Shown one piece after another: positions 1-59,247 of a DNA stretch of 59,247 nt; within the stretch, counting starts at the first letter, position 1, and the number at the start of each line of letters is the position of its first letter. This DNA comes from an uncultured Candidatus Saccharibacteria bacterium. GTDB lineage: Bacteria; Patescibacteriota; Minisyncoccia; JACQLN01. The position numbers and the translations under genes are program-made. Where the stretch lies: positions 1-59,247 of the forward strand of contig CAYIPG010000002.1 of the NCBI GenBank assembly GCA_964365305.1, in the 5' to 3' direction. The notes beneath the pieces are model-generated. The model had not been told where the DNA came from and did no database searches. It worked only from the letters and a program-made list of their open reading frames with translations.

Positions 1-174
1 ACAGCGAAGTTCCCCGCAATGTGGCCGAGGAAATAATTTCGGGTAGAAGAAAATAATCTTCGTTGAATATGGCTGTTTTGCTCGCCAAGGGGGAAGATTC
101 TCTAACCCCCTCTATTTCAAAAAGTTATGAGTCCCCCTTGAGTTCGCAAAACAGCTATATTGCAACTTAAGAAA

Positions 175-1098
175 ATGACAATAAAAGAGAATTTTTCTCT
201 AGCTTCTTTTAGTGGTTATAAAACCGGCGGGCCGGCCGATTTTTTTATTTCCGCTTCCAACTTAGACGAAATTAAATCGGCGGCGGCTTGGGCCAAAGAA
301 CATAATCAGCAAATTTTTATTTTGGGCGGCGGCACCAATATTCTTTTTTCCGACGAGGGATATCGGGGATTGGTTATCAAAATTGATGATAAGAATTTTT
401 GGTTTGAAAACAATAAGTTATACGCCGGCGCCGGCGCTATGATGCCGGATTTGGTTGAGTCAAGCATCAAAAAATGTCGGGGCGGTTTGGAATGGGCAGG
501 TGGTTTGCCGGGCACGCTGGGCGGGGCCATTCGAGGTAATGCAGGTTGTTTTGGTGGAGAAATAAAAGATAATGTTGAATCAGTCACAGTTGTAGATTAC
601 GCCGGCAAGCTGGTAAAGTTTAATAATCAAGATTGCCGATTTAGTTATCGTCATAGCCGGTTTAAAGTTGAACCGTGGATTGTGGTTGAAGCAATTTTAA
701 ATTTAAAAAGTGATCAAGATAAAGAAAAACTGACGCGAATTTCTCAAGACCATATCAACTATCGCTGCGAACGCCAGCCCTTGGAGTATCCCAACTGCGG
801 CAGTGTGTTTAAAAATTTTCCGGTGGCCAAAGCGCCGGCGCAAGTTATTGAACAATTTAAGGCGCTTATAAAAACCGATCCCTTTCCGGTTATTCCCACT
901 GCGGCTTTGATAGATCAAGCTGGTTTAAAAGGCCACACCATCGGCGGCGCGCAGGTTTCGGAAAAACATCCCAATTTTATTATCAATCTCGGTTCCGCTA
1001 CCAGCGCTGATATTTTTTCTCTGCGGAATTTCGTGGTGGATGAGGTCAAAAAAAAATTCGGTGTTAACCTAGAAACCGAAGTAGAGTTTTTGATTTAA
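175..1098 (+). CDS. murB: UDP-N-acetylenolpyruvoylglucosamine reductase
   Basis: Track ORF 160-1098. MurB-like motifs GGGTNILFSDEGYRGLVIKI and RFSYRHSRFK. ATG at 175 preferred over TTG at 160. Confidence 0.88.
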   Translation: MTIKENFSLASFSGYKTGGPADFFISASNLDEIKSAAAWAKEHNQQIFILGGGTNILFSDEGYRGLVIKIDDKNFWFENNKLYAGAGAMMPDLVESSIKKCRGGLEWAGGLPGTLGGAIRGNAGCFGGEIKDNVESVTVVDYAGKLVKFNNQDCRFSYRHSRFKVEPWIVVEAILNLKSDQDKEKLTRISQDHINYRCERQPLEYPNCGSVFKNFPVAKAPAQVIEQFKALIKTDPFPVIPTAALIDQAGLKGHTIGGAQVSEKHPNFIINLGSATSADIFSLRNFVVDEVKKKFGVNLETEVEFLI

Positions 1099-1297
1099 TT
1101 TGATTTAACATATTTCCATTCCATTTTCCAATTACAATTTACAATGTCATTTTTAGGCGATAGCATAAATGTGACATTGTGGTTTTGAATAATTTAAATA
1201 GAGTGAATAGAGATAGAGATGGTCTAACCTCTCTAATCTGACCTTAAATACACTGAGATAACGATGGATTTCTTGAATGGCAGAAAAAAAGAATGAC

Positions 1298-1984
1298 TTA
1301 ATCCTGCGCCAGAGTGAAAGAAATAACTTTGGCGGCGCCCGATGTCTTAAGGACTCGGGCGCATTCTTTTAAGGTGGCGCCGGTGGTGGCGACATCATCC
1401 ACCAATAAAATGGTCTTACCTTTAATCAAATCGGGCTTAGCGCACGAAAAGATATTTTGAATATTCTTTTCCCGCTCGGCCCGTTTTTTAATTTCGGCCT
1501 GCGGCCGGCGGTGGACTTTTCTTATCAAAACATTATTGGCAATTTCTTTTTGGGTTATGGCCGCGATTTTTTGGGTGATTAAATAACTTTGGTTAAAACC
1601 GCGCTCTTTTAATTTTCTGGAGTGCAACGGTATCGGCGCGATCACATCAAAATTCAGTTTTTTTAGAGCTAGCCGTTCTTTTTCCAGAACAACGGCAAAA
1701 ATTTCGGAAATTTCTTTAACCAAGCCGTATTTGAAAGCGTGAATTAATTTTTGGGCCAGAATGTCTTTTTGATAATCAAACAAATGATAGGTCTCGTTTA
1801 TTTCGGGCAGGAGCGAACTTTTGACCCAACGGCTGGTCAAAAATTTATGACAGTTAAAACACAGCCATCGGACACTGGCCGGTTCCTCGGGGGTTTCTTT
1901 TTTGCAATTGATGCAAAAAGAAGGCAAGAATAGTTTAGTGAGAAATTTAGTAAATACAATAGTATTTTGTGATTGTATACTCAT
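1298..1984 (-). CDS. comF: ComF family protein (phosphoribosyltransferase domain with N-terminal zinc finger)
   Basis: PRTase motif ILLVDDVATTGATL near the C-terminus. N-terminal CINC...CFNC cysteine pairs. Confidence 0.85.
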   Translation of the reverse strand: MSIQSQNTIVFTKFLTKLFLPSFCINCKKETPEEPASVRWLCFNCHKFLTSRWVKSSLLPEINETYHLFDYQKDILAQKLIHAFKYGLVKEISEIFAVVLEKERLALKKLNFDVIAPIPLHSRKLKERGFNQSYLITQKIAAITQKEIANNVLIRKVHRRPQAEIKKRAEREKNIQNIFSCAKPDLIKGKTILLVDDVATTGATLKECARVLKTSGAAKVISFTLAQD

Positions 1985-2096
1985 GGTATTGCAGAGTGTT
2001 TAAGTATTAATTTAATCATATAGCCAACCAATATAGTATCAAAGTTGTCTTAATGGGTGGGGATAACTATCCACCCTGAATTTTGCCGCCAAAGCG

Positions 2097-2105
2097 TGAT
2101 ATAAT
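2097..2105 (+). promoter_or_regulatory. extended -10 (TGATATAAT) upstream of pilM
   Basis: Sequence match only. Confidence 0.4.
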
Positions 2106-2125
2106 TAATTCAAAACAATTAAATT

Positions 2126-3271
2126 ATGTGGCCATTTAGTCGTAAAGTTCGGCGTCAGCTTGGCATTGATATTGGCACTTCTTCCATAAAAGTTGTTGAA
2201 CTGGAGCGCGGCAACGGCGGTTTGAGTTTGGCTAATTATGGTTTTATAGACGGTCTGGATTTTTTTGGAGATGTTCCAACCAGCCCTAATAGCCCGTCTT
2301 CGTTTAAGGTTTCCGAAAACGAAGTGGCGATAGTTTTAAAACAGCTTTTCAGTTCCGCCAAAATCAAAACCAAAAATGCCGTTATATCCGTTCCCATTTT
2401 TTCCAGTTTTTTAACCGTGATGGAACTGCCCGCCCTAAGCCAAAAAGAATTGGAAAGCGCCGTGCCTTTTGAAGCCCGATCCTATATTCCCGTACCGCTT
2501 TCAGAAGTTGTTTTGGATTGGATGATTATACCCGCCGCGTCCAACGCGGTTTCATCTCAATCACCAAATCCTAATACCGTTATCGCTTCTCTAACACCCA
2601 ACCCGGTTTCAATTTCGGTTCCTGCGGCTGGTTCCAAGGTTCATATTCTTTTAATAGCTGTGCCGAAAGAAGTTGTTTCTAAATACCAAAGAATTGCCGC
2701 CGCGGCCGGTTTAGCTATAACTGGTTTGGAGACGGAGAGTTTCAGTTTAGCGCGATCGCTGGTGGGCAATGATTTGGGCACAATCATGCTGATTGATTTG
2801 GGCGCGCGCAGCACCAATTTAACTATCGTGGACCGTGGTTATATTTACATGAGCCACAGCGCCGATCTTTCCGGCAGAGAAATAACCAAAGTAATCTCGC
2901 ATGGTCTAGGCGTGGCCGCGGCTCGAGCGGAAGAACTTAAAAAGGTCTCGGGTGTGGCGGCCACCGGGGTTGAAAAGGGTTTAACCCAAGTAATTTCTCC
3001 GATAATAGATAAACTGGTGGTGGAGGTGGAACGGATGAATAATGCTTTTTTTAAAAAAGAAAACCGCCGCGTGGAAAAAATGATTTTAAGCGGCGGTTCG
3101 GCAAATTTGCCGGGAATGAATGAATACTTGAGCCGGCATATCGGTTTGGAGACCATAACCGGCAACCCGTTTAGCAGAATTAAGTTTGAGCCGATTTTAG
3201 AACCGGTTTTAAGAAGAGATCTTTCGCCTAATTTGGCTGTGGCCGCGGGGTTGGCGATGAGGGAGCTTTAA
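2126..3271 (+). CDS. pilM: type IV pilus assembly protein PilM (actin-like ATPase)
   Basis: N-terminus GIDIGTSSIKVVELE and actin-fold length. First gene of a pilMNO-like row. Confidence 0.85.
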   Translation: MWPFSRKVRRQLGIDIGTSSIKVVELERGNGGLSLANYGFIDGLDFFGDVPTSPNSPSSFKVSENEVAIVLKQLFSSAKIKTKNAVISVPIFSSFLTVMELPALSQKELESAVPFEARSYIPVPLSEVVLDWMIIPAASNAVSSQSPNPNTVIASLTPNPVSISVPAAGSKVHILLIAVPKEVVSKYQRIAAAAGLAITGLETESFSLARSLVGNDLGTIMLIDLGARSTNLTIVDRGYIYMSHSADLSGREITKVISHGLGVAAARAEELKKVSGVAATGVEKGLTQVISPIIDKLVVEVERMNNAFFKKENRRVEKMILSGGSANLPGMNEYLSRHIGLETITGNPFSRIKFEPILEPVLRRDLSPNLAVAAGLAMREL

Positions 3272-3370
3272 CACGATGCCAATATACGAATTTATACGAA
3301 TGATACTAATACAAATGCGAATGTTTTATTTGTATAATTCGCATGTCATTCGTTGATTAGCATCGCGTCT
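3272..3370 (+). repeat. TACGAAT-family junction cassette, copy 1 (pilM stop to pilN start)
   Basis: CACGATGCCAATATACGAAT...TTTGTATAATTCGCATGTCATTCGTTGATTAGCATCGC. Nested inverted repeats. Confidence 0.9.
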
Positions 3371-3928
3371 ATGGACAATATTTCACTTATACCAAAAAAA
3401 GATAAAGGGCTGCCCAGTTTTTCCACTTTTCAAAAGCCCAAATTGGAGTTTAACGCTTTAACCAAAGCCGGCATTGTTTTGTTAGCGCTTACTTTGATTG
3501 TTTGGGGCGGTTTGTATTTATGGCAAATTAATCTTAATAAACAGATTCAAACATACTCCCAAGAAAAACAGCAGCTGACGGGACAGAGAAATTTGGAGTT
3601 AGAAAACAAACTCAATAATCTGGGAGTTCTTTTGGAGGTTTTTAACGGCATATTAACTAATCACCGGCGCTGGTCTAAGTTTTTTATCTTATTGCAACAA
3701 AAAACGGTAAGTTCAATTATTTTTAAGACCTTTAAGGGTGATGATAAAACGGCCAGCATTGTTTTAGAGGGTAGTTCGGCTAGTTACGGCGCTTTGGCTC
3801 AACAGATAAAGGTCTTGGAAAATACGGCGGGCGTGGCCGGTGTCGCGGCCAGTGATATTGGTTTATCCGAAGAAGGTCGCGTCAAGTTTAATATCAAATT
3901 AAATTTCACTTCTGATTTAATTAAATGA
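3371..3928 (+). CDS. pilN: PilN-like pilus assembly protein
   Basis: ISLIPKK (INLLP-like) motif, one TM segment, coiled coil. ATG 3371 follows the junction cassette; the track start 3353 lies inside the repeat. Confidence 0.7.
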   Translation: MDNISLIPKKDKGLPSFSTFQKPKLEFNALTKAGIVLLALTLIVWGGLYLWQINLNKQIQTYSQEKQQLTGQRNLELENKLNNLGVLLEVFNGILTNHRRWSKFFILLQQKTVSSIIFKTFKGDDKTASIVLEGSSASYGALAQQIKVLENTAGVAGVAASDIGLSEEGRVKFNIKLNFTSDLIK

Positions 3929-4521
3929 ACAGTCGCTTGATTTTAAATTTATCTATTTTTTTACTGCTGGTTTTTGTGATTCTGGTTGGAGTCAAGCCGG
4001 CTTTCTCGTCGGTCTCAAATTTAAGGGGTGAGGCGGCTTTAAGAAAAGACGAAGTCGAAAAAGAGAGGCAGGTTCTGGAAAAAATAAAATCATTAAGCGG
4101 CGCGGTGGATTCCCGCCAAAGCGAAGTTAAGCGGCTGGAAGCGGCCATTCCCAATTCGGAATCAAAGCCGGAGCTGATTTCTATAATGGAAAATTTGGCT
4201 AGCCAGAATGGTTTGGGTTTGATTGCCATAAGCGCCGAGTTGCTGCCCGATGATCCCAAATCGCGTAAAGAAAGGGTAGAAAATATACTGCAAGGCGCGG
4301 TGCTTAAAACACTAAAGTTGGATCTCAAACTCACTGGAAGTTATGAGGCCTTTAAAAGTTGGCTGGACGCCGTGGAAAATAATTTAAGGATTTTTGATAT
4401 TCAGAATATTTCTTTTTCGGTTAAAGAAAATAGCGGTTCTCAAAATCAGACTGAGGTCTTAAAAATAAATCCGGTTATGGAATACGCTGTGGTAGTGAAC
4501 ACTTATCTGATCAAAAAATAA
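3925..4521 (+). CDS. PilO-like pilus assembly protein
   Basis: N-terminal TM plus coiled coil. 4-nt overlap with the pilN-like gene. The call rests mainly on position. Confidence 0.55.
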   Translation: MNSRLILNLSIFLLLVFVILVGVKPAFSSVSNLRGEAALRKDEVEKERQVLEKIKSLSGAVDSRQSEVKRLEAAIPNSESKPELISIMENLASQNGLGLIAISAELLPDDPKSRKERVENILQGAVLKTLKLDLKLTGSYEAFKSWLDAVENNLRIFDIQNISFSVKENSGSQNQTEVLKINPVMEYAVVVNTYLIKK

Positions 4522-4533
4522 AACATAATTAGA

Positions 4534-4836
4534 ATGGCTGTTGTAATAACACAGGAAATAAAGAAAAAAAGAACGATGCTGGCCTTGGCTGGAATTTTAC
4601 TGGTGGTTACGGCGGTTATTCTTTATGTTGGCCTTAAAAAAACACCGCCGATCGAGGAAACCGTGTCTGCGCCGGCTGGGGTAGCCGGGGCGCCGGAAGA
4701 AATTGCTCCAGCGCCGGAAGTGGGTGATCTTAATATAGGTATTTTGGAAGACACGCGCTTTAAAAAACTTCAGGAGTCGCCGGGCTTGCCGGTGGCGACC
4801 AGCACTACAGGGAAATCAAATCCGTTCTCGGAATAA
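4534..4836 (+). CDS. small membrane protein of the pilus assembly row (function unknown)
   Basis: One TM segment, then a Pro/Ala-rich linker. Tightly packed between the pilO-like gene and pilB. Confidence 0.55.
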   Translation: MAVVITQEIKKKRTMLALAGILLVVTAVILYVGLKKTPPIEETVSAPAGVAGAPEEIAPAPEVGDLNIGILEDTRFKKLQESPGLPVATSTTGKSNPFSE

Positions 4837-4936
4837 CACGATGCCAATATACTAATTTATGCGAATGATACTAATAAAAGATTCAAATGTCTTATTTGTA
4901 TAATTCGCATGTCATTCGTTGATTAGCATCGCATAC
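4837..4936 (+). repeat. TACGAAT-family junction cassette, copy 2
   Basis: Same termini and 3' half as copy 1. Spans stop 4836 to ATG 4937. Confidence 0.9.
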
Positions 4937-6661
4937 ATGGATCTGCTAACCTATCTAATCCAAAACGGTCTTATAAAAGAAAATCAAATCCGGGATATTC
5001 CACCGGAAATTTTAAGCAACCCCAATGATTTAGAGAATGAACTTGTCAAACGCAACTTGATAAGCCCAGACGATATTCTACAAGCCAAAAGCGTTTTTTC
5101 TGGAGTGCCTTATTTGGATTTAACTTCAAAGGCAATAGAAAATAGCGTGCTTCAGGAAATACCCGAGAAGGCCGCTTTGCATTATCGCTTTATACCTATA
5201 GAAAAAAATGGCAATGAATTGACGGTGGGCATGGTTAACCCGGAGGATGTGGAAGCGCGCGAGGCCTTAAAATTTATCTCCTTAAAGGGCAATTTCACTT
5301 CCAAAATTTATCTTATATCCGAAGCCGACTTTAAAAATGTGTCGGCCCAATATCGCACCTTAGGCAAAGAAGTTACTACGGCTTTGGAACAACTGGAAGA
5401 AGAATTGGCCGGCGAAGATAAATCGGGGATCTCGGTCGGAGCGGAAAAAGTGGAGCAGATTGCCGTTGAGGCGCCTATCACCAAAGTCGTTTCAGTTATT
5501 TTAAGGCACGCAGTGGAAGGGCGGGCCTCGGATATTCATATTGAGCCCTTAGAAAACGAGACCCGTGTGAGATTTCGTTTGGACGGGGTGTTGTATTCTT
5601 CCATTATTCTGCCTAGTTCCATTCATAATTCTATAATTGCCCGGATAAAGGTTTTAGCTAGTTTAAAAATAGATGAGACCAGAATGCCTCAGGATGGCCG
5701 GTTTCACACCAAAATAAACAACAAAAAAATTGATTTTCGGGTGTCGTCTTTGCCTACGGCTTACGGCGAGAAAATAGTCATGCGGGTTTTAGACCCGACG
5801 GTGGGCGTGGGCACTTTTGGCGATCTTGGTTTTATCGGTCGAAATCTGGAGGTGTATGAACGGAGCATCAAACAACCCTACGGCATTGTTTTGATAACCG
5901 GTCCCACGGGTTCGGGCAAGTCCACCACTTTATACACCACGCTTAACTCGCTTAACAAAGACGGCGTTAATATCATCACTTTGGAGGATCCGGTGGAATA
6001 TTACATCGCCGGGGTTAATCAATCACAGATAAAACCGGAAATTGGCTATACTTTCGCTTCGGGTTTAAGAAGTATTTTAAGGCAAGATCCCAACATTATT
6101 ATGGTGGGTGAAATCAGAGATAAAGAAACGGCCGGTTTAGCCATGCACGCCGCTTTAACCGGACATTTGGTTTTATCCACCTTGCACACCAACAACGCCT
6201 TGGGAATAATTCCGCGATTGGCGGATATGGGTGTGGATGCTTTTTTAATTCCTTCAACCCTGATAGCCGGTCTGGCCCAACGATTGATTAAAAAACTTTG
6301 CCAAAACTGCAAAACCCCCACCGAAACAGCCCCCGCTCTGGCTAAGATTATAGAAGAGTCGCTGGCTAGCGTTCCCCCCGCCGAATTGGAAAAATACAAA
6401 ATCAAAAAGCCCTTCCAACTTTTTAAATCCCCGGGCTGTGATCAATGCGGCCACAAAGGCACCAAAGGTCGGCTGGCTATTTATGAGATATTTGAAATGA
6501 CTCCTGATTTGGAAAAAATAATTTTGGAATCAATGTCCGAAGTTAAAATTGCGGCCGAGGTTAAAAAACAGGGGATGATAACTATGAAACAGGATGGTAT
6601 AATGAAAGCGTTGCTCGGCTTGTTGCCCATAGAGGAGGTCTTGAGGGTGGTGGAGGAGTAG
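4937..6661 (+). CDS. pilB: type IV pilus assembly ATPase PilB (GspE family)
   Basis: Walker A GPTGSGKST, GspE boxes, C-terminal CQNC...CDQC tetracysteine. ATG 4937 lies directly after the cassette. Confidence 0.92.
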   Translation: MDLLTYLIQNGLIKENQIRDIPPEILSNPNDLENELVKRNLISPDDILQAKSVFSGVPYLDLTSKAIENSVLQEIPEKAALHYRFIPIEKNGNELTVGMVNPEDVEAREALKFISLKGNFTSKIYLISEADFKNVSAQYRTLGKEVTTALEQLEEELAGEDKSGISVGAEKVEQIAVEAPITKVVSVILRHAVEGRASDIHIEPLENETRVRFRLDGVLYSSIILPSSIHNSIIARIKVLASLKIDETRMPQDGRFHTKINNKKIDFRVSSLPTAYGEKIVMRVLDPTVGVGTFGDLGFIGRNLEVYERSIKQPYGIVLITGPTGSGKSTTLYTTLNSLNKDGVNIITLEDPVEYYIAGVNQSQIKPEIGYTFASGLRSILRQDPNIIMVGEIRDKETAGLAMHAALTGHLVLSTLHTNNALGIIPRLADMGVDAFLIPSTLIAGLAQRLIKKLCQNCKTPTETAPALAKIIEESLASVPPAELEKYKIKKPFQLFKSPGCDQCGHKGTKGRLAIYEIFEMTPDLEKIILESMSEVKIAAEVKKQGMITMKQDGIMKALLGLLPIEEVLRVVEE

Positions 6662-6663
6662 GT

Positions 6664-6731
6664 ATTAGGATGTTAGGAATTAGGAGATTAGGTTCTTGCT
6701 AAAATCCTAATGTTCTACCTAACGGCCTAAT
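6664..6731. repeat. TTAGG/CCTAA word-repeat hairpin element (pilB to receiver gene)
   Basis: ATTAGGATGTTAGGAATTAGGAGATTAGG ... CCTAATGTTCTACCTAACGGCCTAAT. Confidence 0.85.
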
Positions 6732-6742
6732 TACTATATTAA

Positions 6743-7117
6743 ATGGCAAACACACATAAAATACTTTTGGTTGAAGATGATCCTTTCTTGTTGGATATGT
6801 ATTCCACCAAGTTTAAGGAGGTGGGTTTTAATATCGTGGTGGCCCAGGACGGCGAGATGGGTTTGGTTAAGGCCAAAGAAGAACTGCCCGATCTTATTTT
6901 ATTGGATATTGTTTTGCCCAAGAAAGACGGTTTTGAGGTCTTGAAAATTCTAAAGTCCGATAGCCAAACCGCCAAAATTCCGGTGATTCTATTAACCAAT
7001 TTGGGTTTGGACAGCGATGTTAAGCGCGGTTTGGAACTGGGCGCCCAGAGTTACATTATTAAAGCCCATTTTACGCCCACCGAAGTGGTGGCGAAGGTGA
7101 AAGAAATTTTGAAATAG
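6743..7117 (+). CDS. stand-alone response regulator receiver (CheY-like)
   Basis: ILLVEDD, LILLDIVLP (phospho-acceptor Asp) and conserved Lys in IIKAHF. 124 aa with no output domain. Confidence 0.9.
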   Translation: MANTHKILLVEDDPFLLDMYSTKFKEVGFNIVVAQDGEMGLVKAKEELPDLILLDIVLPKKDGFEVLKILKSDSQTAKIPVILLTNLGLDSDVKRGLELGAQSYIIKAHFTPTEVVAKVKEILK

Positions 7118-7122
7118 AACCT

Positions 7123-7155
7123 ATAAGACCAATGGGTCCTATCGGTCTTATTTTT
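7123..7155 (+). terminator. hairpin plus U-run between the receiver gene and pilT (terminator/attenuator-like)
   Basis: ATAAGACC-13 nt-GGTCTTAT followed by TTTT. An alternative inner hairpin GACC-AATG-GGTC is possible. Confidence 0.5.
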
Positions 7156-8226
7156 ATGGAGAATTATCAGCGAGAAATTGAGGACTTATTGGCTTTAGCC
7201 GCCGAACAAGGGGCTTCGGATTTGCATATCGCGCCGGGCCGTCATCCGACTTTAAGAATAGACGGCGAACTAATCCAATTGGTCCAAAGACCTATGGTGA
7301 CTCCTGAAAGTTCCCAGGGCTTATGCTTGGCTTTGATGGATGCCGAAAAACAGGCCAAATTTCAAAAAGAAAAAGAAATTGATTTCGCATTTGGTTTTAG
7401 GGATAAAGTCAGATTTAGAACCAATGTTTATATTCAAAAGGGTTATATCTCGGCGGCTTTGCGGTTGATATCCTATAATATCAGGACCTTGGAAGAGTTA
7501 AAATTGCCACAGGTAATTCGTGAGCTTACTCGCCCCAGCCAGGGTTTTGTGCTGGTGACTGGGCCGACCGGTCATGGCAAATCAACCACCTTGGCGGCTA
7601 TGGTGGATGAAATTAATCACTCTCGGGGAGATCATATTATCACCATTGAGGATCCGATTGAATATGTTTTTACGCCCGATAAAGCCATGGTGGAGCAGCG
7701 CGAAGTGGGTACGGACACTTTGAGTTTTCGCCGGGCTTTAAGGTCGGTTTTCAGGCAAGATGCCGATGTGGTGATGTTGGGAGAAATGCGCGACCGCGAG
7801 ACCATCTCCACCGCCGTGACCGCGGCTGAAACAGGGCATTTGATTTTTGCCACGCTCCACACCAACTCCGCGGCGCAGTCAGTCAACCGCATCATTGACA
7901 GTTTTCCTTCGGAACAACAGTCGCAGATTCGTTTTCAATTAGCCGGCACTTTGTTGGGTATTGTTTCACAACGGCTAATACCTCGCGTGGATGGCGGTTT
8001 GACGCCGGCGGTGGAGGTCTTGGTGGCCAATTATGCCGTGCGCAATCTTATTCGCGAAAATAAAGTTCATCAATTGGACTTAGTTATTGAGACCAGCACC
8101 GATAAGGGTATGATTTCGCTTAACAAATCGTTGTCCGAACTGGTGCGACAAGGGCAAATATCGTTAGAGAACGCCGAGACCTATTCGCTTAATCCATCAG
8201 AGTTGGCCAGTATGCTTTCCCGTTAG
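7156..8226 (+). CDS. pilT: twitching motility ATPase PilT
   Basis: Walker A GPTGHGKSTT and PilT-like length. The track start 7132 sits in the loop of a hairpin, so ATG 7156 is preferred. Confidence 0.9.
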   Translation: MENYQREIEDLLALAAEQGASDLHIAPGRHPTLRIDGELIQLVQRPMVTPESSQGLCLALMDAEKQAKFQKEKEIDFAFGFRDKVRFRTNVYIQKGYISAALRLISYNIRTLEELKLPQVIRELTRPSQGFVLVTGPTGHGKSTTLAAMVDEINHSRGDHIITIEDPIEYVFTPDKAMVEQREVGTDTLSFRRALRSVFRQDADVVMLGEMRDRETISTAVTAAETGHLIFATLHTNSAAQSVNRIIDSFPSEQQSQIRFQLAGTLLGIVSQRLIPRVDGGLTPAVEVLVANYAVRNLIRENKVHQLDLVIETSTDKGMISLNKSLSELVRQGQISLENAETYSLNPSELASMLSR

Positions 8227-8327
8227 AACACGATGCCAATATACGAATTTGTACGAATGATACTAATTAAAATTCGAATAACCTATTCGTATAATTCGCA
8301 TGCATTTGTAGATTAGCATCGCATATT
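8227..8327 (+). repeat. TACGAAT-family junction cassette, copy 3
   Basis: Spans pilT stop to pilC ATG. CGTATAAT variant. Confidence 0.9.
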
Positions 8328-9536
8328 ATGAAGTTTAATTATCAAGCCCGTACGCCTCAAGGCGAAGTTCAGACCGGCACAGTGGAAGCGCCCAACCGCG
8401 AGGCGGCCATAGAAACCCTTCAACGCTATCGCCTCACTATTTTGGAGATTGTCGGCGAACAAAAAGGATTATTGGCTTCTTTGGGCGGCGAACTATCTTT
8501 TATCAATCGCGTCAAGAACCAGGACATAGTTATTTTTTCGCGCCAACTGGCGGTTTTGTTTGACGCCCAAGTGCCTTTAGTTCAGGCGTTAAGAACGCTG
8601 GCGGAACAGTCACCTGTTGGGCTCAAAAAAATAATTATGGAGATTGCCTCCGATGTGGATGGCGGCACGGCTTTTTCCCAGTCGCTGGAAAAATTTCCCA
8701 AAGTGTTCTCTTTTTTTTATGTTTCAGTGACGCGGGCCGGCGAGGCCTCGGGGCGGTTGCAGGAGGTCTTAAATTATCTGGCCGATCACGAAGAAAAAAG
8801 CTACGATCTTAATAAAAAAGTAAAAGGCGCGCTTACCTATCCTATTTTTATTGTTTCGTCTTTGGTGCTGGTGGGGGCGTTGATGATGATTTTTGTGGTG
8901 CCTCAACTCACCGCGGTGTTGCAGGAATCGGGCCAAACACTGCCGCTAGTCACCCGAGTCATAATTGGCTTGAGCAATTTTCTTAAAAACTACTGGTGGT
9001 TGGGGCTTATCATAATCATCAGCGCGATCGTAGGCGGGCGATATTATCTTAAGACCCCAATGGGACAAAGAAACTGGGATAAATTAAAATTACGGCTACC
9101 TATTTTCGGCAATGTTTTTCGGAAAATTTATTTGACGCGTTTTTCGGAAAATTTAGGCACTTTAATAAAAGGCGGTATCCCCATAATCCAATCCTTAACC
9201 ATTACGGCTGATGTGGTGGGCAACGCGGTTTTTAAGGATGTTATAATGAGAGCGCGCGAAGAAGTTCGTAAAGGCAATACTATGCACTCGGTGTTTTCCA
9301 CAGAGAAGACCATGCCTATTATGGTCTCCCAAATGATCAGTATTGGCGAACAAACCGGCAAACTTGATCTGATTTTAGCCAAAATTGCCTCATTTTATCA
9401 GAAAGATGTGGATAATCTGGTAGAAAACATGGCGGAGTTGATCCAGCCGATTTTGATTTTAGTGCTGGGCGCCGCCGCCGGAATTTTAGTTGCGGCGATT
9501 TTACTTCCGATATATAATTTGAGCAGTGGACTTTAG
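8328..9536 (+). CDS. pilC: type IV pilus platform protein PilC (GspF family)
   Basis: Two T2SS-F repeats and three TM regions. Typical 400-aa length. Confidence 0.9.
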   Translation: MKFNYQARTPQGEVQTGTVEAPNREAAIETLQRYRLTILEIVGEQKGLLASLGGELSFINRVKNQDIVIFSRQLAVLFDAQVPLVQALRTLAEQSPVGLKKIIMEIASDVDGGTAFSQSLEKFPKVFSFFYVSVTRAGEASGRLQEVLNYLADHEEKSYDLNKKVKGALTYPIFIVSSLVLVGALMMIFVVPQLTAVLQESGQTLPLVTRVIIGLSNFLKNYWWLGLIIIISAIVGGRYYLKTPMGQRNWDKLKLRLPIFGNVFRKIYLTRFSENLGTLIKGGIPIIQSLTITADVVGNAVFKDVIMRAREEVRKGNTMHSVFSTEKTMPIMVSQMISIGEQTGKLDLILAKIASFYQKDVDNLVENMAELIQPILILVLGAAAGILVAAILLPIYNLSSGL

Positions 9537-9645
9537 ACGATGCCAATATACAAATTTATGCGAATGACACGAATAATTATACGAATAAAAATGCATTTGT
9601 GTATCTATTAGTATAATTCGCATGTCATTCGTAGATTAGCATCGC
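9537..9645 (+). repeat. TACGAAT-family junction cassette, copy 4
   Basis: Starts at the pilC stop. Followed by 33 nt of A/T-rich sequence before the pilin ATG. Confidence 0.88.
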
Positions 9646-9678
9646 AATTAATAAATTATAAAAAATAGATATATCCAT

Positions 9679-10143
9679 ATGAACAAATTTAGAAAGGGTT
9701 TTACTTTGGTCGAATTATTAGTCGTTATCGCTATCATCGGCATTTTGGCCTCGGTGGTGTTGGTCTCGTTAAACAGCGCTCGCGGCAAAGCCCGAGACGC
9801 CCGCAGAATTGCCGACTTGCACCAGGTGGTTTTGGCGTTAGAAAATTCTTACGATGCTAGCCAAGCATACCCAACTCAAGATACTGGAAATGTTATTCCT
9901 GCCGTTTTGGTCACAGGCGGTCAATTAACGGTTGTACCAACTGACCCAACGAACAGTGGTTCCTATATTTATACTTATAACTCATCTGGTTGTACTGTCG
10001 CTAATCAAAGCTTTACGCTCAAAGCTGTATTGGAGAATAATAATACCGCTGTTAACAGCGATGTTGATGGTACTCAATGCACTCTGGCTTGCGGTACTGG
10101 AGGGACTGCTGGTAATGAAAAGGAATATTGTATAAAACCGTAA
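9679..10143 (+). CDS. type IV pilin (prepilin with N-terminal cleavage/methylation motif)
   Basis: KGFTLVELLVVIAIIGILA class III signal. C-terminal cysteines. Confidence 0.9.
   Translation: MNKFRKGFTLVELLVVIAIIGILASVVLVSLNSARGKARDARRIADLHQVVLALENSYDASQAYPTQDTGNVIPAVLVTGGQLTVVPTDPTNSGSYIYTYNSSGCTVANQSFTLKAVLENNNTAVNSDVDGTQCTLACGTGGTAGNEKEYCIKP
9724..9828 (+). repeat. 105-nt block shared with pilin 2 (104/105 identical)
   Basis: Direct comparison of 9724-9828 with 10210-10314. The single difference is GCCGACTTG versus GCCGATTTG. Confidence 0.9.
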
Positions 10144-10158
10144 TAAATTATTTTTATC

Positions 10159-10638
10159 ATGAAAAATAAAAAATTCTCATCCGGGTTCACATTAGTAGAG
10201 TTGTTGGTGGTTATCGCTATCATCGGCATTTTGGCCTCGGTGGTGTTGGTCTCGTTAAACAGCGCTCGCGGCAAAGCCCGAGACGCCCGCAGAATTGCCG
10301 ATTTGCACCAGGTGACGCTGGCGTTGGAAAATTATAACGACACTAACCGAAACTATCCCGCGACTCTTTCGTTATTAGTGCCAACTTATATGTCGGCCTC
10401 ACCCAAAGATCCTCAAACATCCGCCGATTATAAATACGCGGCTTTGGGTTCGGGCGCGACCTGCAGTAATTATCATTTAGGAGCTGTTTTGGAAAACTCT
10501 ACCCATGCTTCTTTAACTACCGATTCTGATGCTGCGGCGGGGACTGTTTGTACCGGTAGCGACTCTGACTTTGGTGGTGGCACCACCGATTGCGCGGCTG
10601 GCGCCGGCACTGAAGCATGTTACGATGTTAAGCCGTAA
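10159..10638 (+). CDS. type IV pilin paralog 2
   Basis: SGFTLVELLVVIAIIGILA. The N-terminal block is nearly identical at the nucleotide level to pilin 1. Confidence 0.9.
   Translation: MKNKKFSSGFTLVELLVVIAIIGILASVVLVSLNSARGKARDARRIADLHQVTLALENYNDTNRNYPATLSLLVPTYMSASPKDPQTSADYKYAALGSGATCSNYHLGAVLENSTHASLTTDSDAAAGTVCTGSDSDFGGGTTDCAAGAGTEACYDVKP
10210..10314 (+). repeat. 105-nt block shared with pilin 1
   Basis: See 9724-9828. Confidence 0.9.
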
Positions 10639-10645
10639 AGTAGTT

Positions 10646-10720
10646 TTTAGGTGTTAGGGTATTAGGAAATTAGGCGGTTAGTTTTTGATCTAAAATCCTA
10701 ACTCTTAATATCCTAATTCC
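10646..10720. repeat. TTAGG/CCTAA word-repeat hairpin element (pilin 2 to pilin 3)
   Basis: TTAGGTGTTAGGGTATTAGGAAATTAGGCGGTTAG ... CTAAAATCCTAACTCTTAATATCCTAATTCC. Confidence 0.85.
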
Positions 10721-10729
10721 TGTTTCATT

Positions 10730-11170
10730 ATGATTCGTGATTCAAAAGGTTTTACCCTGGTTGAGCTTTTGGTGGTTATCGCTATTATCGGCATTCTAGC
10801 CACGGTGGCTATGGTATCTTTAAATTCAGCTAGAATAAAAGCCCGAGACACCAAAAGAGTAGCCGATATTCGGCAGATTGCTTTGGCTCTGGAATTTTGC
10901 TACAACGAAACCCAAAAATATATTCCCAGCGCTTCTTTTCCCGCCGCCGGCGCGCCCATGACTTGCGGCGGCAATACCTATATTACGACTATGCCGGCTG
11001 ATCCTAGCGGCGGGGATTATCAATATCGTGTTGATAGTGATGCCAATCCACAAAAATATGTTCTAGGAGTTGCCCTAGAAATACTGGCTAATCCTATTTT
11101 GGCTAGCAGTATTCACGGAACTGTTTTGGGACTGGATTGTGATACCCCAGTTTATTGCATTCAACCATAA
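10730..11170 (+). CDS. type IV pilin paralog 3
   Basis: KGFTLVELLVVIAIIGILA. Ends in YCIQP, like its paralogs. Confidence 0.88.
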   Translation: MIRDSKGFTLVELLVVIAIIGILATVAMVSLNSARIKARDTKRVADIRQIALALEFCYNETQKYIPSASFPAAGAPMTCGGNTYITTMPADPSGGDYQYRVDSDANPQKYVLGVALEILANPILASSIHGTVLGLDCDTPVYCIQP

Positions 11171-11175
11171 GCATA

Positions 11176-11202
11176 GGGATTAGGTGTTAGGCCGTTAGGT
11201 GG
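11176..11202. repeat. TTAGG word-repeat half element (after pilin 3)
   Basis: GGGATTAGGTGTTAGGCCGTTAGGTGG with no CCTAA partner arm. Confidence 0.7.
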
Positions 11203-11215
11203 AATATTAGAAAAT

Positions 11216-11240
11216 AGGGGTCTATTATGACCTCTTTTGT
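11216..11240 (+). terminator. intrinsic terminator after the pilin genes
   Basis: AGGGGTC-TATTAT-GACCTCT followed by TTTTGTG. Confidence 0.55.
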
Positions 11241-11259
11241 GTTATAATTTTATATAATT

Positions 11260-12009
11260 ATGACAGGCGCGTTTGCTTTTATTTTGGGTTTGGTCGGGGG
11301 CAGTTTTGTTAATGCCGTGGTGTGGCGTTTGGATAAAAACGAACGGATAGTGTGGGCTAGATCAAAATGCGTTCACTGCCATCATACCTTAGCCGCGGGC
11401 GATCTTGTTCCTTTAATAAGTTTTTTATGGTTGAATGGCCGCTGCCGCTATTGCCGAAAAAATATAAGTTGGCAATATCCAGCGGTGGAATTGGCAGCTG
11501 GTTTGGGCTTTTGGGTTATAACCCAGTCCGGTTTAAGTCCGGAGAATAAAATTTGGCTGGCCGGATTGTTTTTGATAGGACTGGTGATTTTTGTTTATGA
11601 TCTTAAATATACCCTCATTCCTAATGTTTTCATCGCGGTCGGGTTGGTTTGGACGCTGGCCGGAATTTTATTTTTAGAACCCTCGCGGCTCATTTCAGGT
11701 CTTAGCGCGGGTGTGGTTATTTCGGTCTTTTTTCTGATTTTATATCTTGTTTCCAAAGGAGCTTGGATTGGCGGTGGCGATATTAAACTGGGTTTTTTGA
11801 TGGGTTTATGGTTGGGCTGGCCGATGGCTGTGGCGGCTTTGCTTTTTTCGTATATCATTGGAGCTATTATTGGGCTTGCTTTGATTGCTATCCAAAAAGC
11901 CACATTCAAAAGCCAGATACCTTTCGGACCTTTTTTGATTACAGGAGCCGTGGCAGCTTATGTTTTCGGGAGTAGTTTATTGGAATCGTACTTCGGGTTA
12001 TTTTTATGA
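11260..12009 (+). CDS. pilD: prepilin peptidase / N-methyltransferase (A24 family)
   Basis: CVHC...CRYC zinc-finger loop, GGGDIKL aspartyl motif, multiple TM segments. Confidence 0.9.
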   Translation: MTGAFAFILGLVGGSFVNAVVWRLDKNERIVWARSKCVHCHHTLAAGDLVPLISFLWLNGRCRYCRKNISWQYPAVELAAGLGFWVITQSGLSPENKIWLAGLFLIGLVIFVYDLKYTLIPNVFIAVGLVWTLAGILFLEPSRLISGLSAGVVISVFFLILYLVSKGAWIGGGDIKLGFLMGLWLGWPMAVAALLFSYIIGAIIGLALIAIQKATFKSQIPFGPFLITGAVAAYVFGSSLLESYFGLFL

Positions 12010-12045
12010 CTATAATAGTTTTCAATTATCAGTTGCCAGTTTACA
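12010..12045. repeat. TTCAAT/TTACAAT word-repeat junction element
   Basis: TTTTCAATTATCAGTTGCCAGTTTACA followed directly by the ATG, filling pilD stop to next start. Confidence 0.6.
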
Positions 12046-12606
12046 ATGAATTTTCAATTTTCAAACAGGATTAATGATCGTGGCTTCACCCTTATAGAGG
12101 TCATTGTTGTTGTGGCGGTTATGGGTTTTTTGTCGGCTTCCATATTGTCCAGCCAAAAAAGTTCTTCGGCTCGCCGACAGTTGGGTTTGGATGTTCAAAG
12201 AGCGGTTCAGGATTTGCGCAACGCTCAAAACCTGGCGCTGTCTTCGCAGGTTTCGGTTGATTGCAGTGGTAAGGTTGTGCCCTACGGTATTGTTTTTAAC
12301 ACAGCTTTGTCTGATAGATATCTTTTAGTTGCTGATTGCAATCAAAATAATGCTTATGATTCCGGCGACGCCATTGTTCAAACAGTTTTCTTTCCAGAAA
12401 GCAGAATTAATTCTTTGCAGGCGGAAGGTGTCGGTGTGGGTTCTTTGCAGATTTTTTTTACGCCGCCCTTGCCTGCCGTTTTTGTTAATGGCGTGGTTCC
12501 TGTTTCGGTTGTACCCGCCACCAGCGCGACCTTATGTCATTTTAAACAAACGGCATTGTGCAAAACCATAAGTATAAGCTCTAAAGGGGCAATCAGCACG
12601 CAATGA
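12046..12606 (+). CDS. minor pilin (GspH/FimT-like)
   Basis: RGFTLIEVIVVVAVMG prepilin motif. Confidence 0.75.
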   Translation: MNFQFSNRINDRGFTLIEVIVVVAVMGFLSASILSSQKSSSARRQLGLDVQRAVQDLRNAQNLALSSQVSVDCSGKVVPYGIVFNTALSDRYLLVADCNQNNAYDSGDAIVQTVFFPESRINSLQAEGVGVGSLQIFFTPPLPAVFVNGVVPVSVVPATSATLCHFKQTALCKTISISSKGAISTQ

Positions 12607-13169
12607 TAAAAATCTCAAATCTCAAAAAAGCTTCAAGCTTCAAGCTCCACGATCAGGGGTTTACTTTGATAGAAGCCATTGTGGCTATCGGCGTTATTTC
12701 GGTGGGTTTTGTGGGCGCGTTGGTTATTCTTTCTAAAAGCGCTTCGCAGGCCGGTTTTTTGCGCGAAAGAATTATCGCCTCGCATTTGGCGGCCGAAGGA
12801 ATTGAAGTTATCAAAAACATCAGAGACACCAACTGGTTGGTCAACAGAGATTGGAAAGCGGGGCTGGCCGATACCCCTAACGCTATAGTTAGTTATAACA
12901 GCGGGTCGGTAATCATTGAGGCCGATTCGTCTCGTTGGTGCTTGAGTTACGGACTTGATAACGGTTTTTACAAATACAAACACAGTTATCCCTGCAACAC
13001 TATTTTCAAGCGCCATATCGTTTTAACCACAAAAACCATGGAGGCATACCCTTGGGAGACCGATCCCGAAAAATTGAAGTATCTAGAAATTCAAAGCATT
13101 GTGACTTGGCAGGAGAAAGGTCAGATCAAAACAATACAAGTAATAGATAATTTATATAATTGGAAATAA
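12603..13169 (+). CDS. minor pilin (PilV-like)
   Basis: QGFTLIEAIVAIGVIS prepilin motif. 4-nt overlap with the upstream gene. Confidence 0.75.
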   Translation: MIKISNLKKASSFKLHDQGFTLIEAIVAIGVISVGFVGALVILSKSASQAGFLRERIIASHLAAEGIEVIKNIRDTNWLVNRDWKAGLADTPNAIVSYNSGSVIIEADSSRWCLSYGLDNGFYKYKHSYPCNTIFKRHIVLTTKTMEAYPWETDPEKLKYLEIQSIVTWQEKGQIKTIQVIDNLYNWK

Positions 13170-13210
13170 ATACGAAACCAATCCCGAAGGGATGCCTTCG
13201 GCATATACGA
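13170..13210 (+). repeat. miniature TACGAA junction element with a central GC hairpin
   Basis: ATACGAAACCAAT-CCCGAAGG-GATG-CCTTCGGC-ATATACGA, then the ATG (ATACGAATG spans the start codon), between two minor pilin genes. Confidence 0.7.
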
Positions 13211-13723
13211 ATGAAAACGAATAATGTGAATAATTCAAAATTAGGGTTCACGCTCATAGAACTTCTTGTGGCTATGGCGGTTTTTAGCACAGTGGTGGTG
13301 ATGGTCAGCAGTATTTTTGTGAGCGTGATGGGCTCGCAAAGAAAAAATGTGAACAATCAGGAAGTAATAGACAACGCTCGCTTTGTTTTGGAAAGCATTG
13401 GCCGTTCGGTTCGCCAGAGCCAGGTGCAAAGTCCTAATGGCACTTCCTCAAATTTGACTTTGAATCATCCTATTAAAGGTATTTTTACTTATGGTCTAAA
13501 CGGCGGCCAAGTTTTAGAAAGTGGTGTAGCTTTAAGCTCCAGTAATGTTTTTGTGGACCGTTTGGATTTTACCGTAAGCGGTTTCGGCGATGATCAGATT
13601 CAGCCGCGGGTTACAATTGTAATTTCTCTAAGGATCAGTAATCAGCCAGTGGGCGGCGATAGCGCTATGAATTTACAAACCACTATTACGCCCAGTAATT
13701 TAGATATTGTTACGGGATTATAA
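13211..13723 (+). CDS. minor pilin (PilW-like)
   Basis: LGFTLIELLVAMAVFS prepilin motif. ATG 13211 preferred, because the track start 13160 runs through a repeat-derived junction. Confidence 0.72.
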   Translation: MKTNNVNNSKLGFTLIELLVAMAVFSTVVVMVSSIFVSVMGSQRKNVNNQEVIDNARFVLESIGRSVRQSQVQSPNGTSSNLTLNHPIKGIFTYGLNGGQVLESGVALSSSNVFVDRLDFTVSGFGDDQIQPRVTIVISLRISNQPVGGDSAMNLQTTITPSNLDIVTGL

Positions 13724-13728
13724 AACAT

Positions 13729-14109
13729 ATGAATAACAAAGGTATCGCATTATTAGTTACACTAATTTTATTGGGTACGATTATCGCCACGGTTTTAAGT
13801 ATTTCTGTTTTGATAACCAGCGAGACCAAAATTACCCGTTTGGTGGATGATTCTGTTATGGCGGTTTATGCCGCGGACGCCGGTATGGAAAAAATGTTTT
13901 ACGCTTGTTCGGGCGACAGCGCCAAAATAACTCCTCCGCCGGATGGCCAGGCGTCTTTTACTAATAACAATATTGGCAATCTCGCTAGTTATATAGTTTG
14001 TATGGATAATAACAGCAGTGATCCTTGTACTAATACTTGCGCTGACGCTAAAGTTAGAAGCCGGGGGCAGTTTGGCGCAACCAGGAGGTCTTTTGAAGCG
14101 GATTACTAG
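13729..14109 (+). CDS. PilX-like minor pilus protein
   Basis: N-terminal KGIALLVTLILLGTII hydrophobic helix without the G-F/E motif. Last gene of the pilin row. Confidence 0.6.
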   Translation: MNNKGIALLVTLILLGTIIATVLSISVLITSETKITRLVDDSVMAVYAADAGMEKMFYACSGDSAKITPPPDGQASFTNNNIGNLASYIVCMDNNSSDPCTNTCADAKVRSRGQFGATRRSFEADY

Positions 14110-14116
14110 TAAAAAT

Positions 14117-16159
14117 ATGACTAAGCGGGAAGCCCAAGCATATATCATTAAGCTAAAAGCGGAGATTAATCATCACCGCTATCTTTATCATGTGTTGGAT
14201 AAAGAGGAGATTTCTCCAAGCGCTTTAGATGCTCTAAAGCGTGAACTTTTTAAACTGGAGCGGGAGTTTCCTGATTTAATAACTCCTGATTCTCCTAGTC
14301 AGCGGGTTGCGGGAAAGGTCTTGCCGTTTTTTAAAAAAGTTACGCACGCGGCGCCGATGCTTTCGTTGGAGGATGTTTTTAATGAGGTTGAATTTTCCGA
14401 GTGGCTGGCTCGCATATCAAAACTGGTGCCCAATGAGAAACTGTATTTTTTTGGCGAACTAAAAATAGACGGTTTCGCGGTTTCTTTGGTTTATAAAAAA
14501 GGAATTCTAGAAACCGGTTCCACTCGAGGCGATGGCCGAACCGGCGAAGATGTAACCAATAATATAAAGACCATAGAAGCGATACCCTTAAGTTTAGTTG
14601 AAATCAGAAAAGCGGATATTGATAAACTTGGACTTGATTATAACCATGTTAATAAGGCTATAGAATCGGGCGATCTAGAAATAAGAGGCGAGGTGTTTAT
14701 GACCAAGGCCTCTTTTAACAAGATCAATATTGAACAAAAAAGGTTGAACCTTCCTGAATATTCCAATCCTAGAAACACCGCTGCCGGCAGTATCAGGCAG
14801 TTGGATCCTCAACTAGCCGCTCGACGCAATTTGGATTTTTTGGCTTACGATATAGTAACTGATTTAGGCCAAGAGACCCATTCACGGGAGCATGCTTTGT
14901 TAAGACATTTGGGTTTTAAAACCGATAGTGAAGCCGAGCAACTGGGCAGTTCCCAAGCGGTGTCCAGTTTTTGGCAGAGGGCTCAAAAGAAAAGAGAAAA
15001 ATTGCCCTGGGAAATAGACGGTGTTGTTATTTCGGTAAACAATAACCAAATTTTTTCGCGTTTGGGCGTGGTGGGTAAAACGCCGCGAGGTATGGTAGCT
15101 TTTAAGTTTCCAGGTAAAGAAGCCACCACCAAAGTTGCTAATATTATTATCCAGGTCGGCCGGACCGGCGTCTTAACTCCAGTGGCAATTTTGGAGCCGG
15201 TGGATATTAACGGCGTCACAGTAACTCGGGCTACCTTGCATAATGAAGACGAAATTCGGCGTTTAGATATTCGGGTGGGCGATACAGTTATTGTTCAGCG
15301 AGCCGGTGATGTAATTCCTAATGTGGTCGCGGTTTTAAAAAATCTTCGTCCCAAAAATGCCAAACAGTTTCACTTTCCTAAAAGGTGTCCGGTTTGCGGC
15401 GGCGAGATTATTCGCTTCTCGGGCGAGGCGGCGCATAAGTGCGTTAATAAAAATTGCCCGGCCAAGAAGAGAGAAAATCTATATCATTTTGTTTCCAAAC
15501 GAGCTTTTAATATTGTGGGTTTAGGACCGGAAATAATAGATAAATTGGCGGATGCCGGTTTGATTAAAGACGCGGCTGATATATTTAAGTTAAAACCGGA
15601 AAATATAATTGAACTAGAAGGATTTGCCGAGGTCTCCGCAAAAAAGTTAGTTGGCTCAATCCAAAAATCAAAAAAGATAACACTCGCCCGATTTATTTAT
15701 TCTTTAGGCATAATTCAGGTGGGTGAAGAAACCGCCAATTTGCTCGCCCTTTATTTTGGCAACTGGGAAAATTTAGCGCGGGCATCGTCAGAGGAATTAG
15801 AAAAAATTCCGGGCGTTGGCTCGGCCGCTTCAACAAGTATTACGGCCTGGTTTAGCAATAAAAATAATAAGGACTTGGTGAAGCGGTTAACAAACAATAG
15901 TGTTGAAATTGAGTCAGTCAAACGCCTTAGCCAAAAACTAACAGGCCAAACCTTTGTTTTTACCGGCGCTTTGGACACAATTAGCCGCGACGACGCCAAA
16001 GAAAAAGTTCGCCTGATGGGCGGGGATGTTTCCGCTTCTGTTTCCAAAGAAACCGATTATGTGGTAGCCGGCGCCGAACCCGGTTCTAAATTTGATAAAG
16101 CCACCAAACTCGGCGTCAAAATAATTTCCGAAAAAGAGTTCTTAAATTTAATAAAATAA
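14117..16159 (+). CDS. ligA: NAD-dependent DNA ligase
   Basis: Adenylation motif ELKIDG, CPVCGG...C zinc finger, HhH and C-terminal BRCT-like region. ATG 14117 (MTKREAQ...) preferred over track start 14018, which overlaps the previous gene. Confidence 0.95.
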   Translation: MTKREAQAYIIKLKAEINHHRYLYHVLDKEEISPSALDALKRELFKLEREFPDLITPDSPSQRVAGKVLPFFKKVTHAAPMLSLEDVFNEVEFSEWLARISKLVPNEKLYFFGELKIDGFAVSLVYKKGILETGSTRGDGRTGEDVTNNIKTIEAIPLSLVEIRKADIDKLGLDYNHVNKAIESGDLEIRGEVFMTKASFNKINIEQKRLNLPEYSNPRNTAAGSIRQLDPQLAARRNLDFLAYDIVTDLGQETHSREHALLRHLGFKTDSEAEQLGSSQAVSSFWQRAQKKREKLPWEIDGVVISVNNNQIFSRLGVVGKTPRGMVAFKFPGKEATTKVANIIIQVGRTGVLTPVAILEPVDINGVTVTRATLHNEDEIRRLDIRVGDTVIVQRAGDVIPNVVAVLKNLRPKNAKQFHFPKRCPVCGGEIIRFSGEAAHKCVNKNCPAKKRENLYHFVSKRAFNIVGLGPEIIDKLADAGLIKDAADIFKLKPENIIELEGFAEVSAKKLVGSIQKSKKITLARFIYSLGIIQVGEETANLLALYFGNWENLARASSEELEKIPGVGSAASTSITAWFSNKNNKDLVKRLTNNSVEIESVKRLSQKLTGQTFVFTGALDTISRDDAKEKVRLMGGDVSASVSKETDYVVAGAEPGSKFDKATKLGVKIISEKEFLNLIK

Positions 16160-16188
16160 AATTATCAAACACCGAGTGTTTGATAATT
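16160..16188. repeat. 29-bp perfect palindrome AATTATCAAACAC-CGA-GTGTTTGATAATT
   Basis: Lies exactly between the ligA stop and the stop of the Y1 gene. Confidence 0.9.
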
Positions 16189-16864
16189 AAAGTTCATCAT
16201 CTATATCTATTCTGTATTTTTCTTCTAAACTTTCCTTAGCGCTACTTTTTTTGATAAAATCGTGATACTTGTAATTTTCGCTAAATTGACCAGTTATAAT
16301 ACCAGGAACCAGTAGTTGTCCCCACCTATTTGTCTCTAAATAATCTTGATAACTTGACCACTCATAATTATGTTCTCTGTTTTTCCAATGTTTTAATCCC
16401 CTTGGGTTTTTGTGTATATAAGCAGAAAGATGAAGAAGTTGGAGGTTGTCATTAATATGTACAGCTTTAAAAGGACCTTGAAATAGATGGCCTATTTTGC
16501 GGTATTTGGTATTAAAGTATTTTGTATATGCATTCTGCACTCGTTGCATATAGTCGGATATACCGTTGTCTTTTATCTCTTTCACAATGATATGAAAATG
16601 GTTTGGCATTAGTGTAAAACCAATTAGATTAACCATCTTGTCTTTCATAAATTTATCGATCCCCTTAATTTTATTAAACACTCGGTGTTTAATAAAATGG
16701 GTTACATTGTAGCCAATATTGTTAAAAGATTGTTCGGATTGCAGATGTAAAATAAGAAAAAGGAATCTAACATAATCTCTTTCGTTTGTGAAAATATTTT
16801 GTTTATTATTACCTCTGTTGAATATATGGAAATGTTCTCCGGGAGCAAATTTAGTTTTCCTCAT
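16187..16864 (-). CDS. IS200/RAYT-like HUH-Y1 transposase-family protein
   Basis: HUH motif LMPNHFHIIV and C-terminal YIHKNP tyrosine motif. Flanked by matching palindromes. Confidence 0.8.
   Translation of the reverse strand: MRKTKFAPGEHFHIFNRGNNKQNIFTNERDYVRFLFLILHLQSEQSFNNIGYNVTHFIKHRVFNKIKGIDKFMKDKMVNLIGFTLMPNHFHIIVKEIKDNGISDYMQRVQNAYTKYFNTKYRKIGHLFQGPFKAVHINDNLQLLHLSAYIHKNPRGLKHWKNREHNYEWSSYQDYLETNRWGQLLVPGIITGQFSENYKYHDFIKKSSAKESLEEKYRIDIDDEL
16669..16697. repeat. 29-bp perfect palindrome TTTTATTAAACAC-TCG-GTGTTTAATAAAA inside the Y1 CDS
   Basis: Encodes FIKHRVFNK. Same AAACAC/GTGTTT core as the flanking palindrome. Confidence 0.9.
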
Positions 16865-16925
16865 AGTTATATTTTAATCTATCGAACACTCGGTGTCTAA
16901 TAAAAATTTGATAGAAGGGACGCTT

Positions 16926-16961
16926 ATAAATAAAAATCCCCACCGGTTTTTTCCGGCGGGG
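16926..16961 (-). terminator. intrinsic terminator of the 39-aa ORF
   Basis: Minus strand: CCCCGCCGG-AAAAAA-CCGGTGGGG followed by ATTTTTATTT. Confidence 0.7.
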
Positions 16962-16994
16962 TGTGTGAGTAACCTCTATCGAGGTTCAACCTCA

Positions 16995-17114
16995 CTAATC
17001 TTTCTTGGGTTTTGGGGGCAGTTTATCTACTAGTTTCGTCCCGATCCACAAAAACAATAAATATCCTACTAGCAGCAGTCCTCCCACTAAATACCCCTTG
17101 TCTAAAAAATCCAT
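16995..17114 (-). CDS. 39-aa predicted membrane peptide (below the ORF-track cutoff)
   Basis: My translation: MDFLDKGYLVGGLLLVGYLLFLWIGTKLVDKLPPKPKKD. Strong SD GGAGGTGAG 5 nt upstream (AGGAGG core 8 nt upstream). Intrinsic terminator downstream at 16926-16961. Confidence 0.6.
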   Translation of the reverse strand: MDFLDKGYLVGGLLLVGYLLFLWIGTKLVDKLPPKPKKD

Positions 17115-17182
17115 TTTCTCACCTCCTTTCTAAGAAGAACTCATTTGAGAGACATATTACTCTTTTTAATTAAAATGTCAAA

Positions 17183-17211
17183 TTTAACTATGGTAAAAAA
17201 CTTGCTATCAT
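17183..17211 (+). promoter_or_regulatory. candidate promoter of the gatC leader (TTTAAC-17-TATCAT with TGC extension)
   Basis: Sequence match only. Confidence 0.4.
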
Positions 17212-17217
17212 AAAGTC

Positions 17218-17372
17218 ATATGACCACAGCACCAAAGCCCAGCCGTATCAGTGCTAGTAAAATGGTTGTCTGCGAGATGCCTGCGGCTCACTTCCTACAC
17301 TACGGATTACAGAAGCAGGATTGGTGCTGGGTCTATATTTTATAGTCGTTCACTATCGTTCACGAATAAAAT
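17218..17372 (+). promoter_or_regulatory. conserved structured 5' leader upstream of gatC (paralog of the proS leader)
   Basis: Shares GCCTGCGGCT, GATTTGGTGC(T/G)GGGT(C/T)TATATTTT(A/G)TAGTCG and CTCACGAA(T/C)AAAATATG with 49842-50008. A long-range helix is conserved. Confidence 0.6.
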
Positions 17373-17675
17373 ATGATTTCCAAAGAAGAAGTTAAACATA
17401 TCGCCGAGTTGGCCAGAATTAAGCTGACCGAGAGTCAGATAGAAAAATATCAAAAAGAGCTCTCGGGGATTTTGGATTTTGTCAGCGCGCTAGCGAATGT
17501 TGATACCACAGCTGTCGCGCCGATTAGGCAGATAACTGGACTGGAAAGCGTTTTTCGAAAAGACGAAGATCTTGGTCTGTTGGATCAAAACCAAGGTCAG
17601 ATTTTAATAAAACAAGCGCCGGAGCATCGGGACGGGTTTGTTGTCGTGCCCGAGGTTATTAAAAGAGACAAGTGA
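17373..17675 (+). CDS. gatC: Asp/Glu-tRNA amidotransferase subunit C
   Basis: 100 aa with a GatC-like sequence (EEVKHIAELARIKLTE...). Directly upstream of gatA. Confidence 0.9.
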   Translation: MISKEEVKHIAELARIKLTESQIEKYQKELSGILDFVSALANVDTTAVAPIRQITGLESVFRKDEDLGLLDQNQGQILIKQAPEHRDGFVVVPEVIKRDK

Positions 17676-17722
17676 CCTAATCAAATCCCAATTTCCAATG
17701 TTCAATTTACAATAAATTTTCA
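17676..17722. repeat. TTCAAT/TTACAAT word-repeat junction element (gatC to gatA)
   Basis: CCAATTTCCAATGTTCAATTTACAATAAATTTTCA followed directly by the ATG. Confidence 0.7.
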
Positions 17723-19168
17723 ATGAACCAATTTTCAAATTTGACCATAACTAAAGCGCGGGAGTTGTTGGATAATAAAGAAATTTCGGCGGTGGAATTA
17801 ACTCAATATTATTTAAATCAGATCAAATCCAAAAACAAAGATCTGAACGCTTTTTTGAGTGTGTCCGAATCGGCGCTGGATCAAGCTAAAAAATCAGACG
17901 AAGAAATCAAAAATGGCTCGGCTGGTTCTTTGGTTGGAATACCTTTGGCTATCAAAGATAATATTCTGGTCAAAGACGAAATTTGCACCGCCGGTTCCAA
18001 AATTTTAGAAAAATATAAAGCCGCGTATGATGCCACGGTTATTACCCGGCTAAAAAGAGCCGGCGCGGTGATTTTGGGAAAAACAAATTTAGACGAATAC
18101 GCTATGGGTTCGTCCACGGAAAACTCCGCTTTCGGTCCCACTAAAAATCCATACGATACTTCTCGCGTCCCCGGCGGTTCCTCGGGCGGATCGGCGGCCG
18201 CCGTGGCGGCCGAGATGTGTTTGGGCGCTTTGGGCACCGATACCGGCGGATCTATTCGCCAGCCCGCCAGTTTTTGCGGCGTGGTGGGATTAAAGCCAAC
18301 CTACGGCGCGGTTTCTCGTTTTGGCGCGGTGGCTTTGGGATCTTCACTAGATCAAATCGGCCCTCTGGCTAAAACAATTGAAGATGCCAGTTTAATTTTT
18401 GATGTTATTTCCGGCCACGACCCGTTGGATTCCACAACCGTGCCTAACAATACCCGAACCGCCGAACGAATTGCCGAAATAAACATTGGTGATTTAAGAA
18501 TCGGTTGGCCTAAAGAATATTTTGAGGCCGAGGGCATAGATCCAAAAGTCAAAGAAACTGTTCAAAAAGCCATAGCGTGGTATGAAGCGCAAGGTGCTAA
18601 AATTAAAGAAATCAGTTTGCCGCATACCCAATATGCTCTGGCGGCCTATTATATTATTCAACCAGCCGAATGCTCGGCCAATCTGGCCCGCTACGATGGT
18701 GTTCGTTATGGCGAGAGATCGGGTGATGGAGACCTAATGTCGGTTTATACCCAGAGCCGCGGCGAATTTTTAGGTGAGGAAACCCAGCGCCGCGTCATGA
18801 TTGGAACTTATGTTTTGTCTTCGGGTTATTACGACGCTTATTATTCCAAGGCGCAAAAAGTGAGAAGTTTAATTAAACAAGATTTTATAAACGCCTTTGA
18901 GGAAGTGGATGTGATTATGACGCCAACCTCCCCGGTCACGGCTTTCAAAATAGGCGAGCGGGTTAGCAATCCTTTAGCCATGTACGCCGCCGATATTTTT
19001 ACGGTTACCGCTAACCTTGCCGGTATTTGCGGCTTGTCCATCAACTGCGGCCAAGTAGACGGCTTGCCGGTGGGCTTGCAAATTTTAGGGCCGTGGTTTG
19101 AGGAGAATTTATTATTTAAAGTTGGTGAATTTTTTACACGATGCCAATATACAAATTTATGCGAATGA
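17723..19168 (+). CDS. gatA: Asp/Glu-tRNA amidotransferase subunit A
   Basis: Amidase signature GGSSGGSAAAVAA. The last 10 codons and the stop are encoded by the junction cassette. Confidence 0.93.
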   Translation: MNQFSNLTITKARELLDNKEISAVELTQYYLNQIKSKNKDLNAFLSVSESALDQAKKSDEEIKNGSAGSLVGIPLAIKDNILVKDEICTAGSKILEKYKAAYDATVITRLKRAGAVILGKTNLDEYAMGSSTENSAFGPTKNPYDTSRVPGGSSGGSAAAVAAEMCLGALGTDTGGSIRQPASFCGVVGLKPTYGAVSRFGAVALGSSLDQIGPLAKTIEDASLIFDVISGHDPLDSTTVPNNTRTAERIAEINIGDLRIGWPKEYFEAEGIDPKVKETVQKAIAWYEAQGAKIKEISLPHTQYALAAYYIIQPAECSANLARYDGVRYGERSGDGDLMSVYTQSRGEFLGEETQRRVMIGTYVLSSGYYDAYYSKAQKVRSLIKQDFINAFEEVDVIMTPTSPVTAFKIGERVSNPLAMYAADIFTVTANLAGICGLSINCGQVDGLPVGLQILGPWFEENLLFKVGEFFTRCQYTNLCE

Positions 19169-19233
19169 TACGAATAAAAATTCGAATGTCTTATTTGTAT
19201 AATTCGTATGTATTCGTAGATTAGCATCACATT
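19136..19233 (+). repeat. TACGAAT-family junction cassette, copy 5 (overlaps the gatA 3' end)
   Basis: ACACGATGCCAATATACAAAT...GTATAATTCGTATGTATTCGTAGATTAGCATCAC. The gatA stop 19166-19168 lies inside it. Confidence 0.9.
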
Positions 19234-19785
19234 ATGGATTTTTTATATAACTTTTCCGACAACTTCAATATTTTTATAAAAACCGGCCAGTTTAAGACCA
19301 TCTTGGCCACTTTCAAATGGTTGTTTATTGCTATGACTTTAGTGTTTATAAGTTTGTCGGTGTGGTTGCGAACCAAAGCTGGATTTTATACCGACTTAAA
19401 AATAAAATATTCTTATTATTTTAATCCCAAGAAAAAAGAGGAAGAACTTTCTGGTCCCAATACCAAAGAACTTGTTGATTACTGGGGCCATTTAACCATG
19501 CGTTTGAATTATCAGGACGAGGCCCAGTGGAAGTTGGCGGTGATAGAGTCCGATAATTTTTTTGACTATGTTTTAAGATATTTCCATTATGAAGGCGAAA
19601 GTATGGCCGAGCGGTTACAAAAAGTGCCGCCAGGCGTGTTAAATAACACAGATGATGTTTGGCGGGCGCATCGCATCAGAAATAGTTTGGTGCATGATCC
19701 CAATTACCGAATTTCTTACAAGCAGGCCGAATTTGTTATGAGCACCTACGCTAAAGCGCTCAAAGATTTGAAGATATTGGATTAA
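19234..19785 (+). CDS. hypothetical membrane protein
   Basis: One TM segment. ATG directly after the cassette. No recognisable family. Confidence 0.6.
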
Positions 19786-19793
19786 AAAGATGT

Positions 19794-20702
19794 ATGTTTA
19801 ATTCAACTCCAAAATCAATTTTAGTGTTGGTCGCGATAGCTATAGTATCCGGGTTTATCGGCGGTTATGTGGCCAATAATGCTAGCACCGCTCCGGCTCT
19901 TTTTGTGGGCGCTGATAAAAATAACAATTTGGATTTAAAAACCAGCGCCGCGCCGTTGGCAGTGCCTAAAGCCAGTTTGGCCCAGGAAGAGGCGGTGATC
20001 AATATCGTCAAGAAATATTCGCCAGCGGTGGTGAGTGTGATTGTTTCTAAAGATGTGCCGGTTTTGGAAAAATGTTCCGTTAGCCCTTTCGGCAATGATC
20101 CCTTTTTTAAACAATTTTTTGGCGATATTCAAATACAAACCCAATGTCAAAAGGGCACTAAACTTAAAGAAGTTGGCGGCGGTATTTCGGAAGAGTTGCG
20201 AAACATTATTCAGACCGACGCGGCCATAAACAGCGGCAACTCCGGCGGGCCGTTATTAAATCTAAAGGGAGAAGTTATCGGCGTGAATGTGGCGATGGCG
20301 CAAGACGCGCAGGGCATTAGTTTTGCCTTGCCAATAAACGAGGCCAAAAAAGCGGTTCAGGGTGTAAAGTCACAAGGCAAAATTGTTTATCCATTTTTGG
20401 GAATTAAGTTTGCCACTATTACCGAGAGTGTTCAGAAAGCAAATAATTTGCCAGTAAGCGAAGGTGCGTGGTTGAAGGCGTCTAACGGTGAGTCGTCGAT
20501 AGTCAAAGATAGTCCAGCCGACAAAGCCGGCCTTAAAGCCGGCAACATCATCACCGAAGTTAACGGCGAGAAACTCACCACCAAAAACCTGCTCTCGGAT
20601 GTTATTCAAAAATTTAATGTGGGCGAGACCATAAACCTAAAAGTTCTCCGCGGTGAACAAACCATAACTATTCCAGTGAAGTTGGAGGAGAGGAAGTTTT
20701 AG
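19794..20702 (+). CDS. HtrA/DegP-like protein with PDZ domain, lacking the His/Asp part of the protease domain
   Basis: Has [18 protein letters not shown] (Ser motif) and a PDZ domain, but the segment between EVGGG and IQTDAAIN is missing and the protein contains no His. Confidence 0.8.
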
Positions 20703-20713
20703 GTTTCGTTGAC

Positions 20714-20742
20714 TTGTCAATTTCCGTTGTCAGTGATAATAT
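20714..20742 (+). promoter_or_regulatory. candidate sigma-70 promoter TTGTCA-17-TAATAT with TG extension
   Basis: Sequence match, upstream of the small ORF 20767-20952. Confidence 0.45.
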
Positions 20743-20766
20743 AACAGTTGAAAGGAGGTGGGTCGT

Positions 20767-20952
20767 GTGGCAAAAAAGATCAAGAAGCCCAAGGGAGAAG
20801 CTATCATAGTTTCTTCCAAAAAAGGATTAGAGCCGGATTTTTTCAAGGCGTTGATGGCATTTCAATACGGCGAAGGAGAGGAATCCGACGCTGGCTTTGA
20901 AGAAATGAAACGACAGGCTCAAATCCCGCCCAAGAAAGAGGTGGGGAATTAA
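20767..20952 (+). CDS. small hypothetical protein
   Basis: SD GGAGG 8 nt upstream of GTG 20767 (track start GTG 20758 is too close to the SD). Intrinsic terminator follows. Confidence 0.55.
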   Translation: MAKKIKKPKGEAIIVSSKKGLEPDFFKALMAFQYGEGEESDAGFEEMKRQAQIPPKKEVGN

Positions 20953-20996
20953 AAGAGAAATTTTAGCCGGCACTCCTTGAGCAAGGGTGCGCTTCG

Positions 20997-21031
20997 GCCC
21001 GTCGAGAATAAAAAACTCGGCGGGCTTTTTT
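20997..21031 (+). terminator. intrinsic terminator
   Basis: GCCCGTCGAG-AATAAAAAA-CTCGGCGGGC followed by TTTTTT. Confidence 0.8.
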
Positions 21032-21035
21032 ATCT

Positions 21036-21064
21036 ATTTGTGCAAAACTGAGTTTTGCACAAAT
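21036..21064. repeat. 29-bp perfect palindrome ATTTGTGCAAAAC-TGA-GTTTTGCACAAAT
   Basis: 13+3+13 architecture, just after terminator 20997-21031 and upstream of secD. Confidence 0.88.
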
Positions 21065-21141
21065 TTACCATCAGGAGGTACTTACCTTTCTTTCTGCTTT
21101 TGACTTTTCATTTTAGATTCGTTATATATAGTTGGTAATCT

Positions 21142-22467
21142 ATGAAACCCCGATTCGCTATACCATTAATAATTCTGCTGGCCGTTATCGCCGGATTTTT
21201 TGTTTATCCGGATTTTTTGCAAAAGGGTGGGGTTTATCCCTCATTTTTAGTCAGACCTTTCCGCTTGGGTTTGGATCTTTTGGGCGGCACGCATTTGGTC
21301 TATGAGGCCGATCTTTCTCAAATACCCGATAGCGAACGATCGGTGGCTATGGAAGGCCTGCGAGATGTGATTGAACGGCGGGTTAATTTATTTGGCGTGG
21401 CCGAACCATTAGTGGCGGTTAGCAAAGCCGGCGAGAGCTGGCGGCTGGTGGTGGAACTGGCCGGTGTTAAAGATATCAATCAGGCCATTCAAATGATCGG
21501 CCAAACGCCCTATTTGGAATTTAAGGAAGAACGCCCGGAGGCCGAAACAAAACAAATTTTAGAATCGCTTAACGGCCAAACGCCCGATCCCAAAATTTTA
21601 GATCCTTATTTTACGCCCACAGCTTTAACTGGCCGCTATTTAAAAAAATCAACCTTGATTTTTGAACCCACTAGCGGCCGCCCCGAGGTGTTGTTGGAAT
21701 TTGACGATACGGGTAAACAGATTTTTGGCGAGATAACTAAAAAGAATGTAGACAAACGGTTGGCGATTTATTTGGACGGTTATCCGATTTCCGCGCCGGT
21801 GGTTCAGCAAGAAATTATTGATGGTAATGCCTCTATTACCGGAAATTTTTCGGTGGTGGAATCGCGCCAGTTAGTGGCGCGGCTTAACTCCGGCGCTTTG
21901 CCGGTGCCGATCAGCGTGTTGTCACAACAGAATATCGGCGCTTCGCTGGGGCATGATTATTTGGTTAAAAGTTTGGTGGCCGGCATTGTTGGTTTTATTT
22001 TGGTGGCTTTGTTTATGATTTTTTGGTACCGCTTGGCGGGCGTGGTGGCAGTGTTAGCGCTTAGCATTTATTCAATTTTACTTTTAGCGATTTTTAAATT
22101 AATACCGGTTACGCTAACTTTGGCGGGCATTGCCGGTTTTGTGCTTTCTATTGGCATGGCGGTGGACGCTAATATCCTTATTTATGAACGGCTGAAAGAA
22201 GAATTAAGAAGCGGTAAAATTTTTGGCGCGGCTTTGGAAGAGGGTTTTAACCGAGCTTGGAGTTCTATTCGCGATTCCAATGTTTCCAGTTTAATCACCT
22301 GCGCCATTTTATATTGGTTTGGCAGCAGTATTGTGCGCGGTTTTGCTTTAACGCTGGCCTTGGGCATTTTGGCCTCCATGTTTTCGGCCATAACCTTAAC
22401 TCGAACATTTTTGCGGGGTCTGGCTGGAACTCGCCTCGCCAGAGTTAATTTTTTGTGGAAACACTAA
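21142..22467 (+). CDS. secD: protein translocase subunit SecD
   Basis: SecD periplasmic domain plus 6-TM C-terminus (LGLDLLGGTHLVYE, SIGMAVDANILIYER). Confidence 0.92.
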   Translation: MKPRFAIPLIILLAVIAGFFVYPDFLQKGGVYPSFLVRPFRLGLDLLGGTHLVYEADLSQIPDSERSVAMEGLRDVIERRVNLFGVAEPLVAVSKAGESWRLVVELAGVKDINQAIQMIGQTPYLEFKEERPEAETKQILESLNGQTPDPKILDPYFTPTALTGRYLKKSTLIFEPTSGRPEVLLEFDDTGKQIFGEITKKNVDKRLAIYLDGYPISAPVVQQEIIDGNASITGNFSVVESRQLVARLNSGALPVPISVLSQQNIGASLGHDYLVKSLVAGIVGFILVALFMIFWYRLAGVVAVLALSIYSILLLAIFKLIPVTLTLAGIAGFVLSIGMAVDANILIYERLKEELRSGKIFGAALEEGFNRAWSSIRDSNVSSLITCAILYWFGSSIVRGFALTLALGILASMFSAITLTRTFLRGLAGTRLARVNFLWKH

Positions 22468-22468
22468 A

Positions 22469-23356
22469 ATGATTTCAGTAATAAAGCATAAAAAAAAGTT
22501 TTTATTTTTATCGGGCGCCTTAGTTGTTTTAAGTATTGTTCCTTTGTTGTTGTGGGGACTTAAACCCGGTATTGATTTTACCGGCGGTTCGCTCTGGGAG
22601 ATTGAATTTATCAAAGACCGCCCCAGCAACGAAGCCATACTCTTTTCGCTTAAAAGTTTTAATTTAGAGAACGCTCTGATTCAGCCCACTGGAGAAAAAG
22701 GCGTGATTTTGCGTTTTCGAAGCATTAACGAAAAAACCCGTGAGACGGCTTATCGTTATCTTAACGATCTCTCGCCCCTAACCGAAAAATATTTTCAAAC
22801 CATTGGTCCCACCATCGGCCAGGAATTAAAAACAAAGTCGTTGCAGGCCGTTGTTATGGTTTTGGTTTTGATAGTGGCCTATATCGCCTGGGCTTTCCGC
22901 AAGGTCTCGCGGCCAGTGGCTTCGTGGAAGTATGGCGTGATTGCTATTACCGCTTTGGTTCACGATGTTACCATTCCGGCCGGCGTGTTTTCTTTTTTGG
23001 GAAAGTTTTATGACATAGAAGTTGACGCGCTTTTTATAACCGCTCTGTTAACGGTTTTGGGTTTTTCGGTGCACGATACTATTGTTGTTTTTGACCGCAT
23101 TCGGGAAAACTTAAAGCGCCGGCCTTCGGAAGATTTTTCTAAAACAATAGATGTCAGCATTAATGAAACCATCACCAGGTCCATCAACACTTCGTTCACG
23201 GTTATTTTGGTGCTGTTGGTCATTTTCTTTTTGGGTGGGGAAAGCACCAAATTCTTCGCTTTGACCCTTATTTTAGGCGTTTTTTTTGGAACTTATTCTT
23301 CTATTTTTGTGGCTGGGCCATTGTTGGATTGGGTAGGAAAAAAGGCCAGAAAATAA
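22469..23356 (+). CDS. secF: protein translocase subunit SecF
   Basis: GIDFTGGS motif and HDTIVVFDRIREN. Adjacent to secD. Confidence 0.92.
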   Translation: MISVIKHKKKFLFLSGALVVLSIVPLLLWGLKPGIDFTGGSLWEIEFIKDRPSNEAILFSLKSFNLENALIQPTGEKGVILRFRSINEKTRETAYRYLNDLSPLTEKYFQTIGPTIGQELKTKSLQAVVMVLVLIVAYIAWAFRKVSRPVASWKYGVIAITALVHDVTIPAGVFSFLGKFYDIEVDALFITALLTVLGFSVHDTIVVFDRIRENLKRRPSEDFSKTIDVSINETITRSINTSFTVILVLLVIFFLGGESTKFFALTLILGVFFGTYSSIFVAGPLLDWVGKKARK

Positions 23357-23362
23357 CCTTAG

Positions 23363-23391
23363 TTGACACATTTTTTGCTTAATGATAATAT
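23363..23391 (+). promoter_or_regulatory. candidate sigma-70 promoter TTGACA-17-TAATAT
   Basis: Consensus -35 and 17-nt spacing, upstream of 23487-24521. Confidence 0.55.
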
Positions 23392-23486
23392 GTATATTAT
23401 TAAAAGTAGTTTAAAGCCGGTAGTTTTTAGCTTGGTTGGATAGTTATTTTCTAACATCCTAAAAGTTAACGACTAACAGCTATTCA

Positions 23487-24521
23487 ATGATGCCCAAGTT
23501 TGAGATCAAAAAAATTATTAACCAGTTAATCGGGGGTTTATCGGACCGTTCCAGGGATGTTATTTTATCCCGATTTGGCATTGGCAAAAGCGATTACGAA
23601 ACACTGGAAGCCATTGGCCAGCGCTATGGCATTACCCGCGAACGGGTGCGGCAAATAGAAGCCGACGCCTTAAAACATATCCACAGCCCGGCTGGTGAAA
23701 ATCTTTACCGTCCCATTGTGGTGATGTTGCGCGAGTTCATAAAATCCCGCGGTGGAGTTATGGAGGAGGCCGCTTTGCAGGCAGAATTTGCCAGCGCTCA
23801 TTTTGAGGCCAAACCCGAGACAACTCAAAAATACGAACGGGCCACGATGCTGTTTCTTAACTTGGATAAAAGTTTTTCTCGTTCTAAAGAAGATGACAAT
23901 TTTTGGCCGCGTTGGGCTGTTGACTCTAATTCCGTAAAAAATCAGGAGGGTTTAGCGAGTCATCTTATCGCTTCCTTCAAGAAAACCAAAAAAGTCACTG
24001 ATCTAGCCGGTTTGATTGACTGGGCTGGCAAATATTCCGCTGGTTTGTCGCAGGACATTGTGATGGCTTATCTTTCTTCGGCCAAAGTTATCGCCAAAAA
24101 TGCTTTTGGCGAATGGGGTTTGATTGACTGGCCCGAAATTACTCCGCGAGGCGTAAAAGATAAGGCCTACTTAATAATGAAACGCCAGCGTCAGCCGTTG
24201 CACTTTAAAGAAGTGGCTGAAGCCATAAACAAATCCGCTTTTTCCAACCGGGTGGCCTTGCCGCAAACAGTTCATAATGAACTTATTAAGGACTCTCGTT
24301 TTGTTTTGGTCGGCCGAGGTTTATACGCGCTTAAGGATTGGGGTTATGAAGCCGGCACGGTTAAAGATGTTATTAAAAGTGTTTTGACCTCTGGTGGACC
24401 AATGCACCGCGACGCGGTTATCAAGGCCGTGTTGGCCAAGCGCTTGGTTAAACCCAGCACGATTATTTTGAATCTGAACTCTTTTAAAAAGGGCAGCGAC
24501 AACAAATACACCTCGGTTTAA
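23487..24521 (+). CDS. sigma-70 region-4-like HTH protein with C-terminal HARE-HTH-like domain
   Basis: N-terminal LEAIGQRYGITRERVRQIEADALKHI. C-terminal PLHFKEVAEAI...GRGLYALKDWG. Confidence 0.7.
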   Translation: MMPKFEIKKIINQLIGGLSDRSRDVILSRFGIGKSDYETLEAIGQRYGITRERVRQIEADALKHIHSPAGENLYRPIVVMLREFIKSRGGVMEEAALQAEFASAHFEAKPETTQKYERATMLFLNLDKSFSRSKEDDNFWPRWAVDSNSVKNQEGLASHLIASFKKTKKVTDLAGLIDWAGKYSAGLSQDIVMAYLSSAKVIAKNAFGEWGLIDWPEITPRGVKDKAYLIMKRQRQPLHFKEVAEAINKSAFSNRVALPQTVHNELIKDSRFVLVGRGLYALKDWGYEAGTVKDVIKSVLTSGGPMHRDAVIKAVLAKRLVKPSTIILNLNSFKKGSDNKYTSV

Positions 24522-24557
24522 TTGAAATTCTCTTATCTTATAGATAGAACCTAAAAA

Positions 24558-24586
24558 TCCTCCCGACATAAATTGGGAGGGTTTTT
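24558..24586 (+). terminator. intrinsic terminator
   Basis: TCCTCCC-10 nt-GGGAGG followed by GTTTTT. Confidence 0.7.
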
Positions 24587-24641
24587 AGCAAATTCATAAA
24601 AAATGATAGAATAAAGATATAGATCATCAGTTATAGTAGCC

Positions 24642-25934
24642 ATGACACCATTTGATATAGCCATACAGATATTAAAACCCGTTTGGCGGGCATTTTGGAG
24701 TTGGGGCTGGATTATCGGTCCCATAGCTTTTGGGCCGGTGTTGTGGAATTCGTGGGTGTATTATATCCGCATTCGCACCTTAAAAAAATTCAAATGGCAG
24801 CTGCTGGAATTAAAGATGCCGCCCGATGTGGAAAAAACGCCTTTGGCGATGGAACAAGTTTTCGCGGTACTGCATAGTTCCTATTACAAAGGCGGCTGGT
24901 GGAAGCGAAATATTGAAGGCCGGGTGCAGGAATGGTTCAGTTTTGAAATTGTTTCTTTTGGCGGCCAGTTGCATTTTTATATCAGAACCGTGGATTCGTT
25001 CAGGAATATGGTGGAAGCGGCGGTTTATTCGCAGTATCCTCAAGCCGAACTGACCGAAGCCGAAGATTATGTTTATAATGTGCCCGTAACCGTGCCCAAC
25101 GAAACCCATAATCTTTTTGGCACGGAATATTTTTTGGCCAAAGAGGACGCTTATCCCATTAGAACCTACGAGGACTTTGAATTTGGCACCGAAGAAGGCA
25201 AGGGCAATGTGGATCCCTTGGCGGCGCTAACCGAAGCCATGTCCAAAATGAGAGAGGGCGAGCAGTTTTGGTTTCAGATTGGCATTCGGCCGGCTGACGA
25301 CGGTTGGAAGAAAGTCGGAGATGATTTGGTCAATAAACTTTTGGGAAAAGCCAAACCGTCCCAGAGCGGTTCCTATGTGTGGGCGCTTTTAAAAAAAGAA
25401 ATCATGGATATTTTTTCGGGCGCGGCTCAAATTTTGCATAAAACTCCCGAGTACGACGAATTTAAGTTTGATTCAGCCAAAGATCCCAATAAACCGCATT
25501 CGTTAATGCAGTATCTTTCGCCTCTAGAAAAAGAAGTGGTGGAAGCGATAGAGCGGAACATTTCTAAAGTGGGTTTTGAAACAGTTATCCGCACGGTTTA
25601 TGTGGCCCAAAAAGAGGTTTTCAACATTCCCCAGTTTTTCGCGGTGGTGGCGGCCTTGCGTCAGTTTAACACCATGAATATGAATTCGTTTAAGTGGGAC
25701 TTTACCACCTTAACCGCCGCTAAATTTCCGTTTAAAAAAAGAAAAGAGATCTTCAAAAAGAAATGGCTTTTGTATAAATATCGTTTTCGGTACCGGCCCG
25801 CCAAAATGTTTGTTCTGAATATAGAGGAACTAGCCACGATTTTTCATATACCCGGGCGGATTGTGGCCTCGCCCACTATGCCCAGAATTCAGGCCAAAAA
25901 AGGCGAACCGCCGCCGGGATTACCCACTTATTAA
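24642..25934 (+). CDS. hypothetical membrane protein, partner of the VirD4/TraD-like ATPase
   Basis: N-terminal TM segments. No recognised motif. Co-oriented, 104 nt upstream of the ATPase. Confidence 0.65.
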   Translation: MTPFDIAIQILKPVWRAFWSWGWIIGPIAFGPVLWNSWVYYIRIRTLKKFKWQLLELKMPPDVEKTPLAMEQVFAVLHSSYYKGGWWKRNIEGRVQEWFSFEIVSFGGQLHFYIRTVDSFRNMVEAAVYSQYPQAELTEAEDYVYNVPVTVPNETHNLFGTEYFLAKEDAYPIRTYEDFEFGTEEGKGNVDPLAALTEAMSKMREGEQFWFQIGIRPADDGWKKVGDDLVNKLLGKAKPSQSGSYVWALLKKEIMDIFSGAAQILHKTPEYDEFKFDSAKDPNKPHSLMQYLSPLEKEVVEAIERNISKVGFETVIRTVYVAQKEVFNIPQFFAVVAALRQFNTMNMNSFKWDFTTLTAAKFPFKKRKEIFKKKWLLYKYRFRYRPAKMFVLNIEELATIFHIPGRIVASPTMPRIQAKKGEPPPGLPTY

Positions 25935-26038
25935 GGGCTTGGCCCAAGAGTGAAGCGATTGGTCGCCAAACCTTAACCGCGTCAGACGCGGTGCTCAATT
26001 TTAAAATTATTCATTAATCATTCATAAATAAAATTGGC

Positions 26039-27754
26039 ATGGATAACGAAATAACATTATTTGCCGAGACCAATTTTCGCAACGAACAGCGGAAGTTTGG
26101 CGTTAAAACCGACGATCGCCGCCGGCATATGTATATCATGGGCAAAACTGGCATGGGCAAAACCACCTTGCTGGAGAACATGATTATTTCGGATATCATC
26201 CATGGCAACGGCGTGGGCTTTATAGATCCGCACGGCGATTCCGCCGAAAAGATTTTGGACTTTATTCCCGAAGACAGAATCAAAGATGTAATTTATTTTG
26301 ATCCGTCCGATGTTGATTGGCCCATCGCTTTTAACGCCATAGAAAATGTTGATCCCGAAAAAAAACATTTGGTGGCTTCGGGTTTGATGGGCGTGTTCAA
26401 AAAAATCTGGCCGGATGTTTGGTCGGCTCGGATGGAATATATTTTAAACAACACCATTCTGGCTTTGTTGGATTATCCCGGCGCCACTATTTTGGGCATA
26501 ATGAGAATGTTGTCGCATAAAGAATATCGCAAAGATGTGGTGGATAACATTAAAGATCCGGTGGTAAAATCGTTTTGGGTGGATGAGTTTGCCAAATATA
26601 CCGATCGTTTCGCGGCCGAGGCCACGCCGGCCATCCAAAACAAAGTTGGCCAGTTTCTTTCGGCGATGGTTATCCGCAATATCGTGGGCCAGCAAAAAAG
26701 CGCCATAGACATGAGAAAGGTTATGGACGAGGGCAAGATTTTAATAATGAACCTCTCCAAAGGGCGCATCGGCGAAGATAATTCTAAATTATTAGGCGGG
26801 TTGATGGTTACGAAATTACAGCTGGCAGCCATGAGCCGAGTGGATATTCCCGAAGAAACTCGCCGCGATTTTTATTTGTATGTGGACGAATTCCAAAATT
26901 TTGCCACGGAATCGTTTGCCAATATCCTTTCCGAAGCCCGCAAATACCGTTTGGCCTTGGTGTTGGCCAATCAGTATATTTCGCAGTTGATTCAAACCGT
27001 AGGCGGATCTAAAAGCACTTCGGTGCGCGATGCGATTTTTGGCAATGTGGGCACGATAGTGGCTTTTCGGGTGGGCGCCGAAGACGCTGAACTTTTGGAA
27101 AAAGAGTTCACGCCCGAGTTTTTGGCGGTGGACATTGTTAATTTAACCAAGCATCAAATTTATTTAAAATTAATGATAGACGGCATGGCCTCGCGCGCTT
27201 TTTCGGCCAACACCCTGCCGCCGTATCCCAAACCGGCCGTAAGTTATAGAAAAGAAATTATTGAATTTTCTAGAAAAACTTATGCCACCGCTAGAGAAAA
27301 AGTGGAGCGGGAAATTGCCGAGTGGGCCGGTTTTGACGCGGCGGATTTTGGTTACGCGCCGCTTGATCCACAAGAAAATACTTCTCTTAAAGTAGTTCCG
27401 CAAATAAGCGCCAGACCAGTCGCGTCTTCTTCGGTCGCTACCGGCGGGAAAAAATTATACGAGGCGGTCTGTTGGGAAGGCGGCGAAAAAATAATGGTGC
27501 CGTTCCAGCCCGATGGGGTTCGGCCGATTTATTGCAAAAAACATATTTCTAGATTAACCGAGTTAAAACAGCAAAGCGTCTCTGGCGCGCCTCAAACGGT
27601 CTCGCTCCAAGAGGCCTTGTCTAAAAACATCAGCAACTTTAAGCCCGCCAGTCAGGTCGGATTTAAAAAGAAAAGGCCGCCCAAAAATCCTCATTCCGAA
27701 CCTGATTTAGAAGAACTCCGTTCTTTGTTGTCCGGCATCAAACCCACTTTATAA
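26039..27754 (+). CDS. VirD4/TraD/HerA-like P-loop ATPase (type IV coupling-protein-like) with C-terminal Cys-rich tail
   Basis: Walker A GKTGMGKTT, Walker B YLYVDEFQNF. C-terminal CWEGGEKIMVPFQPDGVRPIYCKKH. Confidence 0.8.
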   Translation: MDNEITLFAETNFRNEQRKFGVKTDDRRRHMYIMGKTGMGKTTLLENMIISDIIHGNGVGFIDPHGDSAEKILDFIPEDRIKDVIYFDPSDVDWPIAFNAIENVDPEKKHLVASGLMGVFKKIWPDVWSARMEYILNNTILALLDYPGATILGIMRMLSHKEYRKDVVDNIKDPVVKSFWVDEFAKYTDRFAAEATPAIQNKVGQFLSAMVIRNIVGQQKSAIDMRKVMDEGKILIMNLSKGRIGEDNSKLLGGLMVTKLQLAAMSRVDIPEETRRDFYLYVDEFQNFATESFANILSEARKYRLALVLANQYISQLIQTVGGSKSTSVRDAIFGNVGTIVAFRVGAEDAELLEKEFTPEFLAVDIVNLTKHQIYLKLMIDGMASRAFSANTLPPYPKPAVSYRKEIIEFSRKTYATAREKVEREIAEWAGFDAADFGYAPLDPQENTSLKVVPQISARPVASSSVATGGKKLYEAVCWEGGEKIMVPFQPDGVRPIYCKKHISRLTELKQQSVSGAPQTVSLQEALSKNISNFKPASQVGFKKKRPPKNPHSEPDLEELRSLLSGIKPTL

Positions 27755-27755
27755 T

Positions 27756-28223
27756 TTATTTTGGTTTATCTAAGTTGAATACAACCTCATCCCCCAGGTT
27801 TATTTTATTGTTTCCTAACCAACCGGAGTTAACTTCTAAAACATATTTTGCTGGCCGGTCTGGTTTGAAAGCGTATTTAGGATAGGTGTCGGGCGTGGCG
27901 TTTTTAAAAATATCAACAATTTTCATATCGGCTCCGATCCAAATCAGGTCCAGTGGAAAATTCATGTCTTTCATCCAGAAGATGTGGTAGTCCTCGTTAT
28001 CAAAAACAAATAACATGCCGGCGTTAGGGAGAAGGGCGGTCCTTCCCGAAAGTCCCGAAGTTCTTTTTTCGGGAGTGTCGGCGATTTCCACGCTTACAGC
28101 CGCTAGGCCTATTTTTATGACGGGCGGATTTGTTTTGATCGGCTGATTTTGAGTTTTTTCGGTAAGAAAGATAATTATAGCCAGAACTATCAAAACGGGT
28201 GAGAGTATTTTTAGTATTTTCAT
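27756..28223 (-). CDS. DUF192 domain protein
   Basis: Signal/TM, then GLSGR...GMLFVF...FWMKDMNFPLDLIWI, typical of DUF192. Confidence 0.8.
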   Translation of the reverse strand: MKILKILSPVLIVLAIIIFLTEKTQNQPIKTNPPVIKIGLAAVSVEIADTPEKRTSGLSGRTALLPNAGMLFVFDNEDYHIFWMKDMNFPLDLIWIGADMKIVDIFKNATPDTYPKYAFKPDRPAKYVLEVNSGWLGNNKINLGDEVVFNLDKPK

Positions 28224-28261
28224 TTTATTAGATTTGTTGTATAACTATTATACAAAAGATA

Positions 28262-28372
28262 ATGGAAAATAAGAACACAAAGGTTTTTGTGGCGATGTCG
28301 GGCGGCGTGGATTCAAGCGTCGCGGTCCCGCCAGTAGAGCAAAGCTCACTACGGGACTGCCTTGAGTTTTAA
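28262..28372 (+). pseudogene. relic duplicate of the mnmA 5' end (PP-loop region) followed by a GC-rich hairpin
   Basis: Translates MENKNTKVFVAMSGGVDSSVA..., then 15 unrelated codons and a stop. Parallels MNEQTKNKKVFVAISGGVDSSVA of the real gene 115 nt downstream. Confidence 0.7.
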
Positions 28373-28376
28373 TAAT

Positions 28377-29504
28377 ATGAACGAGCAAACAAAAAATAAG
28401 AAAGTATTTGTAGCTATATCAGGCGGAGTTGATAGTAGCGTTGCTTTGTTGTTGCTTAAAAATCAAGGTTACGATGTTACGGGCGTGTTTATGAAAAACT
28501 GGGCTGATCCGGCTTGGCCTTGCCCGTGGGCCGAAGATCGCGCCGACGCTTTGCGTGTCTGCGTCAAGTTGGGCATTCCTTTTGAGACCTTTGATTTTAC
28601 AAAGGAATACAAAGCCACGGTGGTTGATTATATGATTCGCGAATATACTTCGGGCCGAACACCTAACCCCGATGTGATGTGCAACAAAGAAATAAAGTTT
28701 GGCTTGTTTTTTGATAGAGCGATGCAGATGGGCGCGGATTATATCGCCACAGGGCATTATGTTAGGTTAGCGACAAGTGACAAGGGACAAGGGACAAGTA
28801 AGAATCAAAACATGTCGCTTCTACGGGCTCGCGATCTAAATAAAGATCAAAGTTATTTTTTATGGACTTTAACCCAAGCCAGGCTTAGGCAATGTTTGTT
28901 TCCGATCGGTGAAATTGAATCCAAAACCGAAGTTCGCCGGCTAGCGGCCGAATATAATCTGCCCGTGGCCGATAAGAAGGACTCGCAGGGTATTTGTTTT
29001 ATGGGGCCGGTGGATGTGGCCGAGTTTATCAAACCATATGTCAAAACCGCTATCGGAGATATTGTAACCACCTCCGGCCAAAAAATCGGCACGCACGCCG
29101 GTTTGGATTTTTTCACTATCGGTCAGCGCAAAGGCATCGGCATCGGCGGCACCGGGCCGTATTATGTGACTCAAAAAAATTACGAAACCAATACTTTGGT
29201 AGTTGCGCCAGCTGCTGATCAAACTTCTTTAGAGTCCAGCTCGCTTATTGCAAGCGATATAAGTTTCGTAAACGATCTCACGAGCATGCGATCGCATGCT
29301 CGTGAGATCGGAGAAGAATCAATCAAGATACAAGCATCAATTCGATATCGGCAAGAACCTGTTCCAGCGACTTTATCTAAGGTCGGAGATGATAAGTGGC
29401 GAGTAGATTTTGAAACTCCCGTCCGCGCTATCACCCCCGGCCAGTCGGTGGTTTTTTATCAGAGCGAAGAAATGCTCGGGGGAGGTGTTATTGACATAGT
29501 ATAG
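28377..29504 (+). CDS. mnmA: tRNA 2-thiouridine(34) synthase
   Basis: PP-loop SGGVDSS, KDQSYFLW, and C-terminal domain. ATG 28377 preferred over TTG 28362. Confidence 0.92.
   Translation: MNEQTKNKKVFVAISGGVDSSVALLLLKNQGYDVTGVFMKNWADPAWPCPWAEDRADALRVCVKLGIPFETFDFTKEYKATVVDYMIREYTSGRTPNPDVMCNKEIKFGLFFDRAMQMGADYIATGHYVRLATSDKGQGTSKNQNMSLLRARDLNKDQSYFLWTLTQARLRQCLFPIGEIESKTEVRRLAAEYNLPVADKKDSQGICFMGPVDVAEFIKPYVKTAIGDIVTTSGQKIGTHAGLDFFTIGQRKGIGIGGTGPYYVTQKNYETNTLVVAPAADQTSLESSSLIASDISFVNDLTSMRSHAREIGEESIKIQASIRYRQEPVPATLSKVGDDKWRVDFETPVRAITPGQSVVFYQSEEMLGGGVIDIV
28772..28799 (+). repeat. four tandem heptamers GACAAG(T/G) inside mnmA
   Basis: GACAAGT GACAAGG GACAAGG GACAAGT. Bracketed by AGCGACA / TGTCGCT. 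Confidence 0.85.
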
Positions 29505-29573
29505 ATAACATAGTATCTTAATATAACCACTGTTCATTCTATAAACCTATAAACTCTAGAGAAAGGATCGATC

Positions 29574-29909
29574 ATGACCAGAAAACCCCGAGAAGCTACA
29601 TCAAAGCAAAAAGAAGTTCTTGTCCGTATGGGGATCTTGTCTCGAGAAAAGGCCGAAGATCTTTTCTTCACGGAGGCAAGTTACCTTCTTCGGATTAATC
29701 TGGCCGCCAGTGGATTGGAGAAAGTACGCAATGCTGCTAAATCCCTAAATGTGGGTGATGATGTCGAATATCATGGGACTATTTGCAGGGTTGTCACTAT
29801 CCACGAGCTTCGTCCGAAGGGTGTGTTCTGTAACATGAACAATGTCACCATCCAACCGCCGGAGGGTAGGAAGAAGACAGTTCAGGCAAACAGCCTTAAG
29901 AAGGTTTAA
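29574..29909 (+). CDS. hypothetical protein (GC-richer ORFan upstream of wHTH-Cas2-like gene A)
   Basis: SD AAAGGA 6-7 nt upstream and its own intrinsic terminator. Codon usage visibly differs from neighbours. Confidence 0.65.
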   Translation: MTRKPREATSKQKEVLVRMGILSREKAEDLFFTEASYLLRINLAASGLEKVRNAAKSLNVGDDVEYHGTICRVVTIHELRPKGVFCNMNNVTIQPPEGRKKTVQANSLKKV

Positions 29910-29946
29910 TTTTGAAAGACCACCAGATCTTTAGGGTTCAACAAAA

Positions 29947-29980
29947 GGGAGATTGCGGAAAAACGCATCTCCCTTTTTTA
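29947..29980 (+). terminator. intrinsic terminator of ORFan 29574-29909
   Basis: GGGAGATTGCG-GAAAAA-CGCATCTCCC followed by TTTTTT. Confidence 0.8.
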
Positions 29981-30048
29981 TTTTCTCGCTTTAATCCAAT
30001 TTTAACCCAAGCCCTGTCACATGCTATACTTTTAAAATATTATACTTT

Positions 30049-30076
30049 GCATGAGATAACGATCGTTATCTCATGC
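30049..30076. repeat. 28-bp perfect palindrome GCATGAGATAACGATCGTTATCTCATGC upstream of wHTH-Cas2-like gene A
   Basis: Follows a TATACT -10-like box. The 26-bp core is identical to 30695-30720. Confidence 0.92.
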
Positions 30077-30129
30077 AATATTTAGTCCAATATCAAATTA
30101 TATATCAAGCTATATATCAACAAACTATT

Positions 30130-30699
30130 ATGAAATCCGGTGGGAAATTACAAAGATTGGGTCCAAATCAGCAAAAGGTTTTATTGCTTTTATTTGGCGG
30201 GGTGGGATTAATGTTATCCCAATCCATTAAGACACAATTTAGAGTTATTAAAGAGGTCTCTAAAGAATGGAAAAATATAAATAATTTGAGTTTGAGAAGA
30301 GCGATTACTACTTTATATAAATCCAAACTTATTTTAGAAAAAGAAAATCCAGACGGGACGACCACTATGTTTTTAACTGAAAAGGGTAAAGAGAAGGCCA
30401 TCACTTTTAATATAGAAACAATAAAAATTATGTCGCCAAAGAGATGGGATAAAAAATGGCGGTTAGTTGTCTTTGATATACCGGAAAAGAAAAGAAAGGC
30501 TCGCGATGCTTTGAGAGAGGTATTAAAGAAGATGGAGTTTTATGAATATCAAAAAAGCATTTTTATTCACCCTTACCATTGTAGAGATGAGTTAGATTAT
30601 ATCATTGAATTTTTTAGGATGAGACCTTATGTTAGGTTAATTGTGTCGGAGGAATTAGATAATGAATTACATCTTAGAAAGATTTTCAACCTATCATGA
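30130..30699 (+). CDS. winged-helix (PaaX-N-like) plus Cas2/VapD-like domain protein
   Basis: WDKKWRLVVFDIPEKKRKARDALREVLKKMEFYEYQKSIFIHPY matches the Cas2-like beta1-alpha1 pattern with conserved Asp. The track N-terminus from 30073 is low-complexity repeat DNA. Confidence 0.75.
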   Translation: MKSGGKLQRLGPNQQKVLLLLFGGVGLMLSQSIKTQFRVIKEVSKEWKNINNLSLRRAITTLYKSKLILEKENPDGTTTMFLTEKGKEKAITFNIETIKIMSPKRWDKKWRLVVFDIPEKKRKARDALREVLKKMEFYEYQKSIFIHPYHCRDELDYIIEFFRMRPYVRLIVSEELDNELHLRKIFNLS

Positions 30700-30724
30700 G
30701 ATAACGATCGTTATCTCATGATAG
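30691..30724. repeat. 34-bp perfect palindrome CTATCATGAGATAACGATCGTTATCTCATGATAG overlapping the stop codon of gene A
   Basis: Stop TGA 30697-30699 lies in the left arm. 26-bp core identical to the upstream copy. Confidence 0.92.
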
Positions 30725-30782
30725 ATATGGTAGGTTAGATCTATTGTTAAATATTTTTTAGCAGATTAGAATTGCTTTATAT

Positions 30783-32534
30783 ATGAATTCTCAAGAAATA
30801 CGGCAACGGTTTCTCAAGTTTTTTCAAGAAAGAGGGCATAAAATCGTGCCGTCGTCGTCTTTGATTCCCGCCGATCCTTCGGTGCTGTTAACCACGGCCG
30901 GGATGCAGCAGTTTAAACAATACTACACCCAGCCGGAATTGGCCGATCGGGATTTTGGTTCGCGCAACACCGTTTCTATCCAAAAGTCATTTCGCACTTC
31001 GGATATAGATGAAGTTGGCGATGAGACCCATTTAACATTTTTTGAAATGATGGGTAATTTTTCTTTTGGCGGATATTTTAAGAAAGAAGCGATAGAGTAC
31101 GCCCATGAATTTATTACTAAAGAAATGGGTTTGGAGATTGACTATGTGAGTATCTTCGCGGGCGACCCCTCGACTGCGCTCGGGGCAGGTCCTGAAGTGC
31201 CAATTGATTCCGAGTCAGAACAGATCTGGCAGTCGTTAGGTATTAAAGATATTAAAAAGTTTGGCCGGGAGGATAATTTTTGGGGGCCGACCGGCGCCGA
31301 AGGCCCGTGTGGTCCGACCACGGAAATTTATGTGAACGGCGTGGAGGTTTGGAATATAGTATTCAACGAATACTATATGAAGTCGGACAAATCTCTCGAG
31401 TCGTTGCCTATCAAGGGCGTGGATACCGGCATGGGTTTGGAGCGGTTAGCTGTGGCAGTTCAGAAAAAAAATAATATTAATAATATTTTTGAAACGGATT
31501 TGTTTGATCTTATCAATCTGATTCCGAAAAATGTTCCCGAAAAGCAAAAAAGAATCATTGCCGATCATCTGCGCGGATCGGTTTTTTTGCTGGCTGACGG
31601 TGTCAGGCCGTCTAACAAGGAAGTCGGTTATGTTTTGCGTCGGTTAGTGAGGCGAGTATTTGTTTATGAAAATATCAATAAGTTGGATAACAATCTAATC
31701 GGCCGGATTGTTTCGGAGATTATAAAAAAGTATGGAGAATTTTATTCGGAAGTAAATAATGCGGATATTTTGGATGTAATAAAAGTAGAGAAAGACAAAT
31801 ATCAAAAGGCGACCGAAGTTGGTATTGATGCGCTGAACAATATTACTTATAGCAGTTCCGAAGAATTAGGGAAGAAATTGTTTAATATTTATCAAAAGTT
31901 TGGTTTTAGTATAGAATTGGCCTTGGAAATTTTAAGGGAAAAATGGGTTGAAAGGGGGGAAGAATGGGAAGCAGATGTTAAAAAATCCTTCGAAATAAAT
32001 TTCGAGAAACACCAAGAAATTTCGCGCTCGGGGGCGGAAAAGAAATTCGGCGGGCATGGCCTGGTTGAGGGTGATTTAACCGCGGCCGACGAGGCAGAAA
32101 TGAAAATTAAAACTCGCCTGCACACTGTCACACATCTATTAAACGCCGCCCTTCATCGGGTCTTGGGTGATGAGGTCTCACAAAGAGGTTCCGATATCAC
32201 AGCTGAACGGACCCGGTTTGATTTTGTTTTTGGGCGTAAATTAACCAATGAAGAAATAAAAAAGGTGGAGGATTTAGTCAATAATGCTATTGCTCAAGAT
32301 TATCCAATCATGATTCAAGAAATGCCGCTTGAAGAGGCCAAAAAATTGGGAGCGCTGTTTTTTTACAAAGGCAATTATCCGAATATGGTCAAAGTTTATT
32401 CAATCAGTGATTTTTCAAAGGAGCTATGTGGCGGGCCGCATGTTAATCGCACGGGCGAGATTGGTAAATTTCGTATCACAAAGGAAGAATCATCTAGCGC
32501 AGGAGTCAGGAGGATCCGAGCTATTATAGAATAA
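30783..32534 (+). CDS. alaS: alanine--tRNA ligase, short form (no C-Ala domain)
   Basis: SSLIPADPSVLLTTAGMQQFK. Editing-domain HxxxH (HTVTHLLNAALH) and CGGPHV. Only 583 aa. Confidence 0.9.
   Translation: MNSQEIRQRFLKFFQERGHKIVPSSSLIPADPSVLLTTAGMQQFKQYYTQPELADRDFGSRNTVSIQKSFRTSDIDEVGDETHLTFFEMMGNFSFGGYFKKEAIEYAHEFITKEMGLEIDYVSIFAGDPSTALGAGPEVPIDSESEQIWQSLGIKDIKKFGREDNFWGPTGAEGPCGPTTEIYVNGVEVWNIVFNEYYMKSDKSLESLPIKGVDTGMGLERLAVAVQKKNNINNIFETDLFDLINLIPKNVPEKQKRIIADHLRGSVFLLADGVRPSNKEVGYVLRRLVRRVFVYENINKLDNNLIGRIVSEIIKKYGEFYSEVNNADILDVIKVEKDKYQKATEVGIDALNNITYSSSEELGKKLFNIYQKFGFSIELALEILREKWVERGEEWEADVKKSFEINFEKHQEISRSGAEKKFGGHGLVEGDLTAADEAEMKIKTRLHTVTHLLNAALHRVLGDEVSQRGSDITAERTRFDFVFGRKLTNEEIKKVEDLVNNAIAQDYPIMIQEMPLEEAKKLGALFFYKGNYPNMVKVYSISDFSKELCGGPHVNRTGEIGKFRITKEESSSAGVRRIRAIIE
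31158..31189 (+). repeat. 32-nt GC-rich hairpin element, in frame within alaS
   Basis: GCGGGCGACCCCTCGACTGCGCTCGGGGCAGG. 27/32 identical to 33527-33558. Encodes AGDPSTALGAG. Confidence 0.85.
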
Positions 32535-32581
32535 AATCGGCGGTTGTTGTATAATAAAATATATAAGAAATTTTATAGTCC

Positions 32582-34357
32582 ATGGCTAGAGAGAATATCT
32601 ATATTGACCTGAACGAAGATGTTCAGTCGGTCATAAGCAAAATTCAAGAAAGCGAATCGGAACAGGTGGATTTAATTATGCCCACCGGCGCTCGCGTGCT
32701 TCAGAATATTGTGGATACTCACTTGATTCGCGAAGCCGGGGCGAACGCCAATAAAGTTCTGACAGTGGTTACGAGCGACCTTATGGGCAAAATTTTTGCC
32801 CAGCGGGCCGGGCTTAGCGTGGCCAGCGAGAACGGCGCGAATGAAGAAAGTATTTTTGGAGCCGCAATTGTTGCGGGTGGTCGAATGAGCGATATTGTGC
32901 CACGGAAGAACACCCTTGCCTTAGCTTCAAAATCAACTGTAAAAAGCGGACTGTTCGCTCCGGTTAAGCCGTTGTCGTTCTCAAAAGTTAAATCAGCCGC
33001 CTTAAAATCAGTTGGTTCAAAAAAGAATATGCCTGCGGGCGAAGTTGCTAAAAACAAAGGTGAAATCGGAGCGGGATTTTTAAAATCATACCGAGAAGAA
33101 AGATCCAAAAATAGCGTTTTTGATGACTTAAGTAAAATCAACCGGAGAAAATCTTTTCTGCCGTTTAAAATAAGCGCTGCTGTCGTGGTGGCGGGTATTG
33201 TGGTTTTAACGGCGCTCGCGGGCGTAGTTGTTTTTTCTAAAGCGCTGCCTAAGGCCGAAATAATTATTTATCCGGCCAGAGAAAGCGTGGATGATAGCGT
33301 GGATGTTTTTATTTCCAGCCGTGATTCCCAAGCGGATTTAGCCAAAGGCATAATACCAGGGGAGTTGCTTACTTTGGAAAAAAGCGAAAATGGGGAATTT
33401 AGCGCCACCGGGCAAAAAGAGGTTTCGCAAAAAGCCAAAGGCAAGATAATTATCTATAATAGTTTTTCTTCACAGCCGCAAACATTCGTGGTTTCCAGAT
33501 TTCAAGCCGAAGGTGCCAATAGCGCCGCGGGCGGCCCCTCCACTGGAGTCGGGGCAGGCAAAATTTTTTGGACCACTAAAGGATTAACCGTTCCGGGCGC
33601 GATTATTAAAGATGGCAAGACCACGCCGGGCCAGATTACAACCGAAGTTATCGCGGCATCGCCGGGCGAGGCCTATAATATCGGCCCTTCCAAATTTATC
33701 ATGCCGGCTTTAAAAAATACGCCCAAGGCCGATAAAATATACGCCATGTCTGATTTGCCTATGGCGGGCGGACAGACAGGACAATCCACAGTGGTTTCCA
33801 ATGATGATGTTAATAAGGCCTATGATTCGCTTAAGGAAAAAATAAAGCCCCAGTTTCAAGGTCTAAAACAAAATTTGCCGGTTGGTTTTCAACTCTGGCC
33901 CGAGGCCTACAACGAAGAATTAGCCGAAAGTTCTAGCGCGCCCGAAGCGGGCGAGGCCGCCGATAAATTTAACGCCAACATAAAAATGGTGGCGCGGGCA
34001 ATTGTGTTTAGATCGCAGGATTTGGATAATTATATTAACCAGCAAATATCGGCTGGCCTGAAAGAAGGCAAAACCTTGCTAATGTCTTCCAAAGAAATTT
34101 CGTTTATAAAATCGCCGGTGGTGGATTACCAAAAAAACGCCATTACGGCTTCGCTGGCGGTACGTTATGATGTTATAGACAATTTTGACGCCGAAGATTT
34201 TAAGAAATCAATTCTCAAGAAAAAAATTTCGGATGTCAATAAAATAAAGTCCGGCTATAAAAATATTGAACGGGTAGAGGTTAAATTTTGGCCCTTTTGG
34301 GTGCGCCGCGTGCCGGCCAATTCCGATCGTGTGACTATAAAAATAGTGGGGATGTAA
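32582..34357 (+). CDS. large hypothetical membrane-anchored protein
   Basis: 591-aa ORF with one central TM segment. No recognised catalytic motif. Confidence 0.65.
   Translation: MARENIYIDLNEDVQSVISKIQESESEQVDLIMPTGARVLQNIVDTHLIREAGANANKVLTVVTSDLMGKIFAQRAGLSVASENGANEESIFGAAIVAGGRMSDIVPRKNTLALASKSTVKSGLFAPVKPLSFSKVKSAALKSVGSKKNMPAGEVAKNKGEIGAGFLKSYREERSKNSVFDDLSKINRRKSFLPFKISAAVVVAGIVVLTALAGVVVFSKALPKAEIIIYPARESVDDSVDVFISSRDSQADLAKGIIPGELLTLEKSENGEFSATGQKEVSQKAKGKIIIYNSFSSQPQTFVVSRFQAEGANSAAGGPSTGVGAGKIFWTTKGLTVPGAIIKDGKTTPGQITTEVIAASPGEAYNIGPSKFIMPALKNTPKADKIYAMSDLPMAGGQTGQSTVVSNDDVNKAYDSLKEKIKPQFQGLKQNLPVGFQLWPEAYNEELAESSSAPEAGEAADKFNANIKMVARAIVFRSQDLDNYINQQISAGLKEGKTLLMSSKEISFIKSPVVDYQKNAITASLAVRYDVIDNFDAEDFKKSILKKKISDVNKIKSGYKNIERVEVKFWPFWVRRVPANSDRVTIKIVGM
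33527..33558 (+). repeat. 32-nt GC-rich hairpin element, in frame within ORF 32582-34357
   Basis: GCGGGCGGCCCCTCCACTGGAGTCGGGGCAGG. Encodes AGGPSTGVGAG in the same element frame. Confidence 0.85.
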
Positions 34358-34360
34358 CAA

Positions 34361-34383
34361 TGTCCAACATCCAATGTTGGACA
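34361..34383. repeat. 23-bp perfect palindrome TGTCCAACAT-CCA-ATGTTGGACA
   Basis: 4 nt after stop 34357. Confidence 0.85.
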
Positions 34384-34389
34384 AGAGCC

Positions 34390-34424
34390 GCCCCGACGCA
34401 AGGTCGGGGCAGCTTTACTTTTTT
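34390..34424 (+). terminator. intrinsic terminator (GC hairpin related to the in-frame GC element)
   Basis: GCCCCGAC-GCAAG-GTCGGGGC followed by AGCTTTACTTTTTT. Confidence 0.65.
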
Positions 34425-34497
34425 ATCTCCGCTAGCTATCATCAAACCCAAGTTGTTAAATAAAACAGAAGCGTACCTTGAAATAAGGAGGTTGGAT

Positions 34498-35223
34498 ATG
34501 TCACTACCACTCTATCAGAAGCAGACCATGATCGCTTTGTTGCAAGCGCCGGGCGCAGTTGTCATTCGAGATGTTGATGGTGGCGAAGCGCCGTTCCTGT
34601 ATTCCTCGGGCAACTATGGTCCGGGATATGTGACCATCAAGGGTATGGTCGGTCAGAAGCGGATAATTGAGCCGCTGACATTTCAGTTGGCGGTTAAAGT
34701 CGCCGAAGAGTTTCCAGCCCTCGATTTTGTGGCCGGAAATGTGAGCGGCGGAGTTGTTCCGGGCTGGATTTTGAGCCAGGCGCTGGAATCGTTGCTCGGC
34801 AAAAAAGTGCCTTTCGTTTACATAAGGGATACCAGAAAGAAGGGAGGACATAAGGAACTCATCACCGGTATTGATAAGAATCCTCTCATCCCCGAAGGCA
34901 ATAACGGCTTGGTGGTTGAGGAACTGGTTAATTTTGCCGAAACCACCTGCAATGGAGCCGAGGCCTTGAGAAACGCCGGTTACGAGGTCACGCATGCGGC
35001 CTGCATTATGTTTTACGGCAATCCGGTATCATTGAAGTCGTTAAAGCAGGCCGAGCTAACCATGATTTATCACTTCACCTTGAGGCAGTTGCTTGATGTG
35101 GCTGAATCATGCGAAACTCACCCACCGAATCTCATCGCGCTCTACCGGGAGTTCCTCGGTGATCCTCTGGCCTGGCAGAAAAAGCGTGGTCTGGAACCGG
35201 TAAAAGAAGGAGGGACGAGGTGA
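34498..35223 (+). CDS. orotate phosphoribosyltransferase-like (type I PRTase) protein
   Basis: SD AAGGAGG 7 nt upstream of ATG 34498. PRPP-loop-like LVVEELVNFAETTCNG. The track start 34288 runs through two hairpins. Confidence 0.7.
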   Translation: MSLPLYQKQTMIALLQAPGAVVIRDVDGGEAPFLYSSGNYGPGYVTIKGMVGQKRIIEPLTFQLAVKVAEEFPALDFVAGNVSGGVVPGWILSQALESLLGKKVPFVYIRDTRKKGGHKELITGIDKNPLIPEGNNGLVVEELVNFAETTCNGAEALRNAGYEVTHAACIMFYGNPVSLKSLKQAELTMIYHFTLRQLLDVAESCETHPPNLIALYREFLGDPLAWQKKRGLEPVKEGGTR

Positions 35224-35915
35224 CGCCGGAGCCCGAACTCTTCATAGCTCTTGATGGCTTGAGAGAAGCGGAATCAGAAACAATTGGAGTCGCCAAATCT
35301 CTAGCCGAGGTGAACGGCAACTTTGGTTTCAAAATTAACCTTGACTACCTGCTCTACAGAGGGGTTGAGGGCGCCGTCAGAAACATTCAACAATTGGGTC
35401 GGCCGGTTTTTGCCGATATCAAAATGTGGAACGGCACCAGAACCATGATCTCGGTTGTTGAGGACATTGTTGGCCTGGGCGTGGATTATTTGAATGTCTA
35501 TGCCTTGGCCGACACACTCATTCCGAAAATGGTTAGGGTTACGCGGGGCACCAAGACAAAAGTTCTTGGTGTTACCGTGCTGACGCATTTTGATGATGCT
35601 TACTGCCAGAGACATTTTTTGAGGCCATTGGTTTCTACAGTTGAACATCTTGCCAGTGTTGCTGTTGAGGCCGGTTGTGATGGGATAATCCTTCCAGGAA
35701 CCACTCTTTCGGTGGTTGAACATTTAGATACCATTAAAGCTGTTCCGGGAATTCGATTTCCCTGGTATCAGGATGATAGGCATGAAGAGGAGGTGGATGC
35801 TCAAACCGCTGTTCAGCATGGAGCCAAAATCTTGGTCTGCGGCAGTCCCATTATGAAGTCAGACAACAAGGTCGCGGCTCTAAATAGAGTCCTGACCGAG
35901 ATGAACTCCTTGTGA
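35220..35915 (+). CDS. orotidine-5'-phosphate decarboxylase family protein (divergent)
   Basis: IALDG..., FKINLD, FADIKMWNGTRT (DxKxxN rather than DxKxxD). GTGA start/stop overlap with the upstream gene. Confidence 0.65.
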   Translation: MTPEPELFIALDGLREAESETIGVAKSLAEVNGNFGFKINLDYLLYRGVEGAVRNIQQLGRPVFADIKMWNGTRTMISVVEDIVGLGVDYLNVYALADTLIPKMVRVTRGTKTKVLGVTVLTHFDDAYCQRHFLRPLVSTVEHLASVAVEAGCDGIILPGTTLSVVEHLDTIKAVPGIRFPWYQDDRHEEEVDAQTAVQHGAKILVCGSPIMKSDNKVAALNRVLTEMNSL

Positions 35916-35923
35916 ATTTTTCA

Positions 35924-35958
35924 GCAGGCGTTGGGAAAAACCAACGCCTGCTTTTTTA
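35924..35958 (+). terminator. intrinsic terminator after the pyrF-like gene
   Basis: GCAGGCGTTGG-GAAAAA-CCAACGCCTGC followed by TTTTTT. Confidence 0.85.
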
Positions 35959-35979
35959 TTGATCTTAATCCATCATTGA

Positions 35980-36118
35980 CCCAGTGAGACAACTTTGACC
36001 ATTAAATCCAGTTGCGTTATTAAATTATTTCAACGCGTTATAATTATCTGAAAATGGAATATCTTATTATAAAATACATATTTAATGACAAAGCAACTGT
36101 CAAAGTTGCTCTACTGGG
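35980..36118. repeat. 139-bp element bounded by 20-bp imperfect inverted repeats (MITE-like)
   Basis: CCCAGTGAGACAACTTTGAC ... GTCAAAGTTGCTCTACTGGG (16/20 complementary). Abuts the infA promoter. Confidence 0.6.
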
Positions 36119-36147
36119 TTGACGCATTAAAGCGGCTTTGTTATACT
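36119..36147 (+). promoter_or_regulatory. candidate sigma-70 promoter TTGACG-17-TATACT (TGT extension) for the infA-rpmJ-rps operon
   Basis: Sequence match. Starts directly after the right inverted repeat of the 139-bp element. Confidence 0.55.
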
Positions 36148-36186
36148 CTTAACGCTGTTAAATTTATAGATCAAATAGATTAAAAA

Positions 36187-36399
36187 GTGAAAAAAGACGC
36201 AATCCGTAAGGAGGGGGTTGTAGTTGAAGCATTGCCTAGCGCCACTTTTAAGGTAAAGATGGCCGACGGCAGCGAAGTGTTAGCCCATCTTTCTGGGAAG
36301 ATGCGGCTAAATTTTATTCGCATTCTGCCCGGCGATAAAGTTACCATGGAGTTCTCTCCTTATGATGATAAAAAGGGCAGAATTGTGTATCGGGGTTAA
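36187..36399 (+). CDS. infA: translation initiation factor IF-1
   Basis: S1-like [36 protein letters not shown] start. Confidence 0.93.
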
Positions 36400-36404
36400 A
36401 AAAA

Positions 36405-36518
36405 ATGAAGGTACGACCATCAGTAAAGAAAATTTGTAACAAGTGCAAAATAGTCCGCCGGAATGGGACGGTTTATGTTATTTGTGAAACCCCCAAGCAT
36501 AAACAGCGACAAGGTTAA
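36405..36518 (+). CDS. rpmJ: 50S ribosomal protein L36 (below the ORF-track cutoff)
   Basis: My translation: [37 protein letters not shown]. Confidence 0.9.
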
Positions 36519-36596
36519 CTTTACGAAATACGAATGGTACGAATTTACGAATTCAATCCATTAGTATATTTGTAAAAATTCGTATTTAGTAAAGAT
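36519..36596 (+). repeat. TACGAAT-family variant junction element (rpmJ to rpsM)
   Basis: TTTACGAAATACGAATGGTACGAAT...AATTCGTA...GTAAAGAT-ATG. Shares its ends with 37430-37514. Confidence 0.85.
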
Positions 36597-36983
36597 ATGC
36601 GTATAGCCGGTATTAATATTCCAGACAATAAAAGAGTTGAGGTCGCGCTCACCTATATTTTTGGCGTGGGGCCGACTGCGTCTAAAAAGATATTAGGCGG
36701 CACTAAAATTAATCCCGATAAAAGAGCTAAAGATATCACACCCGAAGAAGCCAATAAAATTAAGGAATACATGGAAAAGAACTTTAAGATAGAAGGTGAA
36801 TTAAAGCGAGAAATTATCCAAAATATCAAGCGCAAAAAAGACATATCAAGTTATCAAGGCACGCGGCACATGCGGGGCTTGCCGGTGCGGGGCCAGCAAA
36901 CCAAAACGAATAATAGAACTAGAAGGGGTAATGCCAGAAAGACCATGGGTTCGGGCCGAAAACCAGCCGGCCAAAAAACATAA
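36597..36983 (+). CDS. rpsM: 30S ribosomal protein S13
   Basis: MRIAGINIPDNKRVEVALTYIFGVG. Confidence 0.95.
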   Translation: MRIAGINIPDNKRVEVALTYIFGVGPTASKKILGGTKINPDKRAKDITPEEANKIKEYMEKNFKIEGELKREIIQNIKRKKDISSYQGTRHMRGLPVRGQQTKTNNRTRRGNARKTMGSGRKPAGQKT

Positions 36984-36988
36984 AGCGT

Positions 36989-37429
36989 ATGGGAAAAAAG
37001 AGAATCGTATCAGAATCAGTAGTTCAGGAAAAAGCCGACAGCAATAAAAAAGCGGCGGCTGTTTCGGTTCGCCCGTCCAATAAAGTTGAAAGCGGCCGGG
37101 TTTATGTTCAGGCCAGTTACAATAATACTTTGGTGAGTTTAACCGACGAACGGGGCAATCTGATCGCGCAGGCCTCGGCGGGCGCTTTGGGTTTTAAGGG
37201 TCCCAAAAAAGCCACGCCTTACGCCGCCAACAGGATTATTGAATCGTTAGGCGAAAAAATTAAAAAAATTGGTTTAAGAGATGTGGTTGTTTATGTTAAA
37301 GGCATAGGTTCGGGTCGAGAATCAGCCGTTAGAGGTTTGGTGGGGCAAGGTCTTAATATAATCGCTATAAAAGATATTACCCCGACGCCGCATAACGGGC
37401 CCAAGCCGCCTAAACCCCGCCGGGTTTAA
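36989..37429 (+). CDS. rpsK: 30S ribosomal protein S11
   Basis: S11 core (YVQASYNNTLVSLTDERGN...GSGRESAVR) with an N-terminal extension. Confidence 0.93.
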   Translation: MGKKRIVSESVVQEKADSNKKAAAVSVRPSNKVESGRVYVQASYNNTLVSLTDERGNLIAQASAGALGFKGPKKATPYAANRIIESLGEKIKKIGLRDVVVYVKGIGSGRESAVRGLVGQGLNIIAIKDITPTPHNGPKPPKPRRV

Positions 37430-37514
37430 TTTTACGAAATACGAATGGTACGAATATACTAATAAATTCAAAACCCAATTCGTAAATTTGTAAAGATTAA
37501 TAATTCGTAAAGAT
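37430..37514 (+). repeat. TACGAAT-family variant junction element (rpsK to rpsD)
   Basis: TTTTACGAAATACGAATGGTACGAAT...AATTCGTAAAGAT-ATG. Confidence 0.85.
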
Positions 37515-38120
37515 ATGTATAAATTCACTTGTAAAAAATGCAGGCGTTTGGGTTATAAAGTTTGTGATTCAATTAAGTGCGCTATGGTCAAAAAACCCTA
37601 TCCGCCCGGCCAGCACGGCAAAAACAGTTCCAGTCGGCGTTCGGAATTTGGAACACAACTAGCCGAAAAACAAAAATTAAAAGCCATTTATGGTTTGCGA
37701 GAACGGCAATTCCGGCGCTATTTTGATTTTGCTTCCGAGAAAAAAGGCGTAACTGCGCAAATAATGATGGAACTTTTAGAACGGCGGTTAGATAATGTTG
37801 TTTTTCGTTTGGGTCTAGCCCCAACTCGGCACGCTGCTAGGCAGCTGGTGGCCCATGGGCACTTTGCCGTTAACAGCCGTAGAACTTATTCGCCGTCTTA
37901 TTCGGTTAAACCCGGCGACAATATAGCCATAAAGGACTCCAGCCAGCCCAAAAAGATTTTTGAAAATATTAGAACGATCTTAAAAAAATTTGAACCGCCC
38001 AGTTGGCTGGAACTGGATAAAGAAAAATTGGTCAGCAAAATGGCGCGGTTGCCCGACAAAGATTTTTTGAAGGAATTGCCGGTAGAGCTTTCCAAAGTGT
38101 TGGAATACTATTCAAGATAA
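37515..38120 (+). CDS. rpsD: 30S ribosomal protein S4
   Basis: N-terminal Cys cluster CKKCRRLG...C...C, S4 domain RLDNVVFRLGLA. Confidence 0.93.
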   Translation: MYKFTCKKCRRLGYKVCDSIKCAMVKKPYPPGQHGKNSSSRRSEFGTQLAEKQKLKAIYGLRERQFRRYFDFASEKKGVTAQIMMELLERRLDNVVFRLGLAPTRHAARQLVAHGHFAVNSRRTYSPSYSVKPGDNIAIKDSSQPKKIFENIRTILKKFEPPSWLELDKEKLVSKMARLPDKDFLKELPVELSKVLEYYSR

Positions 38121-38218
38121 AATTAATCAATGTGTTGGGATGGAATGGCGGGGATCATGTAAATATAAACGCGCTTTCATGGTTCACGCCAGATCAATCC
38201 ATAACATATTGTTAAATC

Positions 38219-38971
38219 ATGCAGAAATTTTCACTGCCGCAAAAACCCAAAATAGTTAAAAAAGAAGACGGTCTTGCTGTAATTGAAGTTGAGTCCTTGT
38301 ATCCGGGTTACGGCACTACTTTAGGCAACGCTCTTAGACGGGTGTTGTTGTCTTCTATTCCCGGAGCGGCCATAACCACCGTAAAGATAGCGGGGGTGGA
38401 TCATGAATTTTCCACTATGCCGGATGTGATGGAAGATGTAATTCATATTTTACTTAATTTGAAACAAGTCCGATTCAAACTTTTTAAGGATGAGCCGGTG
38501 ACTCTTAAACTTTCGGTTAAAGGCGAGAAAAAAATAACGGCGGCTGATTTTCAGGCATCTAACGATGTGGAGATAATCAATCCCGAGGCCCATATCGCCA
38601 CTTTAACCGAAAAAAAATCATCTTTAGAAATGGAAGTTGAAGTGTCGCCGGGAGTGGGTTATGAACCGGTGGAACGCCGTAAAAAAGAAAAACAGCCGGT
38701 GGGCAGTATTGCCATAGATGCTATCTACACACCCATAAGGCAGATAAAATTTAGCGTTGAAAATATGAGAGTAGGTGATCGGACCGATTTTGATAAACTG
38801 GTTTTTGAACTAAAAACAGATGGATCTATCCAGCCCGAAGCGGCTTTTAAAAGAGCGGTGGAAATTTTAGACGAACATATTACAATACTTTCAGAAATAG
38901 AAATTCCAGAAATTGAGGAAAAAGTAAAAACCAAAAGCAGAGCCAAAAAATCCAAAAAAGAAGATAAGTAA
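38219..38971 (+). CDS. rpoA: DNA-directed RNA polymerase alpha subunit, N-terminal domain only
   Basis: Alpha-NTD (GYGTTLGNALRRVLLSSIPGAAIT). Ends after about 225 aa with a Lys-rich tail; no alpha-CTD. Confidence 0.88.
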   Translation: MQKFSLPQKPKIVKKEDGLAVIEVESLYPGYGTTLGNALRRVLLSSIPGAAITTVKIAGVDHEFSTMPDVMEDVIHILLNLKQVRFKLFKDEPVTLKLSVKGEKKITAADFQASNDVEIINPEAHIATLTEKKSSLEMEVEVSPGVGYEPVERRKKEKQPVGSIAIDAIYTPIRQIKFSVENMRVGDRTDFDKLVFELKTDGSIQPEAAFKRAVEILDEHITILSEIEIPEIEEKVKTKSRAKKSKKEDK

Positions 38972-38985
38972 GAATAAATTAAGGC

Positions 38986-39336
38986 ATGAAGCATCAAAAT
39001 AAAAAAGGTAGAAGATTTGGGCGGGTAAAAAAAGTACGCCAGGCCTTATTCAAGAGTTTAATAGTGGCTTTAATTACGCATGGTAAAATAAAAACCACCG
39101 AGGCCAAAGGCAAGGAACTGGTTAAAAAAATTTCACCCTTAATTACCAAGGCCAAAAAAGGCGGACTAGCCAACACGCGGCTTTTGGCTAAGATTTTACC
39201 GCCAATGGCGCTGGGTAAAATAATTAAAGAAATTGGACCGAAATATCAGGATCGTTCGGGTGGTTATACGCGAGTAATCAAGATAAATCGCCGGCTTAGG
39301 GATGGAGCCAAGATGTGCTATGTTGAACTGGTTTGA
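38986..39336 (+). CDS. rplQ: 50S ribosomal protein L17
   Basis: RRFGRVKKVRQALFKSL...TTEAKGKEL pattern. Follows rpoA. Confidence 0.9.
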   Translation: MKHQNKKGRRFGRVKKVRQALFKSLIVALITHGKIKTTEAKGKELVKKISPLITKAKKGGLANTRLLAKILPPMALGKIIKEIGPKYQDRSGGYTRVIKINRRLRDGAKMCYVELV

Positions 39337-39381
39337 TGCGATGCCAATATACGAATTCATGCGAATGATGCGAATAGAAAT
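39337..39381 (+). repeat. TACGAAT-family junction cassette, 5' half only
   Basis: TGCGATGCCAATATACGAATTCATGCGAATGATGCGAAT between the rplQ stop and the rplM ATG. Confidence 0.8.
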
Positions 39382-39762
39382 ATGAATCAGAAAAATACAA
39401 ATATATATAAATTTGACGCTTCCAAGGAGATTTTAGGACGATTAGCTACAAAAGTAGCTATAATTTTGCGTGGTAAGGATTCAGCTAAATTTTCACCCAA
39501 TAATCCGGATTTATCGATAGAAGTTACGGTCTATAATACCGATAATATTAAAGTTACCGGAAATAAAATGGAGGACAAAATTTATTACCATCATTCGGGT
39601 TATCCAGGCGGAATTAAATCTAGGTCGCTTAAGGATTATATGGCGCGGGATTCGCGCGAGGTTTTTAGAAAAGCGGTGTATGGCATGCTGCCGAAAAATA
39701 AACTTAGAGACAAATGGATTAGATGTCTAATTTTAGTCAAAGGTAATTTAGCCGAAAAATAG
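39382..39762 (+). CDS. rplM: 50S ribosomal protein L13
   Basis: ILGRLATKVAIILRGK..., HHSGYPGG. Confidence 0.9.
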   Translation: MNQKNTNIYKFDASKEILGRLATKVAIILRGKDSAKFSPNNPDLSIEVTVYNTDNIKVTGNKMEDKIYYHHSGYPGGIKSRSLKDYMARDSREVFRKAVYGMLPKNKLRDKWIRCLILVKGNLAEK

Positions 39763-39774
39763 TTTTATCAAAAC

Positions 39775-40278
39775 ATGACAACCGCAGAACAAAAAATAAA
39801 TAATGAGGTCTCCGAGGCGGCGTTGGATTCGGCTGTGGCGGAACGACTAAGCAAAAAAGAACATAGTAAAAGATATTTTGAAGCCGTTGGCCGCAGAAAA
39901 AGAGCGGTGGCCCGGATTAGAATTTTTACGGTCAATCCCAAGGATTCAGCCGCCGAAGGTAATTTTACTGTTAATGAAAAAAAAATCAGCGACTATTTTT
40001 TTAATGAGCCTGGGCTTAAGGAAACAGTTTTTGAATCGTTAAGCAAACTTAAGGCCGCTGATCATTTTAGGGTTTCGGCTAAGGTTAATGGCGGGGGCAT
40101 AAACGCGCAAGCCGAGGCCATTCGGTTGGGTATTGCCCGAGCTTTAGTTAAATTCGATCTTAATTTCAGAAAAAAATTAAAGAAATCAGGTTTGCTTTCG
40201 CGCGATCCACGCGAAAAAGAACGCCGTAAATATGGTCTCAAAAAAGCGCGCCGCGCGCCGCAATTCTCCAAGCGCTAA
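39775..40278 (+). CDS. rpsI: 30S ribosomal protein S9
   Basis: GRRKRAVARI ... RDPREKERRKYGLKKARRAPQFSKR. Confidence 0.93.
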   Translation: MTTAEQKINNEVSEAALDSAVAERLSKKEHSKRYFEAVGRRKRAVARIRIFTVNPKDSAAEGNFTVNEKKISDYFFNEPGLKETVFESLSKLKAADHFRVSAKVNGGGINAQAEAIRLGIARALVKFDLNFRKKLKKSGLLSRDPREKERRKYGLKKARRAPQFSKR

Positions 40279-40482
40279 AACAAAATCAGAAATCAGCAAT
40301 AAAGGTATTGGCCTGGCCATAATTTTTGCCGGCTTGGTTTTGTTGATGGTGATTGGCCTGGCTATTCTTACCAACAGCCCAACCCCTTGGGGAAATTTTT
40401 TATGGGGCTTAAGCCGCAATAGAACACTGGCGCTGGCCATAGCCGCCGTATTAATCGGTTCGTTTATTGTGGATAACTGATT

Positions 40483-41796
40483 TTAAAACTTACCATCCAC
40501 GGATTTTAGGGCGCCATTCTCCAGCAAAAAAAGTTTGGAATCATTGGCCAAGTAATCAATTTCGCTAATAGCTTCGGGCCAGATGTGGATATTTTCTTGG
40601 CCGCGGGTGTCTAATTCAATCACATTCAATTTATCGTCAAAAATAAACATTAAATACTTGTTGGAATTATGCCAATATGGACTGGCGATATTTTTGTTTT
40701 CAAAAATAATTTCCTGATCGCCATTCTGGCGGGGCGGCTGTTCTAGAGAATCCTTTAACCAAATTATACCAGCGGAATTTTTATTAAAATAAGCGGCTGT
40801 GGAAGCATCGGGCGATATTAGAATATTTTTGGGAACAAATTTGGCCTGTCCCAAAGCGGCTACATTTTGAACGCTGGAATCAAGAGAAAGCAGAATATCA
40901 GGATTTTTTAGAGCGATAATTCGGTTTTCTGTAACATCAAAATCAACAATATCGCTTAGGTTGAGATCAGTTATGGTTTTATTTTTAAGATCTAATTGAA
41001 AAAGTTGTTTGCCGATTTTGCTTATAACAGCGTCGTTGTTGAGCCAAACGATTTTATCGGCCTCAAATTTTTTAGGCAAGGGTGAAGCCGAAGGATTTTT
41101 AAGCAGAATTTCTTTTTCGTAAAGATCGTTTAATTGAATAAGCAAATTCGGTTCTTTCCGCCAAACATACCAGATTTTTTGGATGCGACCATTCAAAAAA
41201 ATGTTTCTTGAAAATAATAATTCCTTTGAGTTAGCCGACCAACTTCGCCCGTTTTTTATAAAATCAAGGCCCAGAGTTTTTCTTTTATCGGGAAAGTTTA
41301 TATTGGTCAGCGCCGCGAAGTTGTTTTCTGAAATAGTATTTATTACCATTTTTTGGTCGATTGTTTTGGCGGCAATTATTTCCTGATTGGGCGAAACAGT
41401 GAAATCCGCCAGACCGGCATTAGGCCAGATTACGCTCGTTTTTAAGTCCTGGGGAAACAGAACAACGCTTTTGGCTTCAACTACCAGACCGGGCGTTATT
41501 TCAAAATTCTTGGTCCAGTCCTGATAACCGGCCTTGGCAATTTTAATTTGGTACTTTCTTAACGGCAGCAGGTTTTTTATAAGCGAAGCCGATAATTTAT
41601 CGGTGGATTTATTATTTATATATATCTCGGTATCTGGGGGATAAATAGGCTCAATATAAATGGCTCCAGCCAACAGAAACTTATTTTTATCAAAATCCCA
41701 GCGATAACCGCGAGCATACATAATTAACACAAAACTTATTGCCACAAAAGCAATAACGGCGATTATAAACAACCCTCGGCGAGTTTTTTTAGTCAT
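40483..41796 (-). CDS. membrane-anchored PEGA-domain protein with beta-propeller-like C-terminal region
   Basis: N-terminal TM. PEGA-like TEIYINN...YQIKIAKAGYQDW. Confidence 0.7.
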   Translation of the reverse strand: MTKKTRRGLFIIAVIAFVAISFVLIMYARGYRWDFDKNKFLLAGAIYIEPIYPPDTEIYINNKSTDKLSASLIKNLLPLRKYQIKIAKAGYQDWTKNFEITPGLVVEAKSVVLFPQDLKTSVIWPNAGLADFTVSPNQEIIAAKTIDQKMVINTISENNFAALTNINFPDKRKTLGLDFIKNGRSWSANSKELLFSRNIFLNGRIQKIWYVWRKEPNLLIQLNDLYEKEILLKNPSASPLPKKFEADKIVWLNNDAVISKIGKQLFQLDLKNKTITDLNLSDIVDFDVTENRIIALKNPDILLSLDSSVQNVAALGQAKFVPKNILISPDASTAAYFNKNSAGIIWLKDSLEQPPRQNGDQEIIFENKNIASPYWHNSNKYLMFIFDDKLNVIELDTRGQENIHIWPEAISEIDYLANDSKLFLLENGALKSVDGKF

Positions 41797-41878
41797 GAGT
41801 TTGCGTGATTATTAAAGCATAATATCAATTCCAAGTGTAGTTGCTTTTTATCGCGAAATGTTTTTATATTAGGTTGTG

Positions 41879-43693
41879 ATGTCAAACAGCCCGGTCTTAA
41901 GAGTGCTTAGATTGCTAAAAACCGAGAAAAATACGGTTATTTTTTTGGTCGGACTGATTCTGCTGGCTTCCATTTTTGATATCGCCGTGCCCTTTATTTC
42001 CCAAAAACTGATAGACACGCTTATTAATTTCTTTACCCATAAAACCGCGATTCCGGTAAAGATTTTAATTTTATCGGCGGCTGGAATATTAGCGGCCACA
42101 GTTCTAAATAGAATAATTAAGTCCTTCTATAATTATCGTCTGTTTAAAAATTCCACCAAAATGGAAGATAAAGTCAGGCACGAGGCCTTTGACAAATATC
42201 TGCGGCTTCACACCCTGTTTCATCATAGTTCCAGCGGCGGGCAGATAATCGGCCGGATTGAACGGGGCGCTTCGGCGGTGTATATAATTATCAACGATAT
42301 TTTTGGACAGAATTTATTGCCGCCGTTGGTGATTTTTACGGGCGTGGTTATTTCTTTATTTATTAAAAATTCATGGATTGCGCTGGCAGTGTTATTGCCT
42401 TTGCCGATTTATATTTTGGCCGTCAGAAACATCAGCAATAAAATATATAACATTGAAAAACAATCCAACGAGGAATTTGAGGCCTTGGCTAAAGAGGCCT
42501 ATGATGTCGCTGGTAATGTTCACACCGTTAAAAGATTTTTTCAGGAGGATGTTGAAATTAAAAAACATACCGAATTATTGTCGCAGGCGCGTACCACCCA
42601 ATACGAAGCCGAGAAACTTTGGGCTATGGTGGAAAATACCCAGACATTTATTGCCACGCTGGGGCGGATAGCAGTGATACTTTTGGGCGGATTTTTTGTT
42701 ATCCGGGGTTTAAATACTATCGGCGAATTTGTGCTTTATATCACGCTCCAAAATATGGCTTATCAGCCTTTGGCCCAACTATCTGTTGTTTTGCCGCGCT
42801 TGCGCCGAAACATTTCGCGGGTGGAACGACTCTTTGGCATTTTGGACGAGCCGATTTTAGTTACCGATAAAAAAGGCGCGGCCATATTGCCGTTGTTTCA
42901 AAAACAAATTGAATTTAAAGATGTCGGGTTCAAATTTGGATCCAAAAACAACTGGGCCATAAAAAATTGTTCGGTGATTATTCCAGCCGGCACAACCGTG
43001 GCGTTGGTGGGGCGGAGCGGCAGCGGCAAAACCACCTTTGCCAATTTGTTGTTGCGGTCATTTGATCCGCAAGAGGGTTCAATAATGGTTGACGACCATG
43101 ATTTGCGGGATATTACCCAAGAAAGCTTGAGGAGGCAAATCGGCGTGGTGCCCCAAGAAGTGGATTTGTTTTCGCGCACTTTGGCCGAAAACATTGCCTA
43201 CGGCAAACCGGAAATTGGCCAAAACAAAATAGAAGCCGCCGCCAAAATGGCTTTGGCCCATGATTTTATAATGAAACTGGAACAGGGTTATCAAGCCCAA
43301 GTGGGCGAGCGGGGCATAAAACTTTCGGGCGGCGAACGCCAGCGCATCGGCATCGCCCGCTTAATTCTTAAAGATCCGCAGATTTTAATTTTTGACGAAG
43401 CCACCAGCCACTTAGACACCGAAAGCGAAAAATTGATTCAGCAAGCCACCCAGGCCTTAATCAAAAACAGAACCTCCATAATTATCGCCCATCGGCTATC
43501 CACGGTCATCAACGCCGATATGATTTTAGTGTTTAACCATGGCGAAATAGAAGCCCGCGGCGCCCACGCCGAATTGTTGCAATCCAGCCCCACTTACCGC
43601 AAACTTTATTCTTTGCAATTCAGCCGACAAGAAGAGTCCTTGGGCCAAGAAATCTCCGCTATAAAACAACCAGCTCTAGTATCAAGAGGTTAG
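41879..43693 (+). CDS. ABC transporter permease/ATP-binding fusion (MsbA-like exporter)
   Basis: 6-TM domain, Walker A GRSGSGKTT, signature LSGGERQR, Walker B ILIFDEATS. Confidence 0.9.
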   Translation: MSNSPVLRVLRLLKTEKNTVIFLVGLILLASIFDIAVPFISQKLIDTLINFFTHKTAIPVKILILSAAGILAATVLNRIIKSFYNYRLFKNSTKMEDKVRHEAFDKYLRLHTLFHHSSSGGQIIGRIERGASAVYIIINDIFGQNLLPPLVIFTGVVISLFIKNSWIALAVLLPLPIYILAVRNISNKIYNIEKQSNEEFEALAKEAYDVAGNVHTVKRFFQEDVEIKKHTELLSQARTTQYEAEKLWAMVENTQTFIATLGRIAVILLGGFFVIRGLNTIGEFVLYITLQNMAYQPLAQLSVVLPRLRRNISRVERLFGILDEPILVTDKKGAAILPLFQKQIEFKDVGFKFGSKNNWAIKNCSVIIPAGTTVALVGRSGSGKTTFANLLLRSFDPQEGSIMVDDHDLRDITQESLRRQIGVVPQEVDLFSRTLAENIAYGKPEIGQNKIEAAAKMALAHDFIMKLEQGYQAQVGERGIKLSGGERQRIGIARLILKDPQILIFDEATSHLDTESEKLIQQATQALIKNRTSIIIAHRLSTVINADMILVFNHGEIEARGAHAELLQSSPTYRKLYSLQFSRQEESLGQEISAIKQPALVSRG

Positions 43694-43749
43694 ATCGAAG
43701 GAGGTTTTTGTGTTTGAAATTTATTGGGCTGGTGTTAGGATAATGCCGT

Positions 43750-44754
43750 ATGGCTCTCAAAATAGGTATAGATTTAGGCACGGCCAATGTTTTGGTTTTT
43801 GTGCCGGGTAAAGGAATAATTGCCAACGAACCCTCGGTGGTGGCGGTTACTTTAGACGACAATCGGATTATAGCGGTGGGTGCCGCCGCCAAAGAAATGA
43901 TCGGCCGCACGCCCGAGATTATTGCCGCGGTGCGGCCGATTCGCGACGGCGTTATTGCCGATTACCGCGTTACCGAAGCGTTGATCCGTCATTTTATTAA
44001 AAAAGTAACGGGGCGGTTTAATTTTTTCCGGCCCGAAGTGATGGTGGCGGTGCCGGCCGGCATAACTTCGGCCGAAAAACGCGCCGTTATAGAAGCCACA
44101 CTTAAGGCCGGAGCCAAAGCGGCTTATGTGGTGAAAGAACCAATATTGGCCGCCATCGGCGCCGGCATTCCCATCAACGAGGCCTCGGGCAATATGATTA
44201 TAGACATCGGCGGCGGCACCACCGAGGTGGCAGTGATTGCTTTGGGCGGGATTGTCTGTTGGGCTTCGGCGCGGGTGGGCGGCAACGCCATTGACGCCGC
44301 TATTCAAAATTATATTCATAAGGTTCATAATTTATCGGTGGGCGAACGCACCGCCGAGCAAATAAAAATAACTTTGGGTTCGGCTTTGCCCCAAAAAGAA
44401 GAAGAAATTTTGGAGATCCGCGGGCGCGATTTGGTGGCGGGTTTGCCTAAAACCATAGAACTCCATTCCAACGAAATTCCCAAAGCCATTAAAGACACCT
44501 TGGGCGAAATAATTAAAGCCGTTAAAAAGGTTTTGCAGGAAACCCCGCCGGAACTGGCGGCGGATGTGATGGACAAAGGCATGATTCTTTCGGGCGGTAT
44601 GGCGCTGTTAAAAAATCTGGACAGTTTGATTACCCAAGAAACCGGCGTACCCTGCTATGTGGCCGATGAACCGCTTTTTTGCGTGGCCAAAGGCACTGGC
44701 GTGGCGCTGGAAAATTTGGAACTTTATAAAAGGGCGCTGTTTGCCAAAAGATAA
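43750..44754 (+). CDS. mreB: MreB/Mbl-family actin homolog (stand-alone paralog)
   Basis: IGIDLGTANVLVF..., DIGGGTTEVAVI. Confidence 0.9.
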   Translation: MALKIGIDLGTANVLVFVPGKGIIANEPSVVAVTLDDNRIIAVGAAAKEMIGRTPEIIAAVRPIRDGVIADYRVTEALIRHFIKKVTGRFNFFRPEVMVAVPAGITSAEKRAVIEATLKAGAKAAYVVKEPILAAIGAGIPINEASGNMIIDIGGGTTEVAVIALGGIVCWASARVGGNAIDAAIQNYIHKVHNLSVGERTAEQIKITLGSALPQKEEEILEIRGRDLVAGLPKTIELHSNEIPKAIKDTLGEIIKAVKKVLQETPPELAADVMDKGMILSGGMALLKNLDSLITQETGVPCYVADEPLFCVAKGTGVALENLELYKRALFAKR

Positions 44755-44785
44755 GGCGCAGAAACATCAGTTTTCGCTTCTGCAA

Positions 44786-44817
44786 GCGACTAACCTTGCT
44801 TGAGCAAGGTTAGTCGC
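44786..44817. repeat. 32-bp perfect palindrome GCGACTAACCTTGC-TTGA-GCAAGGTTAGTCGC
   Basis: Downstream of the stand-alone mreB paralog. No U-tract follows. Confidence 0.85.
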
Positions 44818-44902
44818 GAATATCCTCCCTCTTGATAATAAATTATTGAACCTCCTTGAAGTCGTTCAAACCAATGTTTCTACTAGCCACCATCGGTCTT
44901 GT

Positions 44903-45691
44903 ATGATCTATACCAGGCAACTAAATTATTTGGATTTAATTTTACGCAACAACAAACTTCCCCACGCGTTGTTGTTTTATGGCGCCGACACTGATGGGAT
45001 AAAGCAAATTGCCCAGGCGTTGATTTTTAGAATAAACACTCCGGCTTCTAGCTGGGCTGATTTTAATACAGATAATCAGTTAAGCCACACCATCAAAAAT
45101 GAATCCAACCCCGATGTCTTTTTGGTCAAATTAACAGCAGGCAAAAAAGAAATTGGCATTGCCCAAATTCGCGCGCTTAAAAGTTTTTTGTCCCAATCGC
45201 CTTTGGTTCTGGCCAAGAAAGCGGCCATTATTGAAAACGCCCACCGTTTAACCGAAGAGGCCTGGAACGCTTTGCTTAAAACGCTGGAAGAACCGTCGCC
45301 CAACAGTATAATTTTTGTGATCAGTTCTGGGATCGGATCTATCCCCAAAACCATTATTTCTAGAGCCCTGGTTGTGCCTTTTAATTTAACAGCAATTAGC
45401 GCCAAAATTGTTGAAAGTGATATAATTAAAAAATTGGCGGGCAGTGACGATATTTCTATTTACGAAAAATTTGATCTGGCCGAAAAGATTGCGGCGTCAG
45501 ACCGCCTGGCTGAATTTTTAGACGAGTGGATGCTGGTGTTGTATTCGCAGCTTAAATCAAATAGTCATTCTCAAGAAAATATTCTAACCCAAATCAAATT
45601 GATTCTTAAAACAAAAGGCCTTGTTTCTAAAACTAATGCCAATCCCAGAATAATGCTGGAGCGGCTCATTTTAGAAACCCATATTAAATAA
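44903..45691 (+). CDS. holB: DNA polymerase III delta' subunit
   Basis: LPHALLFYG, LLKTLEEPSPNSIIFVIS. ATG 44903 preferred over TTG 44846. Confidence 0.8.
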   Translation: MIYTRQLNYLDLILRNNKLPHALLFYGADTDGIKQIAQALIFRINTPASSWADFNTDNQLSHTIKNESNPDVFLVKLTAGKKEIGIAQIRALKSFLSQSPLVLAKKAAIIENAHRLTEEAWNALLKTLEEPSPNSIIFVISSGIGSIPKTIISRALVVPFNLTAISAKIVESDIIKKLAGSDDISIYEKFDLAEKIAASDRLAEFLDEWMLVLYSQLKSNSHSQENILTQIKLILKTKGLVSKTNANPRIMLERLILETHIK

Positions 45692-46794
45692 TGCAAAAAG
45701 CCATTCAGGTAATTTTTTTCTTTGTGCTGGGACTCATCGCTATTGTGGCGCTGACTGGTTTTTATTTTAGCGATCTATTGGCGTCGCAATCCGGTATTTT
45801 TTTAACCAATAATAAAGGCGCCGATTGGGGGCGTTACGGCGCGTTGGTTTCGGGCAGTAATTTAGGGCGATTAGATATTGCTGATTTGCAATACAATCCC
45901 AAAGACCATCGCATAATGTATCTGGCTACTATGGGCGGGGGTCTGTATAAAAGCGTGGATTCGGGGGCTAACTGGTACAAGTTGGACGATGCCAATAAAA
46001 TTCTTTCGCCTAGTTCAATCGTTTATAGCGTGGCCGTGGATTATACTTTGCCCAAATACGAAAAAAATAAAAACACGCCCGACCGGTTTTACGCGGCGGT
46101 TTATCAAAATGATTACGGCCGGATTTTAAAAACAGATAATGGCGGACTTTCGTTTAAGCAGGTTTATATAACCAGCCGGCCTAAGTTTGCTGTTTTTTCT
46201 GTGGTTGTTGATCCGCGCTTACCCAGCACGGTCTGGGCGGCCACGGCCGAGGGCTTATTATTAAAAAGTAAGGACTACGGCGAAACCTGGAAATTGGTTC
46301 AGGAATTTGGCGGTATTTTAAATTCAGTTCTGATAGATCCGCGTTCGCCCAATAATATCTTTGTGAGCACCTTTGGCAACGGAATTTTTACTTCGGCGGA
46401 TGGCGGAGCAAGTTGGACCGATGAATCCGAGGCCTTGCAAAGTTTTCCGCGCGCCGCCAGCATAGAAATGGCTTATCGCGATCCGTCCACCAACGCTATT
46501 TATTTAGCCACTCAATTTGGATTGTTAAAATCCACCAACGGCGGCGTGAATTGGCAGGCCGTCGGCGTAATTTTCTCCGATGAGGTTTTGCCGGTAACAG
46601 CCGTGGCGGTATCACCTAAAAATAACCAGGAAATATATGTGGCCGCGGGCAAAACAATTTATAAGACCGCCAACGGCGGTGAGTCCTGGCAGGTGCGCCA
46701 ACTGCCCGTCAAACAGCGAGTTCGGGTCTTATTGGTCAATCCCGACAATACCAATCAGGTTTTTGCGACTATAGGCAAAACCTCGCGGAGATAG
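45691..46794 (+). CDS. BNR/Asp-box repeat beta-propeller protein (Ycf48-like)
   Basis: Six SxDxGxxW-type repeats: SVDSGANW, TDNGGLSF, SKDYGETW, SADGGASW, STNGGVNW, TANGGESW. Confidence 0.8.
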   Translation: MQKAIQVIFFFVLGLIAIVALTGFYFSDLLASQSGIFLTNNKGADWGRYGALVSGSNLGRLDIADLQYNPKDHRIMYLATMGGGLYKSVDSGANWYKLDDANKILSPSSIVYSVAVDYTLPKYEKNKNTPDRFYAAVYQNDYGRILKTDNGGLSFKQVYITSRPKFAVFSVVVDPRLPSTVWAATAEGLLLKSKDYGETWKLVQEFGGILNSVLIDPRSPNNIFVSTFGNGIFTSADGGASWTDESEALQSFPRAASIEMAYRDPSTNAIYLATQFGLLKSTNGGVNWQAVGVIFSDEVLPVTAVAVSPKNNQEIYVAAGKTIYKTANGGESWQVRQLPVKQRVRVLLVNPDNTNQVFATIGKTSRR

Positions 46795-46828
46795 ATCTTT
46801 ATTATTCGTGATATGCTAACTTGATCTT

Positions 46829-47359
46829 ATGGAAATTGCTGATTTTAAAAATAAACTAAAAAATGCGTCGGAGTTTTTGGGTGGGGAATTAGCTAAAATA
46901 AGAAGCAACCGTATTAGCCCGGCTGTGGTAGAGGATATTTTGGTGGATTACTTTGGGGCCAAAACTCCGATTAAGGGTTTAGCCAGTATTAGTTTATTAG
47001 ATGCTCGCACAGTGGTGATTGAACCCTGGGACAAATCGGTTTTAGAAACAATTGCCAAGGCCTTGGGCCAGGCCGGTTTGGGTAGTCAGCCAGTGGTGGA
47101 CGGCGAAAAAATTCGTTTCGGTTTACCGCCCTTAACTCAAGAACGCCGATTGGAATTGGTAAAAATGGTCTCGCAAAAAGTGGAGGAGGCCAAAATAAAA
47201 AGCCGCCAACTCCGTGATGAAGCCGTCAAGGCCATTCAACAGGAAAAATCCGAGGACATTAAATTCCGCAAGAAAGAAGAAATAGAAAAAGCCATGAAAG
47301 AACATAATCAAAAACTGGAGGAATTAAGGGCTAAAAAGGAGAGGGAATTGATGAATTAA
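46829..47359 (+). CDS. frr: ribosome recycling factor
   Basis: RRF-like sequence (IRSNRISPAVVEDILVDYFG..., LPPLTQERR). Confidence 0.92.
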   Translation: MEIADFKNKLKNASEFLGGELAKIRSNRISPAVVEDILVDYFGAKTPIKGLASISLLDARTVVIEPWDKSVLETIAKALGQAGLGSQPVVDGEKIRFGLPPLTQERRLELVKMVSQKVEEAKIKSRQLRDEAVKAIQQEKSEDIKFRKKEEIEKAMKEHNQKLEELRAKKERELMN

Positions 47360-47364
47360 TTTTT

Positions 47365-48441
47365 ATGACTGTTTTGATATTTTTTATAGTTTTATCAGTT
47401 TTAGTGCTGGCCCATGAGTGGGGCCATTTTATAACCGCCAAGCGGGCCGGCGCCAAGGTGGAAGAGTTTGGTTTTGGTTTTCCGCCGCGGCTGTTTTCGT
47501 TCAAAAAAGGCGAGACGGTTTTTTCTTTGAATCTGATTCCTTTCGGCGGGTTCGTAAAGATTTTTGGCGAAAGCGGTGAACACGAAAATGAATCCGGCAG
47601 TTTTTCTTCGCTTAAGGTCTCTAGACGCGCTGTAGTAGTTGTGGCCGGTGTGGTGATGAATATTATTTTGGCGTGGGTATTGTTAAGCGTCGGCAACATT
47701 ATCGGCCGGCCGGAAATAATAGACAGCGCTAATGAATCCTTGGCCAAGGATATTAGTATTCAGATTCTGGAGGTAACTAAAAATTCTCCAGCCGAAAAAG
47801 CGGGCTTAACTTCTTCCGATCAAATAATGAATGCTACCCGAGACGGTATCACCCAGACCTTTATCAACATAGATGATTTTCAAAGATTTATTTCCCAAAA
47901 CGCCGGAACAGAAGTTAAACTAAGTATAAAAAGGGGCCAAGAAATTATCGGGATAAATATTATTCCAAGAATTAATCCGCCGGCGGGCGAAGGCGCGCTG
48001 GGTGTATTTTTGATAAAAGTTGGTTTGGTGAGCGTCCCTTGGCATTTGGCCTTGTGGCAAGGCGCTAAAGACACTATTGGTTTGATCGGTATGATTGTTT
48101 CGGGTTTGTTTTTTTTCTTTAAGACGCTGTTTTTGGAGGGTCGGATTTTGGGCGAGATTGCCGGTCCGATTGGTATCGCTTCGCTAACCGGCCGCGCTTA
48201 TCAACTTGGCCTAAGTTACTTAATTCAACTCACGGCGGTGCTTTCGGTCAATTTGGCCATACTCAATATTTTGCCTTTTCCGGCTTTAGACGGCGGCCGT
48301 TTGATTTTATTGGCGGTGGAAAAGATAAAGGGCTCGCCCTTAAACCAAAAAATTGAGCAGTTCATCAACACTTTTGGTTTTGTTTTATTGCTGGGTCTGA
48401 TGCTGTTTATTACTTGGAAAGATGTGGTCAAGTTATTTTGA
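47365..48441 (+). CDS. rseP: RIP metalloprotease RseP (M50 site-2 protease)
   Basis: HEWGHF zinc motif, internal PDZ domain, C-terminal LDGG motif. Confidence 0.9.
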   Translation: MTVLIFFIVLSVLVLAHEWGHFITAKRAGAKVEEFGFGFPPRLFSFKKGETVFSLNLIPFGGFVKIFGESGEHENESGSFSSLKVSRRAVVVVAGVVMNIILAWVLLSVGNIIGRPEIIDSANESLAKDISIQILEVTKNSPAEKAGLTSSDQIMNATRDGITQTFINIDDFQRFISQNAGTEVKLSIKRGQEIIGINIIPRINPPAGEGALGVFLIKVGLVSVPWHLALWQGAKDTIGLIGMIVSGLFFFFKTLFLEGRILGEIAGPIGIASLTGRAYQLGLSYLIQLTAVLSVNLAILNILPFPALDGGRLILLAVEKIKGSPLNQKIEQFINTFGFVLLLGLMLFITWKDVVKLF

Positions 48442-48542
48442 CTGTTTTGTTTGAATGAATATAGTCAAAAAAGATAAAAAAAGGTTACAATTCTATGCGA
48501 ACGCCTTTTATTGTAACCTTTAATTTAAGACCACTCGAGATT

Positions 48543-49088
48543 CTATGCGAGTTCAAATTTAAGTTTTAACTCGGCTTCATTTGTGATTTTTGTGGCAGTT
48601 ACTAAACGCACATAAGGCCGCAATTGAAAAAATTCAGTAACAAAATTTATTTCATTTTCACATTCGTAGGGCAACACAAAAACACTTTTTTGATACAACA
48701 TAAATCCAAGCTCTTTTAGTTTTGATCTCAATAATTCACGCCTTTGTTTCTTTTTGTCGGGGATGTCGAATATCACCAAGCGCCACTTTTTATCCCATTG
48801 CTTCGGCAACTTTATTTTAATCTCATCGATATTATATTTGAGTACTTTCTTGGTGCCATCTTCTGTCAGCACAATTTTTATAGTTCCATCTCTATTTTCC
48901 TTAAAATCAACTAGGCGTTCATATTTAAATTCTTTTATCAACCGAATAAGATATTTTCGATCAAGATCTTTGAAAGCATTGTGAGTGGTCTTGATTATTT
49001 TGTAATATTTTTGGGGCGATCTAGTTAAACTCAAAGCTAAACCAGCACTTAGCAACAATAAGATTTTCTTTTTGGTGGATGTTCGCAT
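48543..49088 (-). CDS. winged-helix (PaaX-N-like) plus Cas2/VapD-like domain protein, paralog B
   Basis: WDKKWRLVIFDIPDKKKQRRELLRSKLKELGFMLYQKSVFVLPY. Clear paralog of 30130-30699. Confidence 0.78.
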   Translation of the reverse strand: MRTSTKKKILLLLSAGLALSLTRSPQKYYKIIKTTHNAFKDLDRKYLIRLIKEFKYERLVDFKENRDGTIKIVLTEDGTKKVLKYNIDEIKIKLPKQWDKKWRLVIFDIPDKKKQRRELLRSKLKELGFMLYQKSVFVLPYECENEINFVTEFFQLRPYVRLVTATKITNEAELKLKFELA

Positions 49089-49270
49089 TTAACTTTCTTC
49101 TCTTTGCTTGTGTTCGTAATAATAAAAGGTGTTAAAACTATGCGATCGCTTAAAATAAACACCATTTTATTTTACCATATTACCATAGTTACCATGTTGT
49201 TGTACATTGTTAAATGTAGAGATGATATATATTGCAGAGATGATGTGTATTTACCGCAATATAACCAATA

Positions 49271-49307
49271 ATTAAAAATACTCCGAGGGATTTTTTCCTC
49301 GGAGTAT
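49271..49307 (-). terminator. intrinsic terminator of the Cys-rich ORFan
   Basis: Plus strand reads ATACTCCGAGG-GATTTTTT-CCTCGGAGTAT. A U-run follows on the minus strand. Confidence 0.8.
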
Positions 49308-49341
49308 TTGATAAGGGTTTGGTAGGTCAATGCTGTTTCAG

Positions 49342-49722
49342 CTACTTCAATTGACAATGGGGAAATAGCTCCGTTGGTTCTCGTTTTGACACCATACTGC
49401 TTTTGCGGAAAACCAGGGTCCAACGCAGGTTTCCGAACCGCTCGCATTTGGGCCCGTTTGCTCCCACAGCAAGAAAAATGCAGCAGTTGTCTTCTTGCCC
49501 CGCGCCGCATTTCTTGAGGTCAGCCACGGCATTTTCCGGACCGATAACCTCGAGTCGGCCAAAGAGCGTGCCACAAGAAGCTGACACCCCTTCGTAAACA
49601 ACTGGAACCTCGTCATCCGTGCAGCAGGAAAGCATTCCACCAAGATCGGGGCACACTACTCCCATGCTGCCACTTTTCTTGTTTTTGACCACCGTTTGAA
49701 TAGGGATCTTATCGCAAGCCAT
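49342..49722 (-). CDS. cysteine-rich hypothetical protein (GC-richer ORFan upstream of wHTH-Cas2-like gene B)
   Basis: SD AAAGGAG upstream of ATG 49722. 9 Cys, including two CC pairs. Intrinsic terminator at 49271-49307. Confidence 0.7.
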   Translation of the reverse strand: MACDKIPIQTVVKNKKSGSMGVVCPDLGGMLSCCTDDEVPVVYEGVSASCGTLFGRLEVIGPENAVADLKKCGAGQEDNCCIFLAVGANGPKCERFGNLRWTLVFRKSSMVSKREPTELFPHCQLK

Positions 49723-49806
49723 TTTTTACTCCTTTCTTTATTGGGTTTTTGATTGGGAAGGAACGATTTCAAACTAGCATTATTAATCAAATGGTGTCAA
49801 GTTTTG

Positions 49807-49835
49807 TTGTCAATGGGAGTTAGTGGTGCTAAAAT
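49807..49835 (+). promoter_or_regulatory. candidate sigma-70 promoter TTGTCA-17-TAAAAT (TGC extension) for the proS leader
   Basis: Sequence match. Confidence 0.5.
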
Positions 49836-49841
49836 CAATCA

Positions 49842-50008
49842 ATTATTTGGTATGCGACCCCAGCATCAAAATCCGACCATGCTTTGACAACTAATAAAAT
49901 TTTTTCAGCGATACGCCTGCGGCTTCTATTCTGCACTAAATTATATCATCGGCAGATTTGGTGCGGGGTTTATATTTTGTAGTCGCTCGCTTCGCTCACG
50001 AACAAAAT
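49842..50008 (+). promoter_or_regulatory. conserved structured 5' leader upstream of proS (paralog of the gatC leader)
   Basis: See 17218-17372. Helix GACCCC-A-GCAUCAAA / UUUGGUGC-GGGGUU. Confidence 0.6.
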
Positions 50009-51256
50009 ATGAAATACTCTCAATCATTTATTAACACTCTGCGGGATGATCCTAAGGACGAGGTTTCTATTAACGCCAAGTTGTTATTGCGGGGCGGGTT
50101 TGTGGATAAACTCATGGCTGGTTCCTACTCGTTTTTACCGTTGGGCTGGCGGGTTTATCAAAAAATAGAAAATATTATCAGAACTGAAATGAACGCCATC
50201 GGCTCGGAGGAAATTTTAATGCCGCTGCTGCATCCCAAAGAAATCTGGAACGAAACCGGCCGTTGGAATGATCCAGGCGTAAAAGAAATAATGTATCAGT
50301 TTAAAACCGGCGATGGCAAAGAATACGGCCTGTCTTTTACCCACGAGGAGATATTTTTGGATATTGTCCGCAAAAAGTCCTTAAGCTATAAAAATTTGCC
50401 GGTAAAATTGTATCATTTTTCCACCAAGTTTAGAAATGAATTTCGGGCCAAGTCGGGTTTGCTTAGGGGCCGGGAATTTTTAATGAAAGATTTATACAGC
50501 ATTCACACCAACCAGAAAGATCTAGACAAATTTTACTGGGAAGTTAAAGAGGCCTATATGAGAATCTATAAGAAGATTGGCCTGGGCGATACCAAAGTTG
50601 TGGAGGCCTCGGGCGGGGTTTTTACCTCGGGGCGCACGCATGAGTTTCAAATTCCCAGTTCCGCCGGCGAAGATATTATTTATGCCTGCGCCAAGTGCGA
50701 TTGGGCCCAGAACAAAGAGATTTATACGGATAAAATCGGGGGCAAATGTCCGCAATGCGGAGGCCATGTTGAAGAATCAAGTTCCATAGAAGTCGGCAAT
50801 ATTTTTAGGTTCGGCACGGTTTATTCCGAAAAAATGAAAGTTAATTTTAAGGATAAAGAGGGCCAAATTAAACCGGCGTTTTTGGGCAGTTATGGTATTG
50901 GCGTGAGCCGTTTGGTGGGCGCGCTTGCCGAAAAATTTAACGATGAACAAGGCCTCATTTGGCCGAAAACAGCAGCGCCGTTTTTGGTTCATTTGGTTTC
51001 TATTGGCAATGTCGCGGCTGAAGCCGAAAAAATTTACCAGAAAATGTTAAGCGGCGGTTTAGAGGTTTTGTGGGACGATCGCGATGAATCGGCCGGAGTT
51101 AAATTGGCCGATGCCGATCTTATCGGCATACCTTATCGGATGGTGATGAGCGAAAAAACATTGGCCCAAAATAGCGTGGAGATAAAAAAAAGAGATAGTC
51201 AAAAAACGGAATTAATAAAATCGGATCAGGTTGTTTCATATGTATCTGCTAAATAA
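50009..51256 (+). CDS. proS: proline--tRNA ligase, short bacterial-like form without the INS editing domain
   Basis: Class II motifs (FRNEFRAKSGLLRGREF, GSYGIGVSRL). CAKC...CPQC knuckle where INS normally sits. ATG 50009 preferred. Confidence 0.88.
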   Translation: MKYSQSFINTLRDDPKDEVSINAKLLLRGGFVDKLMAGSYSFLPLGWRVYQKIENIIRTEMNAIGSEEILMPLLHPKEIWNETGRWNDPGVKEIMYQFKTGDGKEYGLSFTHEEIFLDIVRKKSLSYKNLPVKLYHFSTKFRNEFRAKSGLLRGREFLMKDLYSIHTNQKDLDKFYWEVKEAYMRIYKKIGLGDTKVVEASGGVFTSGRTHEFQIPSSAGEDIIYACAKCDWAQNKEIYTDKIGGKCPQCGGHVEESSSIEVGNIFRFGTVYSEKMKVNFKDKEGQIKPAFLGSYGIGVSRLVGALAEKFNDEQGLIWPKTAAPFLVHLVSIGNVAAEAEKIYQKMLSGGLEVLWDDRDESAGVKLADADLIGIPYRMVMSEKTLAQNSVEIKKRDSQKTELIKSDQVVSYVSAK

Positions 51257-52301
51257 AATTTTTGGCCATTTTGCCAAAGATATCGGGGTTGATTTAGGCA
51301 CGGTTAACACCCTGGTTTATGTTCAAGGCCGGGGCATTGTTATCAATGAGCCGTCGTTGGTGGCGATCAATAAAAAGACCTCGCAGGTGTTGGCCATCGG
51401 CCGCGAGGCCAAAAAAATGGTGGGCCGGACGCCCAGTCATATTGTAGCCGTCAAGCCGCTGGTGGACGGAGTTATTTCCGATTTTGAAATTACCGAACAG
51501 ATGCTCCGTTATTTTTTTCAAAAGATCCAAGGCGAATCATTTTTTATTATGCCGCGCCCGCGGGTAGTTATCGGCATTCCTTCGGGTGTAACCGAGGTGG
51601 AAAAAAGAGCGGTGGAAGAAGCCGCGCGCAACGCCGGCGCGCGGGAGGTAATGTTGATAGACGAGCCCATGGCGGCGGCCTTGGGCGCGCGCCTGCCGGT
51701 GCAGGAGGCCTTGGGCAATATGGTGGTTGATATTGGCGGCGGCACCACCGAAGTGGCGGTGATTTCTTTGGGCGGCATCGTGGCGGTTAGAAGCTTAAGA
51801 GTGGCCGGCGAAAAACTTAATGACGATATTGTTCAGATGGCTCGCGAAGAATACAATCTGTTGATCGGCGCCCGCACCGCCGAGGATGTTAAAATCGCGG
51901 TGGCGAGCGCGGTGGATCTTAGCGAAAAAATAGAAACAACTATGCGCGGCCGCGATTTGGTAACCGGTTTGCCCAAAGAGATCACGATAAGTTCCAAAGA
52001 AGTGAAAAAGGCGATTGCTAAATCGGTTAAAACATTGGTGGAAGTTATCCGTGAAATAGTTGAACAGACCCCGCCGGAACTTTTAGGCGATATTATGAAG
52101 CGGGGCATAGTACTGGCCGGCGGCGGCAGTTTGCTAAGAGGCATAGACGAAGTTATAAACCGGGAAACCAGTATTGTCGTTAAAATAGCCGATGATCCTC
52201 TAACAGCCGTGGCTCGCGGCACGGGTGTTGTTTTAGAAGATGTTTCTAAATACAGAGATCTTTTGGCTTCCCGTGAATATTTAACCGCTCCCAGAGAATA
52301 A
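51231..52301 (+). CDS. mreB: rod shape-determining protein MreB
   Basis: IGVDLGTVNTLVY, DIGGGTTEVAVIS. Followed by mreC. The start could be 51240. Confidence 0.92.
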   Translation: MFHMYLLNKIFGHFAKDIGVDLGTVNTLVYVQGRGIVINEPSLVAINKKTSQVLAIGREAKKMVGRTPSHIVAVKPLVDGVISDFEITEQMLRYFFQKIQGESFFIMPRPRVVIGIPSGVTEVEKRAVEEAARNAGAREVMLIDEPMAAALGARLPVQEALGNMVVDIGGGTTEVAVISLGGIVAVRSLRVAGEKLNDDIVQMAREEYNLLIGARTAEDVKIAVASAVDLSEKIETTMRGRDLVTGLPKEITISSKEVKKAIAKSVKTLVEVIREIVEQTPPELLGDIMKRGIVLAGGGSLLRGIDEVINRETSIVVKIADDPLTAVARGTGVVLEDVSKYRDLLASREYLTAPRE

Positions 52302-52305
52302 TTTT

Positions 52306-53100
52306 ATGGTGAGATGGCAACAGGCGCTGGCGATTTTTATTTTAACGCTGGTCTTGTTCTTTTCCGACAAGGCCGGTTTTTTTGATTTCGGCGTTAATAT
52401 AATCAATAAATTCACAGTGTCTCCCATCACTAAATTTACCGCCGGCGCGTTGGAAGAATCTTTTTTTATTTTTAAAAACTTCTTGGGCATCCGCCAGATA
52501 ATCAGAGAAAATCTTTTTTTAAGGAGTCAACGCGATTTTTTTAGGGGGGAGTATTTTAAATTGTTGGGAATAGAACAAGAAAATGATTTTTTGCGTCAGG
52601 CCTTAAATTCAGAAAAAGAAAGCAGCTCTAAAATTATTCTGGCGCGTATTGTGTCGTTTGATCCGTTTTATGCCAGCGAGGTGTTTTTAATAGACAAGGG
52701 TTCGGCCGATGGTGTCAACGCCAATGACGCGGTTATTCTGCCTGGCGGGATAGTTGTGGGGCATATTAAGGGTATAAGTTCAAAAGAAAGCCGTGTTTTA
52801 TTGATAACTTCGGCTCAAAGCCGGGTGACAGTGTCTTCGAAAAATAGCCAAATCAGCGGGGTTGTTTCTGGATCGGCCAGCGGCGCTTTAAATTTGGATC
52901 TTGTCTTAAAAAACACCCAATTAAGCCCAGGGGAGATTTTAATTACTTCCGGGTTAGATGGAATTTTTCCGGCGGATTTATTGGTGGGCGAAATAACAAA
53001 AATTACCGATAACAGCGCCGCGTCTTTCCGCCAGGCCTCGGTCCGGCCATTTTTCACACTCCGAGATCTCAAGCAAGTTTTTGTGGTTGTCTCAAAATAA
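52306..53100 (+). CDS. mreC: rod shape-determining protein MreC
   Basis: TM, coiled coil, then GLDGIFPADLLVGEI. Directly after mreB. Confidence 0.85.
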   Translation: MVRWQQALAIFILTLVLFFSDKAGFFDFGVNIINKFTVSPITKFTAGALEESFFIFKNFLGIRQIIRENLFLRSQRDFFRGEYFKLLGIEQENDFLRQALNSEKESSSKIILARIVSFDPFYASEVFLIDKGSADGVNANDAVILPGGIVVGHIKGISSKESRVLLITSAQSRVTVSSKNSQISGVVSGSASGALNLDLVLKNTQLSPGEILITSGLDGIFPADLLVGEITKITDNSAASFRQASVRPFFTLRDLKQVFVVVSK

Positions 53101-53102
53101 TC

Positions 53103-53125
53103 ATATCGGTTTGCGAAACCGATAT
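53103..53125. repeat. 23-bp palindrome ATATCGGTTT-GCG-AAACCGATAT
   Basis: 13 nt upstream of ATG 53138. Confidence 0.9.
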
Positions 53126-53137
53126 ATAATACGAATT

Positions 53138-53857
53138 ATGTATAGTAAAAAGTCATACCCAGGTAATTTGTATCATGTCCTTAATCGTGGTGTTGATAAG
53201 AGGATTATCTTTATCGATAAAGTTGATTATTTAAGATTTATTCGTATTTTGTACGATTTTAATAATATTGAACCGGTGAGTAATTTTAGTTATTTTTTTG
53301 CTAAACAAAAACAAGAAAATTCTATTGGTTTCGCAAACAGATATGGAGTTGGATATAATCAGGGTTCTAGAAAGGTGCTGGTTGATGTTTTGGCTTTTGT
53401 TCTTATGCCCAATCATTATCATTTATTATTAAAACCGCGAATTGAAAATGGTGTAACTCTTTTTATGAAGAAAATTAATATTGGCTATGCGAATTATTTT
53501 AATAAAAAATATGAACGGAGTGGTGCTTTATTCCAAGGGCGTTACAAATCTGTGATTGTGACTAAGGAAGCTCATTTTATACATTTACCTTATTATATTC
53601 ATGCTAATCCTTTGGACTTGGTTATTCCTGAATGGAGAGATGGAAAAGTAAGAAACCCAAAAAAAGCAATGAACTTTTTGAAAAGTTATCGTTGGAGTAG
53701 TTTTAGTGATTATATCGGTCGTGTGAATTTTCCACTAACAACTCAAAGGGATTTTCTTTTGGAATTTGTAGGTGGAACTACAAGGTACAAAATAAATTTT
53801 TCAGAGTGGCTTCGAGCGATGGATATGGATAAACTAAACAGCTTTACTTTGGAATAA
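53138..53857 (+). CDS. IS200/RAYT-like HUH-Y1 transposase-family protein, paralog 2
   Basis: LMPNHYHLLLKP (HUH) and YYIHANP (Tyr motif). ATG 53138; the track start 53081 reads through the flanking palindrome. Confidence 0.8.
   Translation: MYSKKSYPGNLYHVLNRGVDKRIIFIDKVDYLRFIRILYDFNNIEPVSNFSYFFAKQKQENSIGFANRYGVGYNQGSRKVLVDVLAFVLMPNHYHLLLKPRIENGVTLFMKKINIGYANYFNKKYERSGALFQGRYKSVIVTKEAHFIHLPYYIHANPLDLVIPEWRDGKVRNPKKAMNFLKSYRWSSFSDYIGRVNFPLTTQRDFLLEFVGGTTRYKINFSEWLRAMDMDKLNSFTLE
53323..53343. repeat. degenerate intragenic copy TATTGGTTT-CGC-AAACAGATA
   Basis: Encodes SIGFANRY. Differs at 2 positions from the 3' flank copy. Confidence 0.8.
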
Positions 53858-53863
53858 TTTAAT

Positions 53864-53884
53864 TATCGGTTTCGCAAACCGATA
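53864..53884. repeat. 21-bp palindrome TATCGGTTT-CGC-AAACCGATA
   Basis: 6 nt after stop 53857. Its last base is the A of the next ATG. Confidence 0.9.
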
Positions 53885-54234
53885 TGGGGTTATTTAACTT
53901 TATGGACTACCAAATTAATAAAAAGTTATTGGGTTCGAAATATCGGCGGGAGATGTGGCAAAACTCCAAAAACATAATTAAAAAATTGGAGAAAGTTTTA
54001 CCGATTTCAGAGGCCTACTTAATGGGTGGTTTTACCACCAAGAAGCCCCGCCCCGCCGATGTAGATTTTATAATTTTGCTGAAAATAAAAGACAAAAACC
54101 ATAAAGCCAAATGGTCGGTGGATTTGGTCATCGCTCCCGACAACAAATATGGCCAGTTTGTGCTGGAAGATGGTGATAAATGGGTCAAAGAAAAATATGG
54201 GTTGGATAAATCAACCATGATAAGAATTAGATAA
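53884..54234 (+). CDS. minimal nucleotidyltransferase-fold protein (Pol-beta superfamily-like)
   Basis: MGGFTTKKPRPADVDFIILL resembles the GS-x(n)-DxD NTase motif. Confidence 0.5.
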   Translation: MGLFNFMDYQINKKLLGSKYRREMWQNSKNIIKKLEKVLPISEAYLMGGFTTKKPRPADVDFIILLKIKDKNHKAKWSVDLVIAPDNKYGQFVLEDGDKWVKEKYGLDKSTMIRIR

Positions 54235-54280
54235 CCTATTATTTGCCTTTAGTTTTTTGTTTTGCTAGAATGTCGGCATT

Positions 54281-54964
54281 ATGGAAAATGAAAACAACAA
54301 TAATTCATCAGCCGAAAATAAAAACAGCCCTTTAACTATTCCGGTTGCCATTTTGGTGGCTGGAGTGTTAATAGCCGGATCAGTTTGGTTTAGAACCGGA
54401 AATAAAATTGACACCACGGCTACTGTCGGTAATAAAAAGTTAGACAAAATAGAACTGGGCAATTTGCCGATTTTGGGCGATGAGAAAGCCAAAATAGAAA
54501 TAGTGGAATTTGGCGATTTCCAGTGCCCGTTTTGCGGCAAATTTTTTATGGAGACCGAGCTGTTGATCCGTGAGCAATACATTAAAACCGGGAAAGTTAA
54601 ATTTGTCTGGCGCGATTTTGCTTTTTTAGGGCCGGAATCGTTTGAGGCGGCCGAAGCGGCCCGTTGCGCCAATGATCAGGGCCAGTTTTGGCAGTATCAT
54701 GATATTCTTTTTAACCGCCAAAGTGGTGAAAATGAGGGCGCCTTCAGTAAAGATAAACTCAAAGGTTTTGCCGTAGAATTGGGTTTGAATCAAACTGACT
54801 TTGATAGTTGTTTGGACAGCGGCAAATATATTCAGGCCGTAAAAGACGATACTGATTATGCCAAAACAGTGGGCGTGGACAGCACTCCTTCAACTTTTGT
54901 GAACGGCGAACTACTGAAAGGCGCTGTGCCATTTAGTAATTTTAAGGCGCTCATAGAAAAATAA
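54281..54964 (+). CDS. DsbA-family thiol:disulfide oxidoreductase
   Basis: TM anchor. FGDFQCPFCGKF thioredoxin CxxC. Confidence 0.85.
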   Translation: MENENNNNSSAENKNSPLTIPVAILVAGVLIAGSVWFRTGNKIDTTATVGNKKLDKIELGNLPILGDEKAKIEIVEFGDFQCPFCGKFFMETELLIREQYIKTGKVKFVWRDFAFLGPESFEAAEAARCANDQGQFWQYHDILFNRQSGENEGAFSKDKLKGFAVELGLNQTDFDSCLDSGKYIQAVKDDTDYAKTVGVDSTPSTFVNGELLKGAVPFSNFKALIEK

Positions 54965-54969
54965 TTAGC

Positions 54970-55593
54970 ATGGACGAACAAAATAATTCAGACGGTCAAA
55001 ATAGTCAGGAATTTGATAAAAAAGAACGCCGCGAGTTGAGGCGTCAGGAAGAAGAACAACAGCAGGCGTCTAGACAGATACACAAAAAGACAAAAAAGAT
55101 ATTTGTTTGGATTGGAGTTGTTGCTGTTTTGGCGTGGGGCGGTTGGGGTGTTTACAAATGGGTCAAGACATCTGAAGCCGATAAACCCGGCGAGGCCATT
55201 TCTATTCAACCGGCCGAGCATATTCAGCCCGGCGAACCTTTGCCTGGTTTATATCTTTCCAATCCGCCGGTCTCGGGTTGGCACTATGGTCAAACGGCGG
55301 AATGGGGTATTTATGATAAAGAATTGATTGATCAGAATGTTATTCATAATCTAGAGCATGGCGGCATTTGGATTTCTTACAAGCCCGACGCGCCGACGGA
55401 ACTTATCGCCAAATTAAAAGAGGTGGCGGGCAGATACAGTCGGAAAGTGATATTGGCTCCGCGCGCGGCCAACGATTCCATAATCGCTGTGGCCGCTTGG
55501 GGGCGGTTGGATAAATTTGGTTATTTTGACGAAGCCCGCATTGTAAAATTCATCAAGGCCTTCAAAGACAAAGGCCCCGAATTTGTTCCATAA
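54970..55593 (+). CDS. DUF3105-like membrane-anchored protein
   Basis: TM, then HNLEHGGIWISYKPD motif. Confidence 0.7.
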   Translation: MDEQNNSDGQNSQEFDKKERRELRRQEEEQQQASRQIHKKTKKIFVWIGVVAVLAWGGWGVYKWVKTSEADKPGEAISIQPAEHIQPGEPLPGLYLSNPPVSGWHYGQTAEWGIYDKELIDQNVIHNLEHGGIWISYKPDAPTELIAKLKEVAGRYSRKVILAPRAANDSIIAVAAWGRLDKFGYFDEARIVKFIKAFKDKGPEFVP

Positions 55594-55620
55594 ATGTTAA
55601 ACATCGGATGTTTAACATTT
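55592..55620. repeat. 29-bp perfect palindrome AAATGTTAAACAT-CGG-ATGTTTAACATTT
   Basis: 13+3+13. Overlaps the stop codon 55591-55593. Confidence 0.88.
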
Positions 55621-55632
55621 GGGTAATTAAAA

Positions 55633-55663
55633 ATCCCCGTCGGTTTTTTGGCGGGGATTTTTG
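55633..55663 (+). terminator. intrinsic (bidirectional) terminator between convergent genes
   Basis: ATCCCCGTC-GGTTTTTT-GGCGGGGAT followed by TTTTGTG. Closely resembles 16926-16961. Confidence 0.75.
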
Positions 55664-55691
55664 TGTGCCAAGCTTAGCTTGGCGCAGGGAT

Positions 55692-55931
55692 TTAATCCAG
55701 ATGGGGTTCGTTGGGGAAGTGACGCTTTTTGCGGTCAATTCCATAGAGCATTCCTGGTACAAGAAATATCCAGGCCGTCAGGGTTATCACTCCGATGAAG
55801 AAGTTGACCCTGAAAGAAGTTGTTATTGAAAATATCGCCAAGGCGACGGTGGCTAACCCATATACATCGCTATGGCCTTGGATGAAATTTTTCCACGAAA
55901 CCATAATGCCGTAACGCAATTGGCCAATCAT
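55692..55931 (-). CDS. small membrane protein
   Basis: Two TM segments. SD GGGAGG upstream of ATG 55931. Confidence 0.6.
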   Translation of the reverse strand: MIGQLRYGIMVSWKNFIQGHSDVYGLATVALAIFSITTSFRVNFFIGVITLTAWIFLVPGMLYGIDRKKRHFPNEPHLD

Positions 55932-56113
55932 TCCGCCTCCCTTTTGTAAGGATAAAGAACCGGCTCACTACTATAAAAAGAACAAAATTATCTTAATAGT
56001 TTTGTTGAGTCCAGCGCATTCTATAGAGGCCTCGCCTCGATAATAAATAAGCCGCCTCGGGGCGGCTGGCGCCATGCCTTTAGGCAGGGTGGATTTCTAA
56101 CAGGGTCAGTTTG

Positions 56114-56143
56114 TTGAGTCCAGATTGGATTTTGTGCTATCAT
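56114..56143 (+). promoter_or_regulatory. candidate promoter TTGAGT-18-TATCAT (TGC extension) for ftsK
   Basis: Sequence match. Confidence 0.4.
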
Positions 56144-56173
56144 GAACCTGTTTAGAGGTCTAAATTTTTAAAA

Positions 56174-58417
56174 ATGGCATCAGAACAGGAACCGAAAAAC
56201 GGCAAGAAAAATTATTCCAAAAAAGCAAAGAAAAGCGGCTGGTTTCATTTGGAACATGGAGTCAAACGGGGCGTGGCTGGTGTAATACTTTTAGCGTTGG
56301 CGCTAGTAATGACGATTTCTTATTTTGGCGTGTCGGGGTCGTTTTCTTCGCTGGTTATCCAGGTTTCGCAATATCTTTTTGGTTCCGGCAGTTTTTTTGT
56401 GCCGTTGACTTTATTTTTCACGGCCTTTTTTGTTTTAACCTCGGAAAAGAAAAAAATTCTGGGCTCAACCGTGGTGGGCGCGGGACTATTTTTGTTAAGC
56501 GCGCTGGGGCTTTTTGAAATTCTTACGAATACCCGCGCTGGCGGCCAGGCGGGTTATTATTTTGCCTGGCCTTGGGTGTATTTTTTTGGTTTTTGGGGCG
56601 CGCTGATATTTTTTACGGCCTTTGTATTTTCGGCTTTGCTGGTTATTTTCCGGGTGCCCTTGAAAGATCAAATCAAAGAAAAATTTACTTTCAGCCCCGA
56701 TGAAACCGGCGAGATGATTCCCGAAAAAAAATTGGTTTTGGAAAAAGGTTTGGTGAGCCATGTTTCCACGGTTCTTGCCAAAGCCAAATCGGTTAAAGCC
56801 ATACCCAAGCCCTTGCCGGCCGAAGACACAGTTACTATAAACAGTCCGGTTGGATCTGTTACTCCGACGGCGGAAAGCAAAAAGAAACCGTCAGCAGAAA
56901 ATCCTTTCGGATTAAACATTTTACCCGCCGCCGCCGGTTACAAATTTCCGCCTTTGGATTTATTGGAAGAAGACGGCGCTATGCCGGTTACAGGCGATAT
57001 TAAAGCCAACGCCATTATTATTCAAAAAACGCTGGAGAATTTTAATATTCCAGTGGAAATGTCGGAGGTGAACATCGGTCCAGCCGTAACCCAATTTACC
57101 TTAAAACCGGCCATTGGCGTAAAACTTTCCAAAATAACCGCTTTGCATAATGATCTTTCATTGGCTTTGGCGGTTCATCCCATCAGAATAGAAGCGCCCA
57201 TTCCGGGAAAATCGCTGGTGGGCATTGAAGTGCCCAACCATAAATCCATGGTGGTTCGGTTAAAAGGCATGTTGCAAAGTTTTGACGCCGAAGAACGCAA
57301 GAGTTTTCTTAATATTGCCATAGGCAAGGATGTTTCCGGCCGGCCGGTTTGGACCACGCTCACAAAAATGCCGCATCTGCTGATCGCGGGCGCCACCGGT
57401 TCCGGAAAAAGCGTGGCTATAAATTCCATGATTATAAATCTGCTGTATCAACACTCGCCCGAAATTTTAAGGTTTATAATGATTGATCCCAAAAGAGTGG
57501 AATTAACTCTTTACAACGGCATCCCGCACCTACTGACTCCAGTTATCGTTGAGCATAAAAAAGTTGTTTCGTCGTTAAGGTGGGCGGTTTCGGAAATGGA
57601 AAGAAGGTATGAAACATTGTCACAGGCCGGTGTGCGCGACATCCATGGCTACAATACTCATGTCAATTCCAGCAAAGATAAAGATCTAATGCCCTATATT
57701 GTGATTGTGGTGGATGAATTGGCCGATTTAATGGCCGCTTACGCGCGTGAAATAGAAGGCGCGGTGGTGCGGTTGGCGCAGATGGCGCGGGCGGTAGGCA
57801 TTCATTTGGTTTTGGCCACCCAACGGCCTTCGGTGGAAGTAATCACTGGTTTAATTAAAGCCAATATAACTAGTCGGGCGGCTTTCGCGGTGGCCTCGCA
57901 AATTGATTCGCGCACTATTCTGGATTCAGCCGGCGCCGAAAAACTTTTGGGCTCGGGCGATATGTTGTTTGTTTCGGCGGAATCCTCCAAGCCCAAACGG
58001 CTTCAAGGCACTTATGTTTCCGATAAAGAAATTAAAAAAGTGGTGGGCTTTATAAAATCCCATCAAGCCGAAGCAGAAAATTCCGATCAAAAAGAAGAAG
58101 ATGCGTCTTTGGATAAAACCTTGGCCGATAAAAATATTTCTTTAGTTATGGATCTGGAAAAAGTGGAAGACGGCGGTGTTGATGAAGATGAATTATTGCC
58201 CCAGGCCCAAGAAGTGGTGATGCAAGCCGGCAAGGCCTCGGCTTCGTTGTTGCAACGCCGTTTAAGAGTCGGCTACGCCCGCGCCGCGCGTATTTTGGAT
58301 ATTCTGGAAGCGCGGGGAATTATTGGGCCGGGGGAAGGAGCTAAACCGAGGGAAGTGTTGATCAATATTGCTGTCGCGGATAAAGAAAGCCCAGAGGAAA
58401 ATCTGGAGTCATTGTAG
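56174..58417 (+). CDS. ftsK: DNA translocase FtsK/SpoIIIE
   Basis: N-terminal TM segments, Walker A GATGSGKS, C-terminal gamma wHTH SLLQRRLRVGYARAARILDILE. Confidence 0.93.
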   Translation: MASEQEPKNGKKNYSKKAKKSGWFHLEHGVKRGVAGVILLALALVMTISYFGVSGSFSSLVIQVSQYLFGSGSFFVPLTLFFTAFFVLTSEKKKILGSTVVGAGLFLLSALGLFEILTNTRAGGQAGYYFAWPWVYFFGFWGALIFFTAFVFSALLVIFRVPLKDQIKEKFTFSPDETGEMIPEKKLVLEKGLVSHVSTVLAKAKSVKAIPKPLPAEDTVTINSPVGSVTPTAESKKKPSAENPFGLNILPAAAGYKFPPLDLLEEDGAMPVTGDIKANAIIIQKTLENFNIPVEMSEVNIGPAVTQFTLKPAIGVKLSKITALHNDLSLALAVHPIRIEAPIPGKSLVGIEVPNHKSMVVRLKGMLQSFDAEERKSFLNIAIGKDVSGRPVWTTLTKMPHLLIAGATGSGKSVAINSMIINLLYQHSPEILRFIMIDPKRVELTLYNGIPHLLTPVIVEHKKVVSSLRWAVSEMERRYETLSQAGVRDIHGYNTHVNSSKDKDLMPYIVIVVDELADLMAAYAREIEGAVVRLAQMARAVGIHLVLATQRPSVEVITGLIKANITSRAAFAVASQIDSRTILDSAGAEKLLGSGDMLFVSAESSKPKRLQGTYVSDKEIKKVVGFIKSHQAEAENSDQKEEDASLDKTLADKNISLVMDLEKVEDGGVDEDELLPQAQEVVMQAGKASASLLQRRLRVGYARAARILDILEARGIIGPGEGAKPREVLINIAVADKESPEENLESL

Positions 58418-58507
58418 TGAATTTTCAATTTTTAAATTCCAATTATCAATCAATTTTCAATGTTTCAATTTTCAATGTTTTCTTACTTGTAAATTGTAAA
58501 TTGTAAA
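58418..58507. repeat. TTCAAT / ATTGTAAA word-repeat hairpin element (ftsK to RodZ-like gene)
   Basis: TTTTCAAT x4 in the 5' half, (TGTAAAT)x3 and ATTGATAATTG in the 3' half. CAATTATCAAT pairs with ATTGATAATTG. Confidence 0.8.
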
Positions 58508-59191
58508 TTGATAATTGTTAGCGTGCCCATCGCCCACACCAAAGACAATTTGCTGTTGAATGAATATCTGGCCCAAAGAAGAAAATTTTTAAAAATCGGC
58601 CTTGGAGAACTGGCCTTAAAAACAAAAATTCAACTTAAACACTTAAAAAAAATAGAAGCTGGTGATTGGACTAATTTGCCGTCGGCCGCCTACACCAAAG
58701 GATTTTTAAAAAAATACGCCCAGGTTATCGGTTTGGATGAGGGTGAGGTTGGCCAGCGCTATGAAATGGAATTGGCGGAGTTATCCGAGTCCATTGACGG
58801 TTCGGCCGATAATAGTTTTTTTTCTGGTCTTGCCAACAAAGTGGATTTTTTAAAGGATTTGCCCATGTGGAAAGTTATGGTTGCGGTAGGCGTGGTGGCA
58901 GTGTTAAGTTACATGTCTTGGCAGATCAGCGTAATTTTGGAAAAACCTAATTTGGAAATTAGTTTTCCTAAAGAGGATATCACGGTTTTAGGTTCAAATT
59001 TAACAGTTGAAGGCCAGGTTTCTTTGGGAGACGCATTAAGCATAAATAATGAGCAAATTTATTCCGAGGAGAATGGATTTTTTAAGAAAGAAATAGAATT
59101 GTTAAGCGGAGTGAATATTTTGGAAATAAAAGCGGTAAGCCGCTTTGGCGAAGAAACAAAAATTATAAGAAGAGTAACTTACAATCCTTAA
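58508..59191 (+). CDS. RodZ-like HTH membrane protein
   Basis: HTH LGELALKTKIQLKHLKKIEAG, then AYTKGFLKKYAQVIGLD, a TM segment and a C-terminal domain. Start codon uncertain (TTG 58508 or GTG 58523). Confidence 0.7.
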   Translation: MIIVSVPIAHTKDNLLLNEYLAQRRKFLKIGLGELALKTKIQLKHLKKIEAGDWTNLPSAAYTKGFLKKYAQVIGLDEGEVGQRYEMELAELSESIDGSADNSFFSGLANKVDFLKDLPMWKVMVAVGVVAVLSYMSWQISVILEKPNLEISFPKEDITVLGSNLTVEGQVSLGDALSINNEQIYSEENGFFKKEIELLSGVNILEIKAVSRFGEETKIIRRVTYNP

Positions 59192-59247
59192 CACGATGCC
59201 AATATACGAATGTATTCGAATGATACAAATGAATAAACGAATTTGTG
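59192..59247 (+). repeat. TACGAAT-family junction cassette, copy truncated by the window end
   Basis: ACACGATGCCAATATACGAATGTATTCGAATGATAC... directly after stop 59191. Confidence 0.85.

Follow-up and report, generated by a model that had tools for sequence, protein, structure and literature searches.

PaaX of E. coli represses its own promoter and binds TGATTC-N27-GAATCA, a very long inverted repeat spanning 39 bp (review PMC9493321). In the 59,247-nt stretch of DNA analysed here (the window), we describe a small protein, mini-PaaX, that resembles PaaX of E. coli and Pseudomonas (PDB 8a39, 3l09) in joining a probable winged helix to a Cas2-like PaaX_M domain. Most relatives, too, have a palindrome upstream of the gene. 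Mini-PaaX differs in lacking the C-terminal ligand domain (189 aa, against 305 residues in the 8a39 chain); its site is palindromic over the whole length, carries a conserved centre and stands at both ends of the gene, and genomes hold several paralogues, each with its own site, without paa genes. This layout of a gene with its palindromes is repeated across hundreds of related genomes and points to a candidate protein/DNA-site partnership that appears undescribed; the literature searched contained no description of the protein family or its palindromes.

The mini-PaaX gene (30130–30699, + strand) is bracketed by two perfect palindromes. As the original prediction reported, the identical 26-mer CATGAGATAACGATCGTTATCTCATG occurs at 30050–30075 and 30695–30720; these are its only matches in 59 kb, even allowing three mismatches, and 100 shuffles gave none. 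The upstream copy, previously described as a 28-bp palindrome, extends to 32 bp (30047–30078, no strand assigned; TTGCATGAG...CTCATGCAA), with centre CGATCG, inner core GAGATAACGA/TCGTTATCTC and its midpoint 67.5 bp ahead of ATG 30130. Folded as RNA it reaches −20.3 kcal/mol (z = −8.9). The downstream copy (30691–30724, no strand assigned) is perfect over the 34 bp originally given and shares its inner 26 bp with the upstream copy; the final two codons of the gene and the TGA stop (30697–30699) fall in its left arm, and its centre lies 75.5 bp ahead of the alaS ATG (30783). Mononucleotide shuffles of the window never yielded a perfect palindrome above 20 bp. Five independent assemblies (L001–L005) carry the identical gene-plus-palindrome structure, which is therefore not an assembly artefact.

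The mechanical 208-aa open reading frame begins at ATG 30073, within the upstream palindrome; alignment of 38 homologues supports the start proposed earlier, ATG 30130. Between the palindrome and this codon lie the three ATATCAA motifs already noticed (30090–30120, + strand, beginning at 30090, 30102 and 30114). They follow an exact 12-bp period and may serve as −10-like boxes in tandem or as secondary sites of binding; of 33 related leader regions, 5 contain similar tandem repeats of 10–13 bp. On the other side, TATACT (30041–30046) directly adjoins the palindrome, as stated before, and forms part of the promoter-like elements that a consensus scan marks at 30002–30046 (+ strand), together with TTAACC-17-TATACT (30002–30030, with TG). 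If these elements are used, the palindrome would coincide with the transcription start or fall within the 5′ leader. Relatives have −10 boxes (often TGnTATAAT) between the upstream palindrome and the ATG, placing the palindrome over or beside the −35 region; the box often ends 6–7 nt ahead of the ATG, which suggests leaderless mRNAs. A fixed spacing from palindrome centre to −10 box was considered and discarded, as the distances spread broadly, with no more than weak modes near 25 and 32–36.

Profile searches bore out the Cas2-like domain at residues 104–177. PaaX_M (PF20803) matches with E 1.2e-22 and 80.2 bits against a cut-off of 24, and is found in 68 of 69 family members. CRISPR_Cas2 (PF09827, 26.9 bits against 23.8) and TIGR01573 (26.4 against 24.5) also match, both spanning only β1–α1 (residues 110–147). 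The β1 Asp is retained, as first read: D116 is invariant in the homologue alignment, within the motif FDIPE. The best Foldseek matches are Cas2 structures (8ia4, 5zyf, 2ivy, 3exc; probability 1.0, TM-score about 0.5–0.66 relative to target), and PaaX 8a39, VapD 6zi1 and Rv0674 are listed as well. Mini-PaaX shares with Cas2 and VapD the ferredoxin-like Cas2 fold and an invariant β1 Asp, whose motif scores just above the Cas2 cut-offs; it differs in that only β1–α1 aligns to Cas2 profiles, in the fusion of the Cas2-like domain to a putative DNA-binding domain, and in having no cas1, array or VapX nearby.

That N-terminal part (about residues 10–95) is a probable winged helix. It had been called PaaX-N-like; the winged helix is weakly supported and a PaaX-N likeness is not shown, no PaaX N-terminal family being listed among the Pfam matches. 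STIV F93 is matched by sequence at E 0.21 and is also the top, non-significant Foldseek match; the top structural matches are winged-helix proteins, at E 0.1–1 and with high rmsd. Sub-threshold matches to HTH_27, HxlR, TFIIE_alpha and DUF4364 appear in a few family members. For TIGR02277 the score is 30.6 bits (cut-off 264.55), with only profile positions 32–152 of 279 aligned, and PaaX_C gave no match, the protein ending after its Cas2-like domain. A known defence system was rejected as PADLOC gives weak Cas2 matches only.

As stated earlier, cas1 and paa genes are absent from the neighbourhood (±4 kb in the gene table of the identical contig), and likewise the window contains no CRISPR-like array; cas1 is also missing from the gene tables of the relatives examined, and a CRISPR remnant was dismissed for want of both. 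Family genes neighbour mnmA, alaS, ligA, gatCAB, miaA, thrS, rpoBC and similar genes, and no paa genes. The order mnmA–gene–alaS is kept in lineages with only 48–63% protein identity, and viral contigs hold one family match in 2.9 million. This conserved position argues against a recently mobile cassette, and together with the near-absence from viral contigs it led to the rejection of both such a cassette and phage cargo; the 676-bp cassette originally suggested is not supported as a recently mobile unit.

Recombination has to be weighed nonetheless in another form, in which the palindromes are lox/dif-like core sites for a host recombinase and the 676-bp unit can excise, invert or integrate. 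The tyrosine-recombinase sites loxP and dif have a similar size and layout to the palindromes, which comprise arms of about 13–16 bp and a 6-bp centre, 32–34 bp in total. Related species show the arrangements murB–P–gene–P, P–gene–P–ORF100 and murB–P–ORF100 (P, palindrome), with homology breaking at the palindrome, and so include a single-palindrome ‘empty’ configuration. Synteny breaks and insertions cluster at palindromes: between mnmA and the upstream palindrome the window has ORF111, and L207 has IS remnants. Against this stand position and orientation, conserved across deep divergence, as well as the single viral-contig match and the lack of a linked recombinase in the gene tables examined. 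Paralogues in one genome are only about 45–65% identical, which indicates no recent spread, and the ‘empty site’ comes from a comparison of species about 70% identical in DNA and could reflect direct-repeat deletion or assembly collapse. We regard this reading as very unlikely. ORF111 itself was rejected as a recurrent cassette partner; it was seen in this organism alone, and neither Pfam nor PADLOC gave a match.

The family is large and restricted to Patescibacteria (340 clusters at 50% identity below E 1e-30); genomes for which several contigs were available for comparison hold at least two to three paralogues each. Two lie in the window. The second (48543–49088, − strand, 181 aa; PaaX_M 1.5e-22) is 43% identical to the first over tblastn-aligned residues 30–189 of the first. 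Upstream of it is a degenerate palindrome (49124–49168, no strand assigned) that has kept its centre GCGATCGC (49142–49149) and partly lost its arms. Downstream is a hairpin (48475–48521, − strand) with a 12-bp perfect outer stem, a T-run and an 18-nt loop holding the decayed centre GCGTTCGC, which has the appearance of a palindrome turned into a normal intrinsic terminator. This paralogue, the palindrome in mnmA (see below) and the identical structure in five assemblies had been missed in the original prediction.

A lack of paired palindromes around orthologues in related genomes had been set beforehand as a refuting result; orthologues and paralogues do carry them. Across 80 related loci, 270-bp scan windows contain strong palindromes in 41 of 77 cases upstream and 49 of 74 downstream, against 9 of 947 in the background; 60 of the 80 have at least one flanking palindrome and 34 have both. 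These are 24–46 bp long with an RCGATCGY centre. The conserved architecture of gene plus palindromes is shown by these data, as the Cas2-like fold is by the domain searches. In 44/77 loci a bare CGATCG is found no more than 150 bp from the start, and in 46/77 one is found near the stop; at a background density of one per 6.6 kb, the family flanks are enriched about 24-fold.

The palindromes might instead be targets of some other factor, for example a CGATCG/GATC methyltransferase or restriction system of the kind proposed for cyanobacterial HIP1, linked to the gene only indirectly. The invariant core CGATCG/GCGATCGC is that of HIP1, and PMC4390886 relates HIP1 to CGATCG and GATC methyltransferases. 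The enrichment is nevertheless specific to family flanks, long palindromes occurring in about 1% of background windows, and CGATCG is not over-represented in the whole window (14 sites against 10 expected). Such a model also offers no place for paralogue-specific inner codes, and we consider its probability minimal.

The symmetry of the sites is maintained while their sequence drifts. Over their inner 28 bp, one gene's upstream and downstream copies share 87% identity, whereas copies from different loci share 45%, and the inner code differs even among syntenic orthologues (ATAA, CATA, CATG, ATAG). Where the two copies of one gene differ in an arm position, the change is compensated on the other arm in 64 of 107 cases; across 91 sites, arms pair in 90% of cells, compared with 33–41% when the partner is slid. 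The paired copies are under concerted evolution with compensatory changes. Their perfect identity in the window was first put down to strong constraint or recent copying; what was called recent copying is better described in these terms. Continued self-complementarity of drifting arms implicates hairpin or cruciform formation, or hairpin-templated correction. A residue-to-base recognition code was looked for and abandoned: ‘IRSLY’ appeared tied to CAT- codes in genome loci, and independent metagenome loci broke the link (L148, CATG with IYSLY; L141, AATA with IRSLY), leaving no residue-to-code rule for the putative recognition helix.

Strong, covarying stems would also be expected if the palindromes worked at the RNA level, as transcript stem-loops serving as 3′ stabiliser, terminator or processing site (and as a 5′ hairpin in some loci); the Cas2/VapD-like domain may bind or cut them and so control the protein's own mRNA. 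RNases do occur among Cas2 and VapD relatives. Overlap with the stop codon makes it certain that the downstream copy is transcribed, and at the second paralogue the downstream site seems to have become a bona fide terminator with its stem kept and its centre lost. Centre variants are biased in gene orientation (12 CTATCG against 3 CGATAG) and arm mismatches are more often of the G-T than the A-C type (26 against 13), G-U-compatible changes prevailing 17 to 7 on the downstream sense strand; this strand asymmetry hints at a single-strand or RNA component. The palindromic centre, however, is the best-conserved part, which an RNA loop does not need and which points to duplex, two-fold symmetric recognition. 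A likely promoter lies downstream of the upstream palindrome in many relatives, putting that copy outside the mRNA. Seven or more T in an 11-nt tail follow only 4 of 52 downstream and 8 of 44 upstream palindromes. Ordinary terminators were rejected as a general explanation because T-tails are so scarce and because a canonical terminator already stands upstream in the window (about 29946–29990). No Rfam family matches, and a known RNA family was likewise rejected. Overall, an RNA-level role seems improbable.

Palindromes of the same kind also occur away from family genes. A third one in the window (29273–29310, no strand assigned) is perfect over 38 bp, with inner core GAGCATGCGA/TCGCATGCTC, a ‘code’ different from that of the gene's own pair. 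It lies in frame within mnmA, where it codes for DLTSMRSHAREIG as part of a variable linker, 213 bp ahead of that gene's stop; the same mnmA site carries a palindrome in L207 and L210, so that it is conserved in three lineages, and tsaD of L198 likewise has an in-frame palindrome. In the metagenome-assembled genome JAUYOV01, the paralogue on L212 is flanked by GAGCATACGATCGTATGCTC, and two identical 32-bp copies with this core stand on other contigs, one inside mnmA (L207) and one between a terminator and the promoter and Shine-Dalgarno sequence of the next gene (L211). Their identity covers exactly the 32 bp up to the palindrome ends and the flanks are unrelated, which looks like copying; no target-site duplication is visible. 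In L206 a comparable remote copy stands 9 kb away from the gene. A conserved target gene was not borne out, the genes downstream of the L206 and L211 copies being unrelated.

Such dispersed copies raise the possibility of a REP/RAYT-like arrangement, in which palindromes are propagated by themselves or by a protein and the wHTH–Cas2-like protein is a vertically inherited factor that nicks, copies or maintains them. Each paralogue is flanked by its own palindrome variant, the exact 32-bp copies and the in-frame sites in mnmA and tsaD would be accommodated, as would the murB/ORF100 arrangements with their breaks at the palindrome; arm covariation suits a hairpin substrate, and the Cas2 fold with its invariant β1 Asp leaves room for a putative nuclease. 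Solo copies do exist: a metagenome scan gave 36 fully palindromic matches, some GC-rich and probably unrelated, only 8 of them within 150 bp of a family gene, with a pattern that was narrow and biased toward ‘CATGAG’-type (downstream-type) copies. Many solo copies come from short metagenome contigs, however, and perfect palindromes appear to fragment or mis-join assemblies, contigs L146, L068 and L159 ending at one. Copies are also few, with one solo in the 59-kb window and about one in a 256-kb background of genome loci. Orthologous in three lineages, the mnmA site is old, not a fresh insertion, and the missing target-site duplication counts on the same side. An invariant His-x-His is absent from the family alignment, and the Pfam matches include no transposase or recombinase family. 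We judge this reading unlikely, if the strongest of the rivals. A particular form of it, in which a Cas1-independent Cas2-fold protein maintains, and now and then copies, its own hairpin-forming palindromic repeats of 32–40 bp in a sequence-specific manner, is doubtful to about the same degree as an RNA-level role; if true, it would be a REPIN/RAYT-like protein–repeat symbiosis on a different enzyme fold and a possible living analogue of an early association between a Cas2-type protein and a palindrome of CRISPR-repeat size.

Among the readings considered, a putative operator serving autorepression fits best. The gene would encode a homodimeric mini-PaaX, its winged helix contacting DNA and its Cas2 fold serving dimerisation. 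Each paralogue would own a private palindrome, built from arms of about 16 bp and an inner code specific to the paralogue, around the invariant RCGATCGY centre. Through the upstream copy, beside or over the gene's own promoter, the protein would repress itself as PaaX does. The second copy, which in the window overlaps the stop codon and precedes alaS by about 75 bp, would act at the gene's 3′ end, and the few further genomic copies would make up a small regulon. Formation of hairpins or cruciforms, or hairpin-templated correction in replication, may be part of how the sites are maintained or function. Vertical inheritance at fixed positions fits a resident regulator, and in JAUYOV01 the remote copies match the paralogue of the same genome, which counts for an operator. 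So do the family-wide association, the private, co-evolving sites, the promoter geometry in relatives and the precedent of PaaX. Several features pull the other way. Perfect palindromes of 32–42 bp are far longer and more symmetric than usual operators, and arm compensation calls for more than a protein that reads duplex DNA. The missing residue-to-code rule, the two remote copies identical over exactly 32 bp and the strand asymmetry count against an operator as well. Sites in coding regions (mnmA in three lineages, tsaD in L198) are odd for an operator, and a regulator's site at its own 3′ end finds no account. We infer binding of mini-PaaX to its palindromes, with transcriptional control as the outcome; the predicted pairing of a mini-PaaX dimer with private palindromes for autorepression and a few other sites is held tentatively, at somewhat below an even chance.

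Candidate-phyla-radiation genomes are tiny and their regulation almost uncharacterised; here a protein family and its probable DNA targets are both visible in the sequence. The paralogues offer a case of specificity diversification around a constant centre with a variable inner code, the palindromes one of long-term symmetry maintenance, even inside a coding region, and the protein one of a role for the Cas2 fold outside CRISPR. Knowing these palindromes also aids genome reconstruction, as metagenome assemblies appear fragmented by them.

Three repeat systems invite comparison beyond PaaX and Cas2. HIP1 of cyanobacteria has the same core octamer, GCGATCGC; it is an 8-bp motif, hyper-abundant genome-wide, whereas the present core is rare, embedded in 32–42-bp palindromes and tied to one gene family. 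Rickettsia palindromic elements are 100–150 bp long, numerous and without a linked cognate protein gene. They share with the present palindromes an in-frame position in housekeeping genes, here mnmA (the window, L207 and L210) and tsaD (L198). REPIN–RAYT systems are alike in several respects: the gene is single-copy, passes vertically and has its own palindromic repeat on either side; different paralogues go with different variants of the repeat; further copies are scattered through the genome; and covariation is of the hairpin type. They differ in copy number, tens to hundreds against a handful here, and in both partners: mini-PaaX is not an HUH/Y1 transposase, and its palindromes are perfect and loop-less, with a palindromic centre.

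Two identical 26-bp sequences (CATGAGATAACGATCGTTATCTCATG) bracket the wHTH-Cas2-like gene (30130–30699, plus strand, 189 aa) at 30050–30075 and 30695–30720, as originally predicted, with no third match in the window at ≤3 mismatches and 0 in 100 shuffles. The upstream palindrome (copy 1), first described as 28 bp long, is in fact perfect over 32 bp (30047–30078) and lies directly behind the predicted TATACT box, and the downstream one (copy 2) is the expected 34-bp perfect palindrome (30691–30724) containing the TGA stop (30697–30699). A third long perfect palindrome, 38 bp and CGATCG-centred, sits inside mnmA (29273–29310); perfect palindromes in shuffled windows never exceeded 20 bp. Because the same gene–palindrome arrangement recurs in five independent assemblies of the window organism (L001–L005), it is not an assembly artefact.

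The protein combines a well-supported Cas2-like domain with a less distinct N-terminus. Alignment of 38 homologues favours the proposed start at ATG 30130, the ATG within copy 1 merely opening a mechanical ORF, and shows the β1 aspartate (D116, FDIPE) to be retained as predicted and invariant. Profile searches upheld the Cas2-like call, residues 104–177 matching Pfam PaaX_M ("PaaX protein central Cas2-like domain", 1.2e-22) and β1–α1 narrowly passing the Cas2 cut-offs, and the best structural matches of the AlphaFold model (pLDDT 77) are Cas2, with PaaX (8a39), Rv0674 and VapD also listed. The winged-helix call received weaker backing: the N-terminal 100 residues weakly resemble a winged helix, STIV F93 coming first in both the sequence and the fold comparison with E-values that are not significant, and a small number of family members touching MarR-, HxlR- or TFIIE-type profiles. 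A C-terminal PaaX domain was absent from the profile hits, and the protein scored far under the cut-off of the PaaX equivalog model. With a probable winged helix, a Cas2-fold domain and no PaaX C-terminal domain, the protein is therefore a "mini-PaaX"; within the PaaX/Cas2-like group it forms a new and truncated branch.

Named homologues all come from Patescibacteria/CPR metagenome-assembled genomes. With clusters at 50% identity, a full-library profile search returned 340 below 1e-30 and 2587 below 1e-10; species-representative genomes hold >591 family loci, several per genome, and the family is nearly absent from viral contigs (1 locus). The window itself carries a second paralogue (48543–49088, minus strand) with 43% identity across the part that aligns. 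The order (TrwB-like, DUF192,) mnmA–gene–alaS is shared by the window and the loci L007, L013, L083, L207 and L210; the L083 protein is just 48% identical, yet keeps this placement. Other orthologue groups adjoin miaA/gatB, thrS/rseP, recR/dnaB/rplU, ligA/gatCA or rpoBC. With gene position conserved across lineages, the suggestion of a mobile 676-bp cassette did not hold as a recent event, and a recombination cassette in general appears very improbable. Syntenic orthologues differ in their inner codes, the paralogue-specific bases beside the CGATCG centre; the sites therefore co-evolved in place. The conserved neighbourhood (window 26039–28223 and 32582–34357; L207, L210) comprises a TrwB/VirD4-like coupling ATPase with a treble-clef zinc finger, DUF192, mnmA, the family gene, alaS and a 571–591-aa protein without a Pfam match. 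Between mnmA and the upstream palindrome lies an insertion spot, occupied in the window by ORF111 (29574–29909, 111 aa), which has a canonical terminator of its own and no counterpart in the other loci fetched, in L207 (8214–9689) by IS remnants (HTH_32, rve_3), and empty in L007 and L013.

Paired palindromes around orthologues and paralogues proved to be a family trait. Across the 80 related loci, palindromes of 24–46 bp, perfect or nearly so, occur both upstream of the start (most centres between −30 and −90) and at the stop or beyond it; at least one is strong in 60 loci, and both are in 34. Windows scoring ≥10 were found upstream in 41/77 and downstream in 49/74 cases, versus 9/947 in background, where just one of the nine was centred on CGATCG. 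This hexamer forms the centre of 63/96 sites, the others being mostly one- or two-base variants (CTATCG/CGATAG, CTATAG, CGACCG/CGGTCG, CTGCAG). Much sequence information is confined to the RCGA|TCGY centre, and arm complementarity stays ≥0.9 to position 15 from it, falling to 0.86 at 16 and to background by 21. The bare hexamer is ~24-fold enriched beside the gene even with the arms eroded; that an unrelated factor acts at these palindromes seems extremely unlikely. At the second window paralogue, the upstream palindrome (49124–49168) keeps its GCGATCGC centre and has lost arm symmetry; the downstream one (48475–48521) retains its stem and, with its centre gone and a T-run acquired, has become an ordinary terminator.

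Over the inner 28 bp, the two copies at a gene share 87% identity, compared with 45% between loci, and 64 of the 107 arm positions that differ between copies are altered on both arms with pairing preserved. In a gap-free alignment of 91 sites, themselves selected by palindrome score, 90% of cells pair versus 33–41% with the partner slid, changes on both sides occur in 17/18 pairs, and the covariation score is 0.99 (shuffles, 0.22). A systematic case comes from the closest subfamily: the downstream copy has ..CATGAG, since the TGA stop falls on positions 11–9 of its left arm, the upstream copy usually has ..CACGAG, and in each the partner base follows. Copy identity and compensated arm changes together indicate that the inner ~20 bp, common to both copies, is paralogue-specific, and that the outer arms are free in sequence and kept complementary. 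A weak strand asymmetry (CTATCG versus CGATAG, 12 to 3; G–T-type versus A–C-type mismatches, 26 to 13) leaves some room for a role of the palindromes at the RNA level, which we consider decidedly unlikely.

Promoter context differs between the window and its relatives. Relatives have −10 boxes, frequently TGnTATAAT, in the interval from the upstream palindrome to the ATG, most commonly ending 6–7 nt before the latter, which suggests leaderless mRNAs and places the palindrome at or beside the −35 region; the window departs from this, its best promoter-like matches falling immediately before the palindrome. The three predicted ATATCAA repeats are present at 30090, 30102 and 30114 with an exact 12-bp period. 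Tandem 10–13-bp direct repeats occupy the same leader position in 5/33 relatives (p≤0.05; L007, L010, L016, L033 and L061, alongside window 30090–30120), often with a TATAAT-like box. T-runs behind palindromes are uncommon.

Palindromes also occur away from the gene. Compared with E. coli MnmA and with the nearest orthologues, the palindrome in the window's mnmA expands a variable linker in frame. The same linker holds perfect palindromes in L207 (7913–7944, TACACCGAGCATACGATCGTATGCTCGGTGTA) and L210 (9318–9349, centred on CTGCAG), so that three lineages share the feature; two doubly compensated substitutions separate the window copy from that of L207 and alter the encoded amino acids as well. 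L207 belongs to the MAG JAUYOV01, where its 32-mer recurs on another contig, the identity reaching exactly to both ends of the 32-mer; this second copy has a terminator on one side and the promoter and Shine-Dalgarno sequence of the following gene on the other. A third JAUYOV01 paralogue (L212) is flanked by palindromes that share the core and one outer arm of the 32-mer. A similar remote copy in L206 is 9 kb away from the family gene there. A pattern scan of metagenome contigs gave 36 fully palindromic sites, some of them GC-rich and probably unrelated; of the 36, only 8 were no more than 150 bp from a family gene. Solo copies, rare in less biased sequence, adjoin gyrB, recA, murB and ABC-transporter genes in AT-rich contigs, and one lies inside tsaD, besides mnmA a second tRNA-modification gene with a palindrome (L198 1862–1891, 30 bp, near-perfect, ACAATGAGATTACGATCGTTATCTCATTGT, in frame, encoding TMRLRSLSHC). 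Three related species show murB–P–gene–P, P–gene–P–ORF100 and murB–P–ORF100 (P, palindrome), homology stopping at the palindrome. Downstream of gyrB in L150, two solo palindromes 71 bp apart (722–755, 792–827) have the same outer arms and different inner codes (CTTA, TCAG).

The extra copies call for caution, as perfect palindromes break short-read assemblies and may mis-join them. Those of the family probably fragment such assemblies, which may be why so many homologues lie on 1–2-kb contigs. Five contigs (L146, L068, L159, L009, L132) end at a palindrome or consist of a palindrome-bounded unit, and one contig of 1104 bp, which comes from the same sample as the window and matches it in coverage, holds only a paralogue and its two palindromes. 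L184, a 104-bp perfect palindrome, looks like an assembly fold-back. An ORF of L159 (545–952), assigned by eye from sequence as IS200/IS605-type TnpA-like, lies 110 bp from the solo palindrome that ends this 1.1-kb contig, probably by coincidence or mis-join.

The window has other repeats too. A dispersed intergenic family unrelated to the palindromes, seven copies 70–90% alike (3255, 4820, 8212, 9519, 19120, 39320, 59175; also 36497/37408), each about 60–160 nt, is rich in iterated (A/G)CGAAT units (core ACACGATGCCAATATACGAATTTATGCGAATGATACTAAT...TATAATTCGCATGTCATTCG). Three copies of a ~181-nt segment in 9682–10913 (spacing 486–565 bp; identities 85% and 66%) probably represent a coding module that is repeated. 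An Rfam scan of 1–59247 gave no family reaching its gathering score, hence no tRNA, rRNA or riboswitch was detected.

We tentatively read the protein as a putative regulator with private operators, an account to which we give somewhat less than an even chance. In its simplest form, each paralogue would bind its own palindrome as a dimer, and the palindrome positions fit a protein that represses its own gene and controls a few further sites. Private operators leave unexplained the perfect outer-arm symmetry, the palindromes at the gene's 3′ end and inside coding regions, and the exactly bounded identical remote copies, features which suggest that hairpin or cruciform formation matters. The same features keep alive a protein–repeat partnership like that of REP sequences and RAYT proteins, which we nonetheless regard as unlikely. 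Arm symmetry could stem from selection or from hairpin-templated correction of quasi-palindromes, a known mutational mechanism. A literature search found no description of the family or its palindromes, and as far as can be told, gene-bracketing, co-evolving perfect palindromes with a centre like that of the cyanobacterial HIP1 motif are undescribed. For the private-operator reading, the known system at hand is E. coli PaaX, which has the Cas2-like domain in common with the family protein; it binds to an inverted repeat that is 39 bp across, and acts as a repressor of its own promoter (PMC9493321).

Follow-up and report, generated by a model that had tools for sequence, protein, structure and literature searches.

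Among the closest described counterparts of the repeat reported here are the Rickettsia palindromic elements (RPEs), reportedly presented by Ogata et al. in 2000. Other short sequences that invite comparison are the DNA uptake sequences (USS and DUS) of Pasteurellaceae and Neisseriaceae, which are 9–12 nt long, species-specific, present in thousands of copies per genome and the product of point mutation together with uptake bias. Yeast mitochondria have mobile GC clusters and 'byp' elements, which are organellar, the byps being out of frame and bypassed by the ribosome. RPEs are approximately 100–150 bp in length and restricted to Rickettsia, and the cores of RPE-4 and RPE-6 are CGTC-tagged REPs (PMC3733652, PMC1779305). 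REPs (repetitive extragenic palindromes) are defined by a GTAG or CGTC (TGTC/CCTC) tag, unpaired at one end, and by a CCA-like tail at the other (PMC3733652). They are stable imperfect palindromes with a stem of at least 8–9 bp and a loop of 4–5 nt, located mostly extragenically, downstream of genes, and commonly arranged as inverted dimers (PMC3733652, PMC3116915, PMC8266576); occasionally they are intragenic, and related species may even share the position, as in the case of recB in Xanthomonas (PMC3733652, PMC3116915, PMC8266576).

The repeat described here was found in a groundwater Parcubacteria (CPR) bacterium, two copies of it lying in frame in two essential-looking host genes of the window, by which we mean the whole stretch of DNA analysed (59,247 nt). 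These genes, alaS and the one directly following it (ORF2), occur in the same order in related genomes (Table 1). The two segments are probably copies of a REP-like, miniature, non-coding selfish repeat that is translated as a harmless loop.

Table 1. Coordinates of the repeat units, their host genes and neighbouring features in the window.
Feature	Position	Strand	Description
Y1_Tnp gene	16190-16873	-	best NCBIfam match REP_Tyr_transpos, below cut-off
alaS	30783..32534	+	583-aa short Parcubacteria-type alanine-tRNA ligase; Pfam tRNA-synt_2c 2e-93, tRNA_SAD
alaS repeat unit	31166..31189	+	24 nt, CCCCTCGACTGCGCTCGGGGCAGG; in-frame peptide (D)PSTALGAG
ORF2	32582..34357	+	591-aa conserved Parcubacteria protein; one hydrophobic segment; no Pfam family
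extra 18 nt	33512..33529	+	GGTGCCAATAGCGCCGCG, codes GANSAA; just upstream of ORF2 unit
ORF2 repeat unit	33535..33558	+	24 nt, CCCCTCCACTGGAGTCGGGGCAGG; in-frame peptide (G)PSTGVGAG
intrinsic-terminator hairpin	34390..34412	+	GCCCCGAC GCAAG GTCGGGGC + T-run; 3' of ORF2
Y1_Tnp gene	53138-53857	+	best NCBIfam match REP_Tyr_transpos, below cut-off

The original prediction was of a 32-nt element in both genes, and its coordinates, strand and 27/32 identity were correct, but the real unit is 24 nt long. The first 8 nt of the 32-mer, GCGGGCG(A/G), are host codons for a conserved Gly-Asp in alaS and for Gly-Gly in ORF2, as is evident from the empty orthologous sites, which read GGTGA^T TCA GAA in L128 and GGCGG^C AAG in L001 (the caret marks the insertion point). 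The ORF2 unit is a diverged copy with 4 mismatches to the family consensus. A degenerate pattern allowing up to 3 mismatches matches only these two sites in the window, where shuffled sequences lead one to expect 0, and they are also the only units within 75 kb of this genome, another 16 kb of the 89-kb contig, outside the window, adding none. Both copies lie within long ORFs and are read in the same element frame, as had been claimed. They were further described as GC-rich islands in A/T-rich genes; the alaS region is indeed 37% GC, but such islands are not special in the window, which holds 67 windows of 24 nt with at least 79% GC. The extra 18 nt just upstream of the ORF2 unit are missing from every ORF2 ortholog examined in the codon alignment and have no family match.

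Across the family the unit is 23–24 nt long and consists of a conserved 11–12 nt loop, TCGAC-N3-4-CTC, closed by a short covarying stem of 3–4 bp (sometimes longer), CCC[T/C]...[A/G]GGG, and followed by the tail CA[G/A]G(C); it is thus a short covarying stem with a conserved loop and no true palindrome. In alaS the stem is formed by positions 31166-31169 with 31182-31185, leaving 31170-31181 as the loop and 31186-31189 as the CAGG tail. Both copies had been expected to fold, which the stem covariation upholds, but a single unit folds no better than shuffled sequence (z from +0.1 to -1.2), the hairpin being thermodynamically marginal, and support for it is therefore taken from covariation. In the variable stem pair, T/A and C/G combinations were observed in a ratio of 76 : 15 with only 3 mismatched combinations (Fisher 2e-14), and where the stem is of another sequence (36 units), paired cells made up 66%, compared with 50% in shuffles (0/500) and 26–43% in slid controls. 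Conservation at the peptide level was rejected as a general cause of the T/A versus C/G covariation because changes at the variable sites are silent only in the PST-frame 23-nt form and not in the 24-nt form. As to origin, a tRNA 3'-half, a CRISPR repeat, a Tn3 inverted repeat and an integron attC, all compared by eye, gave no convincing fit. Searches of Rfam 15 with the window region, unit-rich loci and GIY-YIG flanks returned no credible match, and no published description of the 24-nt unit was found in the literature on the encoded peptides, the DNA strings, CPR in-frame palindromic insertions, GIY-YIG with REP/RAYT/REPIN, or COG2827/YhbQ.

Like an RPE, the unit is a selfish hairpin repeat lying in frame in unrelated, often housekeeping genes, apparently translated and tolerated at the protein surface, and its presence or absence varies among relatives. 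Both window copies and 22/36 related long-ORF copies lie in the same sense frame, and the alaS copy is at a position compatible with the fold, in a coil of low pLDDT between a strand and a helix. In contrast with the approximately 100–150 bp, long palindromic arms and genus restriction of RPEs, the unit measures 23–24 nt, has a stem of 3–4 bp and a conserved loop, carries no CGTC tag and is the same sequence across at least four phyla. With REPs and REPINs it shares the form of a short interspersed stem-loop occurring as singletons, inverted doublets and clusters and occasionally in genes, and with REPtrons a single-copy nuclease gene between inverted units. The bracketed gene is, however, of the GIY-YIG type and not an HUH tyrosine transposase, and the unit sequence is common across phyla instead of lineage-specific; moreover, the unit starts with CCC[T/C]TCGAC and ends with CA[G/A]G(C) where a REP would have its tag and tail, stem and loop of the canonical unit measure 4 bp and 11–12 nt, and units in Parcubacteria are mostly intragenic, not extragenic inverted dimers. 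The terminal inverted repeats and target-site duplications of MITEs are both lacking, an inverted-repeat layout being present only in rare doublets (L167). USS and DUS are also short motifs within genes, in preferred frames and at tolerant positions, whereas the units are whole blocks of 23–24 nt that are inserted or deleted, at only ~30 per Mb. The yeast mitochondrial GC clusters and byps likewise are short GC-rich hairpins colonising AT-rich coding sequence, but copies of the unit in conserved genes are in frame.

A search for further copies, on which the original prediction partly hung, yielded 42 units from 1.44 Mb of Parcubacteria sequence compared with 0–1 in shuffles, a density of ~30 per Mb. 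Unlike classical REP/REPIN populations, about 80% of units are singletons, and for only ~7% is there an inverted partner at a distance of up to 150 nt. Thirty-six of the 42 lie in ORFs of at least 100 aa, 30 of them in sense-strand orientation and 22 in the sense PST frame (Pro-Ser-Thr...; binomial 2.6e-9). Within conserved genes the unit is always in frame and free of stop codons, and every net length change is divisible by 3; this includes the 23-nt form, always accompanied by extra frame-restoring changes, and argues that the units are read through. The proposal of a small mobile palindromic element inserted in frame stands insofar as the unit is small, repeated, hairpin-forming, gained and lost, and in frame. 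It is no true palindrome, and selection on the encoded peptide is a simpler cause of the single-frame pattern than preference at the insertion step.

The claim that the AlaRS insertion lies in a variable stretch was borne out by ortholog alignment, solved structures and an AlphaFold model alike, all of which place it in a variable loop. The unit peptide corresponds to residues 128-135, between a strand (121-125) and a helix (143-151), PDB relatives of AlaRS are without ~12 residues at this loop, and in the AlphaFold2 model (mean pLDDT 86.6) confidence falls to 62 at residues 131-140. Orthologs without the nucleotide element proved to be without the peptide as well, a point on which the prediction had been exposed to failure. 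L128 has no unit at the first alaS site, nor do most of ~200 AlaRS orthologs; the site is filled by PST-type units in the window together with L001, and in L125, L135, L157, L171 and L193, each of which has empty sisters, making at least six scattered lineages of the tree with an occupied loop. L157, L176 and L167 have a unit in a second loop of alaS, and in L167 one and the same 73-nt doublet is found at the two alaS sites. In L001 the loop of the first unit holds a second, nested 24-nt unit. At the ORF2 site no unit is present in the close relative L001 (87.7% DNA identity in ORF2), in L126, in L138 and in 50 distant orthologs, whereas the site is filled in L125, L127 and, in degenerate form, L128, these copies having the same unusual bases.

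Comparison of filled and empty sites shows that in alaS the 24-mer interrupts the ancestral ...GGN GA^T TCA GAA... after GA and before T, and in ORF2 it interrupts ...GGC GG^C AAG... after GG and before C. No target-site duplication was found in such filled/empty pairs, and the flanks of units have no conserved or inverted sequence. Three independent 23-nt insertions each resulted in a net gain of 18 nt with ~5 nt replaced, which hints at a replacement-type mechanism and not at simple insertion.

The element is confined neither to this genome nor to its phylum. Of 120 metagenome contigs sampled, at least 95, with GC contents of 36–77%, contain the exact alaS 24-mer CCCCTCGACTGCGCTCGGGGCAGG, mostly with unrelated flanks, and hundreds of further unit copies were found among the metagenome matches listed. 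Units occur in Patescibacteria, Pseudomonadota and Thermodesulfobacteriota, in Cyanobacteriota by BLAST match only, and in many metagenome contigs; isolates carrying them include Sphingomonas (with BLAST matches also in Sphingobium), Trichlorobacter and, by BLAST match only, Pseudanabaena. Canonical units with sharp ends and no conserved flanks were also found in IMG/VR contigs, and cultured phages are essentially devoid of them. Copies are scattered over many unrelated genes, intergenic stretches and tandem arrays, and the same DNA turns up elsewhere in any of three frames and in either orientation. That different phyla share identical 24-mers is difficult to reconcile with a selfish repeat evolving vertically and independently in each, which weighs against the reading favoured below.

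Seven loci of other phyla, with differing neighbours, contain a gene for a stand-alone GIY-YIG nuclease (product ~95 aa) that is bracketed by inverted units, 12 of the 21 units detected being located within 200 nt of the gene (P 2.5e-6), and in 42 of the 120 homologs listed the tail of the ORF reads into a unit. This nuclease, known in such an arrangement from other phyla only, is the leading candidate for the mobilising enzyme. No GIY-YIG gene was found in 75 kb of this genome, signature and HMM searches revealed none adjoining units in ~3 Mb of sampled loci or in the window, three GIY-YIG genes in Parcubacteria loci have no units alongside, and the family has no relatives in IMG/VR. A link to RAYTs, the Y1 HUH transposases whose genes are flanked by the repeat in REPtrons, was rejected, as none of the Y1_Tnp genes of the window, L174 or L321 adjoins a unit; the two in the window are flanked by other hairpins (ATCGGTTTGCGAAACCGAT; AAACACCGAGTGTTT).

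On the reading that we favour, new copies would arrive as DNA insertions, probably catalysed in trans by a nuclease recognising the stem-loop on single-stranded DNA. Within genes, the survivors of purifying selection would be those in-frame, sense-strand, surface-loop copies that encode the benign Pro-Ser-Thr-x-x-Gly-x-x, and it is proposed that this filter gives rise to both the single-frame pattern and the recurrent hot spots. Such copies would be transcribed and translated as an 8-residue loop extension of no benefit to the host, and resident copies would decay, be deleted or attract nested and adjacent ones. A more far-reaching version, which we put forward only tentatively, is that of an undescribed pan-bacterial REP/RAYT-like system in which a conserved GIY-YIG nuclease recognises the TCGAC-N3-4-CTC stem-loop and spreads the unit, its own gene sitting between inverted copies. 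In streamlined CPR bacteria the unit would then survive mainly inside genes, adding an 8-residue Pro-Ser-Thr loop to essential enzymes such as AlaRS; if so, conservation of the nuclease would explain the same 24-mer in genomes ranging from 36% to 77% GC.

The identity of units across phyla raises the question of conserved recognition, horizontal spread or function. The units may instead be kept for a role at the nucleotide level, as a site of DNA or mRNA binding or processing or as an mRNA structure affecting translation or decay, with the peptide as a by-product. Such a role would suit the covarying stem, a loop sequence that is invariant whatever the phylum or GC content, and the sense-strand bias, as well as the excess of synonymous-site conservation in the ORF2 unit: in lineages with otherwise ~43% third-codon identity, 15/19 third-codon positions are conserved against 43% expected from the rest of the gene (P 0.0016), which could mean nucleotide-level function and not neutrality, although recent insertion or conversion by other copies can also produce it. 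The unit tail GGGCAGG also resembles FtsK-orienting GGGNAGGG motifs. We nevertheless regard such a role as unlikely, given that most orthologs of the same genes manage without the unit, that decayed copies exist (in ORF2 of L128 and in alaS of L139, L149 and L168), that the settings of the copies are so varied and that no Rfam family matches. That the units are tiny introns or are hopped over in the manner of mitochondrial byps, and so never reach the protein, has next to nothing to recommend it beyond the resemblance to the short GC-rich hairpins in AT-rich genes of yeast mitochondria, as neither the consistently in-frame, stop-free state of units in conserved genes nor the compensating changes that bring the 23-nt form to a multiple of 3 would be needed if they were skipped.

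Spread could also proceed with no dedicated enzyme, through short-patch illegitimate recombination or templated repair copying an abundant GC-rich sequence, from genomic copies or imported environmental DNA, into break or fork sites, with hot spots that reflect microhomology; these cells have genes of type IV pilus and competence-like kind. The lack of target-site duplications and terminal inverted repeats, the ~5 nt replaced in the three 23-nt insertions, the landing of new units in or beside old ones, the identical sequence in unrelated genomes from the same kinds of habitat, and the pilus genes encoded in the window and its contig are all compatible with this. Sharp unit ends with unrelated flanks, however, imply donors without flanking homology, the covarying stem and constant loop point to recognition of a structure, and a unit-bracketed nuclease gene in seven loci would be unexpected, so that we consider the explanation improbable. 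The data refute the view that no mobility is involved and that the segments are ancient variable-loop residues whose similarity reflects convergent low-complexity Gly/Ala/Pro/Ser coding: the peptides are indeed of low complexity and lie in variable loops, but an exact 24-nt match to hundreds of unrelated loci cannot be convergence, close relatives differ precisely in presence and absence, and the same DNA is read elsewhere in three frames and on both strands.

If the units are indeed selfish repeats, a single short sequence is widespread, though unannotated, in the genomes of environmental bacteria, which would account for a large class of spurious or odd predicted peptides (PSTSSGQA, PFDKLRAG, LRLRSGQA, PELVEG and similar). 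Even the smallest and most streamlined genomes (CPR) would then tolerate selfish DNA in surface loops of essential proteins, and in enzymes such as AlaRS the units would naturally mark sites that permit insertion. The GIY-YIG link would offer a concrete and testable hypothesis of how REP-like repeats can arise by a second, non-HUH route.

A hairpin downstream of ORF2 had been regarded as related to the two copies and as acting as a terminator stem. There is no evidence for its membership of the repeat family, because it has only the 9-mer TCGGGGCAG in common with the units and has an ortholog in L001, but the terminator itself is real: its perfect, GC-rich 8-bp stem (-11.4 kcal/mol, z -4.1) is located 33 nt past the ORF2 stop codon and is followed by TTTACTTTTTT, an arrangement typical of intrinsic (Rho-independent) terminators. 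In the orthologous hairpin of L001 the stem is identical and the loop is reverse-complemented.

Two 32-mers with 27 of 32 positions identical lie on the + strand at 31158-31189 and 33527-33558, in alaS and in the gene after it (ORF2), as the original prediction had described, and their likeness breaks off sharply at either end; a shared element frame gives DPSTALGAG in alaS and GPSTGVGAG in ORF2. Across the 59 kb of the window, a degenerate pattern allowing up to three mismatches picks out just these two sites, against an expectation of zero from shuffles. The predicted extent of 32 nt is nevertheless too long, because empty orthologous DNA sets the boundaries of the unit at 24 nt: an empty relative reads GGT GA/T TCA GAA in alaS where the window has GGC GA/CCCCTCGACTGCGCTCGGGGCAGG/T CCT GAA, and for ORF2, L001, a close relative with 87.7% DNA identity to the window in this gene, reads GGC GG/C AAG where the window has GGC GG/CCCCTCCACTGGAGTCGGGGCAGG/C AAA. 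The first eight bases are host codons (Gly-Asp in alaS, Gly-Gly in ORF2). Besides the unit, ORF2 carries 18 more inserted bases. The DNA belongs to an 89-kb groundwater contig from Hainich well H43 (ERZ1292629), and its closest AlaRS relatives are Parcubacteria/Patescibacteria MAGs.

Coordinates of the features discussed, in the window and in fetched comparison loci (L-numbers)
Feature	Locus	Coordinates	Strand	Remarks
alaS	window	30783-32534	+	583-aa alanine-tRNA ligase; Pfam tRNA-synt_2c 2e-93 and tRNA_SAD
ORF2	window	32582-34357	+	591-aa protein; no Pfam match
Units in alaS, ORF2	window	31166-31189, 33535-33558	+	24 nt
Extra bases in ORF2	window	33512-29		18 nt
ORF2 terminator hairpin	window	34390-34412		-11.4 kcal/mol, z -4.1, then T-run
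Hairpin with same stem	L001	~10440-10462
Y1_Tnp (RAYT-like) gene	window	53138-53857	+	239 aa, HYH motif; best NCBIfam REP-associated tyrosine transposase, below cut-off
Second, diverged Y1_Tnp-like ORF	window	16190-16873 (region 16156-16905)	-	phmmer 5e-26 to 53138-53857 protein
Unit-bracketed GIY-YIG regions	L205; L327; L328; L329; L331	2590-3040; 2900-3380; 680-1060; 2950-3500; 2340-2840
Units with split loop	L332; L333	~2290-2420; ~2380-2480
GIY-YIG gene in 15-bp inverted repeats	L126	1538-1830
Other element, alaS site 1	L189	~10380-10450		~70 nt
AT-rich repeat copies	window	3255-3375, 4820-4941, 8212-8324, 9519-9654, 19120-19232, 39320-39382, 59175-59237		60-120 nt
PaaX_M/Cas2-like gene	window	30073-30699
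26-nt palindrome copies	window	30026-30086, 30679-30744
Pilin-like genes	window	9682-13285		six, tandem
Duplicated upstream region	window	36497-36599, 37408-37517		~100 nt

The unit is a member of a stem-loop repeat family that crosses phyla and turns over at permissive protein loops in Parcubacteria. Convergence between the two window copies is countered by many copies elsewhere, including the exact alaS 24-mer, which made up 95 of the 123 matches among those listed for a narrower pattern in JGI metagenomes (at least 120 matches), on contigs whose GC content spans 36-77% and amid dozens of unrelated flanks. This narrower pattern, built from the window copies, gave 0 matches in IMG/VR, where nearly all matches listed for a loose pattern (a sample of at least 120) carried the dominant motif CCC[T/C]TCGAC-(AAG|AGG|TTCG|TGCG|TCCG|TACG)-CTC[A/G]GGGCA[G/A]GC, with unrelated flanks and some copies in tandem. 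Complete replicons of isolates (Sphingomonas, Trichlorobacter) contain the unit too, so it is not an assembly artefact; BLAST matches were obtained in Sphingobium and Novosphingobium alongside Sphingomonas and, as a BLAST match only, in Variovorax, Polaromonas, Comamonas, Methylotuvimicrobium and Pseudanabaena. It is essentially absent from cultured phages. A flank logo shows sharp ends with a weak preference for 5' GA, and neither this nor the filled and empty alaS sites reveal a target-site duplication or terminal repeat.

Both copies had been predicted to fold, and the stem is backed by covariation but not by folding energy; nor is the unit a palindrome in the usual sense. The folding of single units is no better than that of shuffles (z +0.1 to -1.2), so the hairpin has no support from thermodynamics alone. 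In the IMG/VR sample, two degenerate positions, both free to vary, covary (T/A 76, C/G 15, mismatched 3; Fisher 2e-14), and other units in the fetched loci combine the same loop with different stems (TCC/GGA, GGC/GCC, TGG/CCA, TTT/AAA, up to CCGTTCGTCC/GGACGAACGG). For 36 units with variant stems, 66% of cells were paired versus 50% in shuffles (0/500) and 26-43% with a slid partner, with a covariation score of 0.433 versus 0.208. On these comparative data, the element is a conserved 11-12 nt loop (TCGAC-N3-4-CTC) with a variable closing stem and a CAGG(C) tail.

Turnover was followed in alaS, where the site of the window copy (site 1) was surveyed in approximately 200 Parcubacteria AlaRS (120 proteins and 80 species-representative loci). 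In most orthologs a short G-D-S-E-V-P-A-D links the strand ...YVSVF to the helix ...ESEQIW, the peptide being an insertion as predicted, and alignment with solved AlaRS structures leaves a 12-residue gap at this position. In an AlphaFold2 model (120-sequence alignment; mean pLDDT 86.6, 62 over residues 131-140), residues 126-142 form a coil that follows strand 121-125 and precedes helix 143-151, consistent with the peptide lying in a surface loop. Site 1 is filled with PSTSSGQ, PSTGSGQ or PSTALGAG in the window and L001, in L125, L135, L157, L171 and L193, as well as in additional proteins, always within 0-3 codons of one spot; the filled lineages are scattered over a neighbour-joining tree, each with empty sisters, a distribution that requires at least six gains or else a great many precise losses. 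Units occupy a second loop, after NQYYxxxD, in L157, L176 and L167, the last of which has the same 73-nt doublet (a unit, a spacer and a unit in inverted orientation) in frame at both sites. In L001, an 85%-identical relative of the window, a canonical unit CCCTCGACTT/CGCTCGGGGCAAGT is split by a second 24-nt unit. Site 1 of L189 holds a different element, a perfect inverted repeat CCCTCACCCTTGAAAGAG...CTCTTTCAAGGGTGAGGG, also in frame, which makes this loop a hot spot for small palindromic insertions in general.

Filled ORF2 sites are confined to the clade of the window (the window itself, L125, L127 and, as a decayed copy, L128), the unit being absent from L001, L126, L138 and 50 distant orthologs. 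The filled copies have unusual bases in common, pointing to a single gain with precise losses thereafter. At third-codon positions they are alike at 15 of 19 versus 43% expected (P 0.0016), a likeness that constraint, conversion or repeated insertion could each explain. More units lie in mnmA, a dnaG-like gene and others whose orthologs are empty. The idea of a mobile in-frame element was thus essentially right, but too local for a family that crosses phyla.

A consensus search (up to four mismatches) of 1.44 Mb of Parcubacteria DNA (46% GC) found 42 units, approximately one per 35 kb, versus 0-1 in shuffles. ORFs of at least 100 aa hold 36 of these, 22 in the sense frame that gives the Pro-Ser-Thr (PST) peptide, eight in other sense frames and six antisense (binomial 2.6e-9). 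The 24-nt form is in frame unaided, and a 23-nt form always comes with further changes giving a net gain of 18, 21 or 27 nt. This is what selection on the translated product would produce, presumably owing to the benign, flexible Pro/Ser/Thr/Gly peptide. Splicing or ribosomal bypass of the unit is countered by the frame bias and the multiple-of-3 net gains; being in frame, the unit is not a bypass element, and block insertion and its occurrence in several phyla set it apart from uptake sequences.

With regard to what moves the unit, the two Y1_Tnp genes of the window were rejected, as they have their own flanking inverted hairpins, unrelated to the unit. The one between mreC and a DUF6932 gene has 28-nt inverted repeats within 53102-53886, themselves hairpins (ATCGGTTTGCGAAACCGAT), with no other copies in 75 kb of this genome; the other lies in a low-GC stretch (36.6%) with three flanking copies of a different hairpin (TTATCAAACACCGAGTGTTTGATAA). 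Two further loci have Y1_Tnp genes with no unit nearby. A GIY-YIG nuclease is the best lead, a possible though somewhat doubtful one. In a Sphingomonas replicon, units bracket a 106-aa GIY-YIG gene in the order [unit> <unit] gene [unit>], and the same bracketing recurs among differing neighbour genes in six further loci (L327 from a Syntrophobacter MAG, L328, L329/L330, L331, L332, L333). The bracketed genes are stand-alone, of approximately 95 aa and of the IKGWSRAKK subfamily, with inverted unit copies at their flanks, which in L327 form perfect 38-nt inverted repeats; L329 and L330 have one unit in opposite orientations. Of the 21 units detected, 12 are no more than 200 nt from the gene, in 13% of the sequence (P 2.5e-6), and 42 of 120 GIY-YIG homologs have ORF tails running into a unit or doublet. 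The nuclease remains a lead rather than a result because the associated genes form a single subfamily (58-89% identity), the 75 kb available from this genome contained none, and three more distant Parcubacteria GIY-YIG genes have no units alongside. In L126, a Parcubacteria GIY-YIG gene lies between perfect 15-bp inverted repeats (ACCCAGCACCTTTTT / AAAAAGGTGCTGGGT) unrelated to the unit. In L332 and L333, a further palindromic element (GGAGGGGGTTGTACATCC...GGATGTACAACCCCCTCC) splits the loop of a GIY-YIG-adjacent unit, and 5 bp (CGAAG) appear to be duplicated.

The bracketing resembles the RAYT-REP layout, a RAYT gene flanked by repeats (PMC3733652), and that of a REPtron, but with a different, non-HUH class of nuclease; the literature searched held no link between GIY-YIG and REP-like repeats. 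Structurally, REPs are closest to the window copies, although the units lack the tag, 8-9 bp stem, CCA tail, extragenic dimers and RAYT association of the GTAG/CGTC superfamilies, and also the inverted termini and duplications of MITEs. Functionally, they are like Rickettsia palindromic elements, selfish DNA translated inside genes. Singletons make up approximately 80% of units.

The hairpin behind ORF2, predicted to be related, has only TCGGGGCAG in common with the units; since one extra exact 9-mer in 59 kb has a probability of approximately 0.2 (composition estimate), it was treated as an ordinary terminator. L001 has the same stem in the same place with the loop reverse-complemented (GCAAG versus CTTGC, the palindrome flipped), and L125 a different hairpin.

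Other repeats were also observed in the window. Seven AT-rich intergenic copies (ACACGATGCCAATATACGAATTTATGCGAATGATACTAAT...TATAATTCGCATGTCATTCGT.GATTAGCATCGC, with TACGAAT-type sub-repeats) may be promoter/regulatory regions or another mobile element. The PaaX_M/Cas2-like gene immediately upstream of alaS has a copy of a perfect 26-nt palindrome (CATGAGATAACGATCGTTATCTCATG) on either side, and the two copies look like putative operator sites. The six paralogous type IV pilin-like genes (GFTLIELLVV N-termini) share a 181-nt repeat among the first three, and the contig also encodes pilM/O, two T2SSE ATPases, T2SSF and a prepilin peptidase. Two upstream regions 911 nt apart (GC.TAAAC...TTTACGAAATACGAATGGTACGAAT.TAC.AAT ... 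ATTCGTA.ATTTGTAAA) are probably duplicated promoter regions.

Follow-up and report, generated by a model that had tools for sequence, protein, structure and literature searches.

Among the systems described so far, the closest to the locus analysed here are PaaX and PhaN, the phenylacetyl-CoA-responsive repressors of the paa genes in E. coli and Pseudomonas. In these proteins of ~300 aa an N-terminal winged-helix-type domain is followed by the PaaX_M domain and by a C-terminal effector domain for phenylacetyl-CoA. The protein from E. coli binds a long operator, TGATTC-N27-GAATCA (39 bp), and represses its own Px promoter (PMC9493321). The window studied in this work, i.e. the whole stretch of 59,247 nucleotides, encodes two proteins that share with PaaX/PhaN the N-terminal winged-helix-type domain followed by PaaX_M, as well as an unusually long palindromic putative operator (39 bp in E. 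coli versus 30-50 bp here). However, these "mini-PaaX" proteins lack the effector domain and end at 189 and 181 aa, there are no paa genes nearby, the core of the putative operator is RCGATCGY, a second cognate site follows the gene, and there are several paralogs per genome with private sites and a cassette-like pattern of gain and loss.

Three other systems exhibit partial similarities. CRISPR Cas2 forms a dimer that extends along the DNA duplex when in complex with Cas1, in agreement with PDB titles. It shares with mini-PaaX the ferredoxin-like fold, the Asp of strand beta1 (in the "hhhhYD" motif) and the "Q.S.F" motif, whereas mini-PaaX differs by the fusion to a DNA-binding domain, the absence of cas1 and of a CRISPR array, and the housekeeping surroundings. 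In RAYT/REP systems one gene is also located between mutually matching palindromes, with a few solitary ones elsewhere, but mini-PaaX is not an HUH/Y1 enzyme (neither gene A nor gene B matches Y1_Tnp), and its palindromes are not highly iterated within the 59-kb window, where there are two copies per gene. Autoregulated antitoxins and controller (C) proteins offer an analogy of a small dimeric DNA-binding protein with an operator over its own promoter; mini-PaaX, in contrast, has no partner toxin or enzyme gene, and its putative operator is 2-3 times longer and has a second copy downstream of the gene.

Domain architecture and distribution of the mini-PaaX proteins

The two mini-PaaX genes of the window are:

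30130-30699, + strand: gene A, 189 aa (Pfam, identity comparison, AF2 model with pLDDT 90.9)
48543-49088, - strand: gene B, a 181-aa mini-PaaX (Pfam, AF2/Foldseek, homolog search)

The two proteins are 43% identical to each other, which identifies them as paralogs. PF20803 (PaaX_M) matches residues 104-177 of protein A (E 1.2e-22) and residues 96-171 of protein B (E 1.5e-22) with ~80 bits, far above the score of the Cas2 profile. This Cas2-like domain is preceded in both proteins by an HTH-like domain, in which no HTH model from Pfam scores above threshold, and which we infer to be a winged helix solely from the homology to PaaX and the secondary structure. The NCBIfam model of PaaX (TIGR02277) yields scores of 27.7 and 30.6 (cutoff 264.55) and aligns over profile positions 32-152 of 279 only. 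A sequence search of the PDB gave only marginal matches, to Cas2, VapD and YodB, hence a fold search was needed; in Foldseek the AF2 models (pLDDT 80 and 91) match the E. coli PaaX structure 8a39 over 143-150 columns, and Cas2 chains with E ~0.01. Throughout the mini-PaaX family the Cas2 hallmarks are invariant, among them the Q.S.F motif and the Asp of strand beta1, which is D108 in protein B and D116 in protein A.

Several database records name these proteins "Cas2". A genuine Cas2 of CRISPR adaptation would agree with the match to the Cas2 fold, with the matches to the PADLOC models of Cas2, and with the scores of the NCBIfam model TIGR01573 (28.8 and 26.4), which exceed the cutoff of 24.5. 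Yet the latter alignments cover only ~40 of the 96 profile positions, the proteins are twice the size of Cas2 and have an additional N-terminal domain, and PaaX_M scores far higher. Neither a CRISPR array nor cas1 or any other cas gene was found in the window, among whose 64 ORFs cas-family models match just the two mini-PaaX genes; no cas neighbours form a cluster in 80 loci, in which the genes are surrounded by housekeeping genes. We attach practically no probability to a role in CRISPR adaptation, and the name is best read as over-annotation; recognition of the family corrects a widespread misnaming as "CRISPR-associated endonuclease Cas2" in genomes without CRISPR.

Searches with gene A identified 472 homologs at E<=1e-40 and searches with gene B identified 301. 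In those sources that give organism names, the homologs of gene B all come from Patescibacteria/CPR or from an unclassified "bacterium", and there are at least three mini-PaaX paralogs per MAG. These data support the assignment of both genes to a mini-PaaX family that is spread across the Patescibacteria. The genes are AT-rich (~32-33% GC versus 43% for the 59-kb window). No paa catabolic genes adjoin mini-PaaX genes in the window or in the 80 loci. Our search of the literature, incomplete in its coverage, found no description of a CPR mini-PaaX family or of its palindromes.

Palindromes at both ends of the genes

The following elements surround the two genes:

30022-30030, + strand: candidate extended -10 element TGCTATACT, predicted from sequence, just upstream of the gene A palindrome
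30047-30078, + strand: upstream site of gene A, perfect 32-bp palindrome TTGCATGAGATAACGATCGTTATCTCATGCAA, RNA fold -20.3 kcal/mol
30691-30724, + strand: downstream site of gene A, perfect 34-bp palindrome, RNA fold -22.0 kcal/mol
48480-48521, - strand: downstream site of gene B, hairpin AAAGGTTACAAT..ATTGTAACCTTT followed by a T-run, -15.4 kcal/mol, z -5.1
48541-48550, - strand: TCGCATAGAA over the TAG stop codon of gene B, repeated at 48491-48500
49124-49168, - strand: upstream site of gene B, degenerate 45-bp palindrome AAAATGGTGTT..GCGATCGC..AACACCTTTT (sequence and RNA fold)
49161-49195, - strand: three ATGGTAA and further ATGGT repeats (ATGGTAA array at 49172-49195), just upstream of the gene B palindrome

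Both sites of gene A contain a common core, the perfect 26-bp palindrome CATGAGATAACGATCGTTATCTCATG, which occurs exactly twice in 59 kb (30050-30075 and 30695-30720; expected by chance 0), and the CGATCG-centred palindromes that the preliminary description had reported at both ends of gene A are real. The downstream site overlaps the TGA stop codon and lies 60 bp ahead of alaS, and an ATATCAA array (30090-30120) is located between the upstream site and the gene. For the upstream site of gene B only the core had been recognised; the core GCGATCGC is indeed present at 49142-49149, but the full degenerate palindrome had been missed. Its architecture is that of the family consensus, and an equivalent site precedes the gene B ortholog in a related locus, L001. 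In the downstream site of gene B the centre has decayed and only TCGCATAGAA is left, while the corresponding palindrome of the L001 ortholog is perfect over 48 bp, shares its outer arms (AAAAGGTCACA) with the gene B site and contains the core GCTATAGC. The sequence TTCTATGCGA was correctly described as present both over the stop codon of gene B and, in an identical copy, in a hairpin loop: it is found exactly twice in 59 kb (48541-48550, and 48491-48500 in the loop of the hairpin 48480-48521), versus 0.06 matches expected by chance, and none of 100 shuffles reached two. The 8-mer CTATGCGA occurs four times, three of them around gene B. The repeats reported for the spacers (ATATCAA, ATGGTAA and two copies of ATCATCTCT) are present as well. 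A candidate extended -10 element, TGGTAATAT at 49177-49185, lies within the ATGGTAA repeats and may belong to the promoter of gene B. TGGTA, a part of the repeats upstream of gene B, is also a conserved arm motif of the family sites.

The same organisation was found in a sample of 83 genes from ~75 genomes, where the mini-PaaX gene is nearly always bracketed by two matching palindromes of 30-50 bp centred on RCGATCGY; three further A-type loci also have the palindrome-gene-palindrome arrangement. For 50 of the 83 genes the longest exact repeat between the flanks (12-42 bp) exceeds ~99% or more of the controls, i.e. ~200 windows per locus taken from the same locus. Palindromes with a score of >=10 are 40-fold enriched at gene ends (2.45/kb versus 0.06/kb elsewhere in the same loci), and those near the genes are centred on CGATCG, CTATAG, CGGTCG, CGACCG or CTATCG/CGATAG in 60 out of 64 cases. 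An independent set of 358 kb of Patescibacteria DNA contained just two such palindromes, one of which adjoins a PaaX-like fragment. The logo of the sites comprises the RCGATCGY core, symmetric CA/TG at -13,-12/+11,+12, AA/TT at ~+/-20, and AT-rich spacers. The downstream copies are located at a median distance of 45 nt past the stop codon and are followed by T-runs.

Generic terminators were rejected as an explanation of these sites: the remaining palindromes of these loci are 40-fold less frequent and randomly centred, and the upstream and downstream sites of one gene are far more alike than those of different genes. A genome-wide iteration of GCGATCGC/CGATCG, of the HIP1 type, was rejected too, as the window has 14 CGATCG versus ~10 expected by a rough estimate from base composition, which is no clear excess. 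Only three further cognate sites were found within +/-4 kb of the genes, below the control rate, which argues against a local regulon.

Analysis of the site pairs points to cognate specificity. Cognate upstream/downstream pairs differ on average at 10.7 of 44 positions versus 24.3 of 44 for non-cognate pairs, and 61 of 71 cognate pairs are more alike than the first percentile of the non-cognate ones. The flank repeats and the cognate pairs bear out the CGATCG-type motifs of the preliminary description at both gene ends, which recur across the whole family. In a subfamily of 13 loci the inner 20 bp differ by 2.2 positions within a genome versus 4.6-5.0 between genomes, but the right outer arm is position-specific: upstream copies from different genomes retain AATGCTATAAT, with 1.6 mismatches, whereas between the upstream and the downstream copy of one genome this arm differs by 5.0. 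Because the outer arm stays position-specific, blanket gene conversion does not explain the match of the inner parts in this subfamily, and gene conversion was rejected as the sole cause of the upstream/downstream identity there. The distance between arms tracks the distance between N-terminal domains (Mantel rho 0.20, p 0.002), and in the partial Mantel test the value is 0.17 for the N-terminal versus 0.06 for the C-terminal domain. For instance, gene B and its ortholog in L001 have the HTH region and the arms in common, while the closer relative L088 differs in both. The CPR/Patescibacteria are mostly uncultured and have very few recognisable regulators; here, the family provides hundreds of members, often several paralogs per small genome, each with a readable site pair, and hence a ready-made and testable set of protein-operator specificity pairs.

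The sites also exhibit a fixed register with respect to promoter-like sequences. In 24 of 66 upstream sites the extended -10 motif TGnTAnnnT begins precisely 11 nt from the dyad on its 3' side, compared to 8 in the opposite arm and to 5 and 6 in the two arms of the downstream sites. This provides a handle on promoter structure in CPR, including extended -10 elements and possible leaderless starts. Where the sites are asymmetric, the two copies are in direct orientation in 42 cases and inverted in 11 (12 versus 3 if counted by protein cluster).

Neighbouring ORFs and the possible mobility of the cassette

Upstream of both mini-PaaX genes, and outside the palindrome-gene-palindrome unit, lies a small ORF with its own terminator:

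29574-29909, + strand: "ORFan A", 111 aa, preceded by a Shine-Dalgarno sequence
29943-29977, + strand: terminator of ORFan A, hairpin, -20.7 kcal/mol, z ~ -5.3
49276-49309, - strand: terminator of the ORFan B slot, hairpin, -20.5 kcal/mol, z ~ -5.3
49342-49722, - strand: "ORFan B", Cys-rich, 126 aa, 55% GC, preceded by a Shine-Dalgarno sequence

The preliminary description had combined each of these ORFs with the following Cas2-like gene into a recurrent two-gene module, in which a variable cargo ORF precedes, and is paired with, a conserved regulator or nuclease, reminiscent of toxin-antitoxin or defence cassettes. The sequence features on which it relied are all present at their positions: the four ORFs (29574-29909 and 30130-30699 on the + strand, 49342-49722 and 48543-49088 on the - strand) have the same order and orientation in both loci, RNA folding confirmed the hairpins of the terminators at 29943-29977 and 49276-49309, comparison confirmed that neither ORFan is related to the other, and both have a Shine-Dalgarno sequence, which is missing from 57 of the 64 window ORFs according to a crude test based on longest-ORF starts. 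Their reported GC richness applies to ORFan B (55%) but not to ORFan A (~45-49%), and the AT-richness of the Cas2-like genes is the stronger signal. Strictly speaking, they are not ORFans: ORFan A has homologs, though only in five clusters among 1.84 billion representatives, and ORFan B has 61, which are placed elsewhere and without a PaaX_M neighbour.

The two-gene model has in its favour the repeated order and orientation within one window, the recurrence of ORFan B together with gene B in L088, and the presence of another small ORF with a Shine-Dalgarno sequence in the slot of L001. Examination of 82 loci, however, did not reveal a variable small ORF as a regular upstream partner. The upstream neighbours vary in family, in size (60 to 1239 aa) and in strand (same strand in 51 loci, opposite in 31), and clustering of neighbours found no conserved partner gene in a fixed order or orientation; 112 of 163 flanking proteins are singletons and the remainder are housekeeping proteins, e.g. 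dnaE, aaRS, tmk, dut, uvrB and dnaJ. Nor did we find a partner gene of the toxin-antitoxin or defence type, and PADLOC yields only partial matches to Cas2. Within the window a hairpin terminator stands between each ORFan and the Cas2-like gene. Comparison of the rseP-proS junction, where gene B resides, in 52 metagenome loci revealed that, among close relatives, gains and losses of the ORF slot are independent of those of the Cas2-like cassette: L092 has gene B without any ORF, while in L086/L087 the slot holds a different ORF and gene B is absent. Unrelated ORFs replace ORFan B in L086/L087, L001, L093 and L127, and the terminator of the slot is 95% identical in L086 despite the different ORF and the different downstream content there. 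By sequence comparison, ORFan B is the occupant of an independent variable ORF slot. We rejected the two-gene module on the basis of the neighbours in 82 loci, the contexts of the ORFan B homologs and the rseP-proS junction, and consider it very improbable. An upstream neighbour that is random and without conserved orientation is also what the preliminary description itself had named as speaking against its module; the upstream ORFans would be unrelated occupants of the neighbouring intergenic space.

The palindrome-gene-palindrome unit itself is polymorphic for presence and absence. Among relatives with ProS 71-92% identical to that of the window, the cassette is either present or absent at the rseP-proS junction, and in L086 ~830 bp of the window are replaced by 45 bp. 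The similarity of the cassettes does not follow that of the host genes: the ortholog of gene B is 65% identical in L088, yet ProS is 87% and MreB 97% identical, and it is 76% identical in L001, yet ProS is only 72% identical. Proteins that are 83-89% identical occur in unrelated flanks with both sites kept, and in L014 the gene also belongs to the frr-rseP-proS cluster but lies in another of its intergenic regions. In 72 of 82 loci the GC3 of the mini-PaaX gene is below that of the neighbours (p 2e-13). The view that the unit behaves as an accessory, relocating cassette is supported by these sequence comparisons, and the part of the preliminary description that considered small mobile modules is compatible with the presence/absence polymorphism, the relocation and the low GC3. 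A phage origin was rejected, since there are no relatives in IMG/VR viral contigs and no PHROG matches.

The window also contains two solitary sites:

1141-1180, + strand: family-type site ACAATGTCA..GCGATAGC..TGACATTGT between the convergent genes murB and a comF-like gene
29273-29310, + strand: perfect 38-bp palindrome with the core GCGATCGC, inside mnmA

The first of them matches the consensus at C-13, A-12, T+11 and G+12. The palindrome within mnmA has arms of the A-subfamily type (CACGAGCAT), resembles the sites in L138 and L140, and coincides with a ~9-aa insertion relative to the solved MnmA structures.

Models for the function of the unit

We propose that mini-PaaX is a self-repressing regulator whose gene is bracketed by two cognate operators, so that the unit would consist of one gene and two DNA sites; of the models considered here we regard this one as probable. 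It builds on the domain content, the bracketing sites, their co-variation, the promoter register and the polymorphism, all of which were demonstrated computationally. Most likely, the protein dimerises via the Cas2-like domain, as PaaX and Cas2 do. The dimer would bind the 30-50 bp palindrome as double-stranded DNA, with the dyad on the RCGATCGY core and with the two N-terminal domains reading the variable arms about one helical turn out, where TGGTA/TACCA is found near +/-12. The upstream palindrome overlaps or abuts what would be the gene's own extended -10 promoter, and binding would repress the gene, similarly to the action of E. coli PaaX at Px. The downstream palindrome would be the second cognate operator and, with its strong hairpin and A/T tracts, probably acts as a bidirectional terminator, because of which the two sites would insulate the gene; the protein may also bridge them. 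As a whole the unit appears accessory: some close relatives have it at a given junction and some lack it there, and others carry it in unrelated contexts. Since only two sites per gene were found (within +/-4 kb and in the 59-kb window), the self-repression model explains self-control and neither a benefit to the cell nor a regulon. Some observations count against it. For genes A and B themselves, the best -10-like elements are found immediately ahead of the upstream palindrome instead of in its right arm, and the palindrome would then serve as a roadblock or as a hairpin in the 5'-UTR. The invariant Cas2 residues are not required for dimerisation and thus argue against a purely dimerising role of the domain, and a symmetric dimer on a duplex predicts no bias towards direct orientation. 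A regulator gene placed between two co-evolving operators would be unusual, as would its cassette-like gain, loss and relocation.

The relocation of the unit could instead be its own doing, if the Cas2-like/HTH protein recognised the terminal palindromes and cut or recombined DNA at the CGATCG core; the layout would then be analogous to RAYT-REP or pdif modules, and solitary palindromes would be footprints or miniature derivatives. Such self-mobilisation fits the matching, mostly direct flanking repeats, the presence or absence at one junction among relatives, the incongruence with host genes in L088 and L001, the highly similar proteins that retain their sites in unrelated flanks, the shifted position in L014, the low GC3, the solitary sites (one at the in-frame insertion in mnmA) and the invariance of the Asp of the Cas2 catalytic type. 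What makes it unlikely in our opinion is that no identical or nearly identical copies exist within a genome (the window paralogs share only 43% identity, and neither has a palindrome in common with the other), that neither a target-site duplication nor a clean empty site was found (the flanks in L086 are too diverged to define the junctions), that the empty sites in L086, L014 and the frr-rseP junction of the window carry no solitary palindrome, and that IMG/VR viral contigs contain no relatives. Moreover, the promoter register and the precedent of PaaX already account for the upstream site, and to our knowledge no protein with the Cas2 fold acts as a transposase or recombinase. A more specific version, in which the fusion of the Cas2 fold to a DNA-binding domain is an autonomous selfish element that nicks or recombines its own palindromes at CGATCG, moves the cassette and leaves solitary palindromes behind, seems rather improbable to us; the palindromes left behind would include the in-frame one in mnmA. 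If this version were true, the protein would be a free-living Cas2 relative acting on palindromic repeats, with a bearing on how the CRISPR adaptation module came to handle such repeats; more generally, a Cas2-like domain catalytic on palindromes would define a new type of mobile element and an informative relative of Cas2.

Alternatively, the palindromes may function as RNA hairpins, i.e. as a 5'-UTR attenuator and a 3' terminator, with the Cas2/VapD-like domain binding or cleaving its own mRNA. The predicted hairpins are very stable (-15 to -22 kcal/mol, z -3.7 to -7.3), the downstream copies follow the stop codon closely and have T-runs next to them, the candidate promoters of genes A and B lie upstream of the palindromes, and the bias towards direct orientation fits strand-specific reading. 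Some Cas2 and VapD proteins are RNases according to the titles of PDB entries 3exc and 3ui3, and G.U-compatible arm mismatches outnumber A.C ones (26 versus 12). On the other hand, 60 of 98 arm mismatches are not wobble-compatible, conservation is symmetric with a period of ~10 bp, as for one face of duplex DNA, and transcription from a -10 element within the 3' arm, as present in at least 24 upstream sites, would not cover the full hairpin; the window has no match to an Rfam family. An RNA-level device thus appears quite improbable, and we prefer the reading of the palindromes as operators in DNA. As a separate observation, the window contains two genuine Y1_Tnp genes elsewhere, each accompanied by its own, different hairpins.

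Mini-PaaX proteins encoded in the window

Among housekeeping genes typical of Patescibacteria (CPR), including murB, ligA, mnmA, alaS, frr, rseP, proS and mreB, the window (GC 42.9%) carries two paralogous "Cas2-like" genes, each with a small upstream ORFan. All four ORFs, the two ORFan terminators and the short spacer repeats of the preliminary description were found where it had placed them:

29574-29909, plus strand: ORFan A
29943-29977: hairpin terminator behind ORFan A
30130-30699, plus strand: gene A
48543-49088, minus strand: gene B
49276-49309: hairpin terminator behind ORFan B
49342-49722, minus strand: ORFan B

The products of genes A and B are 43% identical and match PaaX_M (PF20803, Pfam "PaaX protein central Cas2-like domain") with E ~1e-22, Cas2 models only partially, and the NCBIfam PaaX equivalog only over its N-terminal and middle parts, with a score far under the cutoff. 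Both proteins, here termed mini-PaaX, stop where the effector domain of PaaX, the phenylacetyl-CoA-responsive repressor of E. coli, would start. Their AlphaFold models (pLDDT 80; 91 with a 70-sequence alignment) comprise three helices and a beta-hairpin, then a beta-alpha-beta-beta-alpha-beta domain; in Foldseek comparisons this second domain resembles Cas2 chains, and the whole chain resembles E. coli PaaX (8a39, 143-150 columns). Residues typical of Cas2, namely the Asp at the end of beta1 (WRLVxFDIPE) and Q.S.F, are invariant in 70 family members.

There are 301 homologs of B, and 472 of A at E<=1e-40, all from Patescibacteria/CPR or an unclassified "bacterium" wherever the sources name an organism; no family member was found in viral contigs, and several genomes possess three or more paralogs. 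The source names vary ("CRISPR-associated endonuclease Cas2", "PaaX family regulator", "phaN"), and many database records bear the first of them (P0002, P0044, P0052, P0064, P0118, P0195, P0241, P0245, P0291), because the NCBIfam Cas2 model barely clears its cutoff over a 40-residue stretch. Judged by its context, mini-PaaX is no CRISPR Cas2: the 59,247-bp window contains no CRISPR array, cas1 or Rfam match, and no CRISPR context was seen in the window or in the fetched loci of the family. Mini-PaaX is predicted to work like PaaX, but lacks both the effector domain and the paa context, and on both counts stands outside PaaX proper. A full-text literature search returned no description of the family or of its bracketing palindromes; we rate the protein as a putative minimal PaaX-type autoregulator in a site-bracketed, relocating cassette.

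Palindromes at both ends of the gene

A perfect 26-bp palindrome, CATGAGATAACGATCGTTATCTCATG, occurs in exactly two copies in the window, one 55 bp ahead of the gene A start and the other overlapping the gene A stop. At gene B we confirmed GCGATCGC at 49142-49149 and the duplicated TTCTATGCGA, which overlaps the stop codon and recurs within the loop of the hairpin at 48480-48521 (2 copies in the window vs 0.06 expected). The proposal that such motifs recur at both gene ends family-wide was borne out in 80 fetched genome loci, each with a relative of the gene: among 83 genes (A and B counted), 50 have an exact 12-42 bp repeat common to the upstream 220 bp and the stretch spanning and following the stop, and for those 50 loci at most 1% of ~200 same-locus control windows reached the observed repeat length. 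These repeats are long palindromes. Palindromes with a score of at least 10 number 2.45 per kb adjoining gene ends vs 0.06 per kb elsewhere in the same loci; the near-gene ones are centred on CGATCG, CTATAG, CGGTCG, CGACCG or CTATCG/CGATAG in 60/64 cases, whereas those elsewhere have random centres. An independently chosen 358 kb of Patescibacteria DNA has only two such palindromes, one of which adjoins a PaaX-like fragment. The same palindrome-gene-palindrome arrangement is found in three separately fetched loci of the A subfamily.

Sites aligned on their centre have in common an RCGATCGY core and AT-rich spacers, with symmetric CA/TG at -13,-12/+11,+12 and AA/TT near +/-20, so that conservation recurs about once per helical turn. 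The median dyad lies 46 bp before the ATG upstream and 45 bp after the stop downstream. The sites bracketing gene B are a decayed version of this arrangement:

49124-49168: upstream site, an imperfect 45-bp palindrome
48480-48521: downstream site, a hairpin with outer arms kept and centre degenerate

The gene B ortholog in locus L001 (76% identical) is followed by a perfect 48-bp palindrome with identical outer arms, and the TCGCATAG motifs of the preliminary description are inner-arm remnants. Another locus, L017, contains two PaaX-like paralogs (3959-4543 and 5179-5769) on the same strand, 630 bp apart and each with its own CGATCG-centred sites, enclosing a 102-aa protein on the opposite strand with duplicated CxxC...CxxC zinc-ribbon-like motifs.

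Predicted autoregulation and competing explanations

Cognate upstream and downstream sites differ on average at 10.7 of 44 positions, non-cognate ones at 24.3, and 61/71 cognate pairs fall under the 1st percentile of the non-cognate distribution. Within a 13-locus subfamily the inner 20 bp show 2.2 differences within a genome vs 4.6-5.0 between genomes. The right outer arm is position-specific there: AATGCTATAAT is kept in the upstream copies across genomes (1.6 mismatches) and differs at 5.0 positions from the downstream copy of the same genome. Wholesale gene conversion is therefore ruled out as the cause of the inner-arm match in this subfamily, and it is selection that matches the inner arms. 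Divergence of the arms tracks that of the N-terminal domain (rho 0.20, Mantel p 0.002), with partial correlations of 0.17 for this domain vs 0.06 for the Cas2-like one; the former evolves faster (mean identity 41% vs 54%).

The sites are also linked to promoters. In 24/66 upstream sites the gene strand has an extended -10 element (TGnTAnnnT) that begins exactly 11 nt 3' of the dyad, vs 8 in the opposite arm; in downstream sites the counts for the two arms are 5 and 6. With the -10 so placed, the dyad lies near -26 from the transcription start. The ATG-to-dyad distance, which depends on the chosen start codon, is 26-27 nt in 11 loci and suggests leaderless mRNAs there, tentatively because of that dependence. 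At genes A and B the palindrome is closely preceded by the best -10-like element (TGCTATACT, 30022-30030, and TGGTAATAT, 49177-49185, respectively), and the sites would be promoter-proximal or within the early transcript. The proS gene of the window has the same promoter type (TGCTAAAAT). Many window ORFs have TATAAT-like or TGnTAnnnT elements near the start codon, and 57/64 lack a Shine-Dalgarno motif by a crude test using longest-ORF starts, both ORFans being among the few SD-led genes; the elements near the start codon point to extended -10 promoters in this organism, with leaders short or missing.

The operator of E. coli PaaX is similarly long (TGATTC-N27-GAATCA), and PaaX represses its own Px promoter via RNA polymerase exclusion (PMC9493321). 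In the best-supported model a mini-PaaX dimer would bind both cognate palindromes, the upstream one serving as promoter operator for autorepression, and the downstream one as second operator and bidirectional terminator hairpin.

This model accounts for self-control only. The invariance of the Cas2 hallmark residues, the mostly direct orientation of asymmetric sites (42 vs 11; 12 vs 3 by protein cluster) and the existence of solitary sites, one of them coinciding with an in-frame insertion in mnmA, are left unaccounted for, as is any wider role of the protein, and they keep alive the notion, in our view unlikely, that the palindrome-gene-palindrome unit is self-mobilising. That the palindromes act as RNA hairpins we regard as somewhat more doubtful still: G.U-compatible pairs are in excess over A.C among arm mismatches (26 vs 12), which speaks weakly for it, but the majority of mismatches are not wobble-compatible.

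Two solitary sites lie in the window:

29273-29310: perfect 38-bp palindrome CGATCTCACGAGCATGCGATCGCATGCTCGTGAGATCG, coding, inside mnmA (28362-29504)
1141-1180: family-type site ACAATGTCA..GCGATAGC..TGACATTGT between convergent murB and a comF-like gene

The former coincides with an in-frame insertion of ~9 residues (LTSMRSHA) that solved MnmA structures lack, and its arms resemble the predicted operator arms of the A subfamily in loci L138 and L140. No PaaX-like gene lies near the latter in the window, and its cognate protein, if any, is therefore outside it. A solitary perfect 40-bp palindrome, AAAATAGCGCGAGCTTGCGATCGCAAGCTCGCGCTATTTT, at the rseP-proS junction of L093 (501-540) fills the position of the gene B cassette in relatives; it may be a footprint, or no more than a terminator that shares the core. 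The perfect 32-bp palindrome GCGACTAACCTTGCTTGAGCAAGGTTAGTCGC (44786-44817; non-family centre CTTGAG), between ORFs 43750-44754 and 44846-45691, is probably a terminator.

Two further genes lie in low-GC patches:

16187-16864, minus strand: IS200-like Y1_Tnp (HUH) transposase-like gene (Pfam E 7e-10)
53081-53857, plus strand: IS200-like Y1_Tnp (HUH) transposase-like gene (Pfam E 7e-9)

With the related hairpins near them (AATTATCAAACACCGAGTGTTTGATAATT at 16160-16188; 16668-16698; AAATGTTAAACATCGGATGTTTAACATTT at 55592-55620), they possibly form a RAYT/REP-like system separate from the mini-PaaX cassette.

Relocation of the cassette and the rseP-proS junction

Identity to the window's gene B is 65% in L088, against 87% for ProS, 87% for RseP and 97% for MreB; in L001 it is 76%, against 72%, 64% and 84%, respectively. 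The site arms of gene B track the protein, not the host. Proteins 83-89% identical, with both sites kept, have wholly unrelated flanks, and in L014 the gene occupies another intergenic slot of the same frr-rseP-proS cluster. Gene GC3 is below that of the neighbours in 72/82 loci (mean gap 8 points, p 2e-13).

The idea of a two-gene module stood as regards the flanking motifs and fell as regards the ORFan, as the upstream neighbours differ in size, strand and family (60-1239 aa in 82 loci; same strand in 51, opposite in 31). Most flanking proteins (112/163) have no relative among other flanks, and those that recur are housekeeping proteins. For ORFan B there are 61 patescibacterial homologs, which in three other genomes have unrelated neighbours and no adjoining PaaX_M gene; ORFan A has only 5 homolog clusters.

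The junction was compared in 52 loci from a scan with the window's ProS as query.

Table. The rseP-proS junction (locus; ProS identity to the window; ORF slot; gene B)
Window; query; ORFan B; present
L088; 87%; ORFan B; present
L001; 72%; different 54-aa ORF; present
L092; 71%; empty; present
L086, L087; 92%; unrelated 126-aa membrane ORF; absent, no palindrome
L093, L127; 72%, 78%; other ORFs; absent
L096; 73%; empty; absent
More distant genomes; lower; rseP and proS adjacent; absent

The membrane ORF of L086/L087 is enclosed by the promoter/SD region and terminator that also bound the window's slot. DNA homology between the window and L086 ends at 49752 and returns only for the terminator (49310-49269, 95% identity), beyond which ~830 bp of the window correspond to 45 bp in L086 before homology is back at rseP. 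The ORF slot and the gene B cassette are therefore two neighbouring units that vary independently.

The hypervariable small-ORF slot next to proS (window 49310-49752, minus strand; L086 4361-4741; L001 3519-3683; also L093 and L127), none of whose ORFs has a Pfam match, is bounded in close relatives by a promoter/SD region and a terminator (AAATACTCCGAGG..CCTCGGAGTATTT), both conserved. Its ORF is Cys-rich, with 126 aa and 55% GC, in the window and L088, and a Cys/Trp protein of 54 aa in L001.
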